This document shows positions 1-64,000 of a stretch of DNA of 64,000 nucleotides, in pieces (position 1 is the first letter of the stretch; each line of letters opens with the position of its first letter). The stretch lies in the NCBI GenBank assembly GCA_017999835.1, contig JAGNLA010000005.1:66263-130262 (forward strand), given 5' to 3'. The notes under the pieces are model-generated. The model was given only the letters and a program-made list of their open reading frames with translations, searched no databases and was not told where the DNA came from. The position numbers were made by a program, and so were the translations under genes. This stretch comes from Caldisericia bacterium (GTDB lineage Bacteria; Caldisericota; Caldisericia; JAAYUI01).

Positions 1-2072
1 CGGCAACCATCAGGTTTATCCAAGGCTCAACCCTCTCAGAAACAATCGCCGGACTGGCAACAAACATCACTGCCAGACTCAGATCGAAAGGTCATTCTGC
101 AGGCGAAAGCGTGATGATTCTCCTCCCATCAGAAATCAACGAGAAGTGTCAGGTTGCCATCAACGGCAAAACTGTGGAAAGACCAACTCTTGGAAAAAAA
201 ACCGCCCAATTTGAATTGCCAGAGGCGATTCCATCAGGGTCAATCTGCAGGATATTCATGTCCAATGTCACAAATCCCTTGTCAGGGGATACCATTAAGG
301 TAACCATAGGCAGCAGCTCCTACGAAATCCCCTGGAACGTAAGCCCATATCAGTCAAGATTGAGCATCAGCACCTTCCCTCCGGTGGCAAACAAGCCTTG
401 TTCTTATTATTTCAGGATCACACCTCCTCCAGATCTGCTGGAAGAGGAAAGAAAACAGATAATCATTGAAGGCACCTGGAACAGAATTATCCGCCCAAAA
501 ACAAACAGCGTTACGGTTTACGTCAGGGAAACCCCTTTAAAAGCAGACTTCAGCGATAAAGGCGTGTTAACAATAAACATCGACGAACCCTTCCCAAACA
601 TGAAACCACTGCTCGTTGAGATTCCACAGTTATCAGGCTTCGGTTCTCCTGATTCATCCTCAAGATTCACAGCCACCATCTCTGGCAAACAGATAGAGGC
701 AACATGCAATGTTCAGCCAGGACCACCGGCCGTATCCTACAAGGTCACATCCGCTTCAGGAAAAGACATGTCTGAGGTCGAGAACGGCTGGTTCAATGAA
801 CCGGTCAAACTTTCTGTCTTTACATCCTCTGGCAAATCTAACATCATCCTTTCAGGACTGACCGAGGATATCAAGTCAGAGAAGAGCGATCTGGAAACAA
901 CCTTCAGTGATTCAATCGTTGCAAGGGACATGAAGGCAATCGTCAGCGATGTCGGAGGGATAACAGAAATCCTTCTTCCAATCATCAAAATCGACCTTTC
1001 TGAGCTCACTGTCAAAGTCACCAATCCGTTCGAGAAAACCGGTATATGCCCTACTCAAAACTTAATAATCGGTGTCGAAACGGTTCGGAAGACTATCCCA
1101 ATGGGCAAAGAATTCATGGTCGTTGACCCGGAAATATCTGTTTTTGTCAACGGAGTCCAGGAATCATCGAAAAATTTCCTCTCCAGAATTGAATCTGAAA
1201 AACCAGATTCAAAATACAGCACCGACATCAGCGTCATGCTTAAATACTCAACAAATGATGTCGTCGTCAGAGTTACCGACCAAACAGGCAGATTTGTTGA
1301 AAGCTCGTTTTCAATAAAATTATCCATCAAGCCCATTAAACTTGAACTTGAAGGATCGCAAAACATGATTGTCGACCCCGGCCTGGAGAGGGAAATTGTC
1401 TTTGTTACCGACCCAGAGACGCAGGTCTTTCTTGGCGAACACACTTACAAAGCCGACGCTTCAGGCAAAATCCACGCAAAACTGGACATCAACCCAGGAT
1501 ACAACATTTTCCTGACACAGCTGATTACAAAAGAAAACGTCAGCTATGAAATGCAGATTTACATCATCGGAAGACGACAGATCAGAATGAAATCCGGACA
1601 GAAATACATGACTGTTGACGGCAAGAAAGTCAACCTAAAGGTTCCACCAACAACAATCACCTACAAATTCAAACAGGGCGGAAAGGGCAATGAAACTGTA
1701 AACGTAGCAGTCTCATATGTTCCATTGAGGGTTCTGGCAGAAAATCTGTTCTCAACGGTTTCCTATAACTCCACAACACAGGTTGCCACAATAGTCCAAA
1801 AGAGACCCGACAAAGAACAGAAGATCGAACTGACGGTCAACGCGACCTGGGCGCTTGTTAATGGCGAGACAGTTCAAATCAATAAAGACTATCCAATCCC
1901 CACAATCGTTAAAGATGGAAACTTCATGCTCCCTCTTCGTTTCGCATCCGAACAACTCGGTTCACTTGTTGGTTTTGACAACAATACCAAAGAAATTACA
2001 ATCACATGGCCTGACGAGAAGAACCAAGACAACAAAACTGGAACAGTCCCTGGCACAGGCAAAAAACCTTGA
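1..2072 (+). CDS. 5'-partial secreted surface protein ending in two tandem CuAO-N-like domains
   Basis: Reading frame stays open from base 3 with no stop before the listed start at 111, and no signal peptide at that start, so the gene begins upstream of the window. C-terminus carries two VPLR(F/V)..E.LG..V..D.....ITI motifs typical of the CuAO N-terminal (PF07833-like) domain. Confidence 0.6.
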   Translation, partial: ATIRFIQGSTLSETIAGLATNITARLRSKGHSAGESVMILLPSEINEKCQVAINGKTVERPTLGKKTAQFELPEAIPSGSICRIFMSNVTNPLSGDTIKVTIGSSSYEIPWNVSPYQSRLSISTFPPVANKPCSYYFRITPPPDLLEEERKQIIIEGTWNRIIRPKTNSVTVYVRETPLKADFSDKGVLTINIDEPFPNMKPLLVEIPQLSGFGSPDSSSRFTATISGKQIEATCNVQPGPPAVSYKVTSASGKDMSEVENGWFNEPVKLSVFTSSGKSNIILSGLTEDIKSEKSDLETTFSDSIVARDMKAIVSDVGGITEILLPIIKIDLSELTVKVTNPFEKTGICPTQNLIIGVETVRKTIPMGKEFMVVDPEISVFVNGVQESSKNFLSRIESEKPDSKYSTDISVMLKYSTNDVVVRVTDQTGRFVESSFSIKLSIKPIKLELEGSQNMIVDPGLEREIVFVTDPETQVFLGEHTYKADASGKIHAKLDINPGYNIFLTQLITKENVSYEMQIYIIGRRQIRMKSGQKYMTVDGKKVNLKVPPTTITYKFKQGGKGNETVNVAVSYVPLRVLAENLFSTVSYNSTTQVATIVQKRPDKEQKIELTVNATWALVNGETVQINKDYPIPTIVKDGNFMLPLRFASEQLGSLVGFDNNTKEITITWPDEKNQDNKTGTVPGTGKKP

Positions 2073-2114
2073 GCCATGTTTACAAATCAAAGGTAGGAAA
2101 ATATCATATCAGCA

Positions 2115-3671
2115 ATGACACAGGATTTTGAACTAGAAGGTTTCCTAGCAGTAATACCTGACAACATAAGACAGAAGCTCATCGATTCAGGGAATTTTGA
2201 TACCCTGTATGAGGTGGTGCTTGACCTTGGAAGACCACCTGAAGCCAGGTATAAAGACGGCACGGTTTATCTTTCCGAGCAGGCAGTCACCTTTTTTGAC
2301 ATCGAGTGGGTGATTGGACGAGTCAGGGAGTTTGACCGTGACAATCGTTCCGGTATCGAGCGAACACTCCACAGAATCTCAGCCATCCAAAACCGAAGTG
2401 GTCGAATCATTGGCCTCACCCTTCGATATGGACGAGCAATTCAAGGTGTTATCAATGTAATACGCGATTTCTTTGAGTCAGGCAGATCGGTTCTCATTGT
2501 TGGTCGCCCAGGCGTTGGCAAAACCACCATCATGAGGGAAGCGGCCAGAGTGCTGTCGACCGAAATGGGCAAAAGGGTCATAATCGTTGACACCAGCAAC
2601 GAAATCGCCGGTGATGGCGACATCCCTCACCACGGCATCGGCAGAGCCAGACGCATGCAGGTTCCAAAACATGTTGAACAGCACACAGTCATGATTCAGG
2701 CTGTTGAAAACCACATGCCTGAGGTCATCGTCATCGACGAAATCGGCACCGAGGAAGAGGCAGCAGCCTGTAGAACCATTGCCGAAAGAGGCGTCCAGCT
2801 TGTTGGCACAGCTCATGGAAACAGCATCTCTAATCTTCTTTTAAACCCGACTCTTTCAGATCTTCTCGGTGGCATCAACTCCGTCGTGCTCAGTGATGAA
2901 GAGGCTTTCAGGCGTGGAACCCAGAAAACCGTGCTCGAGCGTACCCAGCCACCAACCTTCGACGTGCTCATCGAAATCCGTGAACGTGGCAAGTTTGCCA
3001 TCTACCCCGATATTGACGAGGCTGTTGACCGCTACCTTCGTGACACCACGCTCAAACCAGAGCTTCGAACCCAGAAGGAAGACGGCACCTACGAAACCCA
3101 ATATGAAGAGCTCAAGACCAACAAAGATAGCTTTGAAGAGGTCTTTCTGGCCCATGAGCCAAAAGAAACTCCCAAAGACAAATATCAGGAGGATGTCATC
3201 GACATCTTCCCGTTCGGCATCTCCAGAGACTACATCGAACGCGCTGCCAGAGCTCTTCGCGTGAGAGTTGGTATATCTCGAAGATTATCAGAATCAGACA
3301 TGGTTTTGACCACAATAAACTACGAGCAGAAACGCCCACAGGCAATACTTGAGGCAAAAACACTGGAGATTCCGGTTTATGCCATCGCCCAAAACTCCTT
3401 AAGCCAGGTCAAGCGTTTCCTGCGAGGCGTTCAGTCAAGCTCCCCAGACGAAGCAGAAGTCCAGGTAATTCCGAACAACGCCATCGAAACCGTGCTTCGT
3501 GAAAACCAGACGGTCAGGCTGCCGCCTGCACCGCCAAAAGTAAGAAGATTCCAGCACAAGACGGCCGAAAGATTCGGTCTTGTCACATCAAGCATAGGCG
3601 AGGAACCAAACCGTTCCGTGGTCATACACCCGCCCAAATTCCAGGAGGTTACAGAAGATGAGAATCAGTAA
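2115..3671 (+). CDS. P-loop AAA-type ATPase, SpoIIIAA/Ycf45-like
   Basis: Walker A GRPGVGKTT, Walker B VIVIDEIG and TAHG motifs; 518 aa. Its 3' end overlaps proS by 14 nt. Confidence 0.5.
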   Translation: MTQDFELEGFLAVIPDNIRQKLIDSGNFDTLYEVVLDLGRPPEARYKDGTVYLSEQAVTFFDIEWVIGRVREFDRDNRSGIERTLHRISAIQNRSGRIIGLTLRYGRAIQGVINVIRDFFESGRSVLIVGRPGVGKTTIMREAARVLSTEMGKRVIIVDTSNEIAGDGDIPHHGIGRARRMQVPKHVEQHTVMIQAVENHMPEVIVIDEIGTEEEAAACRTIAERGVQLVGTAHGNSISNLLLNPTLSDLLGGINSVVLSDEEAFRRGTQKTVLERTQPPTFDVLIEIRERGKFAIYPDIDEAVDRYLRDTTLKPELRTQKEDGTYETQYEELKTNKDSFEEVFLAHEPKETPKDKYQEDVIDIFPFGISRDYIERAARALRVRVGISRRLSESDMVLTTINYEQKRPQAILEAKTLEIPVYAIAQNSLSQVKRFLRGVQSSSPDEAEVQVIPNNAIETVLRENQTVRLPPAPPKVRRFQHKTAERFGLVTSSIGEEPNRSVVIHPPKFQEVTEDENQ

Positions 3672-5361
3672 GTATCTAGCACCAACACTCAGAGAAGACC
3701 CGGTCGAGGCAGAAGCGCCAAGCCACAAGCTGATGCTTCGCGCAGGTTACATCAGAAAACTTGCCGCAGGCATGTACACCATGCTCCCGCTTGGGTTTAG
3801 GGTGCAGGAAAAGATAAAAAAAATCGTACGTGAAGAGATGGACAGAATCGGTTGCCAGGAAGTCGTTTTCCCGATAATCCTTCCGGCAGAGGTCTGGATG
3901 GAGTCAGGCAGATGGTTCCAGTACGGTGACGAGATGTTCAGAGTTAAAGATCGCAAAGGCCGCGATTTCTGCCTTGGGCCAACACACGAGGAAACTGTAA
4001 CCTATCACGTTAAAAACGAGGTCAAATCATATCGTCAGCTCCCGATGATGATCTACCAGATTCAGTTAAAATATCGTGATGAGACCAGACCCAGATACGG
4101 AGTCATCCGATCAAGGGAATTCCTCATGAAAGACATGTATAGTTTTGACAAGGATGAAGAAGGACTCAATTCTTCCTACAAACTTGCTTTTGGCGCATAT
4201 TGCAAGATACTTGAAAGGCTCTCAGTTGACTATGTGCCAGTGGAAGCAGACACCGGACTCATCGGTGGCTCAAGCTCACACGAATTCGTTGTTGACGCTG
4301 ACAACGGTGAATGCAGGTACGCCAGGTGTCCAGCCTGTAATTATGCTGCAAACGTTGAAGTGGCAAAAGCTGGCAAGAGAAATCTTCCGGCAGGCAGCGA
4401 TTCCGAAATGAAACTCGTTGACACTCCAAACCAGAAGACAATAGAAGAAGTTGCAAAGTTCCTCAAACTCCCAGGGCACCAGCTCATCAAGTCGATGATC
4501 TACAAGGCTGACGACAGGTTTGTCATGGTCTGCCTGCGTGGTGACGACGAAATAGCTGAGCCAAAACTCCAGAAGGTTTTGGGTGCAAAGAGTCTCGATC
4601 TGGCCACGCCAGAGGACACTGAAAAGGTCACCGGCACAGTTGTCGGATTTGCCGGACCTGTCGGTTTCAAGGGATTTATCCTTGCCGACAACGAACTTAT
4701 TGGCACCAAGGACATGGTCTGCGGTGGACTTGCCAAGGACAAGCACTATGCTGGCGTCAGTCACGAACGTGACTGGAAGCAGTCAGCCTATGGCGATGTC
4801 CGCGAAGCAAAAAATGGTGACAGTTGCCCGCATTGCGGACAGACCATGACTGTCAAGACAGGCCTTGAAGTTGGTCATTGTTTCAGGCTTGGCACAAAGT
4901 ACTCAGGTGCGATGAACGCAACCTTTCTCGATGAAGAAGGCAAGGAAAAACCGTTCATCATGGGCTGCTATGGCTTCGGAGTTTCCAGGGCGATAGCCTC
5001 CATTATCGAACAGCACCACGACGAGGACGGCATCTGCTGGCCAACGCAGATTGCGCCGTTTACGGCAATCGTTATCCCGACAAACGTTGCCGACCCGGTT
5101 GTCTCGGAGAATGCCGAGAAACTGTACAAAGACCTGCAAGAGGCAGGCATTGAGACCTTGATTGACGACCGCGACGATAGACCTGGTGTCAAGTTCAAGG
5201 ATGCTGACTTGATGGGCTTCCCGCTCAAGATAACAGTCGGCAAGAAGATTACGGAAGGATTGGTCGAGATAAAGACCAGAAGAACTAAAGAGATGTCACT
5301 TGTGGCAGTCAATGATGTTGTAAGTTTTGTCAAGGATTTCGTTAAAAAAGAAACGAAATGA
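3658..5361 (+). CDS. proS: Prolyl-tRNA synthetase, bacterial type with editing insertion
   Basis: N-terminus MRISKYLAPTLREDP..HKLMLRAGYIRKLAAGMYTMLPLG matches the ProS signature, and the protein is a class II aaRS with a Zn-binding C-terminus. Confidence 0.9.
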   Translation: MRISKYLAPTLREDPVEAEAPSHKLMLRAGYIRKLAAGMYTMLPLGFRVQEKIKKIVREEMDRIGCQEVVFPIILPAEVWMESGRWFQYGDEMFRVKDRKGRDFCLGPTHEETVTYHVKNEVKSYRQLPMMIYQIQLKYRDETRPRYGVIRSREFLMKDMYSFDKDEEGLNSSYKLAFGAYCKILERLSVDYVPVEADTGLIGGSSSHEFVVDADNGECRYARCPACNYAANVEVAKAGKRNLPAGSDSEMKLVDTPNQKTIEEVAKFLKLPGHQLIKSMIYKADDRFVMVCLRGDDEIAEPKLQKVLGAKSLDLATPEDTEKVTGTVVGFAGPVGFKGFILADNELIGTKDMVCGGLAKDKHYAGVSHERDWKQSAYGDVREAKNGDSCPHCGQTMTVKTGLEVGHCFRLGTKYSGAMNATFLDEEGKEKPFIMGCYGFGVSRAIASIIEQHHDEDGICWPTQIAPFTAIVIPTNVADPVVSENAEKLYKDLQEAGIETLIDDRDDRPGVKFKDADLMGFPLKITVGKKITEGLVEIKTRRTKEMSLVAVNDVVSFVKDFVKKETK

Positions 5362-5453
5362 CAAGGAGAAGGGTCTAAGGAAATACAGACCTAAGAAACC
5401 AGCATGAAAGTCTGGTTTACCCCATCAAACCGGGGTGTTTCGCAAGGAGAAAA

Positions 5454-6773
5454 ATGAAAACAGCGGCAATAATGCCAGCATACAACGAAGAGGTCGGGAT
5501 ATCCGACGTTTTGAAGGCAGTGACATCTGCAAAGTTAATAGATGAAATTATCGTTATTTCAGACGGTTCAACAGACAGAACAGTCGAGATAGCAAAATCA
5601 TTTGAAAGAGCTCAGGTTTTTGAACAGAACCCAAACAAGGGCAAGGCAGCAGCCATGCACCTTGGCGTCTCAAAAACCGATGCTGATGTTCTACTTTTCA
5701 TCGACTGCGACCTCATCAACCTTTCACCAGAAATGGTCGATGCACTTGTCAAACCAATTATCGACGACACAGCCGACGTCACCATGGGCATTTTCCAGGG
5801 TGGCAAGTTCTCAACCGACTGGGCTCAAAAAACATTCCCGTTCCTCACAGGTCAGCGTGGAATGAAGCGCGAGGTTTGGGACGGCGCCGACATCGACGTC
5901 AGCAGCGGTTATGCCGTTGAAGTCCACCTCACCAAGTACATGGCAAAGGAAAACCTCAGGGTTGAAAACGTAATTCTCACCGGTTGCTCCCAGTATCTCA
6001 AAGAACAAAAGACAAAAGGCAAGGTTCTCGAGGGTTTTGGCAGAAGAGTCAAAATGACATGGGAAATCGCAAAAGCACTTTTCATGCCAGACTTCGACGA
6101 CATCGCTGAAATCTTTGCCCCGAAAAAGAGACACGAAGACCGTGACTCAAACGGTGGCGACAGAGACAGAAGACCACGCTACAATCGTGACGGCGGAGAC
6201 AGACCAAGATACAGCCGCGATGGTGGCGACAGACCACGTTACAACCGTGACGGTGGAGACAGAGACAGAAGGCCAAGAGGAAGTTTTGGTGGTGGAAAAC
6301 CTTGGGTAGCAGATTCTGAATTCAACAAATCATGGCGCGACAGACGCGATGATGAACGAAGAGACAGGAAACCAAGATCTGAAGACGACGTTGAAGGCGG
6401 AGAAGAAAAATCCGGTGACGACGGCGAGCGTCGTCCACCAAGAAGAGAAGGTGGATTTAGACCAAGGCACGAAGGTGGAGATGGCGGTTTCAGGAGAAGC
6501 TACGACAAGCCAAGATTCTCAAGAGATGGCGACTCAGGCGACAGGCCTCCAAGACGCGACTACGGGGACAGACCACCAAGACGTGAAGGTGGTGGCGGTT
6601 TCTTTGGCAAGCGTGAAGGCGGAGACAGAAAGCCGTTCTTTGGCAGACCATCAGGAGATGGCGAGCGCAGGGGTGGTTTCGGTGAACGCAGAGGTGGATT
6701 TGGCAAGCCAAGAAGCTTTGGCTCAGACAGACCTCCATTTGGCGACAGAAAACCAAGACCACCAAGAGACTAA
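5454..6773 (+). CDS. Family 2 glycosyltransferase fused to a ~220 aa Arg/Gly/Asp-rich low-complexity tail
   Basis: N-terminal MPAYNEE..ISDGSTD..FIDCDL is a GT2 fold. The C-terminus has RDGGDRPRY and RRGGFGE repeats. Confidence 0.75.
   Translation: MKTAAIMPAYNEEVGISDVLKAVTSAKLIDEIIVISDGSTDRTVEIAKSFERAQVFEQNPNKGKAAAMHLGVSKTDADVLLFIDCDLINLSPEMVDALVKPIIDDTADVTMGIFQGGKFSTDWAQKTFPFLTGQRGMKREVWDGADIDVSSGYAVEVHLTKYMAKENLRVENVILTGCSQYLKEQKTKGKVLEGFGRRVKMTWEIAKALFMPDFDDIAEIFAPKKRHEDRDSNGGDRDRRPRYNRDGGDRPRYSRDGGDRPRYNRDGGDRDRRPRGSFGGGKPWVADSEFNKSWRDRRDDERRDRKPRSEDDVEGGEEKSGDDGERRPPRREGGFRPRHEGGDGGFRRSYDKPRFSRDGDSGDRPPRRDYGDRPPRREGGGGFFGKREGGDRKPFFGRPSGDGERRGGFGERRGGFGKPRSFGSDRPPFGDRKPRPPRD
6150..6270 (+). 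repeat. About four imperfect 30-nt in-frame tandem repeats encoding RDGGDRPRY(N/S)
   Basis: Direct reading shows cgtgacggcggagacagaccaagatacagc followed by cgcgatggtggcgacagaccacgttacaac and so on. Confidence 0.6.
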
Positions 6774-6800
6774 AGACTAAAGGAAATTTAAGGGATTATG

Positions 6801-6840
6801 GCTGGCAGGTTTAACCTTGCCAGCTAAAATCCATTTTGGT
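6801..6840 (+). terminator. Possible hairpin terminator after the GT2 gene
   Basis: gctggcagg-tttaa-ccttgccagc stem, followed by only a weak T tract. Confidence 0.3.
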
Positions 6841-6870
6841 TAATAAAAACAATTCAAGGAGTCACACACA

Positions 6871-8238
6871 ATGAAGATAGGCATCATCGGAGCAGGTTCA
6901 GGCGGATACGTTGCAGCACTTCGCGCAGCTCAGCTTGGCGCACAGGTCACACTTTTTGAAGAAAAGTGGATCGGCGGCACATGCCTAAACGTCGGTTGCA
7001 TCCCGACCAAAGCCCTCATTGCAGGACTCCACAACGCAAGGATAGCAAAAGATTCAGCAGCCCTGGGCGTTGAGATAGACAACATCAAAATCAATCTTGC
7101 CACACTTCAAAAGCACAAAGCCTCGGTTGTCGGTCAGAACGTCAAAGGAATCGAATATCTTTTAAACAAGCGCGGTGTCCACACCATCTCAGAGCATGCA
7201 ACACTCCTGCCTGGAAAAAAAGTTTCTACACCATCAGGCGAGTTTGAATTTGATAAAATCATCATCGCGACCGGCTCCAAGCCTGCGTGCATTCCTGGCG
7301 TCAAAATTGACGGTCAGTACATCCTCACCTCTGACCATCTTCTCGATGTCGCCGAACCACCAAAAACCATGCTCATTGTTGGCGGTGGAGTCATTGGTCT
7401 CGAGTTTGCCGGCATCATGAGCGAGCTTGGCACCAAGGTAACGGTTGTCGAGTGGCTCGACAGGCTCCTGCCAATCGAGGACACTGAATGCTCCAGGATC
7501 GCCCAAAAGTTTGTGGCAAAGCACGACATCGAAGCCCTCACGCAAACCAAGGTTTCCTCGCTGTTCCGCGATGGCATGGAAGTTGAGGCAACGCTTGAAC
7601 ACGGCGCAAACAAGGAAGTCAGGAGATTCTCCAAGGCTCTCATGTCGGTCGGTCGCGCACCAAACCTTGACGAAAACGACCTTGCCACATGCGGCATCAA
7701 CTTTGACCGCAAAGGCATAAAAGTCGACGAATTCATGCAGACAAACGTCGAAGGCATTTATGCAATCGGCGACTGTATCGGTGGATACATGCTTGCCCAC
7801 GTTGCCTATGCCCACGCAAAAGTGGCGGTCAACCACGCAATGGGCGAAGAAGAACCGCTTCCGATGTGCTACGATGCAATCCCAAGAGTAACATTTACCG
7901 ACCCAGAAATCGCAGCGTGCGGACTCACAGACCTCCAGCTCGAGGAGCAGGGCATTGCAGTCACCTGGTCAAAGTTTGCCTACATGGCATCCGGCCGCGC
8001 AAAAGCACAGGGAATAAAAGACGGATACTTCAAAATCGGCGTTGACGAGGAAGGAATCATCCGTTCAGCCATCATCACCGGCGAAGGCGCCGGCGAGATG
8101 ATCGCTTTCTTCTCCCAGGCAATCACGTTCCAGACGTCGGTTTACGAGCTCGAGGAAGTCATCATCGCCCACCCGACCATGTCGGAGATGTGCATCGAGG
8201 TTGTCGAGACTGCCGCAGGGCACCCGCTCCACAGCTGA
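6871..8238 (+). CDS. lpdA: Dihydrolipoyl dehydrogenase-type FAD/NAD disulfide oxidoreductase
   Basis: GxGxxG FAD site, redox-active GGTCLNVGCIPTK and C-terminal HAHPTMSE dimer/active-site motif. Confidence 0.8.
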   Translation: MKIGIIGAGSGGYVAALRAAQLGAQVTLFEEKWIGGTCLNVGCIPTKALIAGLHNARIAKDSAALGVEIDNIKINLATLQKHKASVVGQNVKGIEYLLNKRGVHTISEHATLLPGKKVSTPSGEFEFDKIIIATGSKPACIPGVKIDGQYILTSDHLLDVAEPPKTMLIVGGGVIGLEFAGIMSELGTKVTVVEWLDRLLPIEDTECSRIAQKFVAKHDIEALTQTKVSSLFRDGMEVEATLEHGANKEVRRFSKALMSVGRAPNLDENDLATCGINFDRKGIKVDEFMQTNVEGIYAIGDCIGGYMLAHVAYAHAKVAVNHAMGEEEPLPMCYDAIPRVTFTDPEIAACGLTDLQLEEQGIAVTWSKFAYMASGRAKAQGIKDGYFKIGVDEEGIIRSAIITGEGAGEMIAFFSQAITFQTSVYELEEVIIAHPTMSEMCIEVVETAAGHPLHS

Positions 8239-8314
8239 TTTTTTCACCTTTTTTGGATTTGACATTAATTCTTAAATGGACTAGAATCCGATTACCTCAG
8301 AAATCGGAGGATGA

Positions 8315-8476
8315 ATGGACAAAAAGAAGAAATTGCCAAAGAAAGTGGAAACCAGCCAGGACATCAAGGTAGAGCAGGAAAACGACATCCCTGAAGTTCG
8401 TGACGACCACAGCCTGGCAAACAAAGTCATCTACAACAATTATGAAGTGTTCCTTTGGAACCAGTGCCATTGGTAG
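8315..8476 (+). CDS. Candidate small protein (53 aa) missing from the ORF track
   Basis: ATG lies 4 nt after a GGAGGA motif and opens a 53-codon ORF (MDKKKKLPKKVETSQDIKVEQ...NQCHW). It has no recognisable homology. Confidence 0.3.
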   Translation: MDKKKKLPKKVETSQDIKVEQENDIPEVRDDHSLANKVIYNNYEVFLWNQCHW

Positions 8477-8566
8477 GAAAAGTAATCCACCACAATACCA
8501 TTAATTAAATTAATTATCAAGTTGATGAATATTCCAAAGTCATTTTTGAATCCTTTCGAAAATATC

Positions 8567-9127
8567 TTATTTGTTTGACATTCTCTCTAGAATCAATTTG
8601 ATATCGGTAAGTAAAATGGTTATATTAGCTTCATCATAATCGGACGGCATTGAGTTTAATATTGAGCTTAATATTTCATTAGTGTTATTAATATTTGTGT
8701 TAATATCGCCAATAACATCATAGATGTTTCTTGATGTTTCGCTTATCTTATCAACAGCTTTATTGGATTCAATGATTGAGTCTTTGGCATCAGATACTAG
8801 ATCCTTTACTTCTATAATAGGATCTTTTATCTCATCGATGCTTTCTTTGATACCGTCAATAATATCCTTTATTCCATCTAGAGTCTCTTTCATTTCTGAA
8901 AAATTACTATTTAGCTCATCTCGAAGGGAACCATAATGTTCGCCATTAATTTCACTTAGTTTTTCTTTTATATCATCAAGACTTCCCTGAATTTCACTTA
9001 ACGAACTTTCGATCTCGCTTAAATCTATATCAATATCCATATCTTCCTCCTCGTCTTCATCGACTGAATTACTTGAGCAACTACTTTCTTCGTTTTCGCT
9101 GTCTTCATCTGTGTCTTCGTCCCACAC
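8567..9127 (-). CDS. Hyper-acidic coiled-coil protein encoded in a low-GC island
   Basis: 186 aa, very rich in D/E/I/S, with repeated (D/E)xIKDxI heptad-like motifs and no signal peptide. Local GC is visibly lower than the flanks. Confidence 0.5.
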   Translation of the reverse strand: MWDEDTDEDSENEESSCSSNSVDEDEEEDMDIDIDLSEIESSLSEIQGSLDDIKEKLSEINGEHYGSLRDELNSNFSEMKETLDGIKDIIDGIKESIDEIKDPIIEVKDLVSDAKDSIIESNKAVDKISETSRNIYDVIGDINTNINNTNEILSSILNSMPSDYDEANITILLTDIKLILERMSNK

Positions 9128-9395
9128 GCCAACTCCTTTACGTTATTATTAGATACATTAATGTTAAATCACAATAGATATTTATATATTTATTGTTAAT
9201 GCTAGAAAAATTTATTTATTACGAATAAAAGAGCAATGAATAAATTTATATTGTATTAATCATAATTAGTAAATAATAAAGAAAGAATCTTTATTAAATT
9301 CGACATTTTCACAAAACTGTCATAATTTTTGTCACCGGAAACCTGACTGCCGGCTGTTGACTTTTTTTCAATTTTGGATGAAAATTTCATCATAC

Positions 9396-11690
9396 ATGAA
9401 TAAACTTGCCTGTTGTTTTTTGATTGCCTTGCTCAGTTTTCTCCCTGCCTGGACCGACAGGGGCGACAGCGGAAGGTCAGGCACATCAGGCGAGGACGTG
9501 TCTCCAAGGTTCTACGACAACGAAAAAACCGTTGTCAGCCAGATTCTTACACCCATTGGCCAGAACACTTCTATTTCAATCGAACTCAATCCTGCAATGG
9601 CCGATGATTTGATGGTCATTGCCAGCAGGGAGGGAAGGATTTTTGCCCTGTCTGCAAAGGATTTGAGCGAGAAATGGCATCAGGATCTGGTTTTGCTGGG
9701 CACTTACGCAAGCTTCACGGCAAGCCCATGTATTGATGATGGCAAAATCTACGTTCCCTACTATTGGATAAGCTCCGAGCAAGGTTCATCCAACAAAACC
9801 TTTTCTGGCATCTGCTGCTACAACCTCTCTGATGGAAAACTCGAATGGCGAACATCGGATCAAAAGAACTTGATCGAATCAACACCTTTAGTTGACGGCA
9901 ACAGAATAATCTTTGGCTGCAGCGACCGGCAGGTTCATGTGTTGGACAAAACCCAAAAAGGCGCTCCTGACAAAACCTGGACACCAAAGGATTTGGCCGG
10001 CCAGGTGAAAGCCGGCATTGCCAGGCTAAACGATGGCAGGCTCATCGTCGCCTGCCAGGGGCAACCGCACAGCGAAAGTGACTATGTCAAGAATCTTTAC
10101 TGCCTAAACGGAGATGGCAGCATTGCCTGGGGGCCACTGGAAACCAAGGGTTCAATTGACTACACCCCGGCCTGCCGCGACAATTATATATTCGTCACAA
10201 CCTATGGCTACATCCAGGGCAGCAACACTGACATAAACAGCATGCTCTACTGCTTTGACAAGGACAAGTTTCCTGACTCGCTCTGGGGTCAGCAGTATAT
10301 TGGAAAAATAACAGGAAGCCCTGCAACAAACGGCAAATACGTCGTTGCAGCCGACACGGCCGAACAACTTAGAGTCTTTGACATGGCAGGCAACCAGCAG
10401 GCGCAGTACAGGACAGAGGGCGCAGTGCAATGTTCGCCTGTCATCTCTGACCACTTTGTCTACGTGGGCACAGCCAACGGTTACCTTACAATTTATGATC
10501 TTGAACACAAAATTGTTAATAACGAAGAACAAACGCCTGGCGACATCCAAAAACTCAACGTCGGCGCAAACCAAGCCTTTCTGAAATCCTCGCCGGTTAT
10601 TTGGGACCAGAGTCTTTACGCTGTCAACAACATAGGTCATGTGTTCAAGTTCGAGATGATGCCAAACATCTCGGTGACATTCGATAAATCTGACCAGACA
10701 GTTAAGAAAGGTGAAAGATTCTCTTTCAAAGCCACCATCAAAAATGAGCGTAGTGTAAAACTGAAAAAACCACTCAAAGTGACGCTTCGCACCGACGCAG
10801 AGTGGCTAAGCGCTGCGACAAGCACAGTCACAACGCTTGAAGAAGCCAGCCAGTCCAACATCATTGAATTCTCAGGCATTGCCAGAAGCGCCACAACAGA
10901 AAAACTTGAAGCTGAGGTCTTGGTCGAAACCGATGACCCCTATTTGATCATCACGCCTCAAAAACTTTATCTGTCAGTTGCTGAAAAAAACATTCAGGGG
11001 TTTGATGACGGCCAAAATGAGATAATCTGGGACGATAAACCTGAGGGTTCGTTTACGGTCAAAAATGTTGGAAACATGCAGGCAATATTTGATGTTATCA
11101 TCGAGTCAGGTATCCAGCTTCGAACCAGGTCACTGATTCTTGATCCAGGTCAGGAAAAAAGCGTTGAATTCATAATCGACCCAAAGGTGATTGGCTATGA
11201 CGGTTTAAAAACCATTAAGTTCTACTTCAGGTCTGACGGTGAAGACATCGGTAGCTTCACACTGAAAACAACCATCAAACGGGCAATGAAAGTCATCAAA
11301 CTAACAATCGGCAAAAACATTGCCTTCATCGATGATTCACAGATAATCCTTACTCCAGCACCCTTCATATCCAAAGGAATAACTTTTGTCCCACTGAGAT
11401 TTATTTCCGAAGGTCTGGGTTTGCCATCACCTTCGTGGGAAGCTGAAATCAAGACAATTGTCATCGACCTTGGTGGCGATAAATATCTCAGACTCATCAT
11501 CGGCTCATCCAAAGCCTATCTTGACCAGCCGGACGGCTCGATAAAAGAGATACCGCTTCAGTCTCCTGCTCAAATTGTAAACAACCGAACCTGCGTGCCG
11601 TTAAGGCTTATCGCTGAACAATTCGGCTGCAACGTGGAGTGGAAAGCGGCAACCAGAGAGATTGTCATTACAAAAAGGCTTAAACCCTAA
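9396..11690 (+). CDS. Secreted PQQ-like beta-propeller, Ig-like and tandem CuAO-N-like surface protein
   Basis: Signal peptide begins at MNKLACCFLIALLSF. Repeated ..G.L.W motifs suggest propeller blades, and the C-terminus has two VPLR.I.E..G..V.W domains. Confidence 0.7.
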   Translation: MNKLACCFLIALLSFLPAWTDRGDSGRSGTSGEDVSPRFYDNEKTVVSQILTPIGQNTSISIELNPAMADDLMVIASREGRIFALSAKDLSEKWHQDLVLLGTYASFTASPCIDDGKIYVPYYWISSEQGSSNKTFSGICCYNLSDGKLEWRTSDQKNLIESTPLVDGNRIIFGCSDRQVHVLDKTQKGAPDKTWTPKDLAGQVKAGIARLNDGRLIVACQGQPHSESDYVKNLYCLNGDGSIAWGPLETKGSIDYTPACRDNYIFVTTYGYIQGSNTDINSMLYCFDKDKFPDSLWGQQYIGKITGSPATNGKYVVAADTAEQLRVFDMAGNQQAQYRTEGAVQCSPVISDHFVYVGTANGYLTIYDLEHKIVNNEEQTPGDIQKLNVGANQAFLKSSPVIWDQSLYAVNNIGHVFKFEMMPNISVTFDKSDQTVKKGERFSFKATIKNERSVKLKKPLKVTLRTDAEWLSAATSTVTTLEEASQSNIIEFSGIARSATTEKLEAEVLVETDDPYLIITPQKLYLSVAEKNIQGFDDGQNEIIWDDKPEGSFTVKNVGNMQAIFDVIIESGIQLRTRSLILDPGQEKSVEFIIDPKVIGYDGLKTIKFYFRSDGEDIGSFTLKTTIKRAMKVIKLTIGKNIAFIDDSQIILTPAPFISKGITFVPLRFISEGLGLPSPSWEAEIKTIVIDLGGDKYLRLIIGSSKAYLDQPDGSIKEIPLQSPAQIVNNRTCVPLRLIAEQFGCNVEWKAATREIVITKRLKP

Positions 11691-12712
11691 AAGCTGATTC
11701 TGATTTCCGGCTTGCCTTGTTTTGCATATCCGACAATTCCAGCTTGAATGCCTGATTTTAGCAACTTTTTAAGGCAATCGTCCGCTTTGTCGGCATCTAT
11801 AAAAGCCAGCAATCCACCAGAGGTCTGGGCATCACCGATTATGTTTGTCCATTCAGGCGGAAGTTTTGGGTCAATTTTGAGTTTCGACTCCACACTTAAA
11901 ATGTTGTCCATGAGCACCGGACAGGTGTAGATTTTTGCCATCTCAAGAGTATCAGGAAACAATGGAATCCCGGAAACGTTGACGTCCGCACTGATGCCGG
12001 ATTCGTTGAGCAATTCGTACAACGATACGGCAAATCCAAAACCAGTAACATCAGTTGCGCACTTGCAGTCGTAAGCTGAAAGGATTCGAGAAGCTTTGCA
12101 GTTCACCTGGGTCATCGATGGCACGCACTGGTTAAAATCAATTTTCTCTCTTGCAGCATAAAGAATGCCGGTTCCAAGAGGTTTGGTAAGGATGATTGCC
12201 TGTTCAGGCTTTGCCATGTTTGACAGCCTCAGTTGCGAAGGGTTGGCTGTTCCAAAAACTGAGAGCCCGTATTTTACTTCCTGATCTTTTGCCGTGTGTC
12301 CGCCGACGATAAGCACGTTGTGTTCAAGCGCGGCCAAAGCGCAACCTTTTAGGATGTCGGCAAGTTTTGATGTTTCAATCTCTCTCGGGAACAATGCAAT
12401 ATTGAGCGCAAGCAGCGGCTGACCGCCCATGGCGCAGATGTCGGAAACCGAGTTTGCAAATACAATTCTTCCAAATGTTTCAGGATCATCGACAATTGGA
12501 GTGAACACATCGAGGGTAAAGATACCGCATAAATCATCAGTCAGCTTGTATATGGCTGCATCTGACTTTGACAGGTCACCAGTCAGCAAACGCTCATCGG
12601 TCATTTTTGGCAAACTGGATAAAAGTTCTGTAAGGTCACCCGGACCCCATTTGCTTGCTCAACCGGCACATCCGGCCCATTTTGTAAGTTTGAAAACTTC
12701 GTCTCTATCCAT
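11687..12712 (-). CDS. selD: Selenophosphate synthetase, probable selenoprotein with in-frame TGA (Sec) at codon 18
   Basis: Body matches SelD (TPIVDDPETFGRIVFANSVSDICAMGG, ALNIALFP). Extending the minus frame upstream of the listed TTG start gives MDRDEVFKLTKWAGCAG-TGA-ASKWGPGDLTELLSSLPKMTDERLL, with the ATG at 12710-12712. That places the TGA at the conserved N-terminal Cys/Sec position, and a GGTC-cgggt-GACC hairpin follows it. Confidence 0.75.
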
Positions 12713-12720
12713 TAAAACCT

Positions 12721-14649
12721 TTATGGCAGGATAACACAAGCACTACCGTCGGTCAAGCTGATGCGTAAGCCATTCCCATGAGGGGTTGTCACACACGAAC
12801 CATAAAAAATCTGATCCTTGCCTGACCAGACACCTCTATCACAGACAACTGCGCCGGACTCATAAAACTCTATTGGCGTGGCGTCAATCTTGCTTATGCT
12901 GCCATCTGAAATGTCAACACTGTAAAATGACCCAGTTTTTGTTATGTAAATCTTGCCAACATCGGCAAGAGGGTTGAACGCTTTTGTTGAATAAACAGAA
13001 TCACATTGGACAGTCCAAGCCGTTTGCCCATTGGATATAGCTGAAAGCTCACTTCCAGGCTTGATTGACAGCTGGACAAAATTGTCGTTGTTGACATGAT
13101 AACCAGCAATAATAAAGCCTGGGTTGGGATTTTCCTGCGCCATTGTGCTGCCTTTATCAAGGGGGATTGCCTGTCCATCATTTTGGTCAATCATGTAGTA
13201 TCTTGAAGAATCCAGCGATTCGGCAATCCAAACCTGCTCATTGTCGTTCCAAACGATCTGGAGCGGCTCCTCTGCTAGGTTTGTTTCCCATTCGACAGCT
13301 CCTGAATCGGTATTAATACCTACAACTTTTGAACCAGAAAAGAAAACCATGATTGGCGGCTGGGAAGATTTGCAGAAACCGACATTCATCGGTTGTTCTG
13401 GAAGCCAACGATATCTTCTGCTAAGGATTCCTGCACATTTGCCATCGGCCATCATCAAGCCGACACCAAAATCGGATGTTTCACCCATCCGACGCAAAAT
13501 CACTCCTGAAAATGCCTTGCCAAGATCCAGGGCTTTCATTTCAACGGTATCAAACTCAAACAAATGGTCGGCGTGCAAGCTGAAAAATCTTGTCGAATTT
13601 CCAGTCGGTGACTGGATTTGTTTGGCAAAAAGATAAATTATCTGATCTTTTTGCTTTATTTCCTGAGGTGCTCCGGTCAGTTGATCATAAGCTTGTATCA
13701 ACAAAACCGAATCCTTTACGCCTGCCCAGACCAGCTGGGAGCCGTGAGAGCCAAAACCCACTGTCCAATCATGTTTTGGAAGTTTTGCCTGAACTGAATG
13801 TGCCTGGCTGAGGTTTATCTTTATGAAACCATCTTCAATGTATGAGCTAAAAAAACCGCCATTTGCAAACCACTCATGCGCTGAGAATTCTATAGGATTT
13901 GATGACACAGCCATAAAGATATTGTCACGAGAATGAAGCCAGACATACTGTTTTGCAAATGTTTCCGGAATCTCGAGCGTCAACCCTTCGTCCTTCACCA
14001 CCAAGCCTGTGAACCTGTCAAACGAGACCGGTGTGATGCCGGAGAGCTTCCCGTTGTCATAAATCATCAACCCTTCCGGGGTTGAGTCAATAACCATTTT
14101 GTCCTTTTTGTCCATCTGGTTTTTTGGCTGACCTTCAAAGAAAACCTGAATTTTTTTCTTGTCGTCAAACTTAATCTCAAATGGGCCTTTTTCGACAGCT
14201 TTTCCTGAAAGGTTGAATACAAATGAATAGGTTCCAGGAGGTAAGGTTGCCTTTACTGGTGTTTTACCAAGTATCGGAGCTTCGTCGGCTAAAATCGAGA
14301 CCTGAGCTCCCTCCGGTTCTGAAACAAACTCAATTTCTGGATCTGCGCCACAGTTGACGTTTGTTACTTTATCATTCTCAATCGAGAATGTTCCTTCCAG
14401 GGTCATTTTCTGTGCTGCCTGACCAGATATGATTCCTAAAAATTGATAGCTGCCTGTTGGCAGAGTTATGTCAAAAATTGAACCTGTGCCATAAGAATTG
14501 CCATCGATCTCCAATTCAATCGTCTTTTGGCATTCAAGATGCAAAGAGCCTTTTTGGGGCGCAAAAAAAATCAGCTTGGCCACCAGTGCAATGAGAGCAA
14601 CTACAGCAATAGCAACAACCGGAACAATCCATTTCAGTTTTTTGGCCAA
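12721..14649 (-). CDS. Membrane-anchored secreted protein with PEGA-like and beta-propeller-like regions
   Basis: N-terminal transmembrane anchor. Paralogous to the next gene and ends 8 nt before the selD start. Confidence 0.55.
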   Translation of the reverse strand: MAKKLKWIVPVVAIAVVALIALVAKLIFFAPQKGSLHLECQKTIELEIDGNSYGTGSIFDITLPTGSYQFLGIISGQAAQKMTLEGTFSIENDKVTNVNCGADPEIEFVSEPEGAQVSILADEAPILGKTPVKATLPPGTYSFVFNLSGKAVEKGPFEIKFDDKKKIQVFFEGQPKNQMDKKDKMVIDSTPEGLMIYDNGKLSGITPVSFDRFTGLVVKDEGLTLEIPETFAKQYVWLHSRDNIFMAVSSNPIEFSAHEWFANGGFFSSYIEDGFIKINLSQAHSVQAKLPKHDWTVGFGSHGSQLVWAGVKDSVLLIQAYDQLTGAPQEIKQKDQIIYLFAKQIQSPTGNSTRFFSLHADHLFEFDTVEMKALDLGKAFSGVILRRMGETSDFGVGLMMADGKCAGILSRRYRWLPEQPMNVGFCKSSQPPIMVFFSGSKVVGINTDSGAVEWETNLAEEPLQIVWNDNEQVWIAESLDSSRYYMIDQNDGQAIPLDKGSTMAQENPNPGFIIAGYHVNNDNFVQLSIKPGSELSAISNGQTAWTVQCDSVYSTKAFNPLADVGKIYITKTGSFYSVDISDGSISKIDATPIEFYESGAVVCDRGVWSGKDQIFYGSCVTTPHGNGLRISLTDGSACVILP

Positions 14650-16931
14650 GGAATGACCACCTTCTTATCGTCAATTTCTGCTAGCAAAGCCTTGTGCCCT
14701 GATGATTCAAGCGGAGACAATTTGTCGATACCAGTGAAATACCCTTTTATCAACCCATCTCTATCGACAATCCACACTCTGGAATCGACATAAATTGCCA
14801 GATTATACTTGTCTCCATAGACACTCCCGGTATTTGGCAAACCAAGCCCTGGAAGATTGAATGAGAGAACAGGGGAGAGCATGTGCGAACCCAAAACATC
14901 AATCTTGCCTTTGTTGATGTAGACTGGACCCCACGGCGAGGCAAGCAACAACCCTTCCTTGAACGTTCTTTTCCAGGTAGGTTTGAATTTGCCATTTTCA
15001 TCCATTTTGACACCAGACACAACCGTGTTGTTTGAAATAATAAACGATCCTCCAGGACATGCCGTTCCGAGAATTGCTTCTTCGGGGATTAGGGCTCTTG
15101 TACGCCTTTCAAGAATTTCTCCTGTCTTTACATCGAGCCTGTACTCAAAAGGAGATGATGGGTATGAGAGAATAACCACATTCTTACCCTTGGCCTGGGA
15201 TATCGAAGGAGAGGTTTTACGAACTTTATCGATATAACGGCTCCATTTTAGTCTCCCGTCAGGGTAACTGATCGAAGCGACAGTAAAATCAGAGTAGACA
15301 ATAAAAGCATTGCCTGTGTCAAAACCACCATCATAGCAGGCTCCATTGGTTTCAAATGGCGAGTTTAGAAATATCCAGCCTTTGTCTCTGTCTTCTGGCT
15401 TTGGCGGTTCCATCAGCATTGTGAACTTTTCCTTGTTCCACTCCTTGTACTCGACCTGCTTGTAAGGTACGGCAATTGTGGGGTCAAGAATCAGAAGTTT
15501 GCTGTTCCCGGCATTTTTGTAGCTGAAGATAAATATTGGATGGTTGTCAGTCGTTGCCGACATTGACACGCCAAGAAAGGAAGCTGATTCGTCTGATTCA
15601 AGCTCCTTGATATATCTTGATGTTTCTGCACCTTTCACAACTACAGCCTCGATGGCTTTGACGTATCCCTCTCCGTTTACAATTGTCGACCAAACATTTG
15701 CATAACACTGCCATTGGCCTGATTTGTAGCTTGTTGCCGACATGGGGAGAACCGAACCTGAAAAAGTTGTCGAAATGTCTTTCTCGCTCCCAGACTTGAC
15801 TTCAAGACAAAAAGGTGTTGATTTGACATCCGAAGGTACGCCTGCCATACCATAAATATAGTTGGCATCGGTTCCACTCATGATTACCGGTCGAAGGTTG
15901 AATGCTCTGTCGACTTTTTCCACCCATGATTCCTGTCCGGTAATCAGGTCGATACAATCAATCTGCGATTGACCCGTGGCATAAACCAAAGACGAGCCAT
16001 CCTGGGTTACAGTCGTGTACCTTGCATCATTGGGCAGAGTATAAAGATCCTTGCCAAAATACATGCACGGATAATCGATCGAATCAGGCCAGGAGATTTC
16101 AACGGGTTTGCCAACCGATGGAAACATCACCTGCGTGCATAAAATCTGGTAACCGTAACTGAACATGCAGACATTGTGAAACCCGCTTGGCAACAATACC
16201 TGGTCACCTGCGTTGTATTCTTTCCCATCAACTTTGAGCATGGCTCCTTCACGCAATTTTGTGACCAAGAGATTGTATGTGAGCTTTCTCGAGCCTGGCT
16301 GATCAAGTGCAAGGCTATCGAAATCAGTGGATACGACCAAATCTTCGGCTCCTGAGGAAAGAAAACTTCTCGAATATTCTGGAAAGCCAGGAAGCCTCAT
16401 GGTTACTTCATACTGTCCATATGGAAGTTTTGTTTTCAGGGGCGTTTTCCCAAGGTTGAGATCGCCATCCAGAGAGCTGATAATGATTGAGGCTTTGTCG
16501 GGCTTGGATTTAAACTCTACGCTTGAGATACTGACCAGTTCTATCGTTTCGCTCTTTCCAGGCGCAATATCCACTCTTTGTGTATCTTTGGTCATGAATG
16601 GTATTTTTTCTTTTGGAATAGCAACTATTTCATGGCGACCAACTTCGATGTTGGCAAGACCAACCATTGTTCCTGATCCAATCTGCTTGCCATCCACAAC
16701 AAATTCTGATTCCACACCAGCCTTGATCGTTAGTGAAGGTTTGCTTGGCCAGACAGTAACAATGATCATTGCCAACAAAACAAGTAACGTCGCAAAACTA
16801 ATGTAAACGAGAATTTTTTTTACCAAATCCAAGTTTTTTCTGGAAATCGGTTTTTTTATCACCGGTGTATTCGGGTCATATAGGTTGAAGGCCATGGAAA
16901 TAAAGATAAGGCTTGCAGTTTTCATCGTCAA
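14634..16931 (-). CDS. Paralogous membrane-anchored PEGA and propeller-like protein
   Basis: LGKTPL..LP.G.YEV motifs are shared with the 12721..14649 gene, and the two overlap by 16 nt. Confidence 0.55.
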   Translation of the reverse strand: MTMKTASLIFISMAFNLYDPNTPVIKKPISRKNLDLVKKILVYISFATLLVLLAMIIVTVWPSKPSLTIKAGVESEFVVDGKQIGSGTMVGLANIEVGRHEIVAIPKEKIPFMTKDTQRVDIAPGKSETIELVSISSVEFKSKPDKASIIISSLDGDLNLGKTPLKTKLPYGQYEVTMRLPGFPEYSRSFLSSGAEDLVVSTDFDSLALDQPGSRKLTYNLLVTKLREGAMLKVDGKEYNAGDQVLLPSGFHNVCMFSYGYQILCTQVMFPSVGKPVEISWPDSIDYPCMYFGKDLYTLPNDARYTTVTQDGSSLVYATGQSQIDCIDLITGQESWVEKVDRAFNLRPVIMSGTDANYIYGMAGVPSDVKSTPFCLEVKSGSEKDISTTFSGSVLPMSATSYKSGQWQCYANVWSTIVNGEGYVKAIEAVVVKGAETSRYIKELESDESASFLGVSMSATTDNHPIFIFSYKNAGNSKLLILDPTIAVPYKQVEYKEWNKEKFTMLMEPPKPEDRDKGWIFLNSPFETNGACYDGGFDTGNAFIVYSDFTVASISYPDGRLKWSRYIDKVRKTSPSISQAKGKNVVILSYPSSPFEYRLDVKTGEILERRTRALIPEEAILGTACPGGSFIISNNTVVSGVKMDENGKFKPTWKRTFKEGLLLASPWGPVYINKGKIDVLGSHMLSPVLSFNLPGLGLPNTGSVYGDKYNLAIYVDSRVWIVDRDGLIKGYFTGIDKLSPLESSGHKALLAEIDDKKVVIPWPKN

Positions 16932-16949
16932 GTCCTATAATGGGCAATT

Positions 16950-17486
16950 GTGAACAAAGAATTCTATACAAAACCCAACGGACACAAGATAAGCCTCTAT
17001 TATTCCCTCATCATCATCGCAGCTGTGGGCTTTCTGATTGTCCCATCTGAATCATTCAAAACACCCTATGGCTGGTCAATTTTACTGGCCATTCCGATTA
17101 TGTCCGTTCTTATCGTTTTTCTTTCAAGGTTGATCTCAAGAAATGGCATTGCCAGATGCAGAACCAGCCTTGATACAGAAACGGGAACAAAGGGTTTTCA
17201 CATCGGCAACATCTCAATCAATCTTGATGAAGTCAACAAGATCATCAAGATCAACCGTCCAGGCATTTTTGGTAGCGAATTGCAGATTTTTGATGGTAAA
17301 ATCACACCTTCAACCATAATCGTCCTTGGTGAGTTAAGAACACCCGATGAACTCATCGAAACACTTCGAACCATGGCACCAAAAGCCGAGTACAAAGAAA
17401 CAATTTCCAGTATTCACTTCCTTGACTGGGGTCTTGGCGTAAGTCTGGCTGCGCTCATTGTAATCATCATTTCAAAGGTGATGTAA
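16950..17486 (+). CDS. Hypothetical membrane protein
   Basis: Several hydrophobic segments; no recognisable homology. Confidence 0.4.
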   Translation: MNKEFYTKPNGHKISLYYSLIIIAAVGFLIVPSESFKTPYGWSILLAIPIMSVLIVFLSRLISRNGIARCRTSLDTETGTKGFHIGNISINLDEVNKIIKINRPGIFGSELQIFDGKITPSTIIVLGELRTPDELIETLRTMAPKAEYKETISSIHFLDWGLGVSLAALIVIIISKVM

Positions 17487-17489
17487 CCA

Positions 17490-18008
17490 ATGAAAACACT
17501 TGCATCGATACAGGGACATTCAATGGCTGAGAAACTCGTACTTTCGCTTTTTGTTCCAGCTGTTGCCTGCTGGCTTCCATTTTGGAACACTCAGGAGAGA
17601 GCTCTTCTCGTTCTTGGTATCGGCTATCTTTCGGCGATCATCATCTTCTTGATTCTCTCGATTCTTCCAGCAAAACGTATACTGGCCGCCTGGGATGATT
17701 CATCAATCTCCACACCTATGGGCAAAGTAGATATTAACGACATTCAAAACACGACTCTTGTAGATTGCGGTTTACTGACAGGTTGGGAACTCGGATTTCA
17801 GACCAGCAACATCAATCGTGGAAAAAAGAAGATTTTTCTGAATTTGGCAAACAACTTTGACCAGTTCACCTTTGAATTTTTCAAGAATGTCTCCGGAGTC
17901 AACGTAAAAAAAAGATTGTTTGGATCACCCATTGAATGGCTTGTCGGACTGGAAATATCCGCTTTGGCTGTTGGCACACTCAAGCTTGTGCTTTTTGCAA
18001 TCGCTTGA
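17490..18008 (+). CDS. Hypothetical membrane protein
   Basis: Hydrophobic segments; directly follows the preceding gene. Confidence 0.4.
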   Translation: MKTLASIQGHSMAEKLVLSLFVPAVACWLPFWNTQERALLVLGIGYLSAIIIFLILSILPAKRILAAWDDSSISTPMGKVDINDIQNTTLVDCGLLTGWELGFQTSNINRGKKKIFLNLANNFDQFTFEFFKNVSGVNVKKRLFGSPIEWLVGLEISALAVGTLKLVLFAIA

Positions 18009-18265
18009 ATTAGCGCCACATTAGGCTTATAATTCCTTTACCCTGTGGTGTTCGTGATCGCTGACATTTACTGCCTATAAGTGAATGTAGGGATCAGAAT
18101 GCCAGCACTGATGAGCATTTTATTGATGTTCACTGTTATGTTGGCCATAGAAGTGACCCCACCTGCGATAAGGTGCAGGAAATTAAGGTAGACACGGCAT
18201 TTGCGGGGACAATATAAAACATTCCAGGCTTTGGCCAGGCTTGAGCGAAGTGGAGGGTAAAGATA

Positions 18266-18682
18266 ATGAATCAAGAATTCGCTACAGCACTTTCAAGGAT
18301 GCAAAACCTTGAGATAGCCCTCTGGATACTGATCGGAATCCTTTTTGTTGGCATGATGCTCATCATCCTTTTCGTGGTTCCGGCTATACTCCAGGCTAAG
18401 AGAACTTTAAATGAGGCCGAACAGGCCATGAAGACCGTCAACACCGACATTCTTCCAAAAGTAAACGGTATCCTTGATGAATCAGGGCCAGTGATCAAGA
18501 GCACTCTCGCATCACTTACAAATGCAATTCAAACCACACAAAGCATAATATCTGGAGTCGCATCCATTACACAATACATCCCAGTAATACTCCAGCCAGT
18601 ATTTAGGAAAGTATTCACCACATTGTTCAACATTGGAAAATCGTTTTTTGGCAAAAACAAAAAAGGAGGAAAAAATGAGTGA
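18266..18682 (+). CDS. DUF948/YtxG-like membrane protein
   Basis: N-terminal transmembrane segment followed by a coiled coil, and paired with a YtxH-like gene as in ytxGH. Confidence 0.5.
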   Translation: MNQEFATALSRMQNLEIALWILIGILFVGMMLIILFVVPAILQAKRTLNEAEQAMKTVNTDILPKVNGILDESGPVIKSTLASLTNAIQTTQSIISGVASITQYIPVILQPVFRKVFTTLFNIGKSFFGKNKKGGKNE

Positions 18683-18908
18683 CCGTGAAAATGGCTTTTT
18701 TGCAGGCGTGCTCTTCGGAGCTGCTGTAGGTTTCTTGCTTGGAGTTCTTTTTGCCCCGGCAAAGGGTGAGGAAACGCGCAAGGTTATCGCTGACAAATCC
18801 AAGGATGTTGCAGGCGATATACAGTCAAAAACAGAAGAAATCATTGAAAGGATTAAGGCAAAAGTTGGCACCAAAGCTGAGCTTGCCGACGAATCCGAGC
18901 TTCACTAG
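18675..18908 (+). CDS. YtxH-like protein
   Basis: FFAGVLFGAAVGFLLGVLFAPAKGEETR motif. Overlaps the upstream gene by 8 nt. Confidence 0.5.
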   Translation: MSDRENGFFAGVLFGAAVGFLLGVLFAPAKGEETRKVIADKSKDVAGDIQSKTEEIIERIKAKVGTKAELADESELH

Positions 18909-20149
18909 TGCTCAAAGTCTCAAAGGGAGACCTTGAGGTCTTCCTTAAAATTATCATCGCAATAGCAGTCATCGTAGGAGCCGCATTCCTCATTTATGTT
19001 TTGTGGCTCCTACGTTCTGTTATTATTTTATTTCTAATTGCTCTTGTTTTTGTGTTTTTGCTTCGACCTGCTGTTGATTGGCTTTCGAAGGGCAAAATCG
19101 ACATAAAGATGTTGAGGTTTGGCACAAAAACTCTTATAAAACCAAGAACGATTAATATCAAACTCCCCAGGCTCATATCTGTTTTTATAGTCATCATCCT
19201 CATGTTTGTTATCGTGTTGTTCATCGCAACACCAACAATCACAAAAACCATAGATCAGGCCAACAGCTTATTCTCATCAGTAAGCAATAATCTTCCAAGT
19301 ATATCAAACAAGGTCACCGAATGGGTCAAAACATCTTTCAAGATAACAAACGAACAGATTCAGACCTATCTTACATCCGTGCAGACAAGCATTGAAAATT
19401 TTCTTTACGGCGCGGTCAAACAGCTCCCGGATATTTTGAAAAGTATATTCACAACATTTGCCGGCTATCTGTTCAATACATTTATAATTTTGATAATCGC
19501 AATCTTTTTCCTTCTCGACTGGGAAGCTGTCAACCGAGTACTGTTCTCCTTGCTACCCCAAAAAACGGCTGAGACTGCTAAAGGTCTTCTCCATGCTGTC
19601 TATGTCCAGATCTGGGGATACATCAAGGCACAAGCCTCATTGTCTTTTATGATTGGCGCGCTAATTGCAATTTTGTGTCTGATACTTGGTCTTAGCGATG
19701 CTTTCCTGATCATTGGAGTTGTTGTTGCCATAGGCGAAATGGTACCATACATCGGACCGATGATCTCTTTCTCTGTAGGATTCCTGCTTACTTTTGTGAC
19801 TGCCATAACAACAGGCAATTTTGGATTGCTTGTCTGGTATTCTGTCGGTTTCCTGGTCATAGAACAAATCCTTGCCCAGGCTGTAGCTGCCCCGCTAATT
19901 GCCAAAAAAGCCAACACACATCCTCTGCTTGTCATACTCGTCATGTTCAGCTTCTCCACGCTTTTCAGTCCGTATGCTGTTTTGTTAGCTGTTCCATTCC
20001 TTGTTTTTGCCAAGGCAATCATCGGCTACCTGGTCAGCGAAAAGAAAGTGCTTGAGAAACTCGGCATCGCCCTTGAACCTGCAGCGCCACCGTTATCACC
20101 CCTGATCTCAAGGTTGCGACAGCCTTTTGTTAAAGAAATAAAAAAATGA
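18908..20149 (+). CDS. AI-2E family (PerM/YhhT-like) transporter
   Basis: About 8 transmembrane segments and the typical family architecture. The start is GTG. Confidence 0.65.
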   Translation: MLKVSKGDLEVFLKIIIAIAVIVGAAFLIYVLWLLRSVIILFLIALVFVFLLRPAVDWLSKGKIDIKMLRFGTKTLIKPRTINIKLPRLISVFIVIILMFVIVLFIATPTITKTIDQANSLFSSVSNNLPSISNKVTEWVKTSFKITNEQIQTYLTSVQTSIENFLYGAVKQLPDILKSIFTTFAGYLFNTFIILIIAIFFLLDWEAVNRVLFSLLPQKTAETAKGLLHAVYVQIWGYIKAQASLSFMIGALIAILCLILGLSDAFLIIGVVVAIGEMVPYIGPMISFSVGFLLTFVTAITTGNFGLLVWYSVGFLVIEQILAQAVAAPLIAKKANTHPLLVILVMFSFSTLFSPYAVLLAVPFLVFAKAIIGYLVSEKKVLEKLGIALEPAAPPLSPLISRLRQPFVKEIKK

Positions 20150-20943
20150 TAGAAGCTATCATTACTGATCTGGATGGAACATTGCTCTCTCCAGATGGAA
20201 CAATTTCTAATGCCAACAAGTCAATCCTCCGGCAGGCAATGGACAAAAACATCAGAGTTATACTGGCTTCGGGTCGAAGATATCTTTCTGCTGAGCGGTT
20301 CGCAAGGGAGCTGGATATCGAGGACTACATCATCGCCTACTCAGGTGGCTGGATCAAAAGAATTGCCGACGAAAAACCAATTGTCAGTTTCGATATGCCT
20401 GTTACCGAATCGGCAGAATACATCCAATTTGTTCGCAACAAGGTTGACCTTGTTGGTGTCTATATCGATGACACGTTTTACGTCCAACAGGAAAACGAAT
20501 CCCTGACAAGGTACGAAGCCAGATCGCACCTGAAAGCCGTTGAAGTCGATGATGTTTCAGATTATATTCTCCAGTCGGATGCGAAACCGACAAAAATTTT
20601 CACTCTAGCCAACCCCGATATCCTTGAGACAATTTCAACTGAAATGAGCGAAAGGTTTGCCGGAGTTCTAGACTTTGTCAAATCATGGGACAACTATCTT
20701 GAGGTCGGCCCTGCCGGCATCAACAAAGGATCTTCGCTCAAGATTCTTTCCCAAATGACGAACCTAAATCTTGGCAATTCAGTATTTTTTGGTGACCAGC
20801 AAAACGACATTCCAGCAATGGAAGTCTGTGGCATCAGTGTAGCCATGGGCAACGCAACTGACGAGGTTAAGGCCAGAGCAACAATAATAGCACCAGACAA
20901 CACACAGGACGGGGTAGCCCGCGTCCTTGAAAGGATGATTTGA
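20146..20943 (+). CDS. Cof-type HAD-IIB phosphatase
   Basis: IITDLDGTLL motif I and GDQQNDIPAM motif IV. Confidence 0.8.
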   Translation: MIEAIITDLDGTLLSPDGTISNANKSILRQAMDKNIRVILASGRRYLSAERFARELDIEDYIIAYSGGWIKRIADEKPIVSFDMPVTESAEYIQFVRNKVDLVGVYIDDTFYVQQENESLTRYEARSHLKAVEVDDVSDYILQSDAKPTKIFTLANPDILETISTEMSERFAGVLDFVKSWDNYLEVGPAGINKGSSLKILSQMTNLNLGNSVFFGDQQNDIPAMEVCGISVAMGNATDEVKARATIIAPDNTQDGVARVLERMI

Positions 20944-22646
20944 TGAGAAAACTTATGCTTCTTGTCTGCCTATGCATGCTGCCGTTTCCAACGGTTCATG
21001 CAGCTGATGGGAAAGTTTCTGTCAAACCGATAGACAAGCAGGTCGCCATCGGGGACACCCTGAAAGTTGACGTCAGGGCTACAGGCCTTGCTGATCTTTC
21101 TTCAATAAAATTCCAGGTTACTTTTGAAAACCGCACAATAAGCCTTAAGAGCATCGAAAACGGCAGCCTTTTGGTCAACGATCCAAAGCCAATGTTTGTC
21201 GAACCGACTGTTAGAAAAAACGGTGACAAAAGCACAGTGTTTTTCGGTGCTTCCTACACCAGCAGCAAAGACAAGTTTGCAGAATCAGGCACATTTTTCA
21301 CCATGATCTTTGAGGCCATCGACAGTTCCAAAAGCTCGCCAATAAACATAGAACAGCTTGAAGGTCGAAACTACCGTTTTGAAGTTGTGCCGCTTACATC
21401 AGAAAACTCAGAGATATCGGTCAAGGCAAACCCAATAAAGCCAAATCTGATTGTCGACCCAAAAGAACTTGATTTTGGCACGCTGCGTTCAGGGGAAAAG
21501 AAAACATTGAAAGTCCATTTGAGCAATGACGGCAAGGCAGGTCTCAAAGGCACTCTGGAGCCTGACAACACCTGGATAGAAGTTGACCCAGCCAAGTTTG
21601 AGTCAGATGAACTAGATATTTCCATCACCGTTCAGCCGGTAGTAGGACTATTGTTGAACATGCAGCAAATCGGTTACCTTCAAGTTGTGACAAACGGCGG
21701 TTCTCAGAGTGTTCGCTGTAAATTTTACTACCAGGAGACAGCTGTTGATGACCTTCCTCCAGATCTGACCATTACTGAACCAAAGGACAAAACACTGGTT
21801 AACAAGTCGAGCATTCATATCATCGGCAGAACAAACCCTGGCGTTGCAATCTATATTGGAAACAACCAAAAAGACGTTGCAGCAGACGGCTCCTTTGACA
21901 TCCTCTACGACCTTCATGAGGGTCAAAACACAATAAAAGTTACAGCCAAGAAAGACACAGGTAAAACAACCGATTCAGTCGTCAATGTCACACTGGACTC
22001 GATGGCTCCATCTCTAACGGTCAAAGACCCTGGCACAATAGTCCACTCCTCGCCAATCTGGATTGAAGGCGCCACGGAAAAGACGGCCATTATCCGCGCC
22101 AACGGCAAAAATAACAAACCGGACAACAACGGAAACTTCAAAATCGCTTTCGACCTCAAGGCTGGCGAGAACAAGCTGGAACTGTTTGCAGTAGACGAGG
22201 CCGGCAACAGCACCCCCTGGGGCAAGGTCATCACCTTTGTTCCCCAGGAAATCATCAGGGTGAGGATGTGGGTTGGAAAACCTGAAGCCTACGTAAACGA
22301 TCAGCTCGAGTATTTGAAAGTCCCACCAACAATTAAAAACGGCAAAACCTTTGTCCCACTCAGGTTTGTTTCAGACAGGTTCAAGGCGACTGTAAACTGG
22401 GATCCAAAAACAAGATCAGTCACTGTCAAAGGACAGAAGCACACATCAACGGTTTTTGTCGATTCCAAAAACGCTTTCCTTGATGGGCAGCCTAAGCTTT
22501 TGGAGGCAGCCCCATTCATAACAAACGGTTCGACCATGGTTCCGTTGCGTTTTATCGCCCAGGACACACTGACAGCCCTCATTGACTGGGATGCAAACGA
22601 AAAACGCATCGATCTGATCTTGACCATCGACATTTCAACACCGTGA
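20940..22646 (+). CDS. Secreted cohesin-like, Ig-like and tandem CuAO-N-like surface protein
   Basis: Signal peptide, an N-terminal cohesin-like beta-sandwich, and two VPLRF domains at the C-terminus. Confidence 0.6.
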   Translation: MMRKLMLLVCLCMLPFPTVHAADGKVSVKPIDKQVAIGDTLKVDVRATGLADLSSIKFQVTFENRTISLKSIENGSLLVNDPKPMFVEPTVRKNGDKSTVFFGASYTSSKDKFAESGTFFTMIFEAIDSSKSSPINIEQLEGRNYRFEVVPLTSENSEISVKANPIKPNLIVDPKELDFGTLRSGEKKTLKVHLSNDGKAGLKGTLEPDNTWIEVDPAKFESDELDISITVQPVVGLLLNMQQIGYLQVVTNGGSQSVRCKFYYQETAVDDLPPDLTITEPKDKTLVNKSSIHIIGRTNPGVAIYIGNNQKDVAADGSFDILYDLHEGQNTIKVTAKKDTGKTTDSVVNVTLDSMAPSLTVKDPGTIVHSSPIWIEGATEKTAIIRANGKNNKPDNNGNFKIAFDLKAGENKLELFAVDEAGNSTPWGKVITFVPQEIIRVRMWVGKPEAYVNDQLEYLKVPPTIKNGKTFVPLRFVSDRFKATVNWDPKTRSVTVKGQKHTSTVFVDSKNAFLDGQPKLLEAAPFITNGSTMVPLRFIAQDTLTALIDWDANEKRIDLILTIDISTP

Positions 22647-23533
22647 GAGCCTCATACGGATCGCTTCAGCTTCTGGGTATAAAACCTGGAGATTATAACT
22701 TCACTCCCAGAGCCATCTATCTGCTCATCGGCGACGCCTGCGAGGGTGGATGTTTGTTTTGTCCACAATCATCAGGCAACCCAGAAAGACTTTCCAGGGT
22801 GACCTGGCCTGAGGTTGACCAGGCTGACATCATTAAAGCCATTGGCAAAGCCAACCTCAACAGGATTTGCATCCAGGCAACAAGGTCGTCGGCAACAAAA
22901 GCTGACGTGATTGCCTTTCTCAAGCTGGCGCTCCCGCTGACCTGCGCTCCGATCTCGGTTTCAATGCACATTGAGACCCTTAGTGACGCCAGAGATCTTT
23001 TTGAAGCAGGTGCAGCCAACATCAGCATCGCCCTCGACACTGCAACCGAAGAGTTGAGCAAAAGGATCAAAAACAAACCGCTCCAGCCATCGATTAACCT
23101 CCTCAAAGAGATAGCCAAATTCTTCCCCGGTCAGGTAACCACTCACCTAATCGCAGGACTTGGTGAAACACAGGAGCAGATAGTTGAACTGGCAAGAGAC
23201 CTCATCAAATCGGACGTTGTGGTGAGCTTGTTTGCCTTCACACCAATTCCTGGCACGCCGCTTGAAAACCTCCAGCCACCAGACCTCAAACCCTACAGAC
23301 AGGTTCAAACTGCTCTGGCATTGATCAGAAAAAATCACGACTGGAAGATTGATTACAAAAACGGGCAGATTCAAAATCTTGGTGATTATGAAGGTCAGGT
23401 TACACCACAAGACTACCAGAATCCTGGCTGCAAAGGCTGCAACCGCCCATACTACAACGAAAAACCGGGGGGAATACTTTACAACCATCCAAACCCACCC
23501 GATATGGAACAAATTCTCAAGGAGCTCAAATAA
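22643..23533 (+). CDS. Radical SAM enzyme of unassigned family
   Basis: CEGGCLFC is a CX3CX2C motif located near residue 32. The protein is 296 aa and has no SPASM extension. Confidence 0.7.
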   Translation: MRASYGSLQLLGIKPGDYNFTPRAIYLLIGDACEGGCLFCPQSSGNPERLSRVTWPEVDQADIIKAIGKANLNRICIQATRSSATKADVIAFLKLALPLTCAPISVSMHIETLSDARDLFEAGAANISIALDTATEELSKRIKNKPLQPSINLLKEIAKFFPGQVTTHLIAGLGETQEQIVELARDLIKSDVVVSLFAFTPIPGTPLENLQPPDLKPYRQVQTALALIRKNHDWKIDYKNGQIQNLGDYEGQVTPQDYQNPGCKGCNRPYYNEKPGGILYNHPNPPDMEQILKELK

Positions 23534-24718
23534 ATGCGCATAAAAACAATAGTCTTTACAATTGCTGCGACAATATCCCTTTCTTTGCTGGCCGGATGCG
23601 GCAACAGCGCCACAGTCAAGGTCAAAGGTGATATTGACTGGTCAATCCTCAAAAAATCGGTCACCTACGCCTCGATTGTAAAAAACTCATGGAAAGCTGC
23701 AGAAAAAATAGACCTTCCAAAGGTCAACGTCAACCTAACGCAGCCATTACCACCATTTGAAACTGTCGACCAGCTTGCCGGTGGGCAGGGAACAATGAAA
23801 GAAATGGTTGCCGCATCGGACAAAATAGAACTGCTCAAAGATCATGCAACCAAACTCATGACCGATTCACTTGAAGGCTGGGACATGGACAGGGCAGCCA
23901 CAAGGGCTGAAAACATTGCAAACATAATGCACATCAAGCAACCTTTCACAGAAATCCTCATCCAGCCAGACCCAGTGTTGCCATCTGGTCTTTCAAGAAC
24001 CGTCATCGAAGGCACAACTGCCAGAATAATCATTCCATCAGGCATTGCTCAAAAAGATTTCGATACGGCCTATATCAATGCTCTTTTAACATGGGAGCTA
24101 AAAAACAAAAAACCAGATTTTTCAAGACTGGAGCAGTTTTGCATTGCCAATGGAGCATTCCTGCCAGCAACAGAGCAGTTTGCTTCAGACCTTGCATTTG
24201 CCATGAACACATGGGTAGAAGGAACGATTGAACCGGACTATCGCACATATTTGCTCAAATCATCGCTGGACTTTGGACATGTCTTCACCCCACAGGTTTC
24301 CCAGTGGGCTGGCAATTATTTTCATTTTCTTGGCAACGTTACGCTTTCCGATGTCATCGAAAGCGCAGTCAAAGACTGCGAAAATCCTCTCTATCAACAG
24401 CTCTATTCAAGCCTGAAAAATCACGGTCATCTCCCTCTCAAGCTTGAGGACAGTTCAGAAGGCGTCAAAATTGCCGGGTTCGAAAACGACAAAGCCGAAA
24501 ACACAGGGTTGCTTATTGGCGACATTGTCACCGAATTCGACAAGATTCCAGTCAAATCGACATGGAACATCTCTAGCATCCTTTTTGACAAGAACCCAGG
24601 TGAAACACTGACAATAAACATTATCAGGCATGAAGTCAAAGGAACTGCAAAAAGCTACGTTACGCTGGAACAGATTGGCGGAAGAGTCAAACTGGTTTAT
24701 AAAATCGAGCTTGAATGA
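23534..24718 (+). CDS. Lipoprotein with a C-terminal PDZ domain
   Basis: LSLLAGCG lipobox. GLLIGDIVTEFDKIPV looks like a PDZ domain. Confidence 0.55.
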   Translation: MRIKTIVFTIAATISLSLLAGCGNSATVKVKGDIDWSILKKSVTYASIVKNSWKAAEKIDLPKVNVNLTQPLPPFETVDQLAGGQGTMKEMVAASDKIELLKDHATKLMTDSLEGWDMDRAATRAENIANIMHIKQPFTEILIQPDPVLPSGLSRTVIEGTTARIIIPSGIAQKDFDTAYINALLTWELKNKKPDFSRLEQFCIANGAFLPATEQFASDLAFAMNTWVEGTIEPDYRTYLLKSSLDFGHVFTPQVSQWAGNYFHFLGNVTLSDVIESAVKDCENPLYQQLYSSLKNHGHLPLKLEDSSEGVKIAGFENDKAENTGLLIGDIVTEFDKIPVKSTWNISSILFDKNPGETLTINIIRHEVKGTAKSYVTLEQIGGRVKLVYKIELE

Positions 24719-24730
24719 TTTTCTGTTAAA

Positions 24731-25423
24731 TTATTCTTCAGTCGGTTTGACCGGAAGCGTTAACGACAAAAAATTTCTAAGCATTTCTTGTCCAAACCAG
24801 AAACCTGGAACAGGCAGCTCCGGATGAAACTGGAAACCGTAGATGGGTTTTGTTTTGTGTCTTACACCTGCAATTATCTGGTATGAAGTTCTGGTTTCAC
24901 CAAGTTTTACAAAGTCCTGTGGCACCTTTGACAACGACCAGTTGTGCCTGACTGCAACCAGGAAACCTGCAAGCGGGACTGATTTAAAAACCGGATCCGA
25001 GCCATAGGTGTTTACCGGGATGAAGGTTGCGTTGCCCTGTCCACCTTTGAAATCCATTGTGACCGTTTTGTCCCAAGTGGTTGATATGAGCTGGTGACCA
25101 TAGCAAATTCCAAAAATCGGCCCATCAAATTCTTCGAGAACCCTCTTTGAAAGTGTCCTGAAACCCGCAGGATCACCAACATGATCCGGTGAACCAGAGA
25201 AAATTATTGTCTTGTCAGAATCTTTCACCGAGTCTAAGCTGAAACTTGACTGGCAAAATTGTGTTTCAATGGTATTGTGCTTAATTGGAGCAGGCGCAAC
25301 ACCCTGTCGCATTACTCTCACAAGCCTTATATTTTCATCATCAAGGCAGTTGCAGACAGATGAAATCAATGAATTTATGTGTCGGGTTCCAAAATCGACA
25401 ATCAAAACTTTTTGTGAACTCAT
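24731..25423 (-). CDS. Class I glutamine amidotransferase
   Basis: GICYGHQL and a His/Glu (FHPE) catalytic-triad context. Confidence 0.65.
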   Translation of the reverse strand: MSSQKVLIVDFGTRHINSLISSVCNCLDDENIRLVRVMRQGVAPAPIKHNTIETQFCQSSFSLDSVKDSDKTIIFSGSPDHVGDPAGFRTLSKRVLEEFDGPIFGICYGHQLISTTWDKTVTMDFKGGQGNATFIPVNTYGSDPVFKSVPLAGFLVAVRHNWSLSKVPQDFVKLGETRTSYQIIAGVRHKTKPIYGFQFHPELPVPGFWFGQEMLRNFLSLTLPVKPTEE

Positions 25424-25503
25424 AACAAAATTGTCTTTATGAAATTAAACAAAACAAGATGTTTTTGGTATATCATTTAATTAATATTTTCTCCAACAAA
25501 CAA

Positions 25504-25529
25504 AAACCCCGCTTGATAAGCGGGGTTTA
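25504..25529 (-). terminator. Rho-independent terminator
   Basis: aaaccccgc-ttgataa-gcggggttt hairpin, with a T run on the minus strand. Confidence 0.7.
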
Positions 25530-25556
25530 ATTGGCTAAGTGATAAACAGCGTCCAA

Positions 25557-26120
25557 CTATGGAATATCGATTGTTACCATATCATCACTAAGAATGTCCG
25601 GTGTTTTCATTGTGAGCTTCCAACCAGAAACTGAAAGTGATGAATCACCCGGAACTTTGAAATACCATTCACCTATTGATTCTTTTCCGGCAGTAAAGTC
25701 TGTGTCATTGAGAACGCCATCGGTAATTACTTCATCGCCATATTCTTTCCCATCTGGCGAAACAAGCTTTGCGTCAGCAAAAAGAGAGCTGAATGTTGAT
25801 TTGCTCATACCTTCATTTTTGCAAACGAACTTTATCCAGACATAAATCTGTCCTGCTTCTTCACCCATGGTAATACCGCCAAGCTTGTAACCTTCCTCAA
25901 TCTTGGTTTCCAGTAGTTTGTAGCTGTAGTTTCCAGCTTTCACCCAATCAGCTGTTGCGGCTGGGGTTTCCGTTTCGGTCTTTACTTCAGTTTCAGTTTT
26001 ACCATCGGTTACAACCTTGTCATCTTTGACAGGTTCATTGTTCTCTCCACCACAGGCAACAAATGTCATTGACACCGCAAGAACAAGCACAAGCAACCAA
26101 GCAATCTTTTTCATGTCCAT
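25557..26120 (-). CDS. DUF4352-like lipoprotein
   Basis: Lipobox VACGG, and paralogous to the next gene. Confidence 0.5.
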   Translation of the reverse strand: MDMKKIAWLLVLVLAVSMTFVACGGENNEPVKDDKVVTDGKTETEVKTETETPAATADWVKAGNYSYKLLETKIEEGYKLGGITMGEEAGQIYVWIKFVCKNEGMSKSTFSSLFADAKLVSPDGKEYGDEVITDGVLNDTDFTAGKESIGEWYFKVPGDSSLSVSGWKLTMKTPDILSDDMVTIDIP

Positions 26121-26203
26121 CCTCCTTAATGTTATATACGGTTATATTAACAAACTTAACTTTTGATGTAAATATGTGAATTTCTTATTACAAATAATTC
26201 GTA

Positions 26204-26728
26204 TTATTTAAGGATAATTTCGGCTTTTGGCTGTTCTCTCTGGCCAATGTGGGTCATGTTCAGCTTCATGCCTGCAGTCACAAGGTTCATGTCGCCAGGC
26301 ATCTTGAAATAGATACTGCCTGAAACAGTTTCTCCTGCCTTGCAGTCAACCTTGTCCAACGCTCCGTCAACAAACAGCTCATACTGGGAAATATTGCCTT
26401 TGCCATCATCAAGCTCTGGGGTGAGCATACCAAGCATGAACATACTATCTTGATCCATGTTGTTTCTGGCAGTGATGTCGACTTTGACAAAGACATACCC
26501 TTCCTCGGTTTTCTCCTGACCTGTCACCATTATGGATTTTACGACCGACTGGCTGTCAACTTTTACAGCCCACTCACCCAGGTTGGCAAACTCCGGGTCT
26601 GGGAGCTTTGAGCCACCATTATCAGGGGTCACCTTTACATCACCACCACAGGCAACAGCCATCATTGGTATCAAAACCATCAGCAACGCAGCAGAAATAA
26701 TTCTCTTCATTTTTTCCTCCAAAGTCAT
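26204..26728 (-). CDS. DUF4352-like lipoprotein (paralog)
   Basis: Lipobox AVACGG and shared YVFVKVDI / FKMPGD motifs. Confidence 0.5.
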   Translation of the reverse strand: MTLEEKMKRIISAALLMVLIPMMAVACGGDVKVTPDNGGSKLPDPEFANLGEWAVKVDSQSVVKSIMVTGQEKTEEGYVFVKVDITARNNMDQDSMFMLGMLTPELDDGKGNISQYELFVDGALDKVDCKAGETVSGSIYFKMPGDMNLVTAGMKLNMTHIGQREQPKAEIILK

Positions 26729-26775
26729 ATTTGAATTTACAGCTCTAGATGTCGTTTTGCAAGTTTTTATAAAAA

Positions 26776-27237
26776 CTAGATTTCAGGTGGGGTGTTCATC
26801 TCAAAAACGAGCAGGTCATAACCATGACTGTCTCTAAAAATCATCTTGATTCCTGCAACTTCCAGCGTCTTTACCTGTTTAATCAGCTCAAAGAAGTTAG
26901 ATTCCGCTCTCATTGCCTCCTCTGTACCTGCCATTTTTGTTGAAACAAACTGACCGAAAGTGATGTCGTAACCGTCGATGGAGTAATCACCGCTGTAAGA
27001 ATTCACTGCTGACTTTCCTGACATTGTTTTATCATCAAAGTTTGCAGTTATTTCATAAGCATCAGCTTTAATAGATGAAATTGACCAGGCAACAAGCTTC
27101 CACCCTGTCCGCTCCAGGGAAACCGACTGTTTTTTCCCAACACAACCTGACAATACCAAAACCAACACGGTCAGAGCTGAGAACATGGCTGTTTTTCTCA
27201 TTTTTCTCTCCTTTTGTACTTTGTAAACATCATTCAC
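26776..27237 (-). CDS. META/HslJ-like lipoprotein
   Basis: LSGCVG lipobox and GWKLV...NSYSG motif. Confidence 0.55.
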   Translation of the reverse strand: MNDVYKVQKERKMRKTAMFSALTVLVLVLSGCVGKKQSVSLERTGWKLVAWSISSIKADAYEITANFDDKTMSGKSAVNSYSGDYSIDGYDITFGQFVSTKMAGTEEAMRAESNFFELIKQVKTLEVAGIKMIFRDSHGYDLLVFEMNTPPEI

Positions 27238-27307
27238 GTTTCATACAATTAGACGTATTCTAAAGTTCCAGGATTATAAACATCAATTATTTGCAATTAA
27301 CCAGACG

Positions 27308-27805
27308 TTGGTTATTATTCATTCAAAAGACTCAGCGTATCCCGGAGGAAACATGGCTTCAGAAATTGCAGAATTCCACAGGAATCTTGGAGTAGAATAC
27401 TTTAACGCCACCTGGGCGCTCATCGACAAAACAGACAGAACCCCAGATGATGATTACAACATGATCCTTATGGCTCAGGCGTCGAGATTTCACTGGGGAT
27501 TTGCCGGCACACAGGTGGAGTTTCAGGCTGGCGACTGGCTTGTTTCAAAGGTCTACTACATCCTCGGCCACAAGGAAGAATGCATGTTTACAGCAAAAAG
27601 GTGCCTTGATATCTGCCTTGGTGAAAACATTGAAGGATTTCATCTTGCGTTCGCCTATGAAGGCATGGCCAGAGCTTACAAACTCAATGGTGACGAGGAA
27701 AAGTTCAGACAATTCCAAGCCATGGCCATGGAAAAAGCTGGTCTTGTTGAAGATGAGGACGACAGAAACTACACAATCTCAGAGATAGAGAAAAACAATT
27801 TCTAG
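27308..27805 (+). CDS. Hypothetical cytoplasmic protein
   Basis: ORF only. The start may instead be the internal Met at 27353. Confidence 0.4.
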   Translation: MVIIHSKDSAYPGGNMASEIAEFHRNLGVEYFNATWALIDKTDRTPDDDYNMILMAQASRFHWGFAGTQVEFQAGDWLVSKVYYILGHKEECMFTAKRCLDICLGENIEGFHLAFAYEGMARAYKLNGDEEKFRQFQAMAMEKAGLVEDEDDRNYTISEIEKNNF

Positions 27806-27807
27806 GT

Positions 27808-28926
27808 TTATTCCGACAGAATCTTGAAACTCAATCCGAAAAGGTTGTTTCTGGTCGTTAGCCAGGTAACTGTTGAACCACTGATGCCCTGAATATACTG
27901 GTTTCCAGGATCCAAACTCACCGGATACGACCAGTCGGTGTTAAAATTGTAAGCCCAGATGTCGATGCCCTTGTCATAAAAGTCACGCTTGTCTTCCCAC
28001 ATGACAACCGGCCAGGAAAAATGGACTCTCTCTTTTTCAGTAAGCCATATTCTTTCGATTGGTTTATTCGTCACTATAGTTTCGCCAAGTCTTGCAAACC
28101 TCAGCTGGCAATCGGTAGTGCTGTCGATTGGCTGGCTCAAATAAACAACCTGCCCGTTTGAGATGGCTGCGCTGGTGACGTCGTTTGTTGAGGTGTCAAC
28201 TGGAACTTCCATTGCATTTTCAATGTCGTAGGCAAACAAGTCTCTATCAGGTCTGAAAACGTATCTTCCGATTATCAAAAGCCAGTTGTCTTCAAAACCA
28301 ACACAATACTGATCACCAGGTTCGTGGCATACAATATCAATTTTTTCAGTCTCAAAATCGTATGACCACACATCAAGATCATACGAGTCGTCCTGCTGCG
28401 TCCAGAAAACCTTCTGTCCGTTTGAGAGAATGTTTGTCGGTTTTTCTTTTGACTGTCCTCTTACCTGGACGGTTTTTCCGTCAATCGAGTTGTAGCACTT
28501 GATTGAAAAAACATTGCCATCTTCAACAACCCAGATGACCCTGTCACCAAAGACCCAAAAACGGCTTTCATCCCCTGGCAGTTGAGAGATCATTCTGACG
28601 TCCCCATCAAGATTTGTCATTGCCAGATCGGTTTGCGATGTTTTATCCAAAGCAACCGTGTAAACAACATTGTTGCCACAAAACACTGGATTTGATTCGA
28701 TAATGTTTGATTCAGTCAGTCTTTTTTCGTCACCCGTCACAAGGTTTACTGACCAGAGATCTGACTGACCATCAATTGGTCTTGAGAAAACCGCTATCGA
28801 TCCATTCACTGTTCCTCTTGCAGGAATCTCAAACATACCGTAGGTTCTTATCGTTTCGTTCGAACCGGCAAAAGGCACCGGCAAAACAAGAGCTATAGCT
28901 AAAATCACAAGGATTGGTTTTCTCAT
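27808..28926 (-). CDS. Secreted beta-propeller protein (TolB/WD40-like)
   Basis: Signal peptide and repeated blade-like segments. Confidence 0.45.
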   Translation of the reverse strand: MRKPILVILAIALVLPVPFAGSNETIRTYGMFEIPARGTVNGSIAVFSRPIDGQSDLWSVNLVTGDEKRLTESNIIESNPVFCGNNVVYTVALDKTSQTDLAMTNLDGDVRMISQLPGDESRFWVFGDRVIWVVEDGNVFSIKCYNSIDGKTVQVRGQSKEKPTNILSNGQKVFWTQQDDSYDLDVWSYDFETEKIDIVCHEPGDQYCVGFEDNWLLIIGRYVFRPDRDLFAYDIENAMEVPVDTSTNDVTSAAISNGQVVYLSQPIDSTTDCQLRFARLGETIVTNKPIERIWLTEKERVHFSWPVVMWEDKRDFYDKGIDIWAYNFNTDWSYPVSLDPGNQYIQGISGSTVTWLTTRNNLFGLSFKILSE

Positions 28927-28983
28927 GGAAGGATTATACCCTCAACTCTCTTAAGTTTCAAACTTGTGAACCTTCCTAAAGAA

Positions 28984-31464
28984 TCAGAGCGGATCCCAGA
29001 CGATTGTTATGGTTTTTGTCACTTTGTCCCAAGCCACCACGGCCCCGAATGGTTCAGATATGAACCTGAGCGGAACAAAGGTTCGGCCTTTGATGATTAT
29101 TGGCGGGGAATCGAGCTTTTTTTCTTCGGTATTGACCTTTGCAGTATTTTTGCCTTTCCAGAGCCTTATTGTGATGTCATTTCTGATGATGGTGACCTTG
29201 CCTTCTTTTGCGTCCCATTCGACCTTGCAGCCAAAAGACTCAGAGATAAAGCGGATTGGCACCATTGTTCTGCCATTGATTATTCTTGCAGGAGCATCCA
29301 GCGCTACCTGCTTGCCGTTGAGCTTTGCCTTGTCAGAGTCGATGACCAGCTCGAGCACAATTCCTTTGTCCGTTTCGATGGTAACCGGCACAGCGACAGT
29401 CATACAAAAGTTTTGCTCATCTATAATGTCAATGCTTCCTGTAAACGTCTTTCCAGTTGGCATGGTTGAGGGCTGAATGGTCACTTCAACCGTCTTGCTC
29501 TCTCCTCCGCCCAGTTCAACTGAGCTTGTTGAAAGCTGAATCCAGTTGGCGTTTGGTTTAATCCTGATTTTTGTTTGTCTTGTCGAGGAAATGGCAAGCG
29601 AGATTGTTTTCTTTGTTCCTCTTGCCACATACCCAAAATCAAGTTTCCCTGGCAAAACCGACAAACAGTCACCTTTTTGGTCAGAAACCACTATCTGAAC
29701 AGGTATCTCTATGAAGCTGTTGTTGTAGCTTGCTGTGATTTTTGCGTCGATTATCTGGCCTGGATTCAGGTTCTCTGCTGACAGCAAAACTTCTATGTTT
29801 GTTTGGTTTTTTGCCCTCAGCTCAAGCTTGCTTTGAGAAAGCGACAGCATTGGCGATGAACACTGAAGGTCGACAGTCATGTCCACTTGCGATACAAAAC
29901 CCAGGTTTGCCGTGTACGGTTTTTGTGAGCCAGCAGTTACCTTGTCAAACCTCAAGGATTCCGGGATTGCCTTGAGAAACCTGACAATTGTGACCGGTGC
30001 AAATGCAGTTATATCAGCACATGTGCATTTAATCTGGCATGAGCCTTCCTTGTTTGCGGTAAAAACTCCTTCGGAATCAACAGTTCCAGCTTTGCCATCG
30101 ACTTCCCACAGTAACCCATCGGTTTCTATCAATTGTCCTTTGTCATCGTAAACTTGTGCTTCAAACTTTTGAGATGTGCCTGGCTCCATGACAATCGAGT
30201 CTGGTTTTATAATGATTCTTGCAGGCTTAGAGATATCTGAGCCTGGGGCGCCTGAGTCGCCAAGATCCTCAAGTTCAGGGTAAGTTGGGTTCTTGAGCTT
30301 GAAGGTGTAAATGGTGTTGTCGCCCATCAAATAAATCCTGTCCCTGTCGATTGTTGTTGGCAAGGCTGGCGCTTTTATTGGATTGCTCCAAAGTTTCTTG
30401 CCAGTATTGATGTCAGAGCAGTTGACCTCTTTTTTTGTGGCTGTGAAAACGTAATCATCGGTGATTGTCGCCGAAAACCCGAGTTCTTTGTTCGACCACA
30501 CCCGTTTGCCGGTAAGTGCGTCCAGGCAGACAAAACCATCGAGAGTGTCACAGAGGAAATATTTGTCGTTTACCGCAACGTAATCGTAGTATTCTCCACT
30601 TTTGTTTACGCGGTTCTGCCAAATTTTAACACCATCGGCAAGATTCATGCAAGTGAAAAGGAATGAGCCATCGTCATCTCTGGTTATCGAATAAACCATT
30701 CCATTCCTGATTGCTGGCGAGTAAACCTTGAACCCAAGCTTTACAGACCAAACAAGGCCATCATCAGAATTATTCTTTGTTGTGTCAAAACAATAAAGGG
30801 AGCCCTTGTCCGTGCCAACAACCATCCTGTTGCTGTCAAATGCCGGTGTGGTAAAAATCCTGCCCATTTTGTCATACTTCCAGATAAGCCTTCCTGTCCT
30901 TGCGTCCAGGCAGTTGAAGTAGCAGGTTTTTGAGTTGAGGATGTTGGACTGGTCTGCTGAATCCACATAAAGCCTGTCCTTGTAGACAACCGGATGACTG
31001 TCTATGAAACCTGAAAGCGTCGTCGTCCAAAGGAGGTTTTTTGTGGCAAAATCAACGCACTCCACCCTGCCAGACTCAAGGCAGATGAAAAGCTTTCCCT
31101 TGTCGTAGCAAGGGGTTTTCATCGGACTTTTAAGGTTGTAAGTCCAAAGGAGTTTGGGGTTGTGATCCTGCGGGTTTGCCAGGTAGCTGTAAAGCGTTCC
31201 AGAGTAGCCATAGGTTATGACCCTGTTGCCAATCACAAGGAGCTTTCGGAGAAGCAGGTATTCCTTTATGTCAGTTGTCCAGTCAAGCTCGTAATCGCTT
31301 GATTTTGGCGAACAATCAGCCGGTACCCAGTGGCAACCATCCGGTGTTCTGCCAAACATCGGCCATCCCAGGCATGTTTGCTCTGATTTTGCTGGAAAAG
31401 AGAATGAAAATAGTGAAAAAATGATTGAAACTATTAGCCAAAGATTGATAAAGCGTTTTCCCAT
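28984..31464 (-). CDS. Secreted PQQ-like propeller, Big_2 Ig-like and tandem CuAO-N-like surface protein
   Basis: The true start is probably MGKRFINLWLIVSIIF; the listed 31671 start would overlap rplL. Repeated G(K/R)..W blades, a Big_2-like segment, and two VP(I/L)RFISE domains. Confidence 0.7.
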   Translation of the reverse strand: MGKRFINLWLIVSIIFSLFSFSFPAKSEQTCLGWPMFGRTPDGCHWVPADCSPKSSDYELDWTTDIKEYLLLRKLLVIGNRVITYGYSGTLYSYLANPQDHNPKLLWTYNLKSPMKTPCYDKGKLFICLESGRVECVDFATKNLLWTTTLSGFIDSHPVVYKDRLYVDSADQSNILNSKTCYFNCLDARTGRLIWKYDKMGRIFTTPAFDSNRMVVGTDKGSLYCFDTTKNNSDDGLVWSVKLGFKVYSPAIRNGMVYSITRDDDGSFLFTCMNLADGVKIWQNRVNKSGEYYDYVAVNDKYFLCDTLDGFVCLDALTGKRVWSNKELGFSATITDDYVFTATKKEVNCSDINTGKKLWSNPIKAPALPTTIDRDRIYLMGDNTIYTFKLKNPTYPELEDLGDSGAPGSDISKPARIIIKPDSIVMEPGTSQKFEAQVYDDKGQLIETDGLLWEVDGKAGTVDSEGVFTANKEGSCQIKCTCADITAFAPVTIVRFLKAIPESLRFDKVTAGSQKPYTANLGFVSQVDMTVDLQCSSPMLSLSQSKLELRAKNQTNIEVLLSAENLNPGQIIDAKITASYNNSFIEIPVQIVVSDQKGDCLSVLPGKLDFGYVARGTKKTISLAISSTRQTKIRIKPNANWIQLSTSSVELGGGESKTVEVTIQPSTMPTGKTFTGSIDIIDEQNFCMTVAVPVTIETDKGIVLELVIDSDKAKLNGKQVALDAPARIINGRTMVPIRFISESFGCKVEWDAKEGKVTIIRNDITIRLWKGKNTAKVNTEEKKLDSPPIIIKGRTFVPLRFISEPFGAVVAWDKVTKTITIVWDPL

Positions 31465-31480
31465 AAAAGCTATTATACAA

Positions 31481-31512
31481 ACAAAAATGCCCGATGCAAA
31501 GCACCGGGCATT
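31481..31512 (-). terminator. Rho-independent terminator after rplL
   Basis: atgcccg-atgcaaagcac-cgggcat hairpin, with a T run on the minus strand. Confidence 0.6.
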
Positions 31513-31540
31513 ATGAAAGCTAAATTTGTTGTTACTGAGC

Positions 31541-31915
31541 TTATTTGACTTCGACTGTTGCGCCGACGGCCACGAGCTTGCCTTTGATTTCTTCGGCTTC
31601 GTCCTTGGAAACTTTTGTCTTGACTGGCTTTGGAGCTGCGTCAACGAGGGCTTTTGCTTCTGAGAGGCCAAGGCCTGAGACTTCTTTAACGACCTTGATG
31701 ACCTGAACCTTCTGTTGTCCGGCTTCTGTGATGATGACGTCGAACTCAGTCTGTTCCTTTTCTTCTGCTGGTGCTGCGCCCATTGGCATCATGCCGCCCA
31801 TCATAACTGGAGCTGCTGCTGAAACGCCGAATCTCTCTTCGATCATCTTGACCAGTTCTGAGAGTTCGAGCACTGTCATTTTTTCAATTGCTTCAAGAAT
31901 TTCTTCTTTTGTCAT
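31541..31915 (-). CDS. rplL: Ribosomal protein L7/L12
   Basis: [23 protein letters not shown]... Confidence 0.9.
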
Positions 31916-31948
31916 TTTATTTTTATTCTCCTTTTTTTATTTTTGTTT

Positions 31949-32530
31949 TCATGCTGCTTCAGCTGGTGTTTCAGCTGGCTGTTCCGGTGTCGGTTCAGGC
32001 GATCCGCCTTCCGCCTTCTTGTCTGCATAAGCCTTCACGACTCTTGCAAATCCTACGATTGTACCATTGAGTGCACGTGCAAAACTTGAAATTGGTGCCT
32101 GGAACGTTGCTGCAACCTGACCAAGCATCTCCTGTCTTGTTGGTAGTGATGCAAGTGCTTTTGCGCCAGCTGCATTGAGAACCTGACCTTCTGAGTAAGC
32201 TGCCTTAACCTTGAAATACTTTGCATATTTCTTTGCAATTTCGGAAACTGTCTTTGCTGCTACAGGTGCTTCCTCGGCAAACGCGAATGCGGATGGTCCC
32301 TTGAGATACTTCTCCAGCTGCGTTTCGACGCCGTTCTCACGAGCGACTATCTGTACGAGTGTGTTTTTGAAGACTGTGAGTGTAACTCCCGCCTTCCTGC
32401 ACTGCCTTCTTGCATCGGTTATCGGTGCTGCAGGCATGAGCTGTGTATCAATAATTACGAATCCACCAGATTCTTTCCAAAGCTTCCTGATTTCCTCAAG
32501 CTGCTCGGTTTTTACTGCTTTCGTTTTCAA
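31949..32530 (-). CDS. rplJ: Ribosomal protein L10
   Basis: L10-like sequence and position between rplA and rplL. The start is TTG. Confidence 0.85.
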   Translation of the reverse strand: MKTKAVKTEQLEEIRKLWKESGGFVIIDTQLMPAAPITDARRQCRKAGVTLTVFKNTLVQIVARENGVETQLEKYLKGPSAFAFAEEAPVAAKTVSEIAKKYAKYFKVKAAYSEGQVLNAAGAKALASLPTRQEMLGQVAATFQAPISSFARALNGTIVGFARVVKAYADKKAEGGSPEPTPEQPAETPAEAA

Positions 32531-32726
32531 TTATGTGTCCTCCTTTCCAACAAAAATGACCCTACCAAAACAAAGGTAGGGTCATTTTTAATTATTATCC
32601 CTATATTCCTTTGCCTCGGCAGGCGGTTCTACCATTAAACACCCCTTTTAGGGCGATAACCTGCTGTCACTAGCAACGATTCAAATCAAGGTGCGTTTGC
32701 TAAGTTTTTTTATCTGTACACTTGCA
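32531..32726 (-). promoter_or_regulatory. rplJ (L10) leader with a terminator-like hairpin just upstream of the RBS
   Basis: tgaccctacc-tttgtttt-ggtagggtca at 32557..32584, followed by TTTTTG on the minus strand and then AAGGAGG. Confidence 0.45.
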
Positions 32727-33437
32727 TTATGCAAGTTTTGATACTTGTGAAGATACTTTGTTGACATCCATTATGATGCCTGGGCTCTGAGTGAGGCTCA
32801 TGCTCATGGACTGAATGAATGTTCCCTTGAGTGATGCCGGTCTTGCTTTGAGAACTGCTAACATGTAAGCAACGAAGTTTTTCTTGAGGGCTTCTTTTTC
32901 AAAGCTGATTTTTCCGATTGGGACGTTCATGTCTGCAAACTTGCTGACACGATATTCAATCTTACCGGCCTTGAACTCTGAGATTCCTCCGGCAAGATCC
33001 ATTGTGACCGTACCAGTTTTTGGGTTCGGCATAAGTCCTTTTGGACCAAGTACCTTACCGAGTTTTGATACGGTACCCATCATGTCAGGGGTTGCCATGG
33101 CAAGGTCAAACTCAAACCAGCCGCCAGCGATTTTGTCGACCAAGTCCTGATCGCCAACCGCATCGGCTCCGGCTGCTCTTGCTTCCTGTGCCTTTTCGCC
33201 TTTTGCAAAAACTGCGATTCTGACAACTTTACCTGTTCCTGACGGAAGGGCAACTGAACCGCGGATGTACTGGTCAGCCTGTTTTGGGTCAACGCCAAGC
33301 TTGAGCGTAACTTCGACTGTTTCGTCAAACTTCGATGACTTCATCTTGTAGACTAGGTCGAACGCTTCTTCCATGTCGTACTTCTTGTCGACTGTGAGGA
33401 GCTTCTCAAGTTTCTGATAACGCTTGCTTCTTCTCAT
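32727..33437 (-). CDS. rplA: Ribosomal protein L1
   Basis: Typical L1 sequence and gene context. Confidence 0.9.
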   Translation of the reverse strand: MRRSKRYQKLEKLLTVDKKYDMEEAFDLVYKMKSSKFDETVEVTLKLGVDPKQADQYIRGSVALPSGTGKVVRIAVFAKGEKAQEARAAGADAVGDQDLVDKIAGGWFEFDLAMATPDMMGTVSKLGKVLGPKGLMPNPKTGTVTMDLAGGISEFKAGKIEYRVSKFADMNVPIGKISFEKEALKKNFVAYMLAVLKARPASLKGTFIQSMSMSLTQSPGIIMDVNKVSSQVSKLA

Positions 33438-33532
33438 GTTTCCTCCTTGCGGTGTTATCGGACAATGCCTTATTGCACAATCCTTCCGCTAGCTTTCCGG
33501 CCTTGACCGGAAGAACCGAAAAATGTTACTTA

Positions 33533-33964
33533 TCAATAGCCTTCGACGTCAACGCCCATTGAACGGGCTGTGCCTGCTACCATCGACTTTGCTGCTTCCA
33601 TGGTGTCGCAGTTGATGTCTGGCATCTTGGTCTTTGCAATTTCTTCAAGCTGGGCCAATGAGAGCTTGCCAACTTTTTTCTTGTTTGGTTCACCTGAGCC
33701 CGAGCCAACCTTGAGCGATTTCTTGATCAGATCTGAGACTGGCGGTGTCTTAAGGATGAAGTCAAAGCTTCTATCCGAATAGACGTTGATGATTACTGGA
33801 ATGATCGAATCGCCTTTGTCTTTTGTCTTTTCATTGAATTCCTTGCAAAACTGCATGATGTTGACACCACGCTGTCCAAGCGCTGGTCCAACTGGTGGTG
33901 CCGGATTAGCTTTTCCTGCAAGAATCTGAAGTTTTACCTGAGCTTCTACCTTTTTTGCTGCCAT
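33533..33964 (-). CDS. rplK: Ribosomal protein L11
   Basis: [29 protein letters not shown]. Confidence 0.9.
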
Positions 33965-33975
33965 CTTTTTGCTCC

Positions 33976-34509
33976 TTAAATCAGTTCAATGTTGACAAAG
34001 TCAAGCTCAACAGGCATCTCACGACCGAACATTGAAAGTCTGACCTTTGTCTTTTCCTTTTCTTCGTTGATCGATTCAACAATACCTATCATCTCGTTGA
34101 ATGGACCACCAACTACTCTTATGCTATCTCCAACATGGAAGTTCAGCGAAGCCTTGGCTTCTTCCAAACCTACACGCTTAAGCATCTGTTTTACTTCTTC
34201 CTCGTCGAGCGGAAGCGGCTTGCCGCCTGAACCAACGAAACCGATCACACCTGGTGTGTTTCTGACAACATACCAAGATTGGTCGGTCATTATCATTTCA
34301 ACTAAAACGTAACCTGGATAAACCTTTTCCGGGAGAACCTGGCGTTTTCCATCTTTGAGCCTGACCTGATAATCCACCGGGACTTCCACTCTGAAGATGA
34401 GATCTTCCATATTCATTGATTGAATACGCTGAAGAAGATTGATCTTCACTTTGTTTTCGTAGCCCGAGTAAGTGTGGAGAACGTACCACTTTGGTTCTGG
34501 AAGCGCCAT
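33976..34509 (-). CDS. nusG: Transcription antiterminator NusG
   Basis: [14 protein letters not shown] domain and a C-terminal KOW domain. Confidence 0.9.
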
Positions 34510-34526
34510 GTTTCTACCTGTTTACC

Positions 34527-35006
34527 TCACGGATTGTTTGGTGTTGTTGTTGAAGAACCCGGCTGGGTTGTTGTACCTGGCTGAGTTGTTGTTGGAGCTG
34601 TTTCAGTTGGAGTAAGCGGGATTGACTGTGTTGTGCCTGTGCCATCGTTAGTGTTTGTGGTTTCGTCGCCTGGGAATGGAACGGATGGGTCATACCCTGG
34701 TTCTTTGTTTTTTCTCTTCTCTGCCATGAAAGCGTCTCTTTCGGAAGCGGAATTGAATCTCTGTACCTGATCAATTGTAATCTTTCCTTCAGATGCCCTC
34801 TGGAGCATGACCGTATCGTAGTAGTCGTCAATGACAAACTTCTGTGCCGAGATGAAAATTGAATCAAAGGCAAAAATGATTATTGCCCAGATCAAGACGA
34901 AGGAGACAATGATCGTTGTGGCGACAACAAGTCTTTTGCCTGTTGGCCAGGTCACCTTCTGTGTCATTTCGTACCAGACATCTTTGAAAAATTGAATTAT
35001 TTTCAT
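34527..35006 (-). CDS. secE: SecE with an unusually long (~100 aa) Thr/Pro-rich C-terminal extension
   Basis: KVTWPTGKR followed by a transmembrane segment. The start is reset to MKIIQ because the listed ORF start runs into the tRNA. Confidence 0.7.
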   Translation of the reverse strand: MKIIQFFKDVWYEMTQKVTWPTGKRLVVATTIIVSFVLIWAIIIFAFDSIFISAQKFVIDDYYDTVMLQRASEGKITIDQVQRFNSASERDAFMAEKRKNKEPGYDPSVPFPGDETTNTNDGTGTTQSIPLTPTETAPTTTQPGTTTQPGSSTTTPNNP

Positions 35007-35023
35007 CTTTTGGTTCCTCTTTT

Positions 35024-35099
35024 TGGCAGGCCCAGAGGGACTTGAACCCCCAACACCTGGTTTTGGAGACCAGTGCTCTACCAATTGAGCTATGGACCT
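35024..35099 (-). tRNA. trnW: tRNA-Trp (CCA)
   Basis: Folded by hand: acceptor AGGTCCA/TGGGCCT, D arm GCTC..GAGC, anticodon loop CTCCAAA, T arm GGGGG-TTCAAGT-CCCTC, and an encoded CCA. Confidence 0.85.
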
Positions 35100-35172
35100 G
35101 CGTGCAATGCTATACCGAAGATTGAATTTTAGTTAGAGGACAGCCTGTGTCAAGCAGGAATTTCATTAAAGC

Positions 35173-36210
35173 TTGCATTGCGATAAAAAAATGATTATTA
35201 TCTTTCCAATGGATAGAGAAAACCTCATGCTGGACTCAGAAGTACTCAGAGACTACCGCAGAAAAGAATCCAAAGCAAGAAATATTTTGCTGGGCGTTGT
35301 TGCAGTTCTTTTTTTTATTATCGGCATTTCCATAACGCTTGCCATCACTATGCCTGCTTCAAGGCTTGAAACTGCTGGACAACACATAAAAGACTACAAC
35401 ATGGAGCTTGATGCCCACAAAAAAGCACTGGCAGCGGTTGATTCCCTCTACGCTCAATCATGCAAATCCCAATTCAATAGTGACTTTTTGGCCATCTTCC
35501 CAGTTACTAAAATAACCAAGGTAGTGCAAAAGCCAAAAACTGTCGTAACAACCGAAGTTGCCAAGGTTCCGGCAAAAACGCAACAAACCACAGCACCAAA
35601 GCCGGCATCCGGAAACAACACAAAATCCAGCACAAAAACTACAACTTCGAGTACAAAGCCTGCTCAAACAACCAGTAAAACCACAACAACAAACAAAGCT
35701 CCGCAAACTGCCACGGCAAAAACGGAGAAAACCGTCCCAACAGGGCTATTTGCAGATGCAGTGCCGATTCCAGCAATGATTGTTCGTCCTGCAGACGCAA
35801 ACTACGGCATTCCTGAAAACTGGCCGATTAGCTCACCTGTCTCGGTTCCCTATGGTTACAGACCTGAACGTGGAAGGTTCCACGCAGGCGTAGACCTCGA
35901 TGCAGAAGTAGGCGTTCCGGTCGAGGCTGCAGGTGCTGGAAAGGTTATCCGTGCTGAATGGTTTGCAGGATACGGCATGTGTGTAGACATTGAACATGCC
36001 AATGGCTATGTAACCAGATATGGCCACCTAAGCGAGATTTTTGTAAAAAAAGACCAGTGGGTTGAGGTTTGCGAATGGATTGGCGCGAATGGCAACACCG
36101 GCAACTCCTCTGCTCCACACGTTCATTTTGAAGTCCACGTCAATGGCAACACAATCGACCCTGAATCAATAAACTGGACGATCCGAAAGATGCCGCCAAA
36201 GGCTTATTGA
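35173..36210 (+). CDS. M23 family metallopeptidase
   Basis: HAGVDLDA....HANGY..YGHL...HVHFEV motifs, an N-terminal transmembrane segment, and a T/K-rich linker. Confidence 0.8.
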   Translation: MHCDKKMIIIFPMDRENLMLDSEVLRDYRRKESKARNILLGVVAVLFFIIGISITLAITMPASRLETAGQHIKDYNMELDAHKKALAAVDSLYAQSCKSQFNSDFLAIFPVTKITKVVQKPKTVVTTEVAKVPAKTQQTTAPKPASGNNTKSSTKTTTSSTKPAQTTSKTTTTNKAPQTATAKTEKTVPTGLFADAVPIPAMIVRPADANYGIPENWPISSPVSVPYGYRPERGRFHAGVDLDAEVGVPVEAAGAGKVIRAEWFAGYGMCVDIEHANGYVTRYGHLSEIFVKKDQWVEVCEWIGANGNTGNSSAPHVHFEVHVNGNTIDPESINWTIRKMPPKAY

Positions 36211-36320
36211 TTCTCCACAATACAAAAACCATATAATATTTTCTTTATTTGATTATGTTGGAATTGGCATTAGCCTCTTGCTTATAACAACAAATCCATG
36301 ATGATTTTGTCGTATAGAGG

Positions 36321-37103
36321 TTGAAAATGAAACGTTTGTCTTGGTTTTCGTATGTTGGTATTGCTTTGGCCGTTATTGCCATATTTGTCGGTATACTCGA
36401 TTTTGGCGCAATCTCCCACAACACCAGAGTCTTTGTCCAGTTCCCAATACTGCTGCTTATGGTTGCCGCATCTGCTTCAAGCTTCTTCTTGCAACTTAAA
36501 GACGCTGTCCCTGAAAAAAACACGTGGCTCTGGCTAATGCTTGCCAGCGTCTTCACTCTGCTTGGCGACGCATTCTTCGTCTACGGCAACATTGTCTCGT
36601 CTATGACCATCATCGCCATCAGTTCTGGATTGATGTTTCTTGCCTATGCGTGCTTTATTGTTGGTCTTCTGGTAATGGGCAGGCACCTTCGCACAAATGA
36701 GAACAAAAACAGATTTTGGATTCCGTCCATAATTGCTTTTTTGGGATTTGTGGTTGCAGGTTTTCTGCTGTTCCGGTCATTTGAAACCTCAAACCTGGAC
36801 AGCATTCTCAAAGTGACATTTACCGCCTACCTTGCTGCAGACTTTTTCCTGATTGTGGCCAATCTTTTGGTTGTCATGAGAACATTGGGTGGAAAATTGA
36901 GCCTGCCATTTTTAATGATCTGCATCGGTTGCTGCATGCTTGTCGCCTACCAGATGAGCTCGCTGTTCATGATGTCGGCCGGAATAGACATTTACACAAA
37001 CAAAATCCAACTTGTTTTTGTAGCAGCTCTTGCAATTCTGACTGTCGGAGTCGACATGAGGTTTGGCCTTCAAAGAGAGATGGACAGGCTGGGATCTAAC
37101 TAA
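36321..37103 (+). CDS. Hypothetical polytopic membrane protein
   Basis: About 7 hydrophobic helices. Confidence 0.4.
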   Translation: MKMKRLSWFSYVGIALAVIAIFVGILDFGAISHNTRVFVQFPILLLMVAASASSFFLQLKDAVPEKNTWLWLMLASVFTLLGDAFFVYGNIVSSMTIIAISSGLMFLAYACFIVGLLVMGRHLRTNENKNRFWIPSIIAFLGFVVAGFLLFRSFETSNLDSILKVTFTAYLAADFFLIVANLLVVMRTLGGKLSLPFLMICIGCCMLVAYQMSSLFMMSAGIDIYTNKIQLVFVAALAILTVGVDMRFGLQREMDRLGSN

Positions 37104-37117
37104 TCATAACAGCACAA

Positions 37118-37150
37118 ATAAAAAACAGCCCCCGAAAATCGGGGGCTGTT
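37118..37150 (-). terminator. Rho-independent terminator
   Basis: acagcccccg-aaaat-cgggggctgt hairpin, with a T run on the minus strand. Confidence 0.65.
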
Positions 37151-37173
37151 GCATTCTATGTTGAATTACCTGA

Positions 37174-39816
37174 TTACCACTCTGCTTCCGGCACAATGCC
37201 TGTTTCACAATCGAGGCCAATTCCAAGGGACAGTTTTGGATTGCCTGGCATCTGTACTTCTTTCCACATGGCATTGTTCTTGAGCGTTGGCCAGCCAGCT
37301 GGCATGTTCGGCTCTTCCTTGCGATTGTAGGTGTCATTTCCACCACGGTTGATGTAGATCCCTGCCGTCCATTCTTCATACCTGTAGTTGTCCGGTTTTG
37401 GACCCGAGCGCTGCATACAGTAGCCGCACGTAGAAGAAGAGACAAAGTCATAATTGTCATCGCCAGCGTAATCGATGTGTACGGCAATTGAGTTTGTGAT
37501 GGCTGAACCTACAAGCACACCACCGCTCTGGCGTTCCATGCCACCATCTTTTGTTGGCATTGGCTCACCAAAGTAATACTTGTCGTTGCCTGATTTGTCT
37601 ATAAACCATGAGACCGAGAAATCGTGGGCACCACCCTGGGAAATGGCCTTCCAGACGGTATAGGAATCGTCACCGGCATCGTCAAAGAAGGCGGTCAGAC
37701 CCATGTGGGCTGTTCCAGACTGGACAAAAAAGCTGCCCTCATAGTGGTCATCGCCTTCGCAGTCGTTGAGGATGCCGGTTCCAAACCAATATCCTGTTGC
37801 CTGACCGTAAACACCGCACTCGTACCAGTCGTTGCCTTTGATATCCTGAAGGATACCAATGCCACCGCCCATACCGTGACCGTCGCCCATGTCAGAGCGT
37901 CTGCCCCAGCCAGCGCCCTGGACAAAGCAGTAGTTTCTGTCGTTGTCATGTCCACCTGTGCCTGGTGTTGTTAGATTTTCTTTTGGATTCGTCTTTCCAG
38001 TCTCACCGACATACTTGTCGTCGCCTTCGCTGTCAAGCAGGATACCTGAACCACCCTGGAAACCAAAGCCCTGAGCGCACATGAAGGCATAATAGGAGTC
38101 GTTTCCGCCGATGTTTACAAGTTGGCCGATACCAAAGCAGGCAGCGCCCTGAGCCATATTACGGGCTTTGAATGTGTCATTGCCACCTTCATCCCAAAGC
38201 TGGCCAACGCCAAAGAAGCAGTGTCCCTGGGTGTTGTCATAAGCGATGTAAGTGTCGTTGCCTGAGTGATCCCAGAGAATGCCTGAACCGAGCATGCCTG
38301 AACCCTGTGAACAGACATCGTTTTTTGTTGATGTATACTTGTCGTTGCCTGCCCAGTCAAAGATGACAGAAACCGGTCTCTTGGTTGTGTAGGCGGCAGC
38401 AGCCGGGCCTGTGTAGGTGTCGTCGCCACCAAAGTCGACAATGCAGTAATAATCCTCACCTTTATATGTGTTGTTTTCAATCTTGCCGTTGAATGCAAAT
38501 TTTCCAAGCGGCAGGGTCAGCTCAAACTTTACGTTTGAGATGTCAAGCTTTGCTCCTGGAATCGGCTTGCCTTTATCGTCATTACCTGTTGAGAAATCTC
38601 TCGGATCTGCAAGGAAATCCCTCACTTCGCACATCTTGACAAGCATTGGGGCTGTTCCGTAGTAAAGGTTGTTGAAATCATAATCTTGTGCCAAATCGAA
38701 CATCAACTCTGCATCGTCTTTTGGCAGGGTTTTAATTAGATATTTATAGAACTCTTCATCCTGGTAGTCTTTGTCTGAAAGCTGGAGGTAGCGTCCAACT
38801 TTGATGAGGTCTTCCCATCGAACCTGGGACAGCTTGCGCAATGCTCTCCTGTTGTACATGGCTGTTCTGTTGATGTGCAGAAGGAAATCGGCCATCAAGG
38901 ATTGAACTTTCAATGGTACATTCTTTATTGCATTAAGGTTTCCATCTTTAATCTTCTTTGTATCAGACGGGATTTCGAAGGAAACATTCGAGGCCGAACC
39001 GTTGAGATTGACTCCGATGCCAAGAATCTTGACAACCTCATAAATTGGCGCCAGGAGTTTTCCTGCTTTTGAGATATATGGTTTAGGGATCGTTTTGTTC
39101 TTGCCGTTGTACACAGCCACATCCGAACCAACAGTCAGTTCAAGTGTCGATTTGTTGTAAATTATCGTGTATCTCTTTTTCCCGACATCCCACTTTGCGT
39201 CTGCCGAAACAATGTTTGGTATGAGTGTTGGTGAGGCAAAAAGAGTATTTTCCTTGATTTCTCCTTTTACAGTAACGACCGTCATGCCATCAGCAGTCAA
39301 TCCATCGGTATTGATTTCATATTTTTTGCCTGGCACAAAACCCCAGTCATTCTGGTAGAGCTCATCGAAAGCCTTTTCCAGAGGTTTTTTCTCGTCGATG
39401 TCCATCACAGGCATGTAGTTTGGATAAGCGATTGTAAGGTACCCTGTTCTGACTTGACCAACTATGTTCATTTCGTATATGCCGTCAGGCTGGCTCCATG
39501 ATGCCTTTGTGCCATAAAGAACTCGTCTTGCCCATCTTGGGAAGTAATACGGTTTTTCCCAGCATTCCTTGAAATGAGACGAAAGAGCGACGGGTGCGGA
39601 CCTTGCACAGATACTATCAATGGTGTTTCTTGTTATGTGAGTGTCTTCGCGAGTAACACCATGCTTGGACAAGGCGTACTCAATCAAATCAATGTTTTCA
39701 TTGATTTCCTTGGTTACATCGACATCGATGTCACCACAGAGCTTGTCATCACCTTTAACCACAAAGGGCACGCAAAGCATGATTACTATTGCGACAATAA
39801 GAATCTTTCTCATCAA
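37174..39816 (-). CDS. Large secreted protein with about 11 tandem D-x-x-G-(N/D)-D-x-(Y/F) repeats
   Basis: Signal peptide MMRKILIVAIVIMLCVPFVVKG. Repeats include DWAGNDKYT, DHSGNDTYI, DEGGNDTFK, IGGNDSYY, SEGDDKYV, IKGNDWYE, CEGDDHYE, DAGDDSYT, KSGNDKYY, YAGDDNYD and RGGNDTYN. Confidence 0.6.
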   Translation of the reverse strand: MMRKILIVAIVIMLCVPFVVKGDDKLCGDIDVDVTKEINENIDLIEYALSKHGVTREDTHITRNTIDSICARSAPVALSSHFKECWEKPYYFPRWARRVLYGTKASWSQPDGIYEMNIVGQVRTGYLTIAYPNYMPVMDIDEKKPLEKAFDELYQNDWGFVPGKKYEINTDGLTADGMTVVTVKGEIKENTLFASPTLIPNIVSADAKWDVGKKRYTIIYNKSTLELTVGSDVAVYNGKNKTIPKPYISKAGKLLAPIYEVVKILGIGVNLNGSASNVSFEIPSDTKKIKDGNLNAIKNVPLKVQSLMADFLLHINRTAMYNRRALRKLSQVRWEDLIKVGRYLQLSDKDYQDEEFYKYLIKTLPKDDAELMFDLAQDYDFNNLYYGTAPMLVKMCEVRDFLADPRDFSTGNDDKGKPIPGAKLDISNVKFELTLPLGKFAFNGKIENNTYKGEDYYCIVDFGGDDTYTGPAAAAYTTKRPVSVIFDWAGNDKYTSTKNDVCSQGSGMLGSGILWDHSGNDTYIAYDNTQGHCFFGVGQLWDEGGNDTFKARNMAQGAACFGIGQLVNIGGNDSYYAFMCAQGFGFQGGSGILLDSEGDDKYVGETGKTNPKENLTTPGTGGHDNDRNYCFVQGAGWGRRSDMGDGHGMGGGIGILQDIKGNDWYECGVYGQATGYWFGTGILNDCEGDDHYEGSFFVQSGTAHMGLTAFFDDAGDDSYTVWKAISQGGAHDFSVSWFIDKSGNDKYYFGEPMPTKDGGMERQSGGVLVGSAITNSIAVHIDYAGDDNYDFVSSSTCGYCMQRSGPKPDNYRYEEWTAGIYINRGGNDTYNRKEEPNMPAGWPTLKNNAMWKEVQMPGNPKLSLGIGLDCETGIVPEAEW

Positions 39817-39972
39817 ACCTCCTGCAAAATATTATCATCTTGATATTAGAACTTTTGCCAAGCAAATGCAAACCCATTTTCGAATCATGGTATGCATACA
39901 AACAACGCTGCAAGCGCAATTATTGGCAATCAGTTGCAAATTCCATTAAAATCAATAAAATCCAAACACAAT

Positions 39973-40377
39973 ATGGAAATACTCGTGCCAAATCAAGATG
40001 AGTTGATAGCCCTGGGAAGATGGTGGGGTGAAAGCCTTACCGGCAATGAAGTCATCGCACTCTCAGGCCCTCTTGGTGCCGGAAAGACAACGTTTGTCAA
40101 AGGTGTAGCAGCAGGACTGGGTGTCGCAGAAACAGTCCTGAGTCCAACATTTGTACTCGTATTTGAGTACAAAGGAGCCAAACTCAACCTATTTCATTTC
40201 GACTGGTACCGCATGGAAGACCAGCAGGAAGTGGTTGACCTCGGATACTGGGACTACCTTGAAAAACCCGGCATAAAGATAATCGAATGGCCTGAGAAGT
40301 TTTCTAATCTGGTACCCAAAGACGCAAAATGGATAAAGATAGAGATAGAGGGTTCTGGCAGGAAAGTCAGTTGGTGA
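39973..40377 (+). CDS. tsaE: tRNA t6A biosynthesis ATPase TsaE (YjeE)
   Basis: LSGPLGAGKTTFVKG, SPTF and W..Y.M motifs. The start is taken at the internal MEIL rather than the listed 39892. Confidence 0.8.
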   Translation: MEILVPNQDELIALGRWWGESLTGNEVIALSGPLGAGKTTFVKGVAAGLGVAETVLSPTFVLVFEYKGAKLNLFHFDWYRMEDQQEVVDLGYWDYLEKPGIKIIEWPEKFSNLVPKDAKWIKIEIEGSGRKVSW

Positions 40378-40586
40378 CTTACATTCTCGACATCGGTGAA
40401 AAAGACATCTGGTTCATTCAGGGCGTGCTGGACACAGATGACAACATCTGCCTGATTAACAAAACCACAATGAGTGGCGGCAGAGGTTCGATGAAGGTTC
40501 ATCTGGACAAAAGAGCAGAGGCAGACTTTTTGAAACTCCTCTCCACGCTTGAATCTTCATGCGATTTTACCTATGTCGTTGCTTGA
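40374..40586 (+). CDS. Small hypothetical protein (70 aa) translationally coupled to tsaE
   Basis: GTG start overlaps the tsaE TGA stop (GTGA), and the 3' end overlaps the next gene (ATG..TGA). Confidence 0.35.
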   Translation: MTYILDIGEKDIWFIQGVLDTDDNICLINKTTMSGGRGSMKVHLDKRAEADFLKLLSTLESSCDFTYVVA

Positions 40587-41073
40587 GCCAACCTGGCACT
40601 TTCAAAAAGTTGCCGACATCCCTGTTGATCTGATAAAGAACCTAGGAATAAAACTAATCTTTATAGATATAGACAACACCATCGCCCCAAGAGACTCGGA
40701 TGAATTTGTTCCATCGGCTGTAGCCTGGATTGAGGCAGTCAGGAACCTTGGTGTTACCTTCGCGTTCTTATCAAACGGCATGCCAGGTAGGGTAATCCGC
40801 ACCGGTAAACTGCTGGGGATAAGAAATGTCTATCCTGGACTTAAACCGTTGCCATTCTGTTATTGGTTTGGGATGCTCAGGTTTGGCGCAAAACCTTCAA
40901 AAACACTCATGATTGGTGACCAACTGCCAACAGACATCATGGGCGCAAACCTTGCAGGCATCAGATCAATCCTGGTTGATCCAGTCAATTCCGAAACGGA
41001 TGTTGGCTGGACAAAGTTCACAAGAAAACTTTTCGGGGACAAACGCAACAAAGCAAAAAACCGACAGCGATAA
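40573..41073 (+). CDS. YqeG-type HAD-IIIA phosphatase
   Basis: IFIDIDNTI motif and a GDQLPTDI motif. Confidence 0.65.
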   Translation: MSLLEPTWHFQKVADIPVDLIKNLGIKLIFIDIDNTIAPRDSDEFVPSAVAWIEAVRNLGVTFAFLSNGMPGRVIRTGKLLGIRNVYPGLKPLPFCYWFGMLRFGAKPSKTLMIGDQLPTDIMGANLAGIRSILVDPVNSETDVGWTKFTRKLFGDKRNKAKNRQR

Positions 41074-41104
41074 AGCCATCGGTTTCAGCATCGTTGTTAT
41101 ACAA

Positions 41105-41764
41105 TCAGTCCAAGTCGGTATGCCTTACGATCTTGCCTTCAACCATGTATATGACATCCTCGGCAATGTTGGTTGTCGAATCGGCGATGCGTTCCAGATA
41201 CCTGCTGATGCTGATGGCGTTGATCAGACAATCGTACTTTTCAGGGTATTTCTTCATCAGATCTGAAACAAGTTTGTAGACAGAACGATTGATCTGGTCA
41301 ATTTCATCATCAAGTGAACAAACTTCCCTGGCAAGCTCTGTGTTCATGTTGACAAGCGAGTCCAAACTCTTGCGAAGCATTGCTCTCACCTTGTCGCCCA
41401 TGGAAATGTAATCAAAAGGAATTTCACAGCCAGGTGTTTCAAGGATGTATCCTGCAATCTTTGCCAGGTTGACTGATAAATCGCCAATTCTTTCGAGGTC
41501 ATTATTAATTTTTAGAACTGCAATTATAAAGCGTAGGTCAACAGCAACCGGTTGGTGCAAGGCAAGAATTTTCAGGCATTCTTCCTCGATGTCGACTTCC
41601 ATCTGGTCAACCTGGTCGTCATAATCATGTATCTGTTTGGCTTTGACTGTATCTCTTGCCAGCACGGCCTTTATGGCCTCACTGAGGTTCTCCTCGATGA
41701 TTCCAGAGAGGGTGAGTAGCATTTTTTTTAGTTTTTCAACTGCCTTTGCAAGATGTTGTGACAT
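41105..41764 (-). CDS. phoU: Phosphate signalling regulator PhoU
   Basis: Two PhoU repeats with ERIGD/ERIAD motifs. Confidence 0.85.
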   Translation of the reverse strand: MSQHLAKAVEKLKKMLLTLSGIIEENLSEAIKAVLARDTVKAKQIHDYDDQVDQMEVDIEEECLKILALHQPVAVDLRFIIAVLKINNDLERIGDLSVNLAKIAGYILETPGCEIPFDYISMGDKVRAMLRKSLDSLVNMNTELAREVCSLDDEIDQINRSVYKLVSDLMKKYPEKYDCLINAISISRYLERIADSTTNIAEDVIYMVEGKIVRHTDLD

Positions 41765-41765
41765 T

Positions 41766-42557
41766 TTAGCTGAACCTTCCCGTGATGTACTCTTCGGTTT
41801 TCTTGTTGCCAGGAAGAGTGAACATCCTCTCAGTTATTCCGTGTTCAATCAAGTTACCTTCAAAGAAAAACGCCGTGAAATCAGAAACTCTTGCCGCCTG
41901 TTGCATGTTGTGGGTGACGATGATAATTGTGTAGTCTAAACTCAGTTCATCAATGAGATCTTCAATTCGCTGGGTTGCCTTGGGGTCAAGCGCAGATGTC
42001 GGCTCATCCATGAGCACGACCTCCGGGCCAATTGCCAGTGTTCGTGCAATGCACAGCCTTTGCTGCTGCCCTCCCGAGAGAGCTATGGCAGACTCATTGA
42101 GCCTGTCTTTGACTTCATCCCACAGACCTGACCGGCGAAGGCTTCTTTCCACAATTTCTTCCAGGTCAGTTTTATTTTTGTTGCCGTGAATCCTTGGACC
42201 GTAGGCAATGTTATCAAAAATCGACTTTGGAAAAGGATTGGGTTTTTGGAAGACCATGCCTACTTTTTTTCTCAATTCCACGACATCGGTTTCCCTGGAG
42301 TAAATATCATCGCCGTCGAGGGTCATCGAGCCTTCCACCCTTGTGTTATCGATAAGGTCGTTCATTCGGTTAATGGTTCGCAAAAAAGTAGATTTTCCAC
42401 AGCCTGAAGGGCCGATGAAGGCAGTGACCTTTCTTTCAGGAATAGTCAGGTTTATGTCAAACAAAGCCTGTTTTTGCCCATAGAAAAAGTTCAGGTCTTT
42501 GGCGACCACCTTGTGCTGCAGAATCGACATTTCTGTAACTGTAGATTTTTTCACCAT
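41766..42557 (-). CDS. pstB: Phosphate ABC transporter ATPase
   Basis: Walker [18 protein letters not shown] and the PstB family context. Confidence 0.9.
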
Positions 42558-43402
42558 TTATATTTCTTTCTGAAATAGCTTCGCAGAAGTATTGCAAAAA
42601 TGTTGAGCGTGAAAATTATTATCAACAACACCAGAGCCGTTCCGTACTGCATTGGTTTTGCTTTTGTAAGGTTGACACTCTGTGTTGAGAGTACGAACAA
42701 ATGGTATGGCAATGCCATGACCTGCGAAAAAACAGAATTGGGCAGAGATGGTAGATAGAATGCGCTTGCTGTAAGCAGTATCGGCGCTGTTTCGCCGGCA
42801 GCCCTGGATATGCCAAGGATTGAACCGGTCATCATGCCTGGAATTGCGTAGGGGAGAACATTTTTTGTGATTGTTTGCCATTTGGTTGCGCCAAGGGCTA
42901 GCGAGCCTTCGCGCAAAGACTGTGGAACAGCACGCAAAGCTTCCTCGCAGGCAACGATGATTGTAGGAAGGATGAGGCAGGCAAGGGTGAGTGAACCTGC
43001 CAGTATTGACCTGTCAAAACCGAGGAACATTACAAATATCCCAAGACCGAACAAACCAAAAACGATGGAAGGAATACCTGCAAGGGTCATGATTGCCGAC
43101 CTGATTATCTTGGTAAGCCAGTTTCGCTTTGCATACTCAGAAAGATAAACAGCAGTCGCCATGCCAAGAGGAAGGGCGATAACAATTGCCAGCCCGACAA
43201 GATAGAGCGTGCCGATGATTGCCGGGAAGATTCCTCCTGCCATGCCAGCCCGTGAGGGAGCTTTTGAAATGAAGTCCCAGGATATGGTTCCTGCGCCTTT
43301 CATAACAATATCGACAATTATGTAGCCAACCACAAACACCATCAGGTAAGCAAAAAACCTCATTACCCAAATGAAAACCGAGTCTTTCTGCTTTCTGTTC
43401 AT
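42551..43402 (-). CDS. pstA: Phosphate ABC transporter permease PstA
   Basis: Permease with an EAA loop, positioned between pstC and pstB. Confidence 0.85.
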
Positions 43403-43480
43403 GGTTCAGCCCTTTTGGCTGCTTCAAAAAATATTATAAAAAAATTTTTTATGCTTCTCAAAATTTTTCTCCAAAAACCT

Positions 43481-44365
43481 TCACTCACGGATTTGCCCCT
43501 TCAACAGCCTTTGTGAAATCTGGACAAGCACAAAAGTGAACAGGAGCAGAACAATACCTATCACAAACAGCGCATTGTAATGAATGTCGCCAAACTGAAC
43601 CTCGCCCATTTCGGCAGCTATTGTTGCTGTCATGGTTCTGACCGTCGACAAAGGATTAATGGTTACAACTGGGGAGTTTCCGCTGACCATGAGCACCGCC
43701 ATGGTTTCACCAATAACCCTGCCAATTCCAAGCATCACGCCTGAGAGTATTCCCGAGAGAGCAGCTGGCACAGTCACATTCCAGGCGGTCTGGAGCTTTG
43801 TGGCACCCATGGCAATCGAGGCTTCCCTGTAAGAAAAAGGAACAGATTTGATGGCGTCTTCGGCAAGGGTGATGATTGTTGGCAAAGCCATCAGCGCCAA
43901 AAGCAGCGAGGCTGTTAGAGCCGAGGTACCGGTAGAGAGACCAAAAATGCTTTTTACCATCGGGGCCAGCACTACAAGACCGAAGAAGCCAAGTACGACA
44001 GAGGGGATGCCAGCCAGTAATTCAATGAAAGGCTTCAAGATTTCACGTTCAATGTTTTTTGAAAACTCAGAAATGTAAACAGCCGTGACAATGCCAAGCG
44101 GAACAGCGATAAGAATTGATATGAATGTCACAAGCAGCGAACCGGCCAGCAGAGGCATTATCCCAAACTGGGGGGATTCAAAGGATACCGGATTCCAGTT
44201 GGTTCCAAACAGCTCGAAGAAATTAGTTTTGGTAAAAAACGGGAAAGCTTCCTTCCCCAGGAAAACGAAAATGAGGATGACAATGAGGATGCTGGTGGAT
44301 GCAGCCATTTGAAGCCCGAACTTTACCATGGTCTCCTTTGACTGCCAACCGATCCTCATCGCCAT
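43481..44365 (-). CDS. pstC: Phosphate ABC transporter permease PstC
   Basis: Permease and gene order. Confidence 0.85.
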   Translation of the reverse strand: MAMRIGWQSKETMVKFGLQMAASTSILIVILIFVFLGKEAFPFFTKTNFFELFGTNWNPVSFESPQFGIMPLLAGSLLVTFISILIAVPLGIVTAVYISEFSKNIEREILKPFIELLAGIPSVVLGFFGLVVLAPMVKSIFGLSTGTSALTASLLLALMALPTIITLAEDAIKSVPFSYREASIAMGATKLQTAWNVTVPAALSGILSGVMLGIGRVIGETMAVLMVSGNSPVVTINPLSTVRTMTATIAAEMGEVQFGDIHYNALFVIGIVLLLFTFVLVQISQRLLKGQIRE

Positions 44366-44406
44366 TCCTCCTTGTTTCTTGCTGTTATTTTACTTGTTGC
44401 AACTGG

Positions 44407-45336
44407 TTACTTCAATGGAATGAAGCCGAGTTCCTTGACGATTGACTGACCCTGCTCTCCGAGCATGAAGTCGTAGAAAGCCTTGATTGCATCGTTTGAT
44501 TTCTCGGCGGTTCTGATTGTGTAGAGAGCTCTTGAGATTGGATATTCCTTTGAGTGGATGGTTGTTTCTGACGGTTCAAAAGCTGGTGAGGCATCGTCTT
44601 TTTTGACCTTGAGAATCTTCACCTGGTCGCCAGCTTCAACAGCGTAACCAAGACCGGCGTAACCGATTGCCCACTTGTCTGAAGATGTTGTCTGGATGAT
44701 TGGAGCAGTGGCTGCAAGGAACTGCGCGTCTTTCCTGTAGTCCTTCTTTGCCATGACATGTTCCTGGAAGAAGGCGTATGTGCCAGAGGTGTTCTCTCTT
44801 GAAAGAACTACTATTGGCTGATCCTCTCCACCAAGGTCTTTCCATGACTTGTACTCGCCAGTAAAGATCTTTGCAAGCTGATCCATGGTAATCTCGCTTA
44901 TCGGGTTTGCCGGATTCACTACGACAGCGATACCATCAAAAGCAACTGCTATATCTTCAAATGTCATGCCTTTTGCTGCTGCATCTTCACGCTCTTTGCC
45001 TTTGAGGTCTCTCGATGAGTTGGCAAGGTCGGTTGTGCCTTCAAGAAGCTGTGTGATGCCAACGCCTGAACCACCGCCGTTGATTGTTATCAGAACATCT
45101 GGATTTGCCTTCATGAACTCTTCAGCAAAAAGGGTTGAGAGCTGAAGCATGGTGTCAGAACCTGTAATTGTGATTGAGCCTGTGAGTTTTGATGTGTTTT
45201 CAATTGGTGGAGTTGTGTTTGCGTTCGAATTGTCCTCTGTCTTTTCACCGCAAGCTGCCAATGTGAACATGGATACTGCGACTGCTATTACTGCCAGTAA
45301 TGCTGTTGTTTTCTTCATTTTATTCTCCTTTTTCAT
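44407..45336 (-). CDS. pstS: Phosphate-binding lipoprotein PstS
   Basis: TLAACG lipobox and a PBP fold (SGSGVG motif). The start is reset to an internal Met because the listed N-terminus overlaps the kinase gene. Confidence 0.8.
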   Translation of the reverse strand: MKKENKMKKTTALLAVIAVAVSMFTLAACGEKTEDNSNANTTPPIENTSKLTGSITITGSDTMLQLSTLFAEEFMKANPDVLITINGGGSGVGITQLLEGTTDLANSSRDLKGKEREDAAAKGMTFEDIAVAFDGIAVVVNPANPISEITMDQLAKIFTGEYKSWKDLGGEDQPIVVLSRENTSGTYAFFQEHVMAKKDYRKDAQFLAATAPIIQTTSSDKWAIGYAGLGYAVEAGDQVKILKVKKDDASPAFEPSETTIHSKEYPISRALYTIRTAEKSNDAIKAFYDFMLGEQGQSIVKELGFIPLK

Positions 45337-45379
45337 CTTTTTTGCACTCACAATGTAAGCTAGCAATGTTAGGAAAATA

Positions 45380-47152
45380 TTAGTCATTTTTTGGCAAAGG
45401 AACCGAGAAGCTGAATGTGCTGCCAACACCAAGCTCGGAGTCAGCCCAAACCTTGCCTTCATGAGCAGAAATGATGTGTTTTACAATAGCAAGCCCGAGT
45501 CCTGTTCCACCACCGGTATTTCTGTCACGTCCTGCCTGCGCTCTGTAGAAACGCTCGAAAATCCTTGGCAGGTGACGTTTCTCCATCCCCTGTCCGTGGT
45601 CTTTTACCTCGAGAATGTAATCATTTTCAAGTTTTCTGCCTGAGACGGAAATAATCGTGTCTGGCTGGCTGAAGTTGATGGCGTTGTCAACATAATTAGA
45701 CACCGCATGCTCGATAAGCTGGGGGTTTATCCTACACATGCAGGTCTCAACCGATGCTTCAATTTTCAGACCCTTCTGCTCAACTTTTGAGGAAATAAAC
45801 GAAATTGCAGAGTTTATTGGAGTAGCAATCTCACTGATTTCAAACTGAACCGTTCCCTTTTGGGTGGATTCCTCTATGCTTGACAACTCCAGCATGTCCT
45901 CGATGATTCTGTTGAGCCTGACTGTGTGTTTCTGGATTATTTGCAGGAACCTTTCGCGATCGTTGGGGTCTTCACCTGCACCTGAAATGAGTGTTTCAAC
46001 AAAACCTTTTATCGATGTTATCGGTGTTCTCAGCTCGTGGCTGACGTTTGCCACAAAGTCTTTCCTTACAGTTTCCAAGTGTCTCAAATCAGTAGTCTCT
46101 GACAAAACGATTATAATTCCATGCTTTGTATCTTTTGGTACTTTAAGAATCGAGCTGTGTACTTGAAAGAGTCGCTCCGAGTCAGCCATTATGGCTATCT
46201 CGGTTTCAGATTCAGTGTCAGACTGAAGGGATTTCTGAATGAAAGACAGCAATGAAGCGCTTCTTGTCACTTCCTGCATCAGCTTTCCTCTGACGTTTTC
46301 AACCTTCACGCCAAGCATTCTGCAAGCAGCGCCGTTTGCGCCAATCAAACGTTCGTTGGGACCGACCGCCATGACACCTTCAGTCATGCTCTCCAGAACC
46401 GAATCGAGCATGTTTCTCTGAGACTCAAGCTCGCCCATCATGACTTTGAGTTTTCCGGTGGTTTCGTTAAGCCCTTCGGCCAGTTGAGACAATTCCAATG
46501 TTTGCAACGGCTTTATCCTGTATGACAAATCGCCGGATGCCAGCTTTGCCAGACCTTTTTTTAAAGGCTCCAGCCTTGAGGTCATCTGCTTTGAAACCAG
46601 CCACGTTGCGAGTGCAGCAAGCAATATTGAAATCAAAAATGCCAGAAATATTTCTGTACCAAGTTTTGACAATATGTCTGAAACAGCAAACATCGGCGTC
46701 TGGATGATTATTGCGCCAAGCAATTCCTGCTTGTCCAATATCGGAATCGAACAGACGATCATCTTGTTGCTGTCGTAGACGTCGTCGATTGTCGATTGTG
46801 GCGTGGACTGGAGTAGTCTGCCGTCCTGAAGCACTTTTGAAATATTTGGCAGGTTTTGCCTGCCAGTCGAGTCAACCACTACATCGCCATTGGTCAAAAC
46901 TATTGAGACCCTGGCCCGAAGTGCTTTTGCCGCATCTGCCAAAACATGCTGGAGCTGGGGATCGTTATTTATATAAGCGTCTGAAAGTGGTTGTTTAAAA
47001 GTATCAGCATCACTGATCAAATCAGACTGCGTGTAGCTGATGATGTATGCTCTTGCCGATATGGCTAGAAAAATTGTTTGAAACAGCAAGAGTACAGCTG
47101 TAATGGCAAGAAACGACGGAAAAAGCTTCCAAAGTAGTTTAGTTTTCTTCAC
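45380..47152 (-). CDS. phoR: PhoR-type sensor histidine kinase
   Basis: Two transmembrane segments, then HAMP/PAS, an H-box HELRTP, and N, G1 and G2 boxes. Confidence 0.8.
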   Translation of the reverse strand: MKKTKLLWKLFPSFLAITAVLLLFQTIFLAISARAYIISYTQSDLISDADTFKQPLSDAYINNDPQLQHVLADAAKALRARVSIVLTNGDVVVDSTGRQNLPNISKVLQDGRLLQSTPQSTIDDVYDSNKMIVCSIPILDKQELLGAIIIQTPMFAVSDILSKLGTEIFLAFLISILLAALATWLVSKQMTSRLEPLKKGLAKLASGDLSYRIKPLQTLELSQLAEGLNETTGKLKVMMGELESQRNMLDSVLESMTEGVMAVGPNERLIGANGAACRMLGVKVENVRGKLMQEVTRSASLLSFIQKSLQSDTESETEIAIMADSERLFQVHSSILKVPKDTKHGIIIVLSETTDLRHLETVRKDFVANVSHELRTPITSIKGFVETLISGAGEDPNDRERFLQIIQKHTVRLNRIIEDMLELSSIEESTQKGTVQFEISEIATPINSAISFISSKVEQKGLKIEASVETCMCRINPQLIEHAVSNYVDNAINFSQPDTIISVSGRKLENDYILEVKDHGQGMEKRHLPRIFERFYRAQAGRDRNTGGGTGLGLAIVKHIISAHEGKVWADSELGVGSTFSFSVPLPKND

Positions 47153-47835
47153 TATTCCTTGAACCTGTAGCCTACGCCCCGGACGGTTTCAATGAGTTCA
47201 CTGGATTCACCAAGCTTTTTTCGTAAGCCCGTGATGCACACGTCGACCGACCGGTCGGTGACCGAATAATCCTCACCATGTATTGAATCAACAATCTGGT
47301 ATCTTGTAAAGACCCAGCCCTTGTGTCGGGCAAGGAAGTGGAGCACATCAAACTCCATCGGCGTTAGTTTTATCTTTTCGTTGTCAACGACAACCATGTG
47401 CTTGCCCGGGTCGATGAGAATTGTGTCAATTGTGATTACTTCATTTGGGTTGGCTGGTCCTTGCTGTTTTCTGCGAAGCAGAGCCTTGACCCTTGCCACC
47501 AAAATCTTAGTGCTGAAAGGTTTTGTTATGTAGTCGTCAGCACCAAGCTCAAGCCCTTTGACCACGTCGTTTTCTGAGCCCTTTGCCGTGACAATGATGA
47601 CCGGAATGCCGGCATACTGCGAGTTTGCTCTGATGGTTTTGCAAAAGGTCAGCCCGTCCATGCCTGGCAGCATGAGGTCGAGAACAATTACTGAAGGATT
47701 CACTTTCTTGAGAATCCCCAACCCTTCCTCTGCAGACTTTGCCGCAAAAGTGGAAAAACCCTCTTTTCGCAGGTTATAGTCCTCAAGTACGGCTATATCT
47801 TCATCATCTTCAATAATCAGTGCAGTGTCAGCCAT
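47152..47835 (-). CDS. phoB: OmpR-family response regulator (PhoB/PhoP-like)
   Basis: Receiver domain (DD...D..LPGMDG...K) and a winged-helix C-terminus. The start is at MADTALIIEDDEDI. Confidence 0.85.
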   Translation of the reverse strand: MADTALIIEDDEDIAVLEDYNLRKEGFSTFAAKSAEEGLGILKKVNPSVIVLDLMLPGMDGLTFCKTIRANSQYAGIPVIIVTAKGSENDVVKGLELGADDYITKPFSTKILVARVKALLRRKQQGPANPNEVITIDTILIDPGKHMVVVDNEKIKLTPMEFDVLHFLARHKGWVFTRYQIVDSIHGEDYSVTDRSVDVCITGLRKKLGESSELIETVRGVGYRFKE

Positions 47836-47853
47836 CGCTAACAATATTATACC

Positions 47854-47878
47854 CCAATGTTTGCCAAATGTTAGCAGG
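47854..47878 (-). promoter_or_regulatory. Candidate PhoP/PhoB box (direct repeats CTAACA-5nt-CAAACA) adjoining a TATAAT -10
   Basis: Minus strand reads gCTAACAtttggCAAACAttggggTATAATattgttagcgATG. Confidence 0.35.
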
Positions 47879-47964
47879 AGCAAACATCCAAAATGCTCTT
47901 GAATTCCCTGTGTAAGATTGCATTGCAACCGTTTTTCGTTATCATTGTCAAGCAGAGGTGAAAC

Positions 47965-48414
47965 ATGTGGAAAGAATTTAAAGAGTTTGCGCTGAAAGGC
48001 AACGTGATTGACCTGGCCGTGGGTCTTATCATCGGTGCAGCGTTTGGCACCATCGTAAAATCACTGGTTGACGACATCATCATGCCACTTATCGGTCAGC
48101 TCGTGGGCAAAGTCGATTTTGCCAACCTCTACATCCTCATCTCCGAAGGCAAAACCCCTGGACCGTACTCCTCACTAGTGGACGCAAAAACTGCCGGAGC
48201 CGTCACCTGGAACTACGGAAGTTTTATCAATACCATCGTCAATTTCATCATCATCGCATTCTCGATTTTTATGGTCATCAAGCTGTTCAATAAACTCAAA
48301 AAACAGCCCAAACCAGCAGAAGTTATCCCAACAACGAAAGAATGCCCATATTGCTTTTCCACCATTCCAATAAAAGCAACTAGATGCCCGAACTGCACCT
48401 CTGAGCTCAAATGA
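47965..48414 (+). CDS. mscL: Large-conductance mechanosensitive channel with a C-terminal CxxC...CxxC zinc-ribbon-like tail
   Basis: [28 protein letters not shown], and the C-terminal [18 protein letters not shown]. Confidence 0.85.
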
Positions 48415-49403
48415 CAGAAGACATACAATTTTTGCTTGAAAAAGGCAATCCTTCAATACAGTACCGGACAAAACTGGAAATACTGGCCGAAAAACAGGAT
48501 AATCTAGAGATTTCTGAACTTTACAGCAAGATTCTCGAGGATCCCCAGGTTTTGCATTGCTTTTCGCTTGTTCAGGAGGATGGCAGTCTGGGAACACTTT
48601 TCCACACAACCGGTGAACAAGATCCCTTTCAAGGCTCTGAGATAAGCATCCGATTTTTGTGCGAAATGGGTGTCAAGTCCGACCATCCAATTCTCAAAGC
48701 TGGTCTGGACGCACTTCTAAAACCTGAAGGGACAAAAGAACTGGCTCCAAAAAATGAGGCCTACTCTGACGGTGGGGAGCTGATCATCGGCTCACTGTTT
48801 GCCAGGGCAGGCATTGAAAACAGGGTTGCTCGCAAACGCTGCGAGATAGCCCTGGACTCATTTGCGCAAACTCTAAGATTCAAAACCTATGAACAGGTAG
48901 CGACAGAATTCAGGCAGCAGCTGGTTTACGAGGATGGCATCCGCTGGCCTTGCATCTACGACCTCAAAGCCCTGGCTTTCACAAAGCAGTGGCGAACAGT
49001 CGAGAACCTCATGCTCCTTGAGAGAGCAATCGACCACCTGCAATCGTTCGTCCCTTATGTGAAACTCTACCAAAGAAGTGGAAACACTTTCTACGCGCCT
49101 GCAGAAGCTCTTCAGGACGAATTCCTGCCAGACATTGAAAACCTGCCAAAAGGCGAGGCGCACAAGTGGTGGAACCGAATGGAACTGGTTGCAAGGTGCT
49201 CGGTCAAACCCAAAGTTTTCACAACACAGCTGAAAAAGCTTCAAGAATTGGACAATGAATTCTTGTCACAGACTTTCAACGACGGCCGCATAAGAGGTTG
49301 GAACGCCTACCACGGCCTTAAGCTCATGCAGGACTGGAAAGAAAACAAGCGTTTGGTTGACATGCTTTTCAGGAAGCAGCTTATAGTCAAGCATTCATCA
49401 TAA
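48411..49403 (+). CDS. Hypothetical protein
   Basis: ORF overlaps mscL by 4 nt. No recognisable homology. Confidence 0.4.
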
Positions 49404-49515
49404 CCTTTTTCTTGCCTTTATAGTTTAATGCAATTTTATGGCAACTACTTGACATTTAAGGTTAATTGCGGTATTTGAGTATTTAAGTAATTAATATCAC
49501 CTAACCCCAAGGAGG

Positions 49516-49980
49516 TTGAAGGATATGAAAAAAACATTGACAGTTTTTGTGATAATATTGGCAGTCATAGCCATGCTTGTTGGAACGGTTTTCATTTATA
49601 TGGGATTCTCAAAGCAGTCCGAAGTTAAGGCTGGACTTGCTGAAGAGAAGGTCGCTTACAACTTCACTGATGACAAGACTGCAGCCCCGACTCCTGTTCA
49701 GTCGATGACCGATCTTGAAAACATGGCAAAAACACTCAAATCCCACAGAAACAAGATTGCTCCATCATACAGCGAACTGACAGCCAGGAATGAATCCAAA
49801 AAATTTGACCCATCAAATCCAGCCAACCTGACTTATGTTCAGGCAATGAATCTTGAAAACTCTGTCCGAATCGCGCTCCTTGCATCTGGCATGACATGGA
49901 TGATGATTGGTGTTGGCGCATTCATGTGGCTGGTTGGCATAGCACTGGTTTTTGTCTCAATGGTGATGATGAAATCCTGA
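49516..49980 (+). CDS. Hypothetical membrane protein
   Basis: AAGGAGG RBS with N- and C-terminal transmembrane segments. Confidence 0.45.
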   Translation: MKDMKKTLTVFVIILAVIAMLVGTVFIYMGFSKQSEVKAGLAEEKVAYNFTDDKTAAPTPVQSMTDLENMAKTLKSHRNKIAPSYSELTARNESKKFDPSNPANLTYVQAMNLENSVRIALLASGMTWMMIGVGAFMWLVGIALVFVSMVMMKS

Positions 49981-50013
49981 TTGAAAACCTCTTTAAATAT
50001 CCCTCTTCCCTTT

Positions 50014-50045
50014 GCGGCAGCTCCTCCCAGGCTGCCGCTTTTTTG
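50014..50045 (+). terminator. Rho-independent terminator
   Basis: gcggcagc-ctcctcccag-gctgccgc followed by TTTTTTG. Confidence 0.7.
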
Positions 50046-50103
50046 TTGGCTTGCCCTTAAAAAATCAAATTGATATAATCAAAACCAAACACAAGGAGGA
50101 ACC

Positions 50104-51258
50104 ATGCTTTACAGAAAATTCGGAAACACAGGCGTTGACGTTTCAATTCTCGGATTCGGACTGATGAGGTTACCGCTTACAACCGACGACGAGACAGATC
50201 CCGACCGCAACAAGAAAATTGACGAAACCCAAGCCATTCGCATGGTGGATAAAGCCATAGACTCTGGCATAAATTATTTCGATACAGCCTACGTCTATCA
50301 CGGGGAGGTCAGCGAAACCTTTACCGGAAAGGCTTTGTCAGGTGGCAAGCGAAACAAAGTTCTTCTGGCCACAAAGAGCCCTGTTTGGAAAGCCAAGGAA
50401 CCAGCAGATTTCGAAAAGTTCCTCGACACACAGCTTGAGCGACTCCAGACCGACCACATCGATTTCTATCTGCTCCACTCGCTTTCTTTAGGTGTGTTCA
50501 ACAAAATAGTCGAGTTGGACGTGTTTAATCAGATGGAGAAGTTTAGAAAAGCTGGCAAGATAAGATTTCTTGGCTTCTCGTTCCATGACGATCATGAAAA
50601 CTTCTTTACCATTTTTGACAGCTACAAATTTGATTTCTGCCAGATCCAGTACAACTTCCTTGACGAGGAGTTCCAGGCTGGTAGAGCTGGCATGCTCCAC
50701 GCAGCAAAGGTCAATGCTGGCTTGGTGGCAATGGAACCGCTTCGCGGTGGAGACCTGACAAAAAGAGTGCCCCAACCCATACAAAAAATCTGGGACTCGA
50801 TGCCGACAAAACGCACACCAGCTCAATGGGCTCTCCGCTGGGTGTGGAACCACCCACAGTTCTCGCTGCTGCTTTCAGGCATGACCACCATGGAACAGCT
50901 TGAGGAAAATATCAAGACAGCCTCGGATGCAAGCGCCAATTCGCTGACTACAGAAGAGCTGGAGAAGATTAGCCAGGTCAGGGACACTTACAGGACGCTG
51001 ATTGCCGTGCCATGCACAAAATGTCAGTATTGCATGCCGTGCCCGTCAGGCGTTGCCATTCCGGACAACTTCAGCGTTTACAACGACCATCATATGTTTG
51101 GCAAGTCCGATAGCGGCAAATACATCTACAAAAACTTCATTCCTGACCATGTAAAGGCTGACAAATGCACCCAATGCGGAGAGTGCGAAGAAAAATGCCC
51201 GCAACAGATTCCAATTCGGGAAAAACTCAAGGAAGTGGTTGAGACGCTGGGAAAATAG
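50104..51258 (+). CDS. Aldo/keto reductase with a C-terminal 2x[4Fe-4S] ferredoxin domain
   Basis: AKR TIM-barrel motifs plus CTKCQYCMPCP and CTQCGECEEKCP. An extended -10 (TGATATAAT) lies upstream. Confidence 0.8.
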   Translation: MLYRKFGNTGVDVSILGFGLMRLPLTTDDETDPDRNKKIDETQAIRMVDKAIDSGINYFDTAYVYHGEVSETFTGKALSGGKRNKVLLATKSPVWKAKEPADFEKFLDTQLERLQTDHIDFYLLHSLSLGVFNKIVELDVFNQMEKFRKAGKIRFLGFSFHDDHENFFTIFDSYKFDFCQIQYNFLDEEFQAGRAGMLHAAKVNAGLVAMEPLRGGDLTKRVPQPIQKIWDSMPTKRTPAQWALRWVWNHPQFSLLLSGMTTMEQLEENIKTASDASANSLTTEELEKISQVRDTYRTLIAVPCTKCQYCMPCPSGVAIPDNFSVYNDHHMFGKSDSGKYIYKNFIPDHVKADKCTQCGECEEKCPQQIPIREKLKEVVETLGK

Positions 51259-51296
51259 CTTATTCCAAATCTAGCAAAAACCTCGATAAAATTATT

Positions 51297-51333
51297 CACC
51301 CCTGCGAAAAAACCGCAGGGGTGATGTTTTTTT
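51297..51333 (+). terminator. Bidirectional rho-independent terminator
   Basis: cacccctgcg-aaaaaac-cgcaggggtg followed by TTTTTTT. Confidence 0.75.
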
Positions 51334-51346
51334 GAGCATCTTACTT

Positions 51347-51841
51347 CTATTTCAATTTCACTGTCTCTGCAAGAGCTCTTAATTCCGCATTTTCTTCATG
51401 ATCATATCCCTGGAAATCTGAATATATCTGGATTGCCAGTGCGAATCCTTCAAACGAACCTATGCCCATTATGCCATATTTAAGCGGGATCTGTTTGTCA
51501 CCGTTTTTGAAATCGAAGAAGTCAAATTTTACACCGTTGATTTCGATTTGATATTCCTTCAGTATCTCATTGCCCATGCCCGGAAATGCGCTCTTTATAT
51601 TTCCATAAACGGTTGTTCCATCCATCTGGCCGTATCTCATCAGTGCAAATGACCCCCAGGGAAGATCTGGATAGAAAATTACCATTTTCATATCGCCTTC
51701 CTCACGGGTTTCCTGTTTCCAGCCATCATATGCTTTGAAAGTAATCTCGTTCAATTCATAGTCTTTCATCGGGGGGAGCAATGACCCACCGCATCCTGCC
51801 AGAACAACTATAACTGCAATAAAAGCAATAATTTTTCTCAC
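51347..51841 (-). CDS. Hypothetical lipoprotein
   Basis: VLAGCGG lipobox. Confidence 0.45.
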   Translation of the reverse strand: MRKIIAFIAVIVVLAGCGGSLLPPMKDYELNEITFKAYDGWKQETREEGDMKMVIFYPDLPWGSFALMRYGQMDGTTVYGNIKSAFPGMGNEILKEYQIEINGVKFDFFDFKNGDKQIPLKYGIMGIGSFEGFALAIQIYSDFQGYDHEENAELRALAETVKLK

Positions 51842-52014
51842 AATTCACCTCCACGGTAGAGTATGTTTATTTAGCCGGACTTGTCAAATATTTCGTAAAC
51901 CCGAGCCCTGGATTATACGATGACAACAAAGAGAGGACAAAAGAGAATAACAATCAGCAGGTCAAGATAGCGGTTGAGACGCTGGGGGAGTGAAATCTTT
52001 CAATACATAAGTCT

Positions 52015-53325
52015 TTAAAACAATCTCAATATGACATTTATCATCCCTGTAGCTAAAACTCCAAGAATGATTATTGCAATGCATATCCAATATTGACCCC
52101 AGTCAATAAGGAAATTTTGGTTTGTTGGTAAACTTGTGTTAATAGTTTTGATGCTAAAAGCTGCGTAATAAGAACTTTTAGAAGGAATCATATAGATATC
52201 TTTCATAGTATATGCATAAATCCAATGTTTTTCATATTCATCAGAACCTATTATGACATACTGTATATCTTTCGGTAATCCAGTAAATGCGATATATTCT
52301 AGAAAACCGAAATCATTAACAATACCTGGGCTTAAAAAACCTCCAGCTTTCTTAATCGCAAGTAACCCGAAAGAATTCAATCCTTCATATAAATACCAAG
52401 GCCACTCAAAATCACTAGAATTTACTTTTTTATATTTATACCCTTTTGCGTCAAAAGAAATCATACTTTCTCTATAATCTTTTACAAACATTGATCCCAA
52501 AGCAACTTCAAGAAACCCATCCTCAATTTTTCGTCCTTTAACGTCTGGCACTTGTTTTGAAAAAAGAACATTCATATCGCTGTCAAATATTATTGCTTTT
52601 TTTCTATCAAGCAGCAGGGTTGCAAAAATTTCATTTTTATAATCATCATTTATCTGAACAGATGAATTAACATCAAATGATGAAATCGATTTAATAATTT
52701 TCAAAATACCGCTTATCAAAGTATATTTTATTAATTCTTTACCGTCATAAACGAACAAATTTCGTTCATTAGAATACCCAGACCCGGATACGTAGTTAAG
52801 TATCTTTCTCTCAATTTGACATGTTTTCTTGCCTGTCAAATCATATACATTGATTTTATTCATACCATCTTGAAGCGTAATCCAAAACAGACCATTATCT
52901 TTATAAATGTTTATTATTTCTGATCCTGAAACAACAAATGTATCTGACAGAACAATCTGATCGCTATACTGATTTACTTTGAATATAGATATGTATTGAG
53001 TTTTCTCTTTGTCATGCAAGACAAAAAAAAGAGTCGAGTACTGGTCATCTGTCAAGGCACTCTGCCAGTCAAGTATTTCTCCAGGCATTTCAAAACTTGC
53101 TATCAGTTTGTCGAGCATTTTGTCAGAATAAGCGTTCAATTTATCGCCTTTATGTGTTATCACTAAGGAACCCTTTACATCTGCGGTGTCAAAGGATTCC
53201 AGAATCCTGCCAGCGTCAATAGGTTTCGTCGTATATCCTGGTGAAACCGAATAGATTCTAAATTCTGGAACCATCGTTATTAGAGATATTATCGCAATCA
53301 AAACAAACCTGACCCTTATTCTCAA
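52015..53325 (-). CDS. Hypothetical membrane-anchored protein in lower-GC DNA
   Basis: N- and C-terminal transmembrane segments and a K/I/Y/N-rich composition. Confidence 0.4.
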   Translation of the reverse strand: MRIRVRFVLIAIISLITMVPEFRIYSVSPGYTTKPIDAGRILESFDTADVKGSLVITHKGDKLNAYSDKMLDKLIASFEMPGEILDWQSALTDDQYSTLFFVLHDKEKTQYISIFKVNQYSDQIVLSDTFVVSGSEIINIYKDNGLFWITLQDGMNKINVYDLTGKKTCQIERKILNYVSGSGYSNERNLFVYDGKELIKYTLISGILKIIKSISSFDVNSSVQINDDYKNEIFATLLLDRKKAIIFDSDMNVLFSKQVPDVKGRKIEDGFLEVALGSMFVKDYRESMISFDAKGYKYKKVNSSDFEWPWYLYEGLNSFGLLAIKKAGGFLSPGIVNDFGFLEYIAFTGLPKDIQYVIIGSDEYEKHWIYAYTMKDIYMIPSKSSYYAAFSIKTINTSLPTNQNFLIDWGQYWICIAIIILGVLATGMINVILRLF

Positions 53326-53400
53326 ACGTCACCTCTCAAACAAATGTTAGCATAAACGTGCAAATATGACAACATCTCCCTTATAAAATCAATTATCCTT

Positions 53401-55521
53401 TTACTTCGGATACACCAGCGTAATTTTCTTTGTTGCACCGTCGTAGTCGACCGAACCGCCGAGGATGTCTGAGAACACTCGGATGGGGATCATCAGGCTT
53501 CCGCCGATGAGCTTTGGTGCTGTCGAAACAGGAACAGGCTTGCCGTTGACGAAGGCATTGGTGGAGCCGACTATCAGGCTGTAGGAGTTGTCGCCAAGCG
53601 TGTAGGTTGCGGTTTTTGATTCTGTGTCCCAGTCGACCTTTGCGCGAAGGGCATCGCCAATGACCCGAAACGGGATGAAGGTTTTGCCACCGACAAGTAC
53701 AGGGGCAGTTTTTATTGTTTGCACTGCTCCGTTGACAAGCATTTTGGTTTTTCCAATTACAAACTCGATTTTCACCCTGTAGACAACCTCAAAGGACACG
53801 GCTATGCCTTGCGATTCAACGGTTATTTTAGTTGCCCCAGCGCTCAGATACGATTCAAGCTGGTAGAATCTGTCCTTCAACTTGGTCAGCGCAAACGTTT
53901 TTGTTGTTCCTGCCATGATGATTTTTGGTTCCGGCATAGATTTGCGAGACAGTCGAATGATTGCCGATATTTCTCCTGAGTTCTGCATTTCTTTAGATGG
54001 AATGTCAATCTCAATTGCCGGAACTGGTAAAACTGTGATGTTGATGACTGCCGGCAAACTTGTAAAGTTGCCTGATTTGTCGGTTGCCCTGACGTAAACA
54101 ACATAGTCGCCGGCTTTTTCGAGGTTGAAGGTGAAGGAGAAATTCTCCTGGGTTTGGGTTTGCCAGGTCTTGCCGTCAACAGACGCTTCAACTTTGTCCA
54201 GACCTGAGAGGTCATCTTTGGCAGTGCCGGTGACTGCAACCTGACCAATTTCAAACTCCTGACCCTCTTTTGGTGTGAGCACTGTGATTGTTGGCGGAGC
54301 CTGATCGTTTAGAACATATTCAAACTCAACATAGGCGCATTTTTCAGACTTTCTGTTCAACTGGTCGTAGGCACAGGCTGTTATGTTGTGCTTGCCAGGT
54401 TTTATCTTGCCAATATCAAGCGACCAAAAATATCGGTCGTTTTGCGCCCACTGCTCCTGCCCATCATCGAAAACAATACCGACTTTTACGGCCGGTGGGG
54501 CCAAGGTTCCCGAAATAGTTAGGTTCTCATCCTCAACTTGCATTCCTTTGACAGGGTAAGAGATGGTTGGTGTTGCAACCTTGTCGAACTCGAGTCTGAA
54601 TCTTTGAAAAGCCGGTGGACAAACATTTCCCAGTCCATCTGTCGCTCTGAGCCAGGCGACAATCTCACCTTCCGGAATAGCGGCAATGGAAAAATACCAT
54701 TCTTCCAAACCCTCGGCTCTTGCCCACGTTTTCTTGTCATCCAAAGAGTACTCAACAAGCGTAATACCAGTTACATCGGAAGCGATGCCACTGACTTTGA
54801 TTGGAAGAGAATTGAGCACCATGTCCTCTGCCGGGAAAAAAAACTGGATGTCAGGTGGGTCGTTATCAGGGATTTCAACCTTAAAAACAACGTGCGCCTC
54901 AATTGAGGCGTTGCCAGATGGGTCAAAAGCGGAAGCTGTAACGTCATAGTTGCCATTTCTTTTTAAAACATATTCCGATTCCCAAACATCCCCTTTTGGT
55001 TGCAGAACCCTCTCTTCAAAACCTGTGAGTTTTAGAGTAATCTTTGCAACCATTCTGTCATCTTTGGCTTTTCCCGTGACTATGAGTTTTGTCTTGGTCA
55101 ATACATCACCCATTTTTGGGTATGTAATTTCAATGGTTGGCGGGATTCTATCTTTTGGATAATCGGCAGTGTCGCCCGGGTTGGTAAACGCGTTTATCTC
55201 ATCAATATTTTTAAAGCCGTCATTGTCGGAATCCTTGTCTTCAATGGCTTTAAGGTCGTGTCTGTTTTGTGCAAAATCAGTCCCGTAGAAATTTCTCGGG
55301 CCACCACCATTTTTTTTGTCTAGGTGACATATACAGTAGTCGATTCTTGTGCCAACAGTGGATTTATAAGCGTCCTGGAACATTATATAGTAGTTGTACC
55401 TTGAAAATACAACGGATGTCGTTACCAACAAAATTATTGCTGCAAAAACAAACAGGGTTCTCTTATTCATGTTATGATTATAAGCTCCGCCATTGGTTTT
55501 GACAATCGAAAATCTGTTCAC
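53401..55521 (-). CDS. Secreted multi-Ig-like surface protein ending in two CuAO-N-like domains
   Basis: Signal-anchor sequence, repeated Ig-like roughly 100 aa units, and a C-terminus with IPFRVIGD / IPIRVFSD. Confidence 0.65.
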   Translation of the reverse strand: MNRFSIVKTNGGAYNHNMNKRTLFVFAAIILLVTTSVVFSRYNYYIMFQDAYKSTVGTRIDYCICHLDKKNGGGPRNFYGTDFAQNRHDLKAIEDKDSDNDGFKNIDEINAFTNPGDTADYPKDRIPPTIEITYPKMGDVLTKTKLIVTGKAKDDRMVAKITLKLTGFEERVLQPKGDVWESEYVLKRNGNYDVTASAFDPSGNASIEAHVVFKVEIPDNDPPDIQFFFPAEDMVLNSLPIKVSGIASDVTGITLVEYSLDDKKTWARAEGLEEWYFSIAAIPEGEIVAWLRATDGLGNVCPPAFQRFRLEFDKVATPTISYPVKGMQVEDENLTISGTLAPPAVKVGIVFDDGQEQWAQNDRYFWSLDIGKIKPGKHNITACAYDQLNRKSEKCAYVEFEYVLNDQAPPTITVLTPKEGQEFEIGQVAVTGTAKDDLSGLDKVEASVDGKTWQTQTQENFSFTFNLEKAGDYVVYVRATDKSGNFTSLPAVINITVLPVPAIEIDIPSKEMQNSGEISAIIRLSRKSMPEPKIIMAGTTKTFALTKLKDRFYQLESYLSAGATKITVESQGIAVSFEVVYRVKIEFVIGKTKMLVNGAVQTIKTAPVLVGGKTFIPFRVIGDALRAKVDWDTESKTATYTLGDNSYSLIVGSTNAFVNGKPVPVSTAPKLIGGSLMIPIRVFSDILGGSVDYDGATKKITLVYPK

Positions 55522-55754
55522 AAACTCATCGCTTTGCTCCCTGCTTGTAATTTTAAGATTTTGCTGCTAGATTGATAATCAAACTATGAAAGGAGTGCGG
55601 GATATGGCAAGAAACAAACTATTCTGTCTCTGAGCTGAAACAGTGACCCGGTCTGGTGTCACTTCAAACTGTCTCATCCCGCAAACTCTATAAACCTGCC
55701 TTAATTGTTTAGCGTGGATGAGCAATTCATCCAATTGGTTAAGGAGGATTCGTT

Positions 55755-56549
55755 TTGAAACAATCAGGCGCAAAATTATCTGACGTTCAATCATTATATT
55801 CAGGTGTAGTGCGTGATCTTTGGGTATTGTGCATGGGCGAACAGATTCATGCCGGCGGAATGATGTCAAGCATGGAGCTTGCCAAATCGGCTGGGATTAA
55901 AGAAGGGATGCACGGTGTTGACCTGTGCTGTTGTATCGGCGCAGGGACAAGATTTCTTGCAAAAAATTTCAAAGTCAAAATGGATGGCATTGACGCAACC
56001 GCTTCAGCTGTGGCCAAAGCCAAAGAAGAGGCAAAAGCAGAAAAACTAGAATCAGTACTCAATTATATTGAAGCTGACGTCACCAAAATTCCAGTCGAAG
56101 CTGGAAAGTATGACTTTGTGTGGGGCGAGGATGCCTGGTGCTATGTTGAAGACAAGGAAAAAATCATCTCCGAAGCAGCAAGAATTCTCAAACCAGGCGG
56201 AGTTGTCGCTTTCACCGACTGGATCGATGGCCCAAAAGGTCTTACAGAAGAAGAGGCTTTCAGGATCAACGATTTCATGAAATTCCCATACATGGAATCC
56301 CTTGAAGGCTACAAGAATCTACTTGTCAAGCATGGCTTTGAAGTGAAGGAAGCCACTTACATCCCGTTTGCAAAGTACGTTGACCTCTACCTGACCATGC
56401 TCACCGAACAGCACACCTACGACGCCCTCAGAATCATTGGCAACGACATGGCGATGTTCCAGGCGATGGGTGCCGAATTCGGTTTCATCCAGCAAAAAGC
56501 GCACGAAGACAAGATAACCCGCGGAAGGTTTGTAGGCATAAAGAAATGA
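55755..56549 (+). CDS. Class I SAM-dependent methyltransferase
   Basis: VDLCCCIGAGTRF motif I. TTG start lies 7 nt after AAGGAGG. Confidence 0.7.
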   Translation: MKQSGAKLSDVQSLYSGVVRDLWVLCMGEQIHAGGMMSSMELAKSAGIKEGMHGVDLCCCIGAGTRFLAKNFKVKMDGIDATASAVAKAKEEAKAEKLESVLNYIEADVTKIPVEAGKYDFVWGEDAWCYVEDKEKIISEAARILKPGGVVAFTDWIDGPKGLTEEEAFRINDFMKFPYMESLEGYKNLLVKHGFEVKEATYIPFAKYVDLYLTMLTEQHTYDALRIIGNDMAMFQAMGAEFGFIQQKAHEDKITRGRFVGIKK

Positions 56550-57568
56550 GCGACCAACTCAAGGTGCACCTTGACCGATCAGGGCAGGAAAGATCAGGAA
56601 GCGTCTGTACATGCTCGTACGTCCCGCGCGAGCTGTTGGAAAGCTTCGGTCTTGGTGCATCCTGGGTTCCGATAAACGGAACAGTTTCCGAGGAATCTAA
56701 AGGCGAGCAAAAATCAAGCGCCACGGTTTGTTCATGGTGCAAATCGATTTTAAGCTTTGAAGACCTTGGTTTGGTGGTTGGAACAACCACATGCGACCAA
56801 ATGAGGCGCACGCTTGACTTGATGTCAAGCCAGGGTAAAAATACGCTCGTCATAAACATGCCAGCCACCAGAACACCCGATTCAAAGCAATACTTTTATT
56901 CGGAAATCGTTTGGCTTAAAAACAGGCTTGAAGAGGTTTTAGGGGCAAAATTCGACCCTGACAAACTTCTTTCTGTCACAAAAGCAAGAAACCTTATCCG
57001 CGCAAGACTCCGAGAGCTCAGGCACAACCTGAAGGGTTCACAGTTTTCGGCTCTTGTCCAGCTTGAAGCCAGGCTCGCGCCTGTCGACATGTTGGCGATG
57101 CTTGACGGGCTTGTGGTAGAAAACGTGATAAAAGCCAGCGCAAAAAGGCTGATGATCTGTGGCAGTCCTTTGACACCTGGCGACATCAGGTTTTTGGAAA
57201 AAATTGAAAATATAGGTGCCGAGATAGTTGCTGACGCAACCTGCACCGGTGACAGGAGAATAGATTTTGAAATCCCAGAGGTTGGCGACCCTCTCAGAAA
57301 CCTTTCTGATGCATACTTTGACAAACCTCCTTGCATAAGGGCAAGGCCAAATGATGAATTTTTTGAATATGCCAAAAAAATGATTTCACAAAGAAAAATC
57401 GACGCTGTAATCTGGAGGACGGTCAGGTTCTGCGACCTTTGGTCGTCCGAGTTCCAGCGTGCACAAAAGATTTTGGGCCTTCCAATGCTCAACCTTGACA
57501 TGACTTATTCAGACACCGGTTCGTCAAGGGTTGGCGTCCGCGTTGAAGCATTCCTGGAGAACCTGTGA
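56546..57568 (+). CDS. 2-hydroxyacyl-CoA dehydratase/benzoyl-CoA reductase (HGD-D) family subunit
   Basis: Conserved Cys residues and a C-terminal ...GLP.L.LD.....R.E.F.E.L block shared with the next two genes. Overlaps the previous gene by 4 nt. Confidence 0.55.
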   Translation: MSDQLKVHLDRSGQERSGSVCTCSYVPRELLESFGLGASWVPINGTVSEESKGEQKSSATVCSWCKSILSFEDLGLVVGTTTCDQMRRTLDLMSSQGKNTLVINMPATRTPDSKQYFYSEIVWLKNRLEEVLGAKFDPDKLLSVTKARNLIRARLRELRHNLKGSQFSALVQLEARLAPVDMLAMLDGLVVENVIKASAKRLMICGSPLTPGDIRFLEKIENIGAEIVADATCTGDRRIDFEIPEVGDPLRNLSDAYFDKPPCIRARPNDEFFEYAKKMISQRKIDAVIWRTVRFCDLWSSEFQRAQKILGLPMLNLDMTYSDTGSSRVGVRVEAFLENL

Positions 57569-58983
57569 CCGACCCAAAACCAGCCCAGATAACCCACAGC
57601 CAGTGGGACGAGGCTTTCAAACACTTGCCTGAATCAATAAAACATTCCTACCACTACCTGGCCGGAACAGCCCAACAAACCGACTATCTCAACGACTCCA
57701 GGTGCTTTGAGGAGTTTGAGGGTGACACGAGGCTAAGGTCGCTTAAGTTCGACAACTCGCTGGCATCGCTCCGTCTTTGGTCGTTCCTGCTTTCTGAAGA
57801 AGGCAGACTGCACAAGTCCAGGGCTGCAGGCAAAAAAATAATCGGCACCATGAAAGACCTTGGCACAGCATCAATCCTTGCCTATGCCTGTGACAACGCC
57901 ATCGCCTTCTATCCTGACGGCGCATGGTGGGTTCCGTGCGTGATGGAAATGAGCGAAGGTTTACTTCGAGTTGCCGATTCCCTGGGTTTTGGTGACGAGA
58001 TGTGCCCTGCCAGAGCCGCCCTTGCCGCATTTTTTAAAGGCGGTCACTTCCCCATGCCAGATTTGCTTGTTGGCGCTGTTGGTTGCTGCTGCGATGATTT
58101 TTCAGCAATCCAGCAGAGGGTTGCCGATACCGAAATCCCGATTGTCTGGTGGGAACTGCCATACAGGCGAGAAGCTTCGCCTGACGAGCCTTATGAAGTC
58201 ACCCCAACAGGCTTGAAGATTTCAACAAGGCTTGTCGACTTTGTAGTCGGTCAGCTTGGAAAAGTCAAAACAGCCATTGAACAAACCACAGGCCAAACCA
58301 TCACAGACGAAAAACTGAAAATGGCTATCAGTAAGTCAAACCAGATGCGTCGTTTGCTTGGAAAAATCCGTGACCTTTCGTATGGTTCAGCCCCAGTTCC
58401 ATTCCCTTCGCTTGAAACCCAGATTTGTGAGATGCTTGCGCTCCACTTCTGCTCGGAGATGGACGAATCCATCAACGTTTTGGAGCATGTGGCAACCACA
58501 ATTGAGGCAAGAGTCAACAACCACGAAGGTGTTTTTCCGGAGGATTCGTGCAGGTGTGTTTGGGTCAATCCGGTTGCAGACCTTCGCGCCATGAACATGT
58601 TCGAGTCTCTTGGAGGAACGATTGCCGGAACCGAATACCTGTTTCGCCATGCGCTGGTACAAATTCCAACAGACATTGACCCAATGAGGGCACTCGCTCT
58701 TGCAGCCCTTTGCGACCCAATGATTGGCAGCTCCAGTTACCGTGCCCAGCTTGTGGTTGACGAGGCCATCAGATATAGAGCCGAAGGTGTTGTCATCAGC
58801 AACATCCCGGGCGCTTCCCACTGTGCCACCGAAGGCACAATCATCCGTGACTACGTTCATGAGAAAACCGGTTTGCCTGTGCTTGAAATAACGATCCCTC
58901 CGCTTATTGACAGTGAATCAGCCCAGCTTTCCACAAGGTTTGAAGCTTTTTTTGAAACAATCCGCGCAAGGAGAAACAAATGA
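57565..58983 (+). CDS. HGD-D family subunit (HgdA/B-like)
   Basis: 472 aa, with the C-terminal GLPVLEI...RFEAFFETI block. Overlaps the previous gene by 4 nt. Confidence 0.6.
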   Translation: MTDPKPAQITHSQWDEAFKHLPESIKHSYHYLAGTAQQTDYLNDSRCFEEFEGDTRLRSLKFDNSLASLRLWSFLLSEEGRLHKSRAAGKKIIGTMKDLGTASILAYACDNAIAFYPDGAWWVPCVMEMSEGLLRVADSLGFGDEMCPARAALAAFFKGGHFPMPDLLVGAVGCCCDDFSAIQQRVADTEIPIVWWELPYRREASPDEPYEVTPTGLKISTRLVDFVVGQLGKVKTAIEQTTGQTITDEKLKMAISKSNQMRRLLGKIRDLSYGSAPVPFPSLETQICEMLALHFCSEMDESINVLEHVATTIEARVNNHEGVFPEDSCRCVWVNPVADLRAMNMFESLGGTIAGTEYLFRHALVQIPTDIDPMRALALAALCDPMIGSSSYRAQLVVDEAIRYRAEGVVISNIPGASHCATEGTIIRDYVHEKTGLPVLEITIPPLIDSESAQLSTRFEAFFETIRARRNK

Positions 58984-61244
58984 AAACACTTGGCATTGAC
59001 GTTGGCTCAAGATCCGTCAAAGGCGTCATCTATGACTGTATATCCAAATCTGTTCTTGCAAGCGGCGCCATCGACACCTCAACCGACACAAAAAAAGATG
59101 CTGGTGAAATCAGGGATATGCTCTTTGACATGGCAAGCATAACGTCAGTCGACCGCACCGTTGCCACTGGTTACGGCAGGAGTATGGTCGAGTTTGCAAC
59201 CGACATTACAACCGAGATCACCTGTCACGCCATAGGCGTGCTTTCGTTGTTTCCACAAGCAAAAACCATCATCGACATTGGCGGTCAGGATTCAAAGGTC
59301 ATCCACATCGGTGACGGCATAGTCAAAGATTTCACCATGAACGACCGATGTGCAGCCGGCACAGGCAGATTTCTTGAAGTGGTTGCTAGGATTCTGGGAA
59401 CCGACGTTGACGGTATGGCTGAGCTTGCCATGAACTCGACCGGAGAGACTGAGATAAGCTCGATGTGCGTTGTGTTTGCTGAGTCCGAGGTCATCGGCAT
59501 GATGACCCGTGGAACGCCAAGGGAAGAGCTTGCAGCCGGCATCCACAAAGCTATCGCCAGGAGAATCGCTGGCATGGCCGAACGTGGTCGCTATGAGTCA
59601 CCGGTAGTCTTTACCGGAGGAGTTGCAAAAAACAAAGCAATGGTGAGGGCTTTGGGCATCGAACTTCACGAAAGGCTGACAATCCCACCAGACTCGAGAA
59701 TCACCGGAGCACTTGGCGCTGCTTTGCTTGCATCAAGAAAACTAGGTCACACAGGTGAGCTTGAGAACAAAGACATCCAAAGAAACCATAAGGTGCTGCT
59801 TAGCGTTGGTTCTGTCACCGAATCGTCAGGGTCGTGCAATGGAGGAAAGATGGCAAACCTGGTAGATCAAACCAGGTATGAAGACAGCTGCGCATGTGGT
59901 TCTAAACCTGAACCAGTAGCTGTCCAATCCTGTTGCGGAAGCATCTCAGTCTCAGAGGAACCATGCGATTGTCATGAAAGAAAGGCAGAACCATCGCCAT
60001 GTTGTGGGTCAACCCATGAAGTCTCAAAAACCCCTAAGTCCCCAAGCTGTACAAAGCGTCCGACAAGTTGTAGCGAAGCGCCAAAAAATCCTTACGTCCA
60101 CACCGTTCCAGCCCTGACAAGGTTTGACAGGATGGTTCAAAACTCAATCGACTACGCCACCTACGCCAAAAAACAGGGCAAAAAGATTGTCTCGATATTC
60201 TGCGAGTACACACCCAGAGAGCTGGTGCTGGCTGCTGGAGCTGTTCCAGTGTGTGCCTGCGGCGGGTCGCACCAGATGGCGCTTGAGTCCGAAAAGGAAC
60301 TCCCAGCAAACCTTTGCCCTTTGATCAAATCCAGCTACGGCTACCACATTGAGCATGCCAATCCGATTTTTGAGATGAGCGACCTGGTGATTGCCGAAAC
60401 AACCTGTGACGGAAAGAAGAAAATGTATGAGCTGATGGGTCTGGAAAAACCGATGCACATCCTCGAGCTGACCCAAAAACCAGACGAAACCGAAGCGTTT
60501 GACCACTGGCTTGCTGAGGTGAGAAAACTCAAGGAAAAACTGGAAGCACTCACTGGCAACAAAATAACCGATGAAAAGCTCTCAAACGCAATAAAAATGA
60601 TGAACCGCGAAAGAAAACTAAAGAGGGCTATTGCGTCTCTATCATCCAAGGGCTTGAAAGGCTCTGAAATACTGGATGCCAAATCTCTGATAGCCTGCAT
60701 CCCGGAAGACCTTGAGGCTTATCAAGACATCATCGCCCAAGCCAATGCTTTGCCGGATGAAAAGTCAGACAAGCCACGAATTTTGATGACAGGCGTGCCC
60801 ATGCCGCACGGCGCAGAGAAGGTTATCAACCTTATCGAGGAGGCAGGTGCAAAGATTGTGGTTCAGGAAAGCTGCACAGGCGTCAAACCAATTCTGGAAG
60901 ATGTCGATGAAACTGGCGATCCTCTCACAGCAATCGCGCGCAAATACTTCCACCTCGAATGCTCATGCATGACCCCAAACAAAGGCAGATTCGGGCTTAT
61001 TGATAAACTTATCTATGAGTATAAACCGGAGGGCATCATCGACCTTGTCTGGATGGCGTGCCTAACCTACAGCGTGGAATCGGCGTTGCTCAAGCGTCAC
61101 ATTGAAGAGAAACACAAAATGCCGTTCCTCAAAATTGAGACCGACTACAGCCCGTCAGACATCGGCCAACTAAGACTCAGGATCGAAAGCTTCCTGTCGC
61201 TGATTGAGAGCAGGAGAGGCCGCATAGACTCAACAAATCCATAA
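58980..61244 (+). CDS. Fusion of a BadF/BadG/BcrA/BcrD-type activase ATPase, a Cys-rich linker and a HGD-D family domain
   Basis: N-terminal MKTLGIDVGSRSVKGV..DIGGQDSK..FTGG is an acetate/sugar-kinase-fold activase. About 12 Cys lie in about 90 aa of linker. The C-terminus has HGD-D motifs. Confidence 0.7.
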   Translation: MKTLGIDVGSRSVKGVIYDCISKSVLASGAIDTSTDTKKDAGEIRDMLFDMASITSVDRTVATGYGRSMVEFATDITTEITCHAIGVLSLFPQAKTIIDIGGQDSKVIHIGDGIVKDFTMNDRCAAGTGRFLEVVARILGTDVDGMAELAMNSTGETEISSMCVVFAESEVIGMMTRGTPREELAAGIHKAIARRIAGMAERGRYESPVVFTGGVAKNKAMVRALGIELHERLTIPPDSRITGALGAALLASRKLGHTGELENKDIQRNHKVLLSVGSVTESSGSCNGGKMANLVDQTRYEDSCACGSKPEPVAVQSCCGSISVSEEPCDCHERKAEPSPCCGSTHEVSKTPKSPSCTKRPTSCSEAPKNPYVHTVPALTRFDRMVQNSIDYATYAKKQGKKIVSIFCEYTPRELVLAAGAVPVCACGGSHQMALESEKELPANLCPLIKSSYGYHIEHANPIFEMSDLVIAETTCDGKKKMYELMGLEKPMHILELTQKPDETEAFDHWLAEVRKLKEKLEALTGNKITDEKLSNAIKMMNRERKLKRAIASLSSKGLKGSEILDAKSLIACIPEDLEAYQDIIAQANALPDEKSDKPRILMTGVPMPHGAEKVINLIEEAGAKIVVQESCTGVKPILEDVDETGDPLTAIARKYFHLECSCMTPNKGRFGLIDKLIYEYKPEGIIDLVWMACLTYSVESALLKRHIEEKHKMPFLKIETDYSPSDIGQLRLRIESFLSLIESRRGRIDSTNP

Positions 61245-61281
61245 TCGCAAGTTTCACCTGATATTTTTCCAGCTGTTTTCC

Positions 61282-61962
61282 TTAAAAACCTTCCTCAGTC
61301 ACAGCTGTCACGTTTATCCCAAGTGCAGACACATACCCCTGACAAACGCACTGCAGACTCCAGATTGCAATCTGAGTTGGTGAATATTTTGTGCCATCTT
61401 CAATCCACCACACAATCATCGAAATTATCCAGTTTGCCAGACTCGCAACTGCTACTTGAGTAGGCATGACGTCAGTGCTGTTGATCTGTCGGATTGAAAA
61501 CCACGGAGAAGCCTTGAATCTATCATTCAATACTGATGCAGTATAATTGCTTAATTGAATTGAAAACCAAGAGCTTCCTTGTTTTCCAATCATTGCTTTA
61601 TAAAACTTCTCGTGTCTTCTGAAATGTCCAAAAAAAGCAATCCAGGCCTGGATAACACCTTGCATTTCAGAATTGTCATTGACAGTGTGTGTATTCATAT
61701 TCATAGCCCATCCAAGCATCTCCAGCTTTTCAGATCCCAACTCCGCAAGAAGCTCTTCAACTGCATTCTGAAAAATATTTCTCACCAGGTCGTATTTGTC
61801 AGAATAGTGGCGATAGAATGTGGATCGATTTATCATGGCTCGCTTTGCGATGTCACCCACTGATACCGCGTCAAAGCCTTTTTCGGAAATGAGGTCTATC
61901 ATGGTTGACTTTATCAGCTCACGAGTTTTTCTGACTCTGAGATCTTCGAGATTTTGCATCAT
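61282..61962 (-). CDS. TetR/AcrR family transcriptional regulator
   Basis: N-terminal HTH (FDAVSVGDIAKRAMINRSTFYRHY). Confidence 0.8.
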   Translation of the reverse strand: MMQNLEDLRVRKTRELIKSTMIDLISEKGFDAVSVGDIAKRAMINRSTFYRHYSDKYDLVRNIFQNAVEELLAELGSEKLEMLGWAMNMNTHTVNDNSEMQGVIQAWIAFFGHFRRHEKFYKAMIGKQGSSWFSIQLSNYTASVLNDRFKASPWFSIRQINSTDVMPTQVAVASLANWIISMIVWWIEDGTKYSPTQIAIWSLQCVCQGYVSALGINVTAVTEEGF

Positions 61963-61975
61963 AGTTCTCCTATTG

Positions 61976-62056
61976 TTGCATATGCATCAATTATCATTTT
62001 TTGCTTATTGCAGTTGAAATCATTTGTTCTATATATTATGCAACATAAAATTGCAT
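61976..62056. promoter_or_regulatory. Candidate TetR operator palindromes in the divergent promoter region
   Basis: Perfect 10-bp palindrome TGCATATGCA at 61977..61986, and ATGCAA-n7-TTGCAT at 62038..62056. Confidence 0.4.
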
Positions 62057-62092
62057 ATTCCAGAATAGTTGCATTGACAAGAGAGGTCTTAG

Positions 62093-63472
62093 ATGAGCAG
62101 CAACGCGTGGATTCGACGTGACATTGAAATAGCCAGGAGGCTAGGCGTTGACGTCATCGCTGAGAGGCAACGGTCAAGGTTCATTGATATCGTCGCGTTC
62201 GCACGACAAAACTCAGCGTACTATAAAGAGCTTTATAAGGACTTGCCTGAAAATATTGACAATCCTAGACTTCTACCAGTCACTGACAAAAAGAAGCTGA
62301 TGGCCAGATTTGATGATTGGTGTACAGACAGCAATGTGACATTGGCAAAAGTTCGTTCGTTTATTGACAACCCAAACCTTGTTGGTGAGCCATTTCTTGG
62401 TAAATATCTTGCCGTAACATCCTCGGGAACTACTGGCACACGCGGACTGTTCTTGATCGACGACGTATACAGCTCTGTAAACTCGTATCTGTTTTCAAAT
62501 GCTTTGCATGGGTGGCTTAATGTAAAAGAAAAAATGCAGATTCTCGGGAGCGGCGTGAAGATTGCCATTTTGGCAACAACAGGTGGTCATTTTGCCTCCT
62601 GCGCAGGTTATACAAGAATGTGCAAAACAAACCTGTTTGCAAGGTGGGCAATAAACCTGTATTCAGTACAAACACCAATTCCTGAACTCGTTAAAAAACT
62701 TAACAAGCAGAAACCTGCCATAATTTTTGGATATGGCAGCGCCGTTCGAATCCTTGCACAAGAGCAGGTACAAGGACGATTGAACATTAATCCCGTTCTT
62801 ATCATTCCATCTGGTGAGAGTCTTGGAGAACATGAATATGATCAAATCAAAAAACATTTCAGACATAGCAAGATTTCCAATCTATACGGCGCGTCAGAAT
62901 GTTCCTTTATTGGCTCGATGTGCAAACATGGTTGGTACCATGTAAACAGCGACTGGGTCATTATCGAGCCAGTCAATCAAGATTACACACCAACCAGACC
63001 TGGAGAATTGTCCCACACAGTTTTGTTAACGAATCTTGCAAACAAGGTTCAGCCAATCTTGCGATATGATCTTGGCGATAGGGTATTGACCAGAGCTGAC
63101 TCCTGTCCTTGTGGCAATCCCCTTCCTGCAATCCAGATTATAGGGCGAGCTGCCGACATCATGCACTTTGCTACGCTTGACAAGCACGTGGTCTCAATCC
63201 CGCCTCTGGCATTTGCTACTTTAGTTGATAGCATTCCGGGAATAAAGCAGTTTCAGATTGCTCAAACAACAGGAGAGTCACTTTCTATACGTTTGAATTT
63301 GATTGAGGGAGCAGATAGCGAAAGAGTTTGGCAATCTCTATACAGTCAGATTTCAAAACTTCTATCTGAAAGGGAACTTAATCATATTTCAATTGTTCGC
63401 TCCAACGAGCCTCCGCTTCTTTCGCCAAGCGGAAAACTAAGAACAATAATACCTATTGAAGCTAATTTCTAG
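62093..63472 (+). CDS. PaaK/F390-synthetase-like adenylate-forming ligase
   Basis: LAVTSSGTTGTRG P-loop-like AMP-binding motif and the overall family size. Confidence 0.6.
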   Translation: MSSNAWIRRDIEIARRLGVDVIAERQRSRFIDIVAFARQNSAYYKELYKDLPENIDNPRLLPVTDKKKLMARFDDWCTDSNVTLAKVRSFIDNPNLVGEPFLGKYLAVTSSGTTGTRGLFLIDDVYSSVNSYLFSNALHGWLNVKEKMQILGSGVKIAILATTGGHFASCAGYTRMCKTNLFARWAINLYSVQTPIPELVKKLNKQKPAIIFGYGSAVRILAQEQVQGRLNINPVLIIPSGESLGEHEYDQIKKHFRHSKISNLYGASECSFIGSMCKHGWYHVNSDWVIIEPVNQDYTPTRPGELSHTVLLTNLANKVQPILRYDLGDRVLTRADSCPCGNPLPAIQIIGRAADIMHFATLDKHVVSIPPLAFATLVDSIPGIKQFQIAQTTGESLSIRLNLIEGADSERVWQSLYSQISKLLSERELNHISIVRSNEPPLLSPSGKLRTIIPIEANF

Positions 63473-63565
63473 TGTTGAAACCAACATTTGATTGTTTTGT
63501 GTCAATGACCTTTTTTAACAACACAAAATATGCATTGTTTTCTGTGTCTGTAACCGCAATCTACC

Positions 63566-63699
63566 TTCTCAAGCGGTACATCGAGGAAAAACACGGCATG
63601 CCATTCCTCAAAATCGAGACCGACTACAGCCCCTCAGACATCGGCCAACTAAGACTCAGGATTGAAAGCTTCCTGTCGCTGATTGAGAGCAGACTCTGA
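63566..63699 (+). pseudogene. 3' remnant of a paralogous HGD-D gene
   Basis: About 90% nt identity to 61087..61217, the 3' end of the 754-aa gene. The last ~75 nt are near identical, and no homologous upstream part is present. Confidence 0.6.
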
Positions 63700-63706
63700 T
63701 AAAAAA

Positions 63707-64000
63707 TCAGGAATCCAGTTTTGATTTTATCTCAAGAAGCATCTTCTCCATACCCTTCATTCTCTCCTCAAGGGTCTTTTTTTCTTCGTTGGATTCATTT
63801 TTTTGTTTCTTGGCCGTGATCTCCTGATACCCGGAAACAATTATTCCCGCAGGCAAAGCTATCAACCCTACCGAGAGGAGTGTTATGAAAGCGGTTATCA
63901 CTTTGCCCAGCCATGTTATTGGGTAAATATCACCATACCCAACCGTCGTAAGCGTGCATATGGCCCACCACATTGACTCGGGGATGGAGCTGAATTTTCT
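63707..64000 (-). CDS. K+ channel, 3'-partial; the pore region and TVGYGD selectivity filter are visible
   Basis: WWAICTLTTVGYGDIYP. The gene continues past the window end. Confidence 0.7.
   Translation of the reverse strand, partial: RKFSSIPESMWWAICTLTTVGYGDIYPITWLGKVITAFITLLSVGLIALPAGIIVSGYQEITAKKQKNESNEEKKTLEERMKGMEKMLLEIKSKLDS

What the first reader, a model, noticed from the sequence alone, without database searches (positions are those of the whole stretch)
55755..61244. Coupled operon of a methyltransferase, three HGD-D domains and one fused activase
Four genes overlap by 4 nt each and encode a SAM methyltransferase, two stand-alone HGD-D family proteins, and a 754-aa fusion of an ATP-dependent electron-transfer activase (BcrA/HgdC fold) to a third HGD-D domain. 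Known systems are 2-hydroxyacyl-CoA dehydratases (HgdAB plus a separate HgdC) and benzoyl-CoA reductase (BcrABCD). A system with three HGD-D domains, a single fused activase and a co-translated methyltransferase is not a characterised arrangement. It suggests an ATP-driven radical dehydration or reduction acting on a methylated or CoA-activated substrate.
Basis: partly seen in the sequence, partly recalled or inferred. Interest (0 to 1): 0.7.

Follow-up and report, generated by a model that had tools for sequence, protein, structure and literature searches.

The report
Selenium-linked double-cubane reductase operon with methyltransferase
This is a real, widely conserved but uncharacterised operon for an ATP-powered, very-low-potential iron-sulfur reductase system coupled to a methyltransferase; its gene neighbours in other bacteria point to selenium handling, not to the CoA-ester chemistry first proposed, which gives a testable lead on what double-cubane enzymes do in cells.

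Summary
Four co-directional genes (55755-61244) overlap by 4 nt each and encode a SAM methyltransferase, two stand-alone HGD-D proteins and a 754-aa activase/HGD-D fusion. The interpretation needs revising. The fused C-terminal domain is a bona fide double-cubane cluster protein (DCCP; NF040772, 408.8 bits vs cutoff 350; all seven motif Cys) tethered to its ATP-dependent reductase. ORF2 and ORF3 are DCCP-derived paralogs. ORF2 keeps all six [8Fe-9S] ligands (BzdN-like electron store). ORF3 keeps only three (site-differentiated [4Fe-4S], HadB/BzdO-like catalytic subunit). The core (methyltransferase + ORF2 + ORF3 + activase) is conserved in three syntenic forms; 434 loci encoding ORF3 relatives were found in a one-genome-per-species set. 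It comes with a DCCP (Forms A and B) or with a corrinoid/MtaA-like methyl-transfer set (Form C). No CoA-activating enzyme is conserved nearby. In 38 of 54 testable Form B loci a SelD-AhpD fusion lies downstream or nearby, often with SelA and SelB upstream. The window's host encodes a Sec-containing SelD. Most likely the system is an ATP-driven reductase that mobilises a selenium (methyl-chalcogen) compound. The substrate is inferred, not shown. It is a new variant of a known enzyme kind.

The parts
55522..55754 (+). Leader/promoter region of the operon, with RBS AAGGAGG at 55741-55747
   Evidence: Sequence read directly. No Rfam family matches it. Promoter-like hits are at chance level, so the transcription start is not defined.
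55755..56549 (+). Class I SAM-dependent methyltransferase (264 aa). Motif I reads D-L-C-C-C-I-G-A-G. C58 and C129 are invariant.
   Evidence: PF08241 69.1 bits. Nearest solved relatives are phosphoethanolamine and sarcosine/dimethylglycine N-methyltransferases. 55-65% identical across phyla. First gene in Forms A, B and C. Cys conservation.
56546..57568 (+). ORF2: DCCP-derived beta-type subunit (340 aa) with all six double-cubane ligand Cys (C23, C62, C83, C233, C263, C296). Predicted [8Fe-9S] electron store.
   Evidence: PF06050 201.4 bits. NF040772 146.9 bits, below the 350 cutoff. hhalign to the DCCP family gives probability 100% with Cys-for-Cys mapping; only the non-ligand motif Cys is missing. 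Spacing matches the BzdN ligands Cys36/73/100/263/293/327 (PMC11971306).
57565..58983 (+). ORF3: DCCP-derived alpha-type subunit (472 aa) with three cluster Cys (C147, C176, C420) plus family-specific invariant C125 and C296. Predicted catalytic site-differentiated [4Fe-4S].
   Evidence: PF06050 138.1 bits. hhalign shows C1, C5 and C6 of the DCCP motif lost, and C3, C4 and a shifted C7 kept. Cys invariance in 84 sequences. AF2 model pLDDT 82, pTM 0.86. Best TM-scores are to the catalytic subunits: HadB 0.72/0.84, BzdO 0.67/0.72.
58980..59747 (+). Fusion protein residues 1-256: ATP-dependent electron-transfer activase (DCCP-R/HgdC/HadI type)
   Evidence: TIGR00241 250.6 bits vs cutoff 125.4. 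HadI 4EHT 1e-56, HgdC 1HUX 3e-56, DCCP-R 7YYL_E 7e-44. C124 and C163 are invariant in 81 sequences, at the positions expected for the subunit-bridging [4Fe-4S].
59748..60119 (+). Fusion protein residues 257-380: low-complexity Cys-rich linker (11 Cys; SCACGS, SCCGS, PCDCH, PCCGS)
   Evidence: Caldisericota orthologs keep 11-33 Cys, mostly vicinal CC pairs, in 124-223 residues. Aminicenantes-type fusions have 1-3 Cys in 65-84 residues. The feature is lineage-specific and its function is untested.
60120..61244 (+). Fusion protein residues 381-754: double-cubane cluster protein (DCCP) domain with the complete 7-Cys motif (fusion residues C408, C427, C446, C476, C632, C661, C694, plus invariant C425)
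   Evidence: NF040772 408.8 bits vs cutoff 350. DCCP of C. hydrogenoformans 6ENO/7YYL_C matches at E 1e-62. All motif Cys are present in 67-68 of 68 sequences.
11687..12712 (-). Context, not part of the operon: selenophosphate synthetase SelD of the host, a selenoprotein (in-frame TGA at 12659-12661)
   Evidence: TIGR00476 271.4 bits vs cutoff 125 with U read as C. Reading frame and the motif KWAGCAG-U-ASKW. No significant SECIS fold was detected.

Best explanation
The operon encodes an ATP-driven, very-low-potential iron-sulfur reductase system of the activase-dependent BCR/HAD/DCCP superfamily, coupled to a SAM methyltransferase. One activase, fused here to a genuine double-cubane protein, uses ATP hydrolysis to push electrons to very negative potential. 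Electrons enter the [8Fe-9S] cluster of the fused DCCP domain. They also enter a second, DCCP-derived heterodimer. In that heterodimer ORF2 keeps a six-Cys double cubane as an electron store, and ORF3 has lost one sub-cluster, leaving a three-Cys [4Fe-4S] with an open iron next to a polar pocket, which is the catalytic site. The substrate is a small non-CoA compound. It is most likely a selenium (methyl-chalcogen) species that is reduced or cleaved to selenide. Selenide is then either used by SelD or methylated by the SAM methyltransferase, as activation or as a disposal valve. Shown here: domain identities, Cys ligand patterns, conservation and gene context. Inferred: cluster types, electron path, substrate and the role of the methyltransferase.
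For: Enzyme architecture: the DCCP domain passes its equivalog cutoff and has the full 7-Cys motif. The activase passes its cutoff and keeps two invariant Cys. ORF2 maps Cys-for-Cys onto all six DCC ligands, and ORF3 keeps only C3, C4 and a shifted C7. That is the BzdN (Cys36/73/100/263/293/327) and BzdO (Cys95/128/380) pattern of PMC11971306. The ORF3 model superimposes best on catalytic alpha-type subunits. Conservation: 434 ORF3-encoding loci in a one-genome-per-species collection. Form A (MT-O2-O3-ACT::DCCP) occurs in 14 loci and Form B (MT-DCCP-O2-O3-ACT) in about 50. Form C (MT-corrinoid protein-UroD-RACo-O2-O3-UroD-ACT) occurs in all 8 loci long enough to tell. Selenium link: a true SelD (TIGR00476 365.7 bits) fused to AhpD is present in 38 of 54 testable Form B loci, 30 of them immediately downstream on the same strand. 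SelA is present in 22 loci and SelB in 14. The window's host has a Sec-containing SelD. Independent literature links DCCP-type genes to selenium loci (PMC5322559 Table 1; PMC10418091; Haft & Gwadz preprint). Selenide has two known fates, SelD or methylation (PMC5187540). No CoA-activating enzyme is conserved nearby.
Against: No substrate was tested. Form A loci, including this window, have no selenium gene within about 6 kb (0 of 14); the window's SelD is 44 kb away. The SelD adjacency is concentrated in Planctomycetota-like genomes and may partly reflect shared ancestry. No cassette protein contains selenocysteine in any of 85 loci. The methyltransferase's closest solved relatives are N-methyltransferases acting on small amines, not known Se or As methyltransferases, and it also occurs without the reductase (L086, L089). 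Form C loci show no SelD within 9 kb and would fit methyl-sulfur chemistry equally well. Why both a DCCP and an O2/O3 pair are needed is unexplained.
Confidence: 0.45

Rival explanations
1. One reading: a 2-hydroxyacyl-CoA dehydratase or benzoyl-CoA-reductase-like radical enzyme acting on a CoA thioester.
For: All three domains belong to PF06050, and the activase belongs to the same family as HgdC/BcrAD. The ORF3 model resembles HadB and BzdO.
Against: HadB, HadC, BcrB, BcrC and BzdN equivalog scores are 16-102 bits against cutoffs of 421-750. No CoA ligase or transferase, ferredoxin or ring-hydrolysis gene is conserved in 85 loci. There is a single activase gene, whereas class I BCRs have two. 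The ligase next to the window's cassette is absent from all other loci and is paired with its own TetR.
Confidence: 0.07
2. CoA-free ketyl-radical chemistry on an organic acid or aromatic compound. The methyltransferase would make a methyl ester or ether that replaces the thioester as electron sink. In Form C, O-demethylation of methoxy-aromatics by the corrinoid system would feed the reductase.
For: The methyltransferase is always the first, translationally coupled gene. It gives weak hits to carboxyl O-methyltransferases such as BioC and Tam. The UroD family includes phenolic O-demethylases (PMC10418091). The host phyla are sediment heterotrophs.
Against: It does not explain SelD-AhpD, SelA and SelB next to the cassette in most Form B loci. 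The residues replacing the lost cluster ligands in ORF3 are invariant and polar or charged (K97, E357, Y358, D384), not an aromatic pocket. No downstream catabolic genes are conserved.
Confidence: 0.13
3. Reduction plus methylation of another soft metalloid or metal (As, Te, Sb, Hg) for detoxification or volatilisation. Selenium genes would be nearby only because these organisms are selenoprotein-rich.
For: ArsM-type and organometallic-selenoprotein methyltransferase models give weak hits. There is a CCC motif in the methyltransferase, CC-rich linkers in the fusion, and a CCC motif in a neighbouring ABC binding protein. DUF2284, YHS and EamA exporter genes sit next to Form C. Haft & Gwadz argue that DCCPs serve organometallic chemistry.
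Against: ArsM cutoffs are missed by a wide margin (40-55 bits vs 240-575), and ArsM is not among solved relatives at E<1e-3. No ars, mer or teh genes are conserved nearby. The operon-like SelD linkage argues for selenium specifically.
Confidence: 0.13
4. Methyl-sulfur rather than selenium salvage: an activase-driven functional analogue of the nitrogenase-like methylthio-alkane reductase (MarBHDK) that cleaves C-S bonds reductively.
For: Form C couples O2/O3/ACT to an MtaA-like corrinoid system. The mlp paper finds such systems paired with MarHDK in a sulfur clade. Form A and Form C loci have no adjacent selenium genes.
Against: Form B's SelD, SelA and SelB linkage is selenium-specific. The same paper places DCCP-type genes in the selenium clade.
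Confidence: 0.12
5. Selenium is a cofactor component, not the substrate. SelD would sit beside the cassette because the double-cubane cluster or the ORF3 site needs activated selenium, for example a Se-bridged 2x[4Fe-4S]. The true substrate would be unrelated.
For: Haft & Gwadz explicitly raise a '2(4Fe-4S)-Se' cluster. SelD lies directly downstream on the same strand, as for a maturation factor. Form B ORF2 replaces two ligand Cys by Glu and Asp, which hints at an altered cluster.
Against: The solved DCCP and BzdN clusters are [8Fe-9S] with a sulfide bridge (PMC7317905, PMC11971306). Form A and Form C lack an adjacent SelD. No YqeB/YqeC-like selenium-cofactor genes were seen.
Confidence: 0.07

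Closest known systems
Double-cubane cluster protein DCCP with its reductase DCCP-R (Carboxydothermus hydrogenoformans CHY_0487/0488; PDB 6ENO, 7YYL)
   Same: The fusion's C-terminal domain is a family member (NF040772 408.8 vs 350; 7-Cys motif; E 1e-62 to 6ENO). Its N-terminal domain is the matching ASKHA activase. Fusion of the two is already described for 'class III' DCCPs (PMC7317905).
   Different: This fusion keeps all seven Cys (class III lacks one), is 754 aa, and has a Cys-rich linker. It is always accompanied by two further DCCP-derived paralogs and a SAM methyltransferase. The physiological substrate of DCCP is unknown.
BzdNO / MbdNO catalytic dimer of class I benzoyl-CoA reductase (PDB 8S02, 9GAI)
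   Same: A heterodimer in which one subunit carries a six-Cys [8Fe-9S] electron store and the other a three-Cys [4Fe-4S] with an open site. The equivalent motif positions (C3, C4, C7) are retained in the catalytic subunit. It is fed by an ATP-dependent activase.
   Different: This is analogy, not orthology. ORF2 and ORF3 are each closer to DCCP than to BzdN/BzdO. Bzd equivalog cutoffs are missed. There is one activase gene instead of two, and no CoA-pathway genes. ORF3 has extra invariant C125 and C296 and a polar pocket.
2-Hydroxyacyl-CoA dehydratases (HadBC/HadI, HgdAB/HgdC)
   Same: Same fold. HadB gives the best TM-score for the ORF3 model (0.72/0.84). They use a homodimeric single-gene activase.
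   Different: Dehydratases have [4Fe-4S] and [4Fe-5S] clusters in both subunits, need a CoA transferase, and score above Had/Hgd models. None of this holds here.
Type 1 mlp gene clusters (corrinoid protein + MtaA-like Mlps + Ram/RACE; PMC10418091)
   Same: Form C relatives of this cassette contain exactly these components. That paper notes 'DCCP/DCCPR' genes and SelABCD in such clusters and proposes methyl-selenium metabolism.
   Different: The window's operon (Form A) has no corrinoid or Mlp genes. The paper does not describe the methyltransferase + ORF2 + ORF3 + activase core or distinguish ORF2/ORF3 from DCCP.
Methylthio-alkane reductase MarBHDK (nitrogenase-like)
   Same: An ATP-driven low-potential reductase associated with corrinoid mlp clusters. 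It cleaves a carbon-chalcogen bond to salvage the chalcogen, which is a possible functional analogue.
   Different: The fold is unrelated (nitrogenase-like vs ASKHA activase/HGD-D). The resemblance is one of logic only and was not tested.

Membership tests
DCCP (double-cubane anaerobic reductase, NF040772) | Score at or above the curated equivalog cutoff (350 bits) | tested here: met
   Fusion residues 382-741 score 408.8 bits. ORF2 (146.9) and ORF3 (69.7) do not meet it, so only the fused domain is filed as DCCP.
DCCP (double-cubane anaerobic reductase, NF040772) | 7-Cys motif CX19CX18-19CX29CX166-170CX32-34CX32C (six cluster ligands plus one nearby Cys) | tested here: met
   All seven positions are Cys in the window and in 67-68 of 68 orthologs. 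Spacings are X18/X18/X29/X155/X28/X32, close to but not identical to the published motif. ORF2 has the six ligand Cys only. ORF3 has three.
DCCP (double-cubane anaerobic reductase, NF040772) | Associated ASKHA-type ATP-dependent reductase (DCCP-R) | tested here: met
   It is fused N-terminally. TIGR00241 250.6 bits vs 125.4; 7YYL_E at E 7e-44.
DCCP (double-cubane anaerobic reductase, NF040772) | Actual [8Fe-9S] cluster and ATP-dependent small-molecule reduction | not testable with these tools
   Needs purified protein, Fe/S analysis, spectroscopy and activity assays.
Class I benzoyl-CoA reductase (Bcr/Bzd type) | Subunit equivalog models at or above cutoff (BzdN 453.8, BcrC 421, BcrB 486, BcrA 578, BzdQ 380) | tested here: not met
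   Best scores: BzdN 53-89, BcrC 26-78, BcrB 24, BcrA 149, BzdQ 133 bits.
Class I benzoyl-CoA reductase (Bcr/Bzd type) | Two different activase subunits plus CoA ligase, ferredoxin and ring-hydrolysis genes in the neighbourhood | tested here: not met
   One activase gene per cassette in all forms. No conserved ligase or CoA-pathway gene in 85 loci.
Class I benzoyl-CoA reductase (Bcr/Bzd type) | Six-Cys [8Fe-9S] subunit paired with a three-Cys [4Fe-4S] subunit | tested here: met
   Ligand mapping by hhalign and conservation, compared with PMC11971306. This is a shared design only, so the system is not filed as a BCR.
2-Hydroxyacyl-CoA dehydratase (Had/Hgd/Fld/Lcd) | Alpha/beta equivalog scores (HadB 750, HadC 700) and an adjacent CoA transferase | tested here: not met
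   HadB 21.8 bits; HadC 16-102 bits. No CoA transferase is conserved.
Acyl-CoA dehydratase/BCR activase ('archerase', TIGR00241) | Domain score at or above 125.4 bits, and two conserved Cys for the dimer-bridging [4Fe-4S] | tested here: met
   250.6 bits. C124 and C163 are invariant in 81 sequences. They align near Cys127 and Cys166 of HgdC; that numbering is from my own knowledge, with the offset taken.
Arsenite methyltransferase ArsM | ArsM model cutoffs (240-575 bits) | tested here: not met
   40-55 bits. No ArsM structure appears among PDB hits at E<1e-3.
Type 1 mlp gene cluster (PMC10418091) | [quoted passage not shown] | tested here: not met
   Absent from the window. Met only by the Form C relatives.

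The most novel reading that the evidence does not exclude
The methyltransferase + ORF2/ORF3 + activase core (with DCCP) is a dedicated selenium-mobilising machine, which would be the first physiological role for double-cubane enzymes. A SAM methyltransferase would convert a seleno-ether or selenol into a selenonium or methyl-selenium species. The site-differentiated [4Fe-4S] of ORF3, charged through a double-cubane electron store by an ATP-driven activase, would then cleave it reductively (radical-SAM-like onium cleavage, or Mar-like C-Se cleavage). This would release selenide directly to a SelD-AhpD partner.
Probability: 0.2. Interest if true: 0.85.

Novelty: new variant of a known kind. Interest (0 to 1): 0.68.

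Why it matters
Double-cubane [8Fe-9S] proteins were discovered in 2018. They reduce acetylene, azide and hydrazine in vitro, yet their physiological substrates are still unknown (PMC7317905; PMC11971306; Haft & Gwadz preprint). This cassette shows a DCCP permanently teamed with a BzdNO-like pair derived from it and with a methyltransferase. It is widespread in uncultured anaerobes (Caldisericota, Aminicenantes/Acidobacteriota, Planctomycetota, Zixibacteria, Calditrichota and others). Its operon-level linkage to SelD, SelA and SelB, or to corrinoid methyl-transfer genes, turns the question of what DCCPs are for into a concrete, testable hypothesis about how anaerobes obtain selenide. It also documents a second, independent evolutionary route from a homodimeric double-cubane protein to a store-plus-catalyst heterodimer, parallel to benzoyl-CoA reductase.

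Tried and rejected
- **Selenocysteine in the cassette:** read-through translation of 85 loci found TGA only at gene ends, so there is no Sec.
- **SECIS hairpin after the SelD UGA:** a 7-bp hairpin exists but is no more stable than shuffles (z = +1.06). It is not used as evidence.
- **Riboswitch or known RNA in the leader:** none; the only Rfam hit in the window is a tRNA.
- **Promoter and terminator scans:** counts are at chance level, so operon ends are inferred from gene spacing only.
- **Neighbouring TetR and F390-synthetase-like ligase as part of the system:** rejected. They are absent from all 85 related loci, and the TetR is tail-to-tail with the fusion gene and divergent from the ligase.
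- **ArsM membership of the methyltransferase:** rejected.
- **The 'DVU_1556/DVU_1553' lead:** scores are far below cutoff, and no literature is held on that cluster.
- **A very negative Se(0)/HSe- potential recalled from memory:** I could not find a citable source. I cite only 'close to that of H2' (PMC5187540).
- **ORF3 as an ortholog of BzdO or HadB:** rejected at sequence level, because its profile is closest to DCCP. Only the design is shared.

Full report
**1. Observation**

The region 55755-61244 holds four co-directional ORFs of 264, 340, 472 and 754 aa. The junctions read ATGA, GTGA and ATGA, so each pair overlaps by exactly 4 nt. A consensus RBS (AAGGAGG) precedes the TTG start of the first gene. 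Pfam confirms a class I SAM methyltransferase (PF08241, 69.1 bits), three HGD-D domains (PF06050: 201.4, 138.1 and 321.8 bits) and a BcrAD_BadFG activase domain at residues 4-251 of the 754-aa protein (192.6 bits).

**2. What the parts are**

The C-terminal domain of the fusion is not a generic HGD-D domain. It passes the NCBIfam equivalog model for double-cubane-cluster anaerobic reductases (NF040772, 408.8 bits, cutoff 350). It matches the solved DCCP of Carboxydothermus hydrogenoformans (6ENO/7YYL_C) at E = 1e-62. The N-terminal domain matches HadI, HgdC and DCCP-R. All seven cysteines of the DCCP motif are present and invariant in 67-68 of 68 orthologs.

Fusion of a DCCP to its reductase is already described: 'class III' DCCPs and cluster I fusions (PMC7317905). 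This fusion differs in keeping the seventh Cys and in carrying a Cys-rich linker.

ORF2 and ORF3 score below every curated cutoff, and at sequence level both are closest to DCCP itself. Profile-profile alignment maps them onto the DCCP motif:

| DCCP motif position | ORF2 | ORF3 |
|---|---|---|
| C1 (ligand) | C23 | lost, K97 |
| C2 (non-ligand) | lost, P42 | lost, Y107 |
| C3 (ligand) | C62 | C147 |
| C4 (ligand) | C83 | C176 |
| C5 (ligand) | C233 | lost, near R361 |
| C6 (ligand) | C263 | lost, near M386 |
| C7 (ligand) | C296 | C420, shifted by three residues |

ORF3 therefore keeps only three ligand positions. The others are replaced by invariant polar residues, and it gains two family-specific invariant cysteines, C125 and C296.

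This is the pattern found in the 2025 BzdNO structure. BzdN binds an [8Fe-9S] electron store through Cys36/73/100/263/293/327. BzdO binds the catalytic [4Fe-4S]-OH2 through Cys95/128/380, the second sub-cluster having been lost to make room for substrate (PMC11971306).

An AlphaFold model of ORF3 (pLDDT 82, pTM 0.86) superimposes best on catalytic alpha-type subunits: HadB 0.72/0.84, and BzdO and MbdO 0.67/0.72. It fits the beta-type partners less well. I therefore read ORF2/ORF3 as a store-plus-catalyst heterodimer that arose from DCCP independently of benzoyl-CoA reductase. This is an analogy in design, not membership.

**3. Conservation**

ORF3 has more than 2,400 homologs, and the fusion more than 4,500, in the metagenomic protein collection. 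A scan of one genome per species found 434 loci encoding an ORF3 relative. Probing 85 loci with the window's own modules gave two syntenic forms:

- **Form A:** MT-ORF2-ORF3-activase::DCCP, in 14 loci (Caldisericota, Aminicenantes and relatives). The window is 85-97% identical to Caldisericota MAG proteins.
- **Form B:** MT-DCCP-ORF2-ORF3-activase, in about 50 loci (Planctomycetota, Hydrogenedentota, Armatimonadota, Victivallales).

All deviations from these orders were loci cut short by contig ends. Flanking genes differ completely between phyla.

Starting from methyltransferase homologs (55-65% identical across phyla) I found a third form:

- **Form C:** MT-(EamA)-corrinoid protein-UroD-RACo-ORF2-ORF3-UroD-activase, in Calditrichota and Zixibacteria-type contigs. 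A metagenome scan showed it in all eight loci long enough to judge. Curated models call the companions MtaA/CmuA-family methyltransferases, a methyltransferase-cognate corrinoid protein and an AcsV/RamA-type activase.

The invariant core is therefore methyltransferase + ORF2 + ORF3 + one activase. The accessory is either a DCCP or a corrinoid methyl-transfer set. The methyltransferase can also occur without the reductase (L086, L089).

**4. Functional context**

No CoA ligase or transferase is conserved near the cassette. The window's TetR and F390-synthetase-like ligase (61282-63472) are absent from all other loci.

What recurs in Form B instead is selenium machinery. A protein that passes the SelD equivalog model (TIGR00476, 365.7 bits, cutoff 125) lies downstream. 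It carries a Cys-rich N-terminal extension and a C-terminal AhpD domain. It is present in 38 of 54 loci with enough sequence, and in 30 of them it is immediately downstream on the same strand. True SelA (537 bits) and SelB (350 bits) lie upstream in 22 and 14 loci.

Form A loci lack adjacent selenium genes (0 of 14). However, the window itself encodes a SelD with an in-frame TGA at the catalytic Cys/Sec position (11687-12712, minus strand), so the host decodes selenocysteine.

The literature independently ties DCCP-type genes to selenium:

- Slackia's selenium island contains HGD-D subunits and an activase (PMC5322559).
- Type 1 mlp corrinoid clusters of the 'selenium clade' contain DCCP/DCCPR and SelABCD, while the 'sulfur clade' pairs with the nitrogenase-like C-S-cleaving reductase MarHDK (PMC10418091).
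- DCCPs co-occur with the selenoprotein-rich SAO operon (Haft & Gwadz preprint).

None of these papers describes the methyltransferase/ORF2/ORF3 core.

**5. Mechanism**

Shown: domain identities, ligand patterns, synteny and context.

Inferred: the activase dimer, with ATP, injects low-potential electrons into the DCCP double cubane and into ORF2's double cubane. ORF2 passes them to ORF3's open-site [4Fe-4S], where a small polar substrate is reduced.

I judge a selenium (methyl-chalcogen) compound the most likely substrate, with selenide as the product. Selenide's only known productive use is SelD, and its known elimination route is methylation (PMC5187540). That offers a rationale for coupling a reductase, SelD and a methyltransferase. 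Whether the methyltransferase activates the substrate or disposes of excess product is open.

My confidence is about 0.85 for the enzyme architecture and about 0.4 for the selenium role, giving 0.45 for the combined statement.

**6. Caveats and rivals**

- The selenium link is concentrated in one broad clade.
- Cassette proteins contain no Sec.
- The methyltransferase resembles small-amine N-methyltransferases rather than known Se or As methyltransferases.
- Form C fits methyl-sulfur chemistry equally well.
- In Form B, ORF2 replaces two ligand Cys by Glu and Asp, which is unexplained.

The rivals are CoA-ester chemistry, CoA-free ketyl chemistry, metalloid detoxification, sulfur salvage, and selenium as a cofactor. 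They are listed separately with what would refute each.

**7. Verdict**

This is a real, conserved and uncharacterised system. It is a new variant within the activase-dependent BCR/HAD/DCCP superfamily, not a routine hgd or bcr operon. Its value is that it gives the orphan double-cubane enzymes a concrete physiological hypothesis that can be tested.

Noticed in passing
window 11687-12712 (-), TGA at 12659-12661: The host's selenophosphate synthetase SelD is a selenoprotein (KWAGCAG-U-ASKW). Plain ORF finding reports only a truncated 308-aa piece (11687-12613). The hairpin 12 nt after the UGA is not significantly stable.
   Followed up: yes
L049:8459-10093 and about 40 other Form B loci: SelD with a roughly 55-aa Cys-rich N-terminal extension (HCxCDPxKPCPC...CLC) and a C-terminal AhpD/CMD domain (CEPC motif). 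A survey of SelD fusions (PMC4561486) lists only N-terminal NADH-dehydrogenase-like and NifS-like fusions, so this type appears undescribed.
   Followed up: partly
window 59748-60119 (fusion residues 257-380): The linker between the activase and DCCP domains is rich in vicinal cysteines (11 here, up to 33 in other Caldisericota) but Cys-poor in Aminicenantes. It could be a soft-atom (Se or metal) binding tether, or merely low-complexity sequence.
   Followed up: partly
Form B loci, ORF2 positions equivalent to window C233 and C263: Two of the six double-cubane ligand cysteines are replaced by Glu (34/53) and Asp (37/53) in Form B orthologs, while Forms A and C keep Cys. This suggests an altered or mixed-ligand cluster when the DCCP is a separate protein.
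   Followed up: partly
window 61282-61962 (-) and 62093-63472 (+): A divergent pair of a TetR regulator and an F390-synthetase/PaaK-like adenylate-forming ligase lies directly after the operon. It is not conserved with the cassette anywhere else, so it is probably an unrelated unit.
   Followed up: yes
window 111-2072, 20940-22646, 28984-31671 (-), 37174-39816 (-), 53401-55521 (-): At least five large predicted surface proteins carry Cu_amine_oxidN1 domains together with Ig-like, beta-propeller or cohesin domains. This is an unusually dense set for 64 kb.
   Followed up: no
window 50104-51258 (+): An aldo/keto reductase fused to a C-terminal 2x[4Fe-4S] ferredoxin domain.
   Followed up: no
L052:240-1442 and 5-10 other Form B loci: An NMT1/SsuA-like ABC substrate-binding protein with a CCC motif (HPCCCIAASE), plus its permease and ATPase, lies upstream of some cassettes. 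Multi-Cys motifs are said to be rare in binding proteins (Haft & Gwadz).
   Followed up: partly
L086:7886-9798: In a Deltaproteobacteria MAG the same methyltransferase (62% identical) is translationally coupled (4-nt overlap) to a radical SAM/SPASM protein instead of the reductase genes.
   Followed up: no
L002/L015 about 6963-8004; L006: ORF2 is truncated or split in these Aminicenantes and Caldisericales loci although its neighbours are intact. No TGA-encoded Sec explains it, so it is probably a frameshift or assembly error.
   Followed up: partly
protein P0203: A eukaryotic transcriptome entry (eukprot GCRY01000484) encodes a 455-aa DCCP homolog that is 56% identical to the window's DCCP domain. 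It is either contamination or a DCCP in an anaerobic protist.
   Followed up: no

Follow-up and report, generated by a model that had tools for sequence, protein, structure and literature searches.

What carried a second copy of a gene's 3' end to the far side of a regulator-ligase pair? The question is raised by a 64,000-nt stretch of DNA (the window) from a Caldisericia bacterium, whose lineage is uncultured and known from MAGs and metagenomes only. Near its right end, the last part of a fusion gene recurs behind about 2.35 kb of intervening sequence (the cargo, 61220-63567). The features concerned are as follows.

58980..61244, plus strand: 754-aa anchor gene in which an activase (N-terminal half) is fused to a double-cubane-cluster reductase (C-terminal half; Pfam BcrAD_BadFG and HGD-D; NCBIfam)
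61089..61213, plus strand: repeat copy 1 (c1), the functional 3' end of the fusion gene, with a near-identical core at 61155-61213 (alignment, repeat finder)
61220..61281, plus strand: left junction, where the sequence departs from the orthologue consensus (...AGCAGGAGAGG, then AAAATAG) after 61219 (orthologue 3' ends compared)
61282..61962, minus strand: TetR-family regulator, 226 aa (Pfam TetR_N and TetR_C_8)
61963..62092, no strand: divergent promoter region with a 20-nt palindrome, ATTGTTGCATATGCATCAAT, at 61972-61991
62093..63472, plus strand: adenylate-forming enzyme, PaaK/F390-synthetase-like, 459 aa (motifs SSGTTG, YGASE, RYDLGD, and GK in the translation)
63473..63567, plus strand: AT-rich sequence 3' of the ligase that contains a short hairpin (TTTTGTGT, 18 nt, ACACAAAA)
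63568..63699, plus strand: repeat copy 2 (c2), read here as the displaced 3' end of a former resident allele, with its own stop (..LIESRL*; repeat alignment)
63707..64000, minus strand: 3' part of a K+ channel gene of the voltage-gated type (Ion_trans), either older cargo or a neighbor

The repeated gene end and the genes around it

Local alignment and a repeat finder detected a single, ungapped direct repeat (61089-61213 versus 63568-63692) of 125 nt, with 113 of 125 positions identical (90.4%; BLAST E of ~1e-44). The initial annotation, which had placed the two copies at 61087..61217 and 63566..63699 with ~90% identity, was thus right to within a few bases. It had also described the differences as mostly synonymous and the core as nearly identical, and both descriptions hold. 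Read in the frame of the fusion gene, eight of the 12 mismatches fall on third codon positions; three more replace an entire codon (AAA by GGC, K to G), and the last is a first-position substitution (H to Y). Ten codons differ in all, and 8 of them are silent. Eleven of the mismatches fall in the first 66 nt and only one in the last 59 nt, which form the core. Allowing up to three mismatches, the 47-nt core pattern occurs exactly twice in the window and not once in 100 shuffles. The same arrangement was assembled independently in contigs of five sequencing runs (L001-L005) and is therefore not an assembly artefact.

Copy 2 lies within a 75-aa open reading frame (63472-63699) whose GTG start overlaps the ligase stop, and it matches the HGD-D C terminus in Pfam (E of 8.7e-10); in annotation, this "HGD-D" frame should be read as a relic. 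The fusion gene itself ends in a novel tail (RIDSTNP*, stop at 61242-61244), and a short spacer precedes the TetR stop. A third copy of the gene end (c3, 62 nt, positions 10149-10210 of L001) lies just past the end of the window, after the channel gene, and still has the ancestral SRRGK* end. In three runs, the contigs stop 63 nt past copy 3, and the 48 nt after its stop have no match in the relatives and are not the 3' end of RCK.

The fusion gene closes a conserved operon in the order methyltransferase, two HGD-D paralogues, and fusion gene, which is syntenic in eight related loci (L006-L009, L170-L172, and L178). Its N-terminal half is an acyl-CoA-dehydratase-type activase (TIGR00241, 250.6 bits, cutoff 125.4, residues 3-250), and its C-terminal half is a double-cubane-cluster anaerobic reductase (NF040772, 408.8 bits, cutoff 350, residues 382-741). 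The 2-hydroxyacyl-CoA dehydratase models, in contrast, are failed (for instance, HadC [NF052456] at 102 bits versus a cutoff of 700), and only the general Pfam HGD-D family is matched, so an assignment to HgdAB/HadBC was rejected. The operon should be annotated as a double-cubane-type reductase system rather than as a 2-hydroxyacyl-CoA dehydratase.

Between the repeat copies are the divergent TetR regulator and PaaK/F390-synthetase-like ligase that had been described from the sequence. The regulator is well supported (PF00440, 47.1 bits, cutoff 24; PF14278, 32.8 bits, cutoff 26.1). In addition to the palindrome, the divergent promoter region contains TTGCAT half-sites at 62037-62045, 62051-62058, and 62065-62074, which together are probably TetR operators, and a similar sequence, GTTGCTTATGCAGC, adjoins the TetR start in L174. 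The ligase scored below the cutoffs of TIGR02304 (118.7 versus 251.9), a haloarchaeal PaaK model (26.6 versus 700), and Pfam AMP-binding (16.3 versus 29.9), and its PaaK-like matches in the PDB cover only residues ~236-358 (9s3l, E of 9e-13). Judged from these profiles, its family membership holds at the superfamily level only. The cargo ends on the right at 63567/63568, to within about 15 nt; the sequence at issue for microhomology at this junction is CTCAAGCG.

Outside the window organism, the best match to the ligase reaches only 57% identity, and its homologues are spread over many phyla. Some, at 52 to 53% identity, have the same divergent TetR in unrelated gene contexts, and others are in metal-resistance clusters of actinobacterial plasmids. 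As predicted from these genes, the pair is a self-contained unit of a putative repressor, candidate palindromic operators, and an adenylate-forming enzyme. Since such pairs also occur in unrelated contexts, a functional tie to the operon is not shown, and the ligase should not be read into a double-cubane-reductase pathway. The proposal that a CoA ligase here feeds a CoA-ester dehydratase fares poorly: the fusion protein passes NF040772 and fails the dehydratase models, TetR-ligase pairs turn up in unrelated contexts, and in relatives the same slot holds unrelated cargo. Base composition was set aside as evidence of foreign origin, as the GC3 of the module (0.41 to 0.42 versus 0.49 ± 0.06 for other genes) is shifted mildly, by only about 1.3 SD.

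The same slot in related genomes

In ten related loci, every variant found stands behind the four-gene operon that closes with the fusion gene; what comes next differs as shown below.

L006, L171: the fusion gene stop abuts an RCK gene; no TetR or ligase
L007, L009, L172: the fusion gene stop abuts a convergent channel gene; no TetR or ligase
L008: fusion gene, NmeDI_C/type II restriction endonuclease, 60-nt remnant, RCK
L170: fusion gene, 405-aa protein, 110-nt remnant, RCK, 16S rRNA
L178: fusion gene, 404-aa protein, ~45-nt remnant, channel, terminator, 16S rRNA
L090: fusion gene, GmrSD/HEC-05-like protein, channel; cargo without a remnant

The first five loci show the slot without TetR or ligase, which bears out the view of the module as an insertion at a recombination or insertion scar. 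The remnants in the other loci are further partial copies of the fusion gene end, and their left edges, counted back from the end of the gene and taken together with those of c2 and c3, differ (-125, -110, about -62, -60, and -45). All of them reach the gene end and then continue into older downstream sequence, which is RCK in L008 and L170 and the channel gene in L178. Copy 2 likewise passes into the channel gene, in just the way that the functional gene end does in L007. The best reading is that the slot behind the fusion gene is an accessory-gene hot spot in this Caldisericales clade, with at least five alternative cargoes.

The second half of the earlier scar model did not stand. It held that a tandem HGD-D paralogue had lost its body to the TetR-ligase pair, with the ligase supplying CoA esters to dehydratase-like enzymes. 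Copy 2 is indeed a true HGD-D C terminus with codon-level conservation, and several HGD-D paralogues are present in the operon. However, a second full-length fusion gene copy was found at the slot in 0 of the 10 related loci, and copy 2 is 90% identical to the adjoining gene at the DNA level, whereas the real paralogues of the operon have no detectable DNA identity. Unrelated cargo in the relatives is also accompanied by remnants of several lengths (45, 60, and 110 nt), NCBIfam places the fusion protein among the double-cubane reductases and not the 2-hydroxyacyl-CoA dehydratases, and TetR-ligase pairs are found with no HGD-D gene nearby. A decapitated paralogue is thus highly improbable. The varied remnant lengths and the continuity with the channel gene indicate, therefore, that copy 2 once ended an earlier allele of the fusion gene itself and has since been displaced.

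Where this allele came from can be judged from the differences between c1 and c2. The state of each copy at the variable sites is also present among orthologue alleles; the c2 tail is L007-like and the c1 tail is L006-like. Given the synonymous differences and the allele-type tails, c1 and c2 therefore appear to have diverged as working genes in separate lineages. This bears on a different explanation, in which one illegitimate insertion duplicated ~125 nt of the target, through a staggered break or template switching, and the orphan then drifted. The geometry does resemble a long target-site duplication (gene to -7, insert, gene from -125), and the 3' 59 nt are almost identical. But an unconstrained orphan should gain mostly nonsynonymous changes, and by our own calculation, the probability of two or fewer nonsynonymous changes among 10 codons, with 70% expected, is ~0.002. 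In addition, variant states of c2, GGC at the K codon and the AGA-C.C tail among them, look like alleles found naturally in L170 and L007, and c2 together with the channel block is shared with L178, where both the cargo and the junction are different. Duplication in situ is quite unlikely on this evidence. The shared block (window side, 63658-64651, counted past the window end) is 97.3% identical to L178, compared to about 90% for the operon. Since the two loci share this block but not their cargo or junction position, they point to two separate displacements onto a common resident background.

Scans of metagenome and GTDB genome contigs with the fusion protein as the query returned mostly distant double-cubane proteins (identity of ≤66%), with only L090 and L132 being useful. 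Self-BLAST of the distant loci obtained from metagenomes detected no 3'-end duplication of the fusion gene, and the phenomenon is therefore specific to this clade.

Sequential displacement and the nature of the junctions

Taken together, the locus is probably the product of sequential displacement at an insertion hot spot, in which homologous recombination acted at one end only and the far end was joined illegitimately; we put the probability of this at roughly 0.6. The TetR-ligase pair most likely came on DNA of a related lineage, already positioned behind the fusion gene of that lineage. One end of the incoming DNA would have recombined homologously within the conserved fusion gene, which served as the anchor, and the far, nonhomologous end would have been joined illegitimately 125 nt before the stop of the resident gene. 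A Campbell-type single crossover of a circularized fragment would lead to the same outcome. Either recombination pathway, with transfer in the direction that we infer, would leave an intact gene with the incoming 3' end (copy 1 with its new tail), the cargo, and then, still attached to the channel gene, the final 125 nt of the resident gene as an orphan (copy 2). A similar event at an earlier time would have put the channel gene ahead of a still older gene end (copy 3), and with the channel and copy 3 assigned to a prior event, the locus would record displacement in sequence.

Some observations fit displacement less directly. First, the L090 cargo, which has no remnant, counts against it. Second, the uneven distribution of c1/c2 differences (11 in the first 66 nt and one in the last 59) is not predicted by simple divergence between donor and resident, so that the model must be extended by gene conversion or by a crossover within the core; the last ~60 nt were probably homogenized afterwards, through gene conversion between the copies. 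Third, the starts of the c3 and L008 remnants are about 6 nt apart or less, at TCAGACATCGG, a position that coincides with the start of the near-identical c1/c2 core; this hints at a preferred site. Finally, no donor genome with the fusion gene, TetR, and ligase and without copy 2 was found.

Evidence for homologous exchange on the anchor side comes from the operon itself, in which identity to the relatives is mosaic, indicating frequent homologous exchange. For example, in the last ~600 nt of the fusion gene, the window falls to 84% identity to L006 and L178 from ~91%, while L006 and L178 stay 93% alike (p of about 1e-6 for L006 and 1e-3 for L178). Because divergence is mosaic everywhere in the operon, this drop is suggestive only and does not mark a clean breakpoint.

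On the illegitimate side, one junction could be resolved. At c3, the sequence is of the L178 type as far as a terminator stem (...AAAAAAGCCGGTCA), beyond which it is that of the gene (GACATCGG...); the gene itself reads GCCCGTCA followed directly by GACATCGG. The terminator stem sequence GCCGGTCA, as in L178, here meets the gene sequence GCCCGTCA, and the two match at 7 of 8 positions, with GTCA exact; the overlap is therefore a microhomology.

Could the gene end instead be an attachment site? In such a reading, the last ~60 nt would be recognized by a recombinase encoded elsewhere, and cassettes lacking a recombinase would be stacked with att copies between them, similar to the pseudo-SCC elements at rlmH, CIMEs, and pdif modules. 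The repeated use of the same gene end (at least five times, with tandem copies) and the shared start of two remnants at the edge of the c1/c2 core are in its favor, as is the third-codon-position identity among orthologues, which rises to 0.66 in the last 60 nt from a gene mean of 0.52. However, a constant att core would be expected, and the remnants extend over 45, 60, 62, 110, and 125 nt; no sequence is common to the cargo ends; and the c3 junction is accounted for by the microhomology between terminator and gene. With Pfam and PADLOC, none of TetR, the ligase, the channel, the L008, L090, and L170 cargo, and ten integrase-sized open reading frames of the window yielded a recombinase domain. 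The core also has no dyad symmetry or hairpin: when folded as single-stranded DNA on both strands, it gave no attC-like or terminator hairpin (z of +0.2 to +0.9 versus shuffled sequences), and an Rfam scan of 60900-64000 at E of ≤0.1 gave no match. Site-specific integration is unlikely in view of these results.

A stronger form of the idea, that the last ~60 nt (TCAGACATCGG...GATTGAGAGCAG) are a dedicated recombination site of an integron-like array of recombinase-unlinked cassettes by the 16S rRNA gene in Caldisericota, is a shade more doubtful still. If it were true, the TetR-ligase pair, the channel, the nucleases, and the 404-aa protein would be exchangeable cassettes, able to excise as circles through recombination between copies. 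Two standard arrangements did not fit. An integron gene cassette array with attC was not supported, as the core folds no better than shuffled sequences and no integrase was seen in the loci examined, and a site-specific integrative element was not supported because of the lack of a recombinase in the cargo and flanks examined and the variable length of the repeats.

Comparison with known systems

Sequential displacement by homology-facilitated illegitimate recombination is a mechanism put forward for the type VI secretion (T6SS) effector-immunity arrays of Vibrio cholerae and for Rhs/CDI orphan arrays (PMC5361080). As in those arrays, a conserved upstream gene would act here as the homology anchor, new modules stand right after it, and genes and 3' fragments from earlier rounds are moved further downstream into an array with no dedicated recombinase; the copies, too, come from different lineages rather than from local duplication. 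The differences are that the anchor here is a redox-enzyme gene and not a polymorphic toxin, that what is duplicated is the anchor's conserved end and not a variable toxin tip, and that the cargo is mixed (a regulator and a ligase, an ion channel, restriction nucleases, and unknown proteins). There is also no immunity logic here to explain why the old pieces persist.

The pan-genomes of Escherichia coli and Pseudomonas contain chromosomal integration hot spots between core genes, which hold defence and other accessory genes. The present slot resembles them in its fixed flanks, with the fusion-gene operon on one side and, in the relatives, the 16S rRNA gene region on the other. Its content is also highly variable and includes restriction-type nucleases, and the hallmarks of mobile elements are often absent. 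Unlike in those hot spots, where this is not usual, partial duplicates of the flanking gene are left at each step. A second likeness is to SCCmec at rlmH, tRNA/tmRNA islands, and CIME/pseudo-SCC elements, which also insert at a gene 3' end, leave the gene intact, are flanked by direct repeats, and accrete in tandem. In contrast to these elements, the repeats here are 45 to 125 nt long rather than a fixed short core, their divergence is allele-like, the element ends have no conserved motifs, and no recombinase was found in the loci.

Coming from an uncultured phylum, the locus can be regarded as a clear natural record of accessory genes stacked behind a conserved gene without mobile-element machinery. 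Each event would leave a dated scar in the form of a partial gene-end copy, and one junction is resolved to microhomology. As a record of gene swapping it is clear yet fairly ordinary. The hot spot could yield further cargo from Caldisericales, defence nucleases included.

The ligase, finally, has its own relatives. It resembles PaaK ligases and F390-synthetase-related enzymes associated with TetR repressors in its adenylation motifs, in its partial matches to 9s3l and TIGR02304, and in the divergent TetR gene with palindromic operator-like sites, through which TetR may regulate the pair. Unlike PaaK and F390 synthetase, it falls below every curated cutoff and appears to represent a distinct, widely scattered subfamily, often found with a TetR_C_8 regulator or in plasmid metal-resistance clusters.

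The repeat and the genes between its copies

Two copies of the 3′ end of the fusion gene (754 aa, 58980-61244) enclose a TetR gene and a ligase-like gene:

61089-61213: copy 1, the working 3′ end of the fusion gene
61282-61962, minus strand: TetR gene
62093-63472: ligase-like gene, 459 aa
63568-63692: copy 2, the displaced end

Local alignment and a repeat finder agreed on an ungapped direct repeat of 125 nt with 113 identical positions (90.4%; BLAST E about 1e-44), and a 47-nt core pattern occurred exactly twice in the window and not at all in shuffles. Read in the fusion-gene frame, eight of the 12 mismatches affect the third base of a codon; the others amount to a complete codon replacement (K to G) and an H-to-Y substitution. 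All but one of the 12 lie within the first 66 nt, with one differing site across 61155-61213. The initial annotation had described a repeat of about 90% identity, mostly synonymous in its divergence and nearly identical in its core, around a TetR regulator and a PaaK/F390-synthetase-like ligase, and this description holds. The identical arrangement was found in contigs of five independent sequencing runs, so it is not an assembly artefact. The repeat is a real and meaningful scar, left by the insertion of cargo (accessory genes in the slot 3′ of the fusion gene) at a hot spot.

Copy 2 is enclosed by a 75-aa open reading frame (63472-63699) that was called as a gene in metagenome contigs; resemblance to HGD-D is confined to its final ~44 residues. 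The frame is probably a relic, although its GTG start shares bases with the stop codon of the ligase (TAGTG) and it may be translationally coupled to the ligase.

The operon and the occupants of the slot

In its N-terminal half the fusion protein is an activase of the acyl-CoA-dehydratase type (TIGR00241, 250.6 bits; cut-off 125.4), and the C-terminal half exceeds the NCBIfam cut-off for double-cubane-cluster anaerobic reductases (NF040772, 408.8 against 350 bits). The protein fails the NCBIfam models for 2-hydroxyacyl-CoA dehydratase and benzoyl-CoA reductase, and the best of its named homologues come from Caldisericales MAGs, with the annotation double-cubane reductase. Its gene is the last of a conserved four-gene operon, after a SAM methyltransferase gene and two diverged HGD-D paralogues (340 and 472 aa, window 56546-58983) that are both only weak matches to the double-cubane reductase model (146.9 and 69.7 bits; cut-off 350). 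The cysteine-rich linker joining the activase and reductase halves (window 59650-60065) is hypervariable across orthologues, which differ in its length and show 52-85% nucleotide identity there compared to 80-90% in the flanks.

The operon is kept in ten related loci (fusion proteins 79-91% identical), and variation begins directly 3′ of the fusion gene.

Genes following the fusion gene in related loci
L006, L171: RCK gene, a few bases away
L007, L009, L172: convergent K+ channel gene, directly abutting
L008: NmeDI_C/type II REase-like gene, 60-nt gene-end copy, RCK
L170: 405-aa protein (no Pfam match), 110-nt copy, RCK, 16S rRNA
L178 (closest long relative): 404-aa homologue of the L170 protein, ~45-nt copy, channel, intrinsic terminator, 16S rRNA
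L090: GmrSD/HEC-05-like nuclease, channel; no gene-end copy

Since the occupants vary and no duplication of the gene's 3′ end was seen in distant double-cubane loci from a metagenome scan, the TetR-ligase pair is one of several cargoes that can occupy a hot spot specific to this clade, and gene-end remnants are a recurrent by-product there. The relatives whose fusion gene adjoins RCK or the channel uphold the earlier idea of a recombination or insertion scar, as one of cargo insertion. The accompanying proposal, that a paralogous HGD-D gene had its body replaced by the TetR-ligase module and that the module is functionally linked to the operon, is very improbable: none of the relatives has a tandem paralogue, and the repeat finder detected no DNA identity among the operon's true paralogues.

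The right-hand boundary of the slot in relatives is a stand-alone 16S rRNA gene (L170 15015-16560, minus strand; Rfam SSU_rRNA_bacteria, 1459.5 bits), which places the hot spot between the reductase operon and the rRNA gene. In L178 (14605-14771), an intrinsic terminator of its own lies just beyond the 16S 3′ end. The 404/405-aa cargo proteins (L178 12344-13558; L170 12427-13644) are 42% identical homologues, have a hydrophobic N-terminus, and matched nothing in Pfam or PADLOC. Both sit in this slot, in two lineages that differ in remnant length and in downstream genes.

Junctions and the route of displacement

Orthologues of the fusion gene end in ...AGCAGGAGAGG-AAAATAG (SRRGK*) or close variants. 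Copy 1 follows this end through 61219 and diverges beyond it (tail RIDSTNP*, stop 61242-61244). Copy 2 ends in AGCAGACTCTGA (SRL*), is colinear with L007 into the channel gene, and has its tail in common with the short L178 remnant. Over block 63658-64651, the window organism and L178 share 97.3% identity, compared to about 90% for the operon. It follows that one resident arrangement of gene end plus channel was hit twice independently, by the TetR-ligase pair at -125 and by the 404-aa gene at -45 (nt before the gene stop).

A third copy, 62 nt long and with the ancestral end ...LIESRRGK*, lies upstream of the channel gene in contigs of the window organism that run past the window end:

L001 10149-10225 (~64643-64719 on the extended window): 62 nt plus SRRGK* tail
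L002 8515-8591: copy 3
L004 3108-3169: copy 3

Contigs of three different runs end exactly 63 nt beyond copy 3, as would be expected at a repeat or at a branch point that varies among strains. At the copy 3 junction, the sequence of the window organism agrees with L178 through ...AAAAAAGCCGGTCA, the left stem of the L178 minus-strand terminator, and from there on reads GACATCGG..., where the gene has GCCCGTCA|GACATCGG. Stem and gene thus overlap, and the join lies within a microhomology (GTCA exact, 7/8 overall).

Several features bear on how the cargo arrived. First, junction positions vary, with left edges of remnants at -125, -110, about -62, -60, and -45, and the sole resolvable junction shows microhomology. 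Second, every remnant is continuous with older downstream DNA. Third, no recombinase domain was found in the cargo or flanking genes examined (Pfam, PADLOC), and folding revealed no hairpin or dyad in the repeat core. Finally, copies 1 and 2 have diverged as alleles do, mostly at synonymous sites. This synonymous bias, together with the allele affinities of copy 2, contradicts in-situ duplication followed by drift, which we consider improbable. The features fit sequential displacement, at a probability of roughly 0.6, in which recombination would be homologous at the gene and illegitimate at the distal end (homology-facilitated illegitimate recombination); a circularised fragment entering by a single crossover would be equivalent. 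Others have proposed this mechanism for the V. cholerae T6SS effector-immunity arrays and Rhs/CDI orphan arrays (PMC5361080). The type of event is already known, and this locus is a well-resolved new example from an uncultured phylum.

A trans-acting site-specific recombinase that treats the last ~60 nt of the fusion gene as an att site would account for the recurrent use of one site, for two remnants beginning at most 6 nt apart, and for the somewhat raised synonymous conservation of the last 60 nt (0.66 versus 0.52). However, the repeat extents vary, the cargo and flanking genes examined contain no recombinase domain, and no shared sequence was found at the cargo ends, so this explanation is unlikely, with a modest chance for a dedicated recombination site.

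Sequential displacement leaves two patterns to be explained. The uneven spread of differences between copies 1 and 2, and variants that the two copies of one genome share (CTAAGA and CTG in the window; CTT in L178), suggest that the 3′ core was later gene-converted or that a crossover fell inside it. The identity profile of the operon is a mosaic across lineages, which indicates frequent homologous exchange among them. Within the final ~600 nt of the fusion gene of the window, identity to L006 and L178 is 84%, compared to about 91% elsewhere, whereas L006 and L178 are 93% identical to each other there. A 3′ segment derived from a donor would be consistent with this drop, although it does not form a clean breakpoint.

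The TetR-ligase unit and a second variable region

The ligase translation carries adenylation motifs (SSGTTG, YGASE, RYDLGD, and GK) and scores under every curated family cut-off (TIGR02304 F390-synthetase-related, 118.7 versus 251.9; Pfam AMP-binding, 16.3 versus 29.9). Solved PaaK-like structures match it over residues ~236-358 only. Homologues are spread across many phyla, the closest outside this organism being 57% identical, and two with 52-53% identity in unrelated gene contexts have a divergent TetR gene (TetR_N plus TetR_C_8) directly upstream. In the intergenic region between the two divergent genes are a 20-nt palindrome (61972-61991) and additional TTGCAT half-sites, and a similar motif occurs in L174, a further locus. 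We infer that the pair is a self-contained unit in which TetR would repress the ligase until its ligand arrives. GC3 of the pair is mildly low (0.41-0.42 versus 0.49 ± 0.06). No link of the unit to the double-cubane operon was found and the fusion protein fails the dehydratase models, which argues against the earlier suggestion that the ligase feeds a CoA-ester dehydratase.

Other homologues lie in metal-resistance clusters on actinobacterial plasmids, a hint that the family may act in stress responses or resistance. Those on Arthrobacter sp. FB24 plasmid 3 (L180) and a Mycolicibacterium crocinum plasmid (L181) are 46-49% identical, in clusters with ArsR/SmtB regulators, P-type ATPases, and cadmium-resistance transporters; one cluster adds an isoprenylcysteine carboxyl methyltransferase-family gene. 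A metagenomic homologue (P0164) is fused to a domain of that family.

Elsewhere in the window, Pfam gave no match to a 436-aa open reading frame (52015-53325, minus strand) whose GC content (0.32) and GC3 (0.28) are far below those of the other sequence (0.46 and 0.49). At its position, the close relative L178 has no gene of similar size and L008 and L170 have genes of 432-452 aa; a second insertion, variable or foreign, is the probable explanation.
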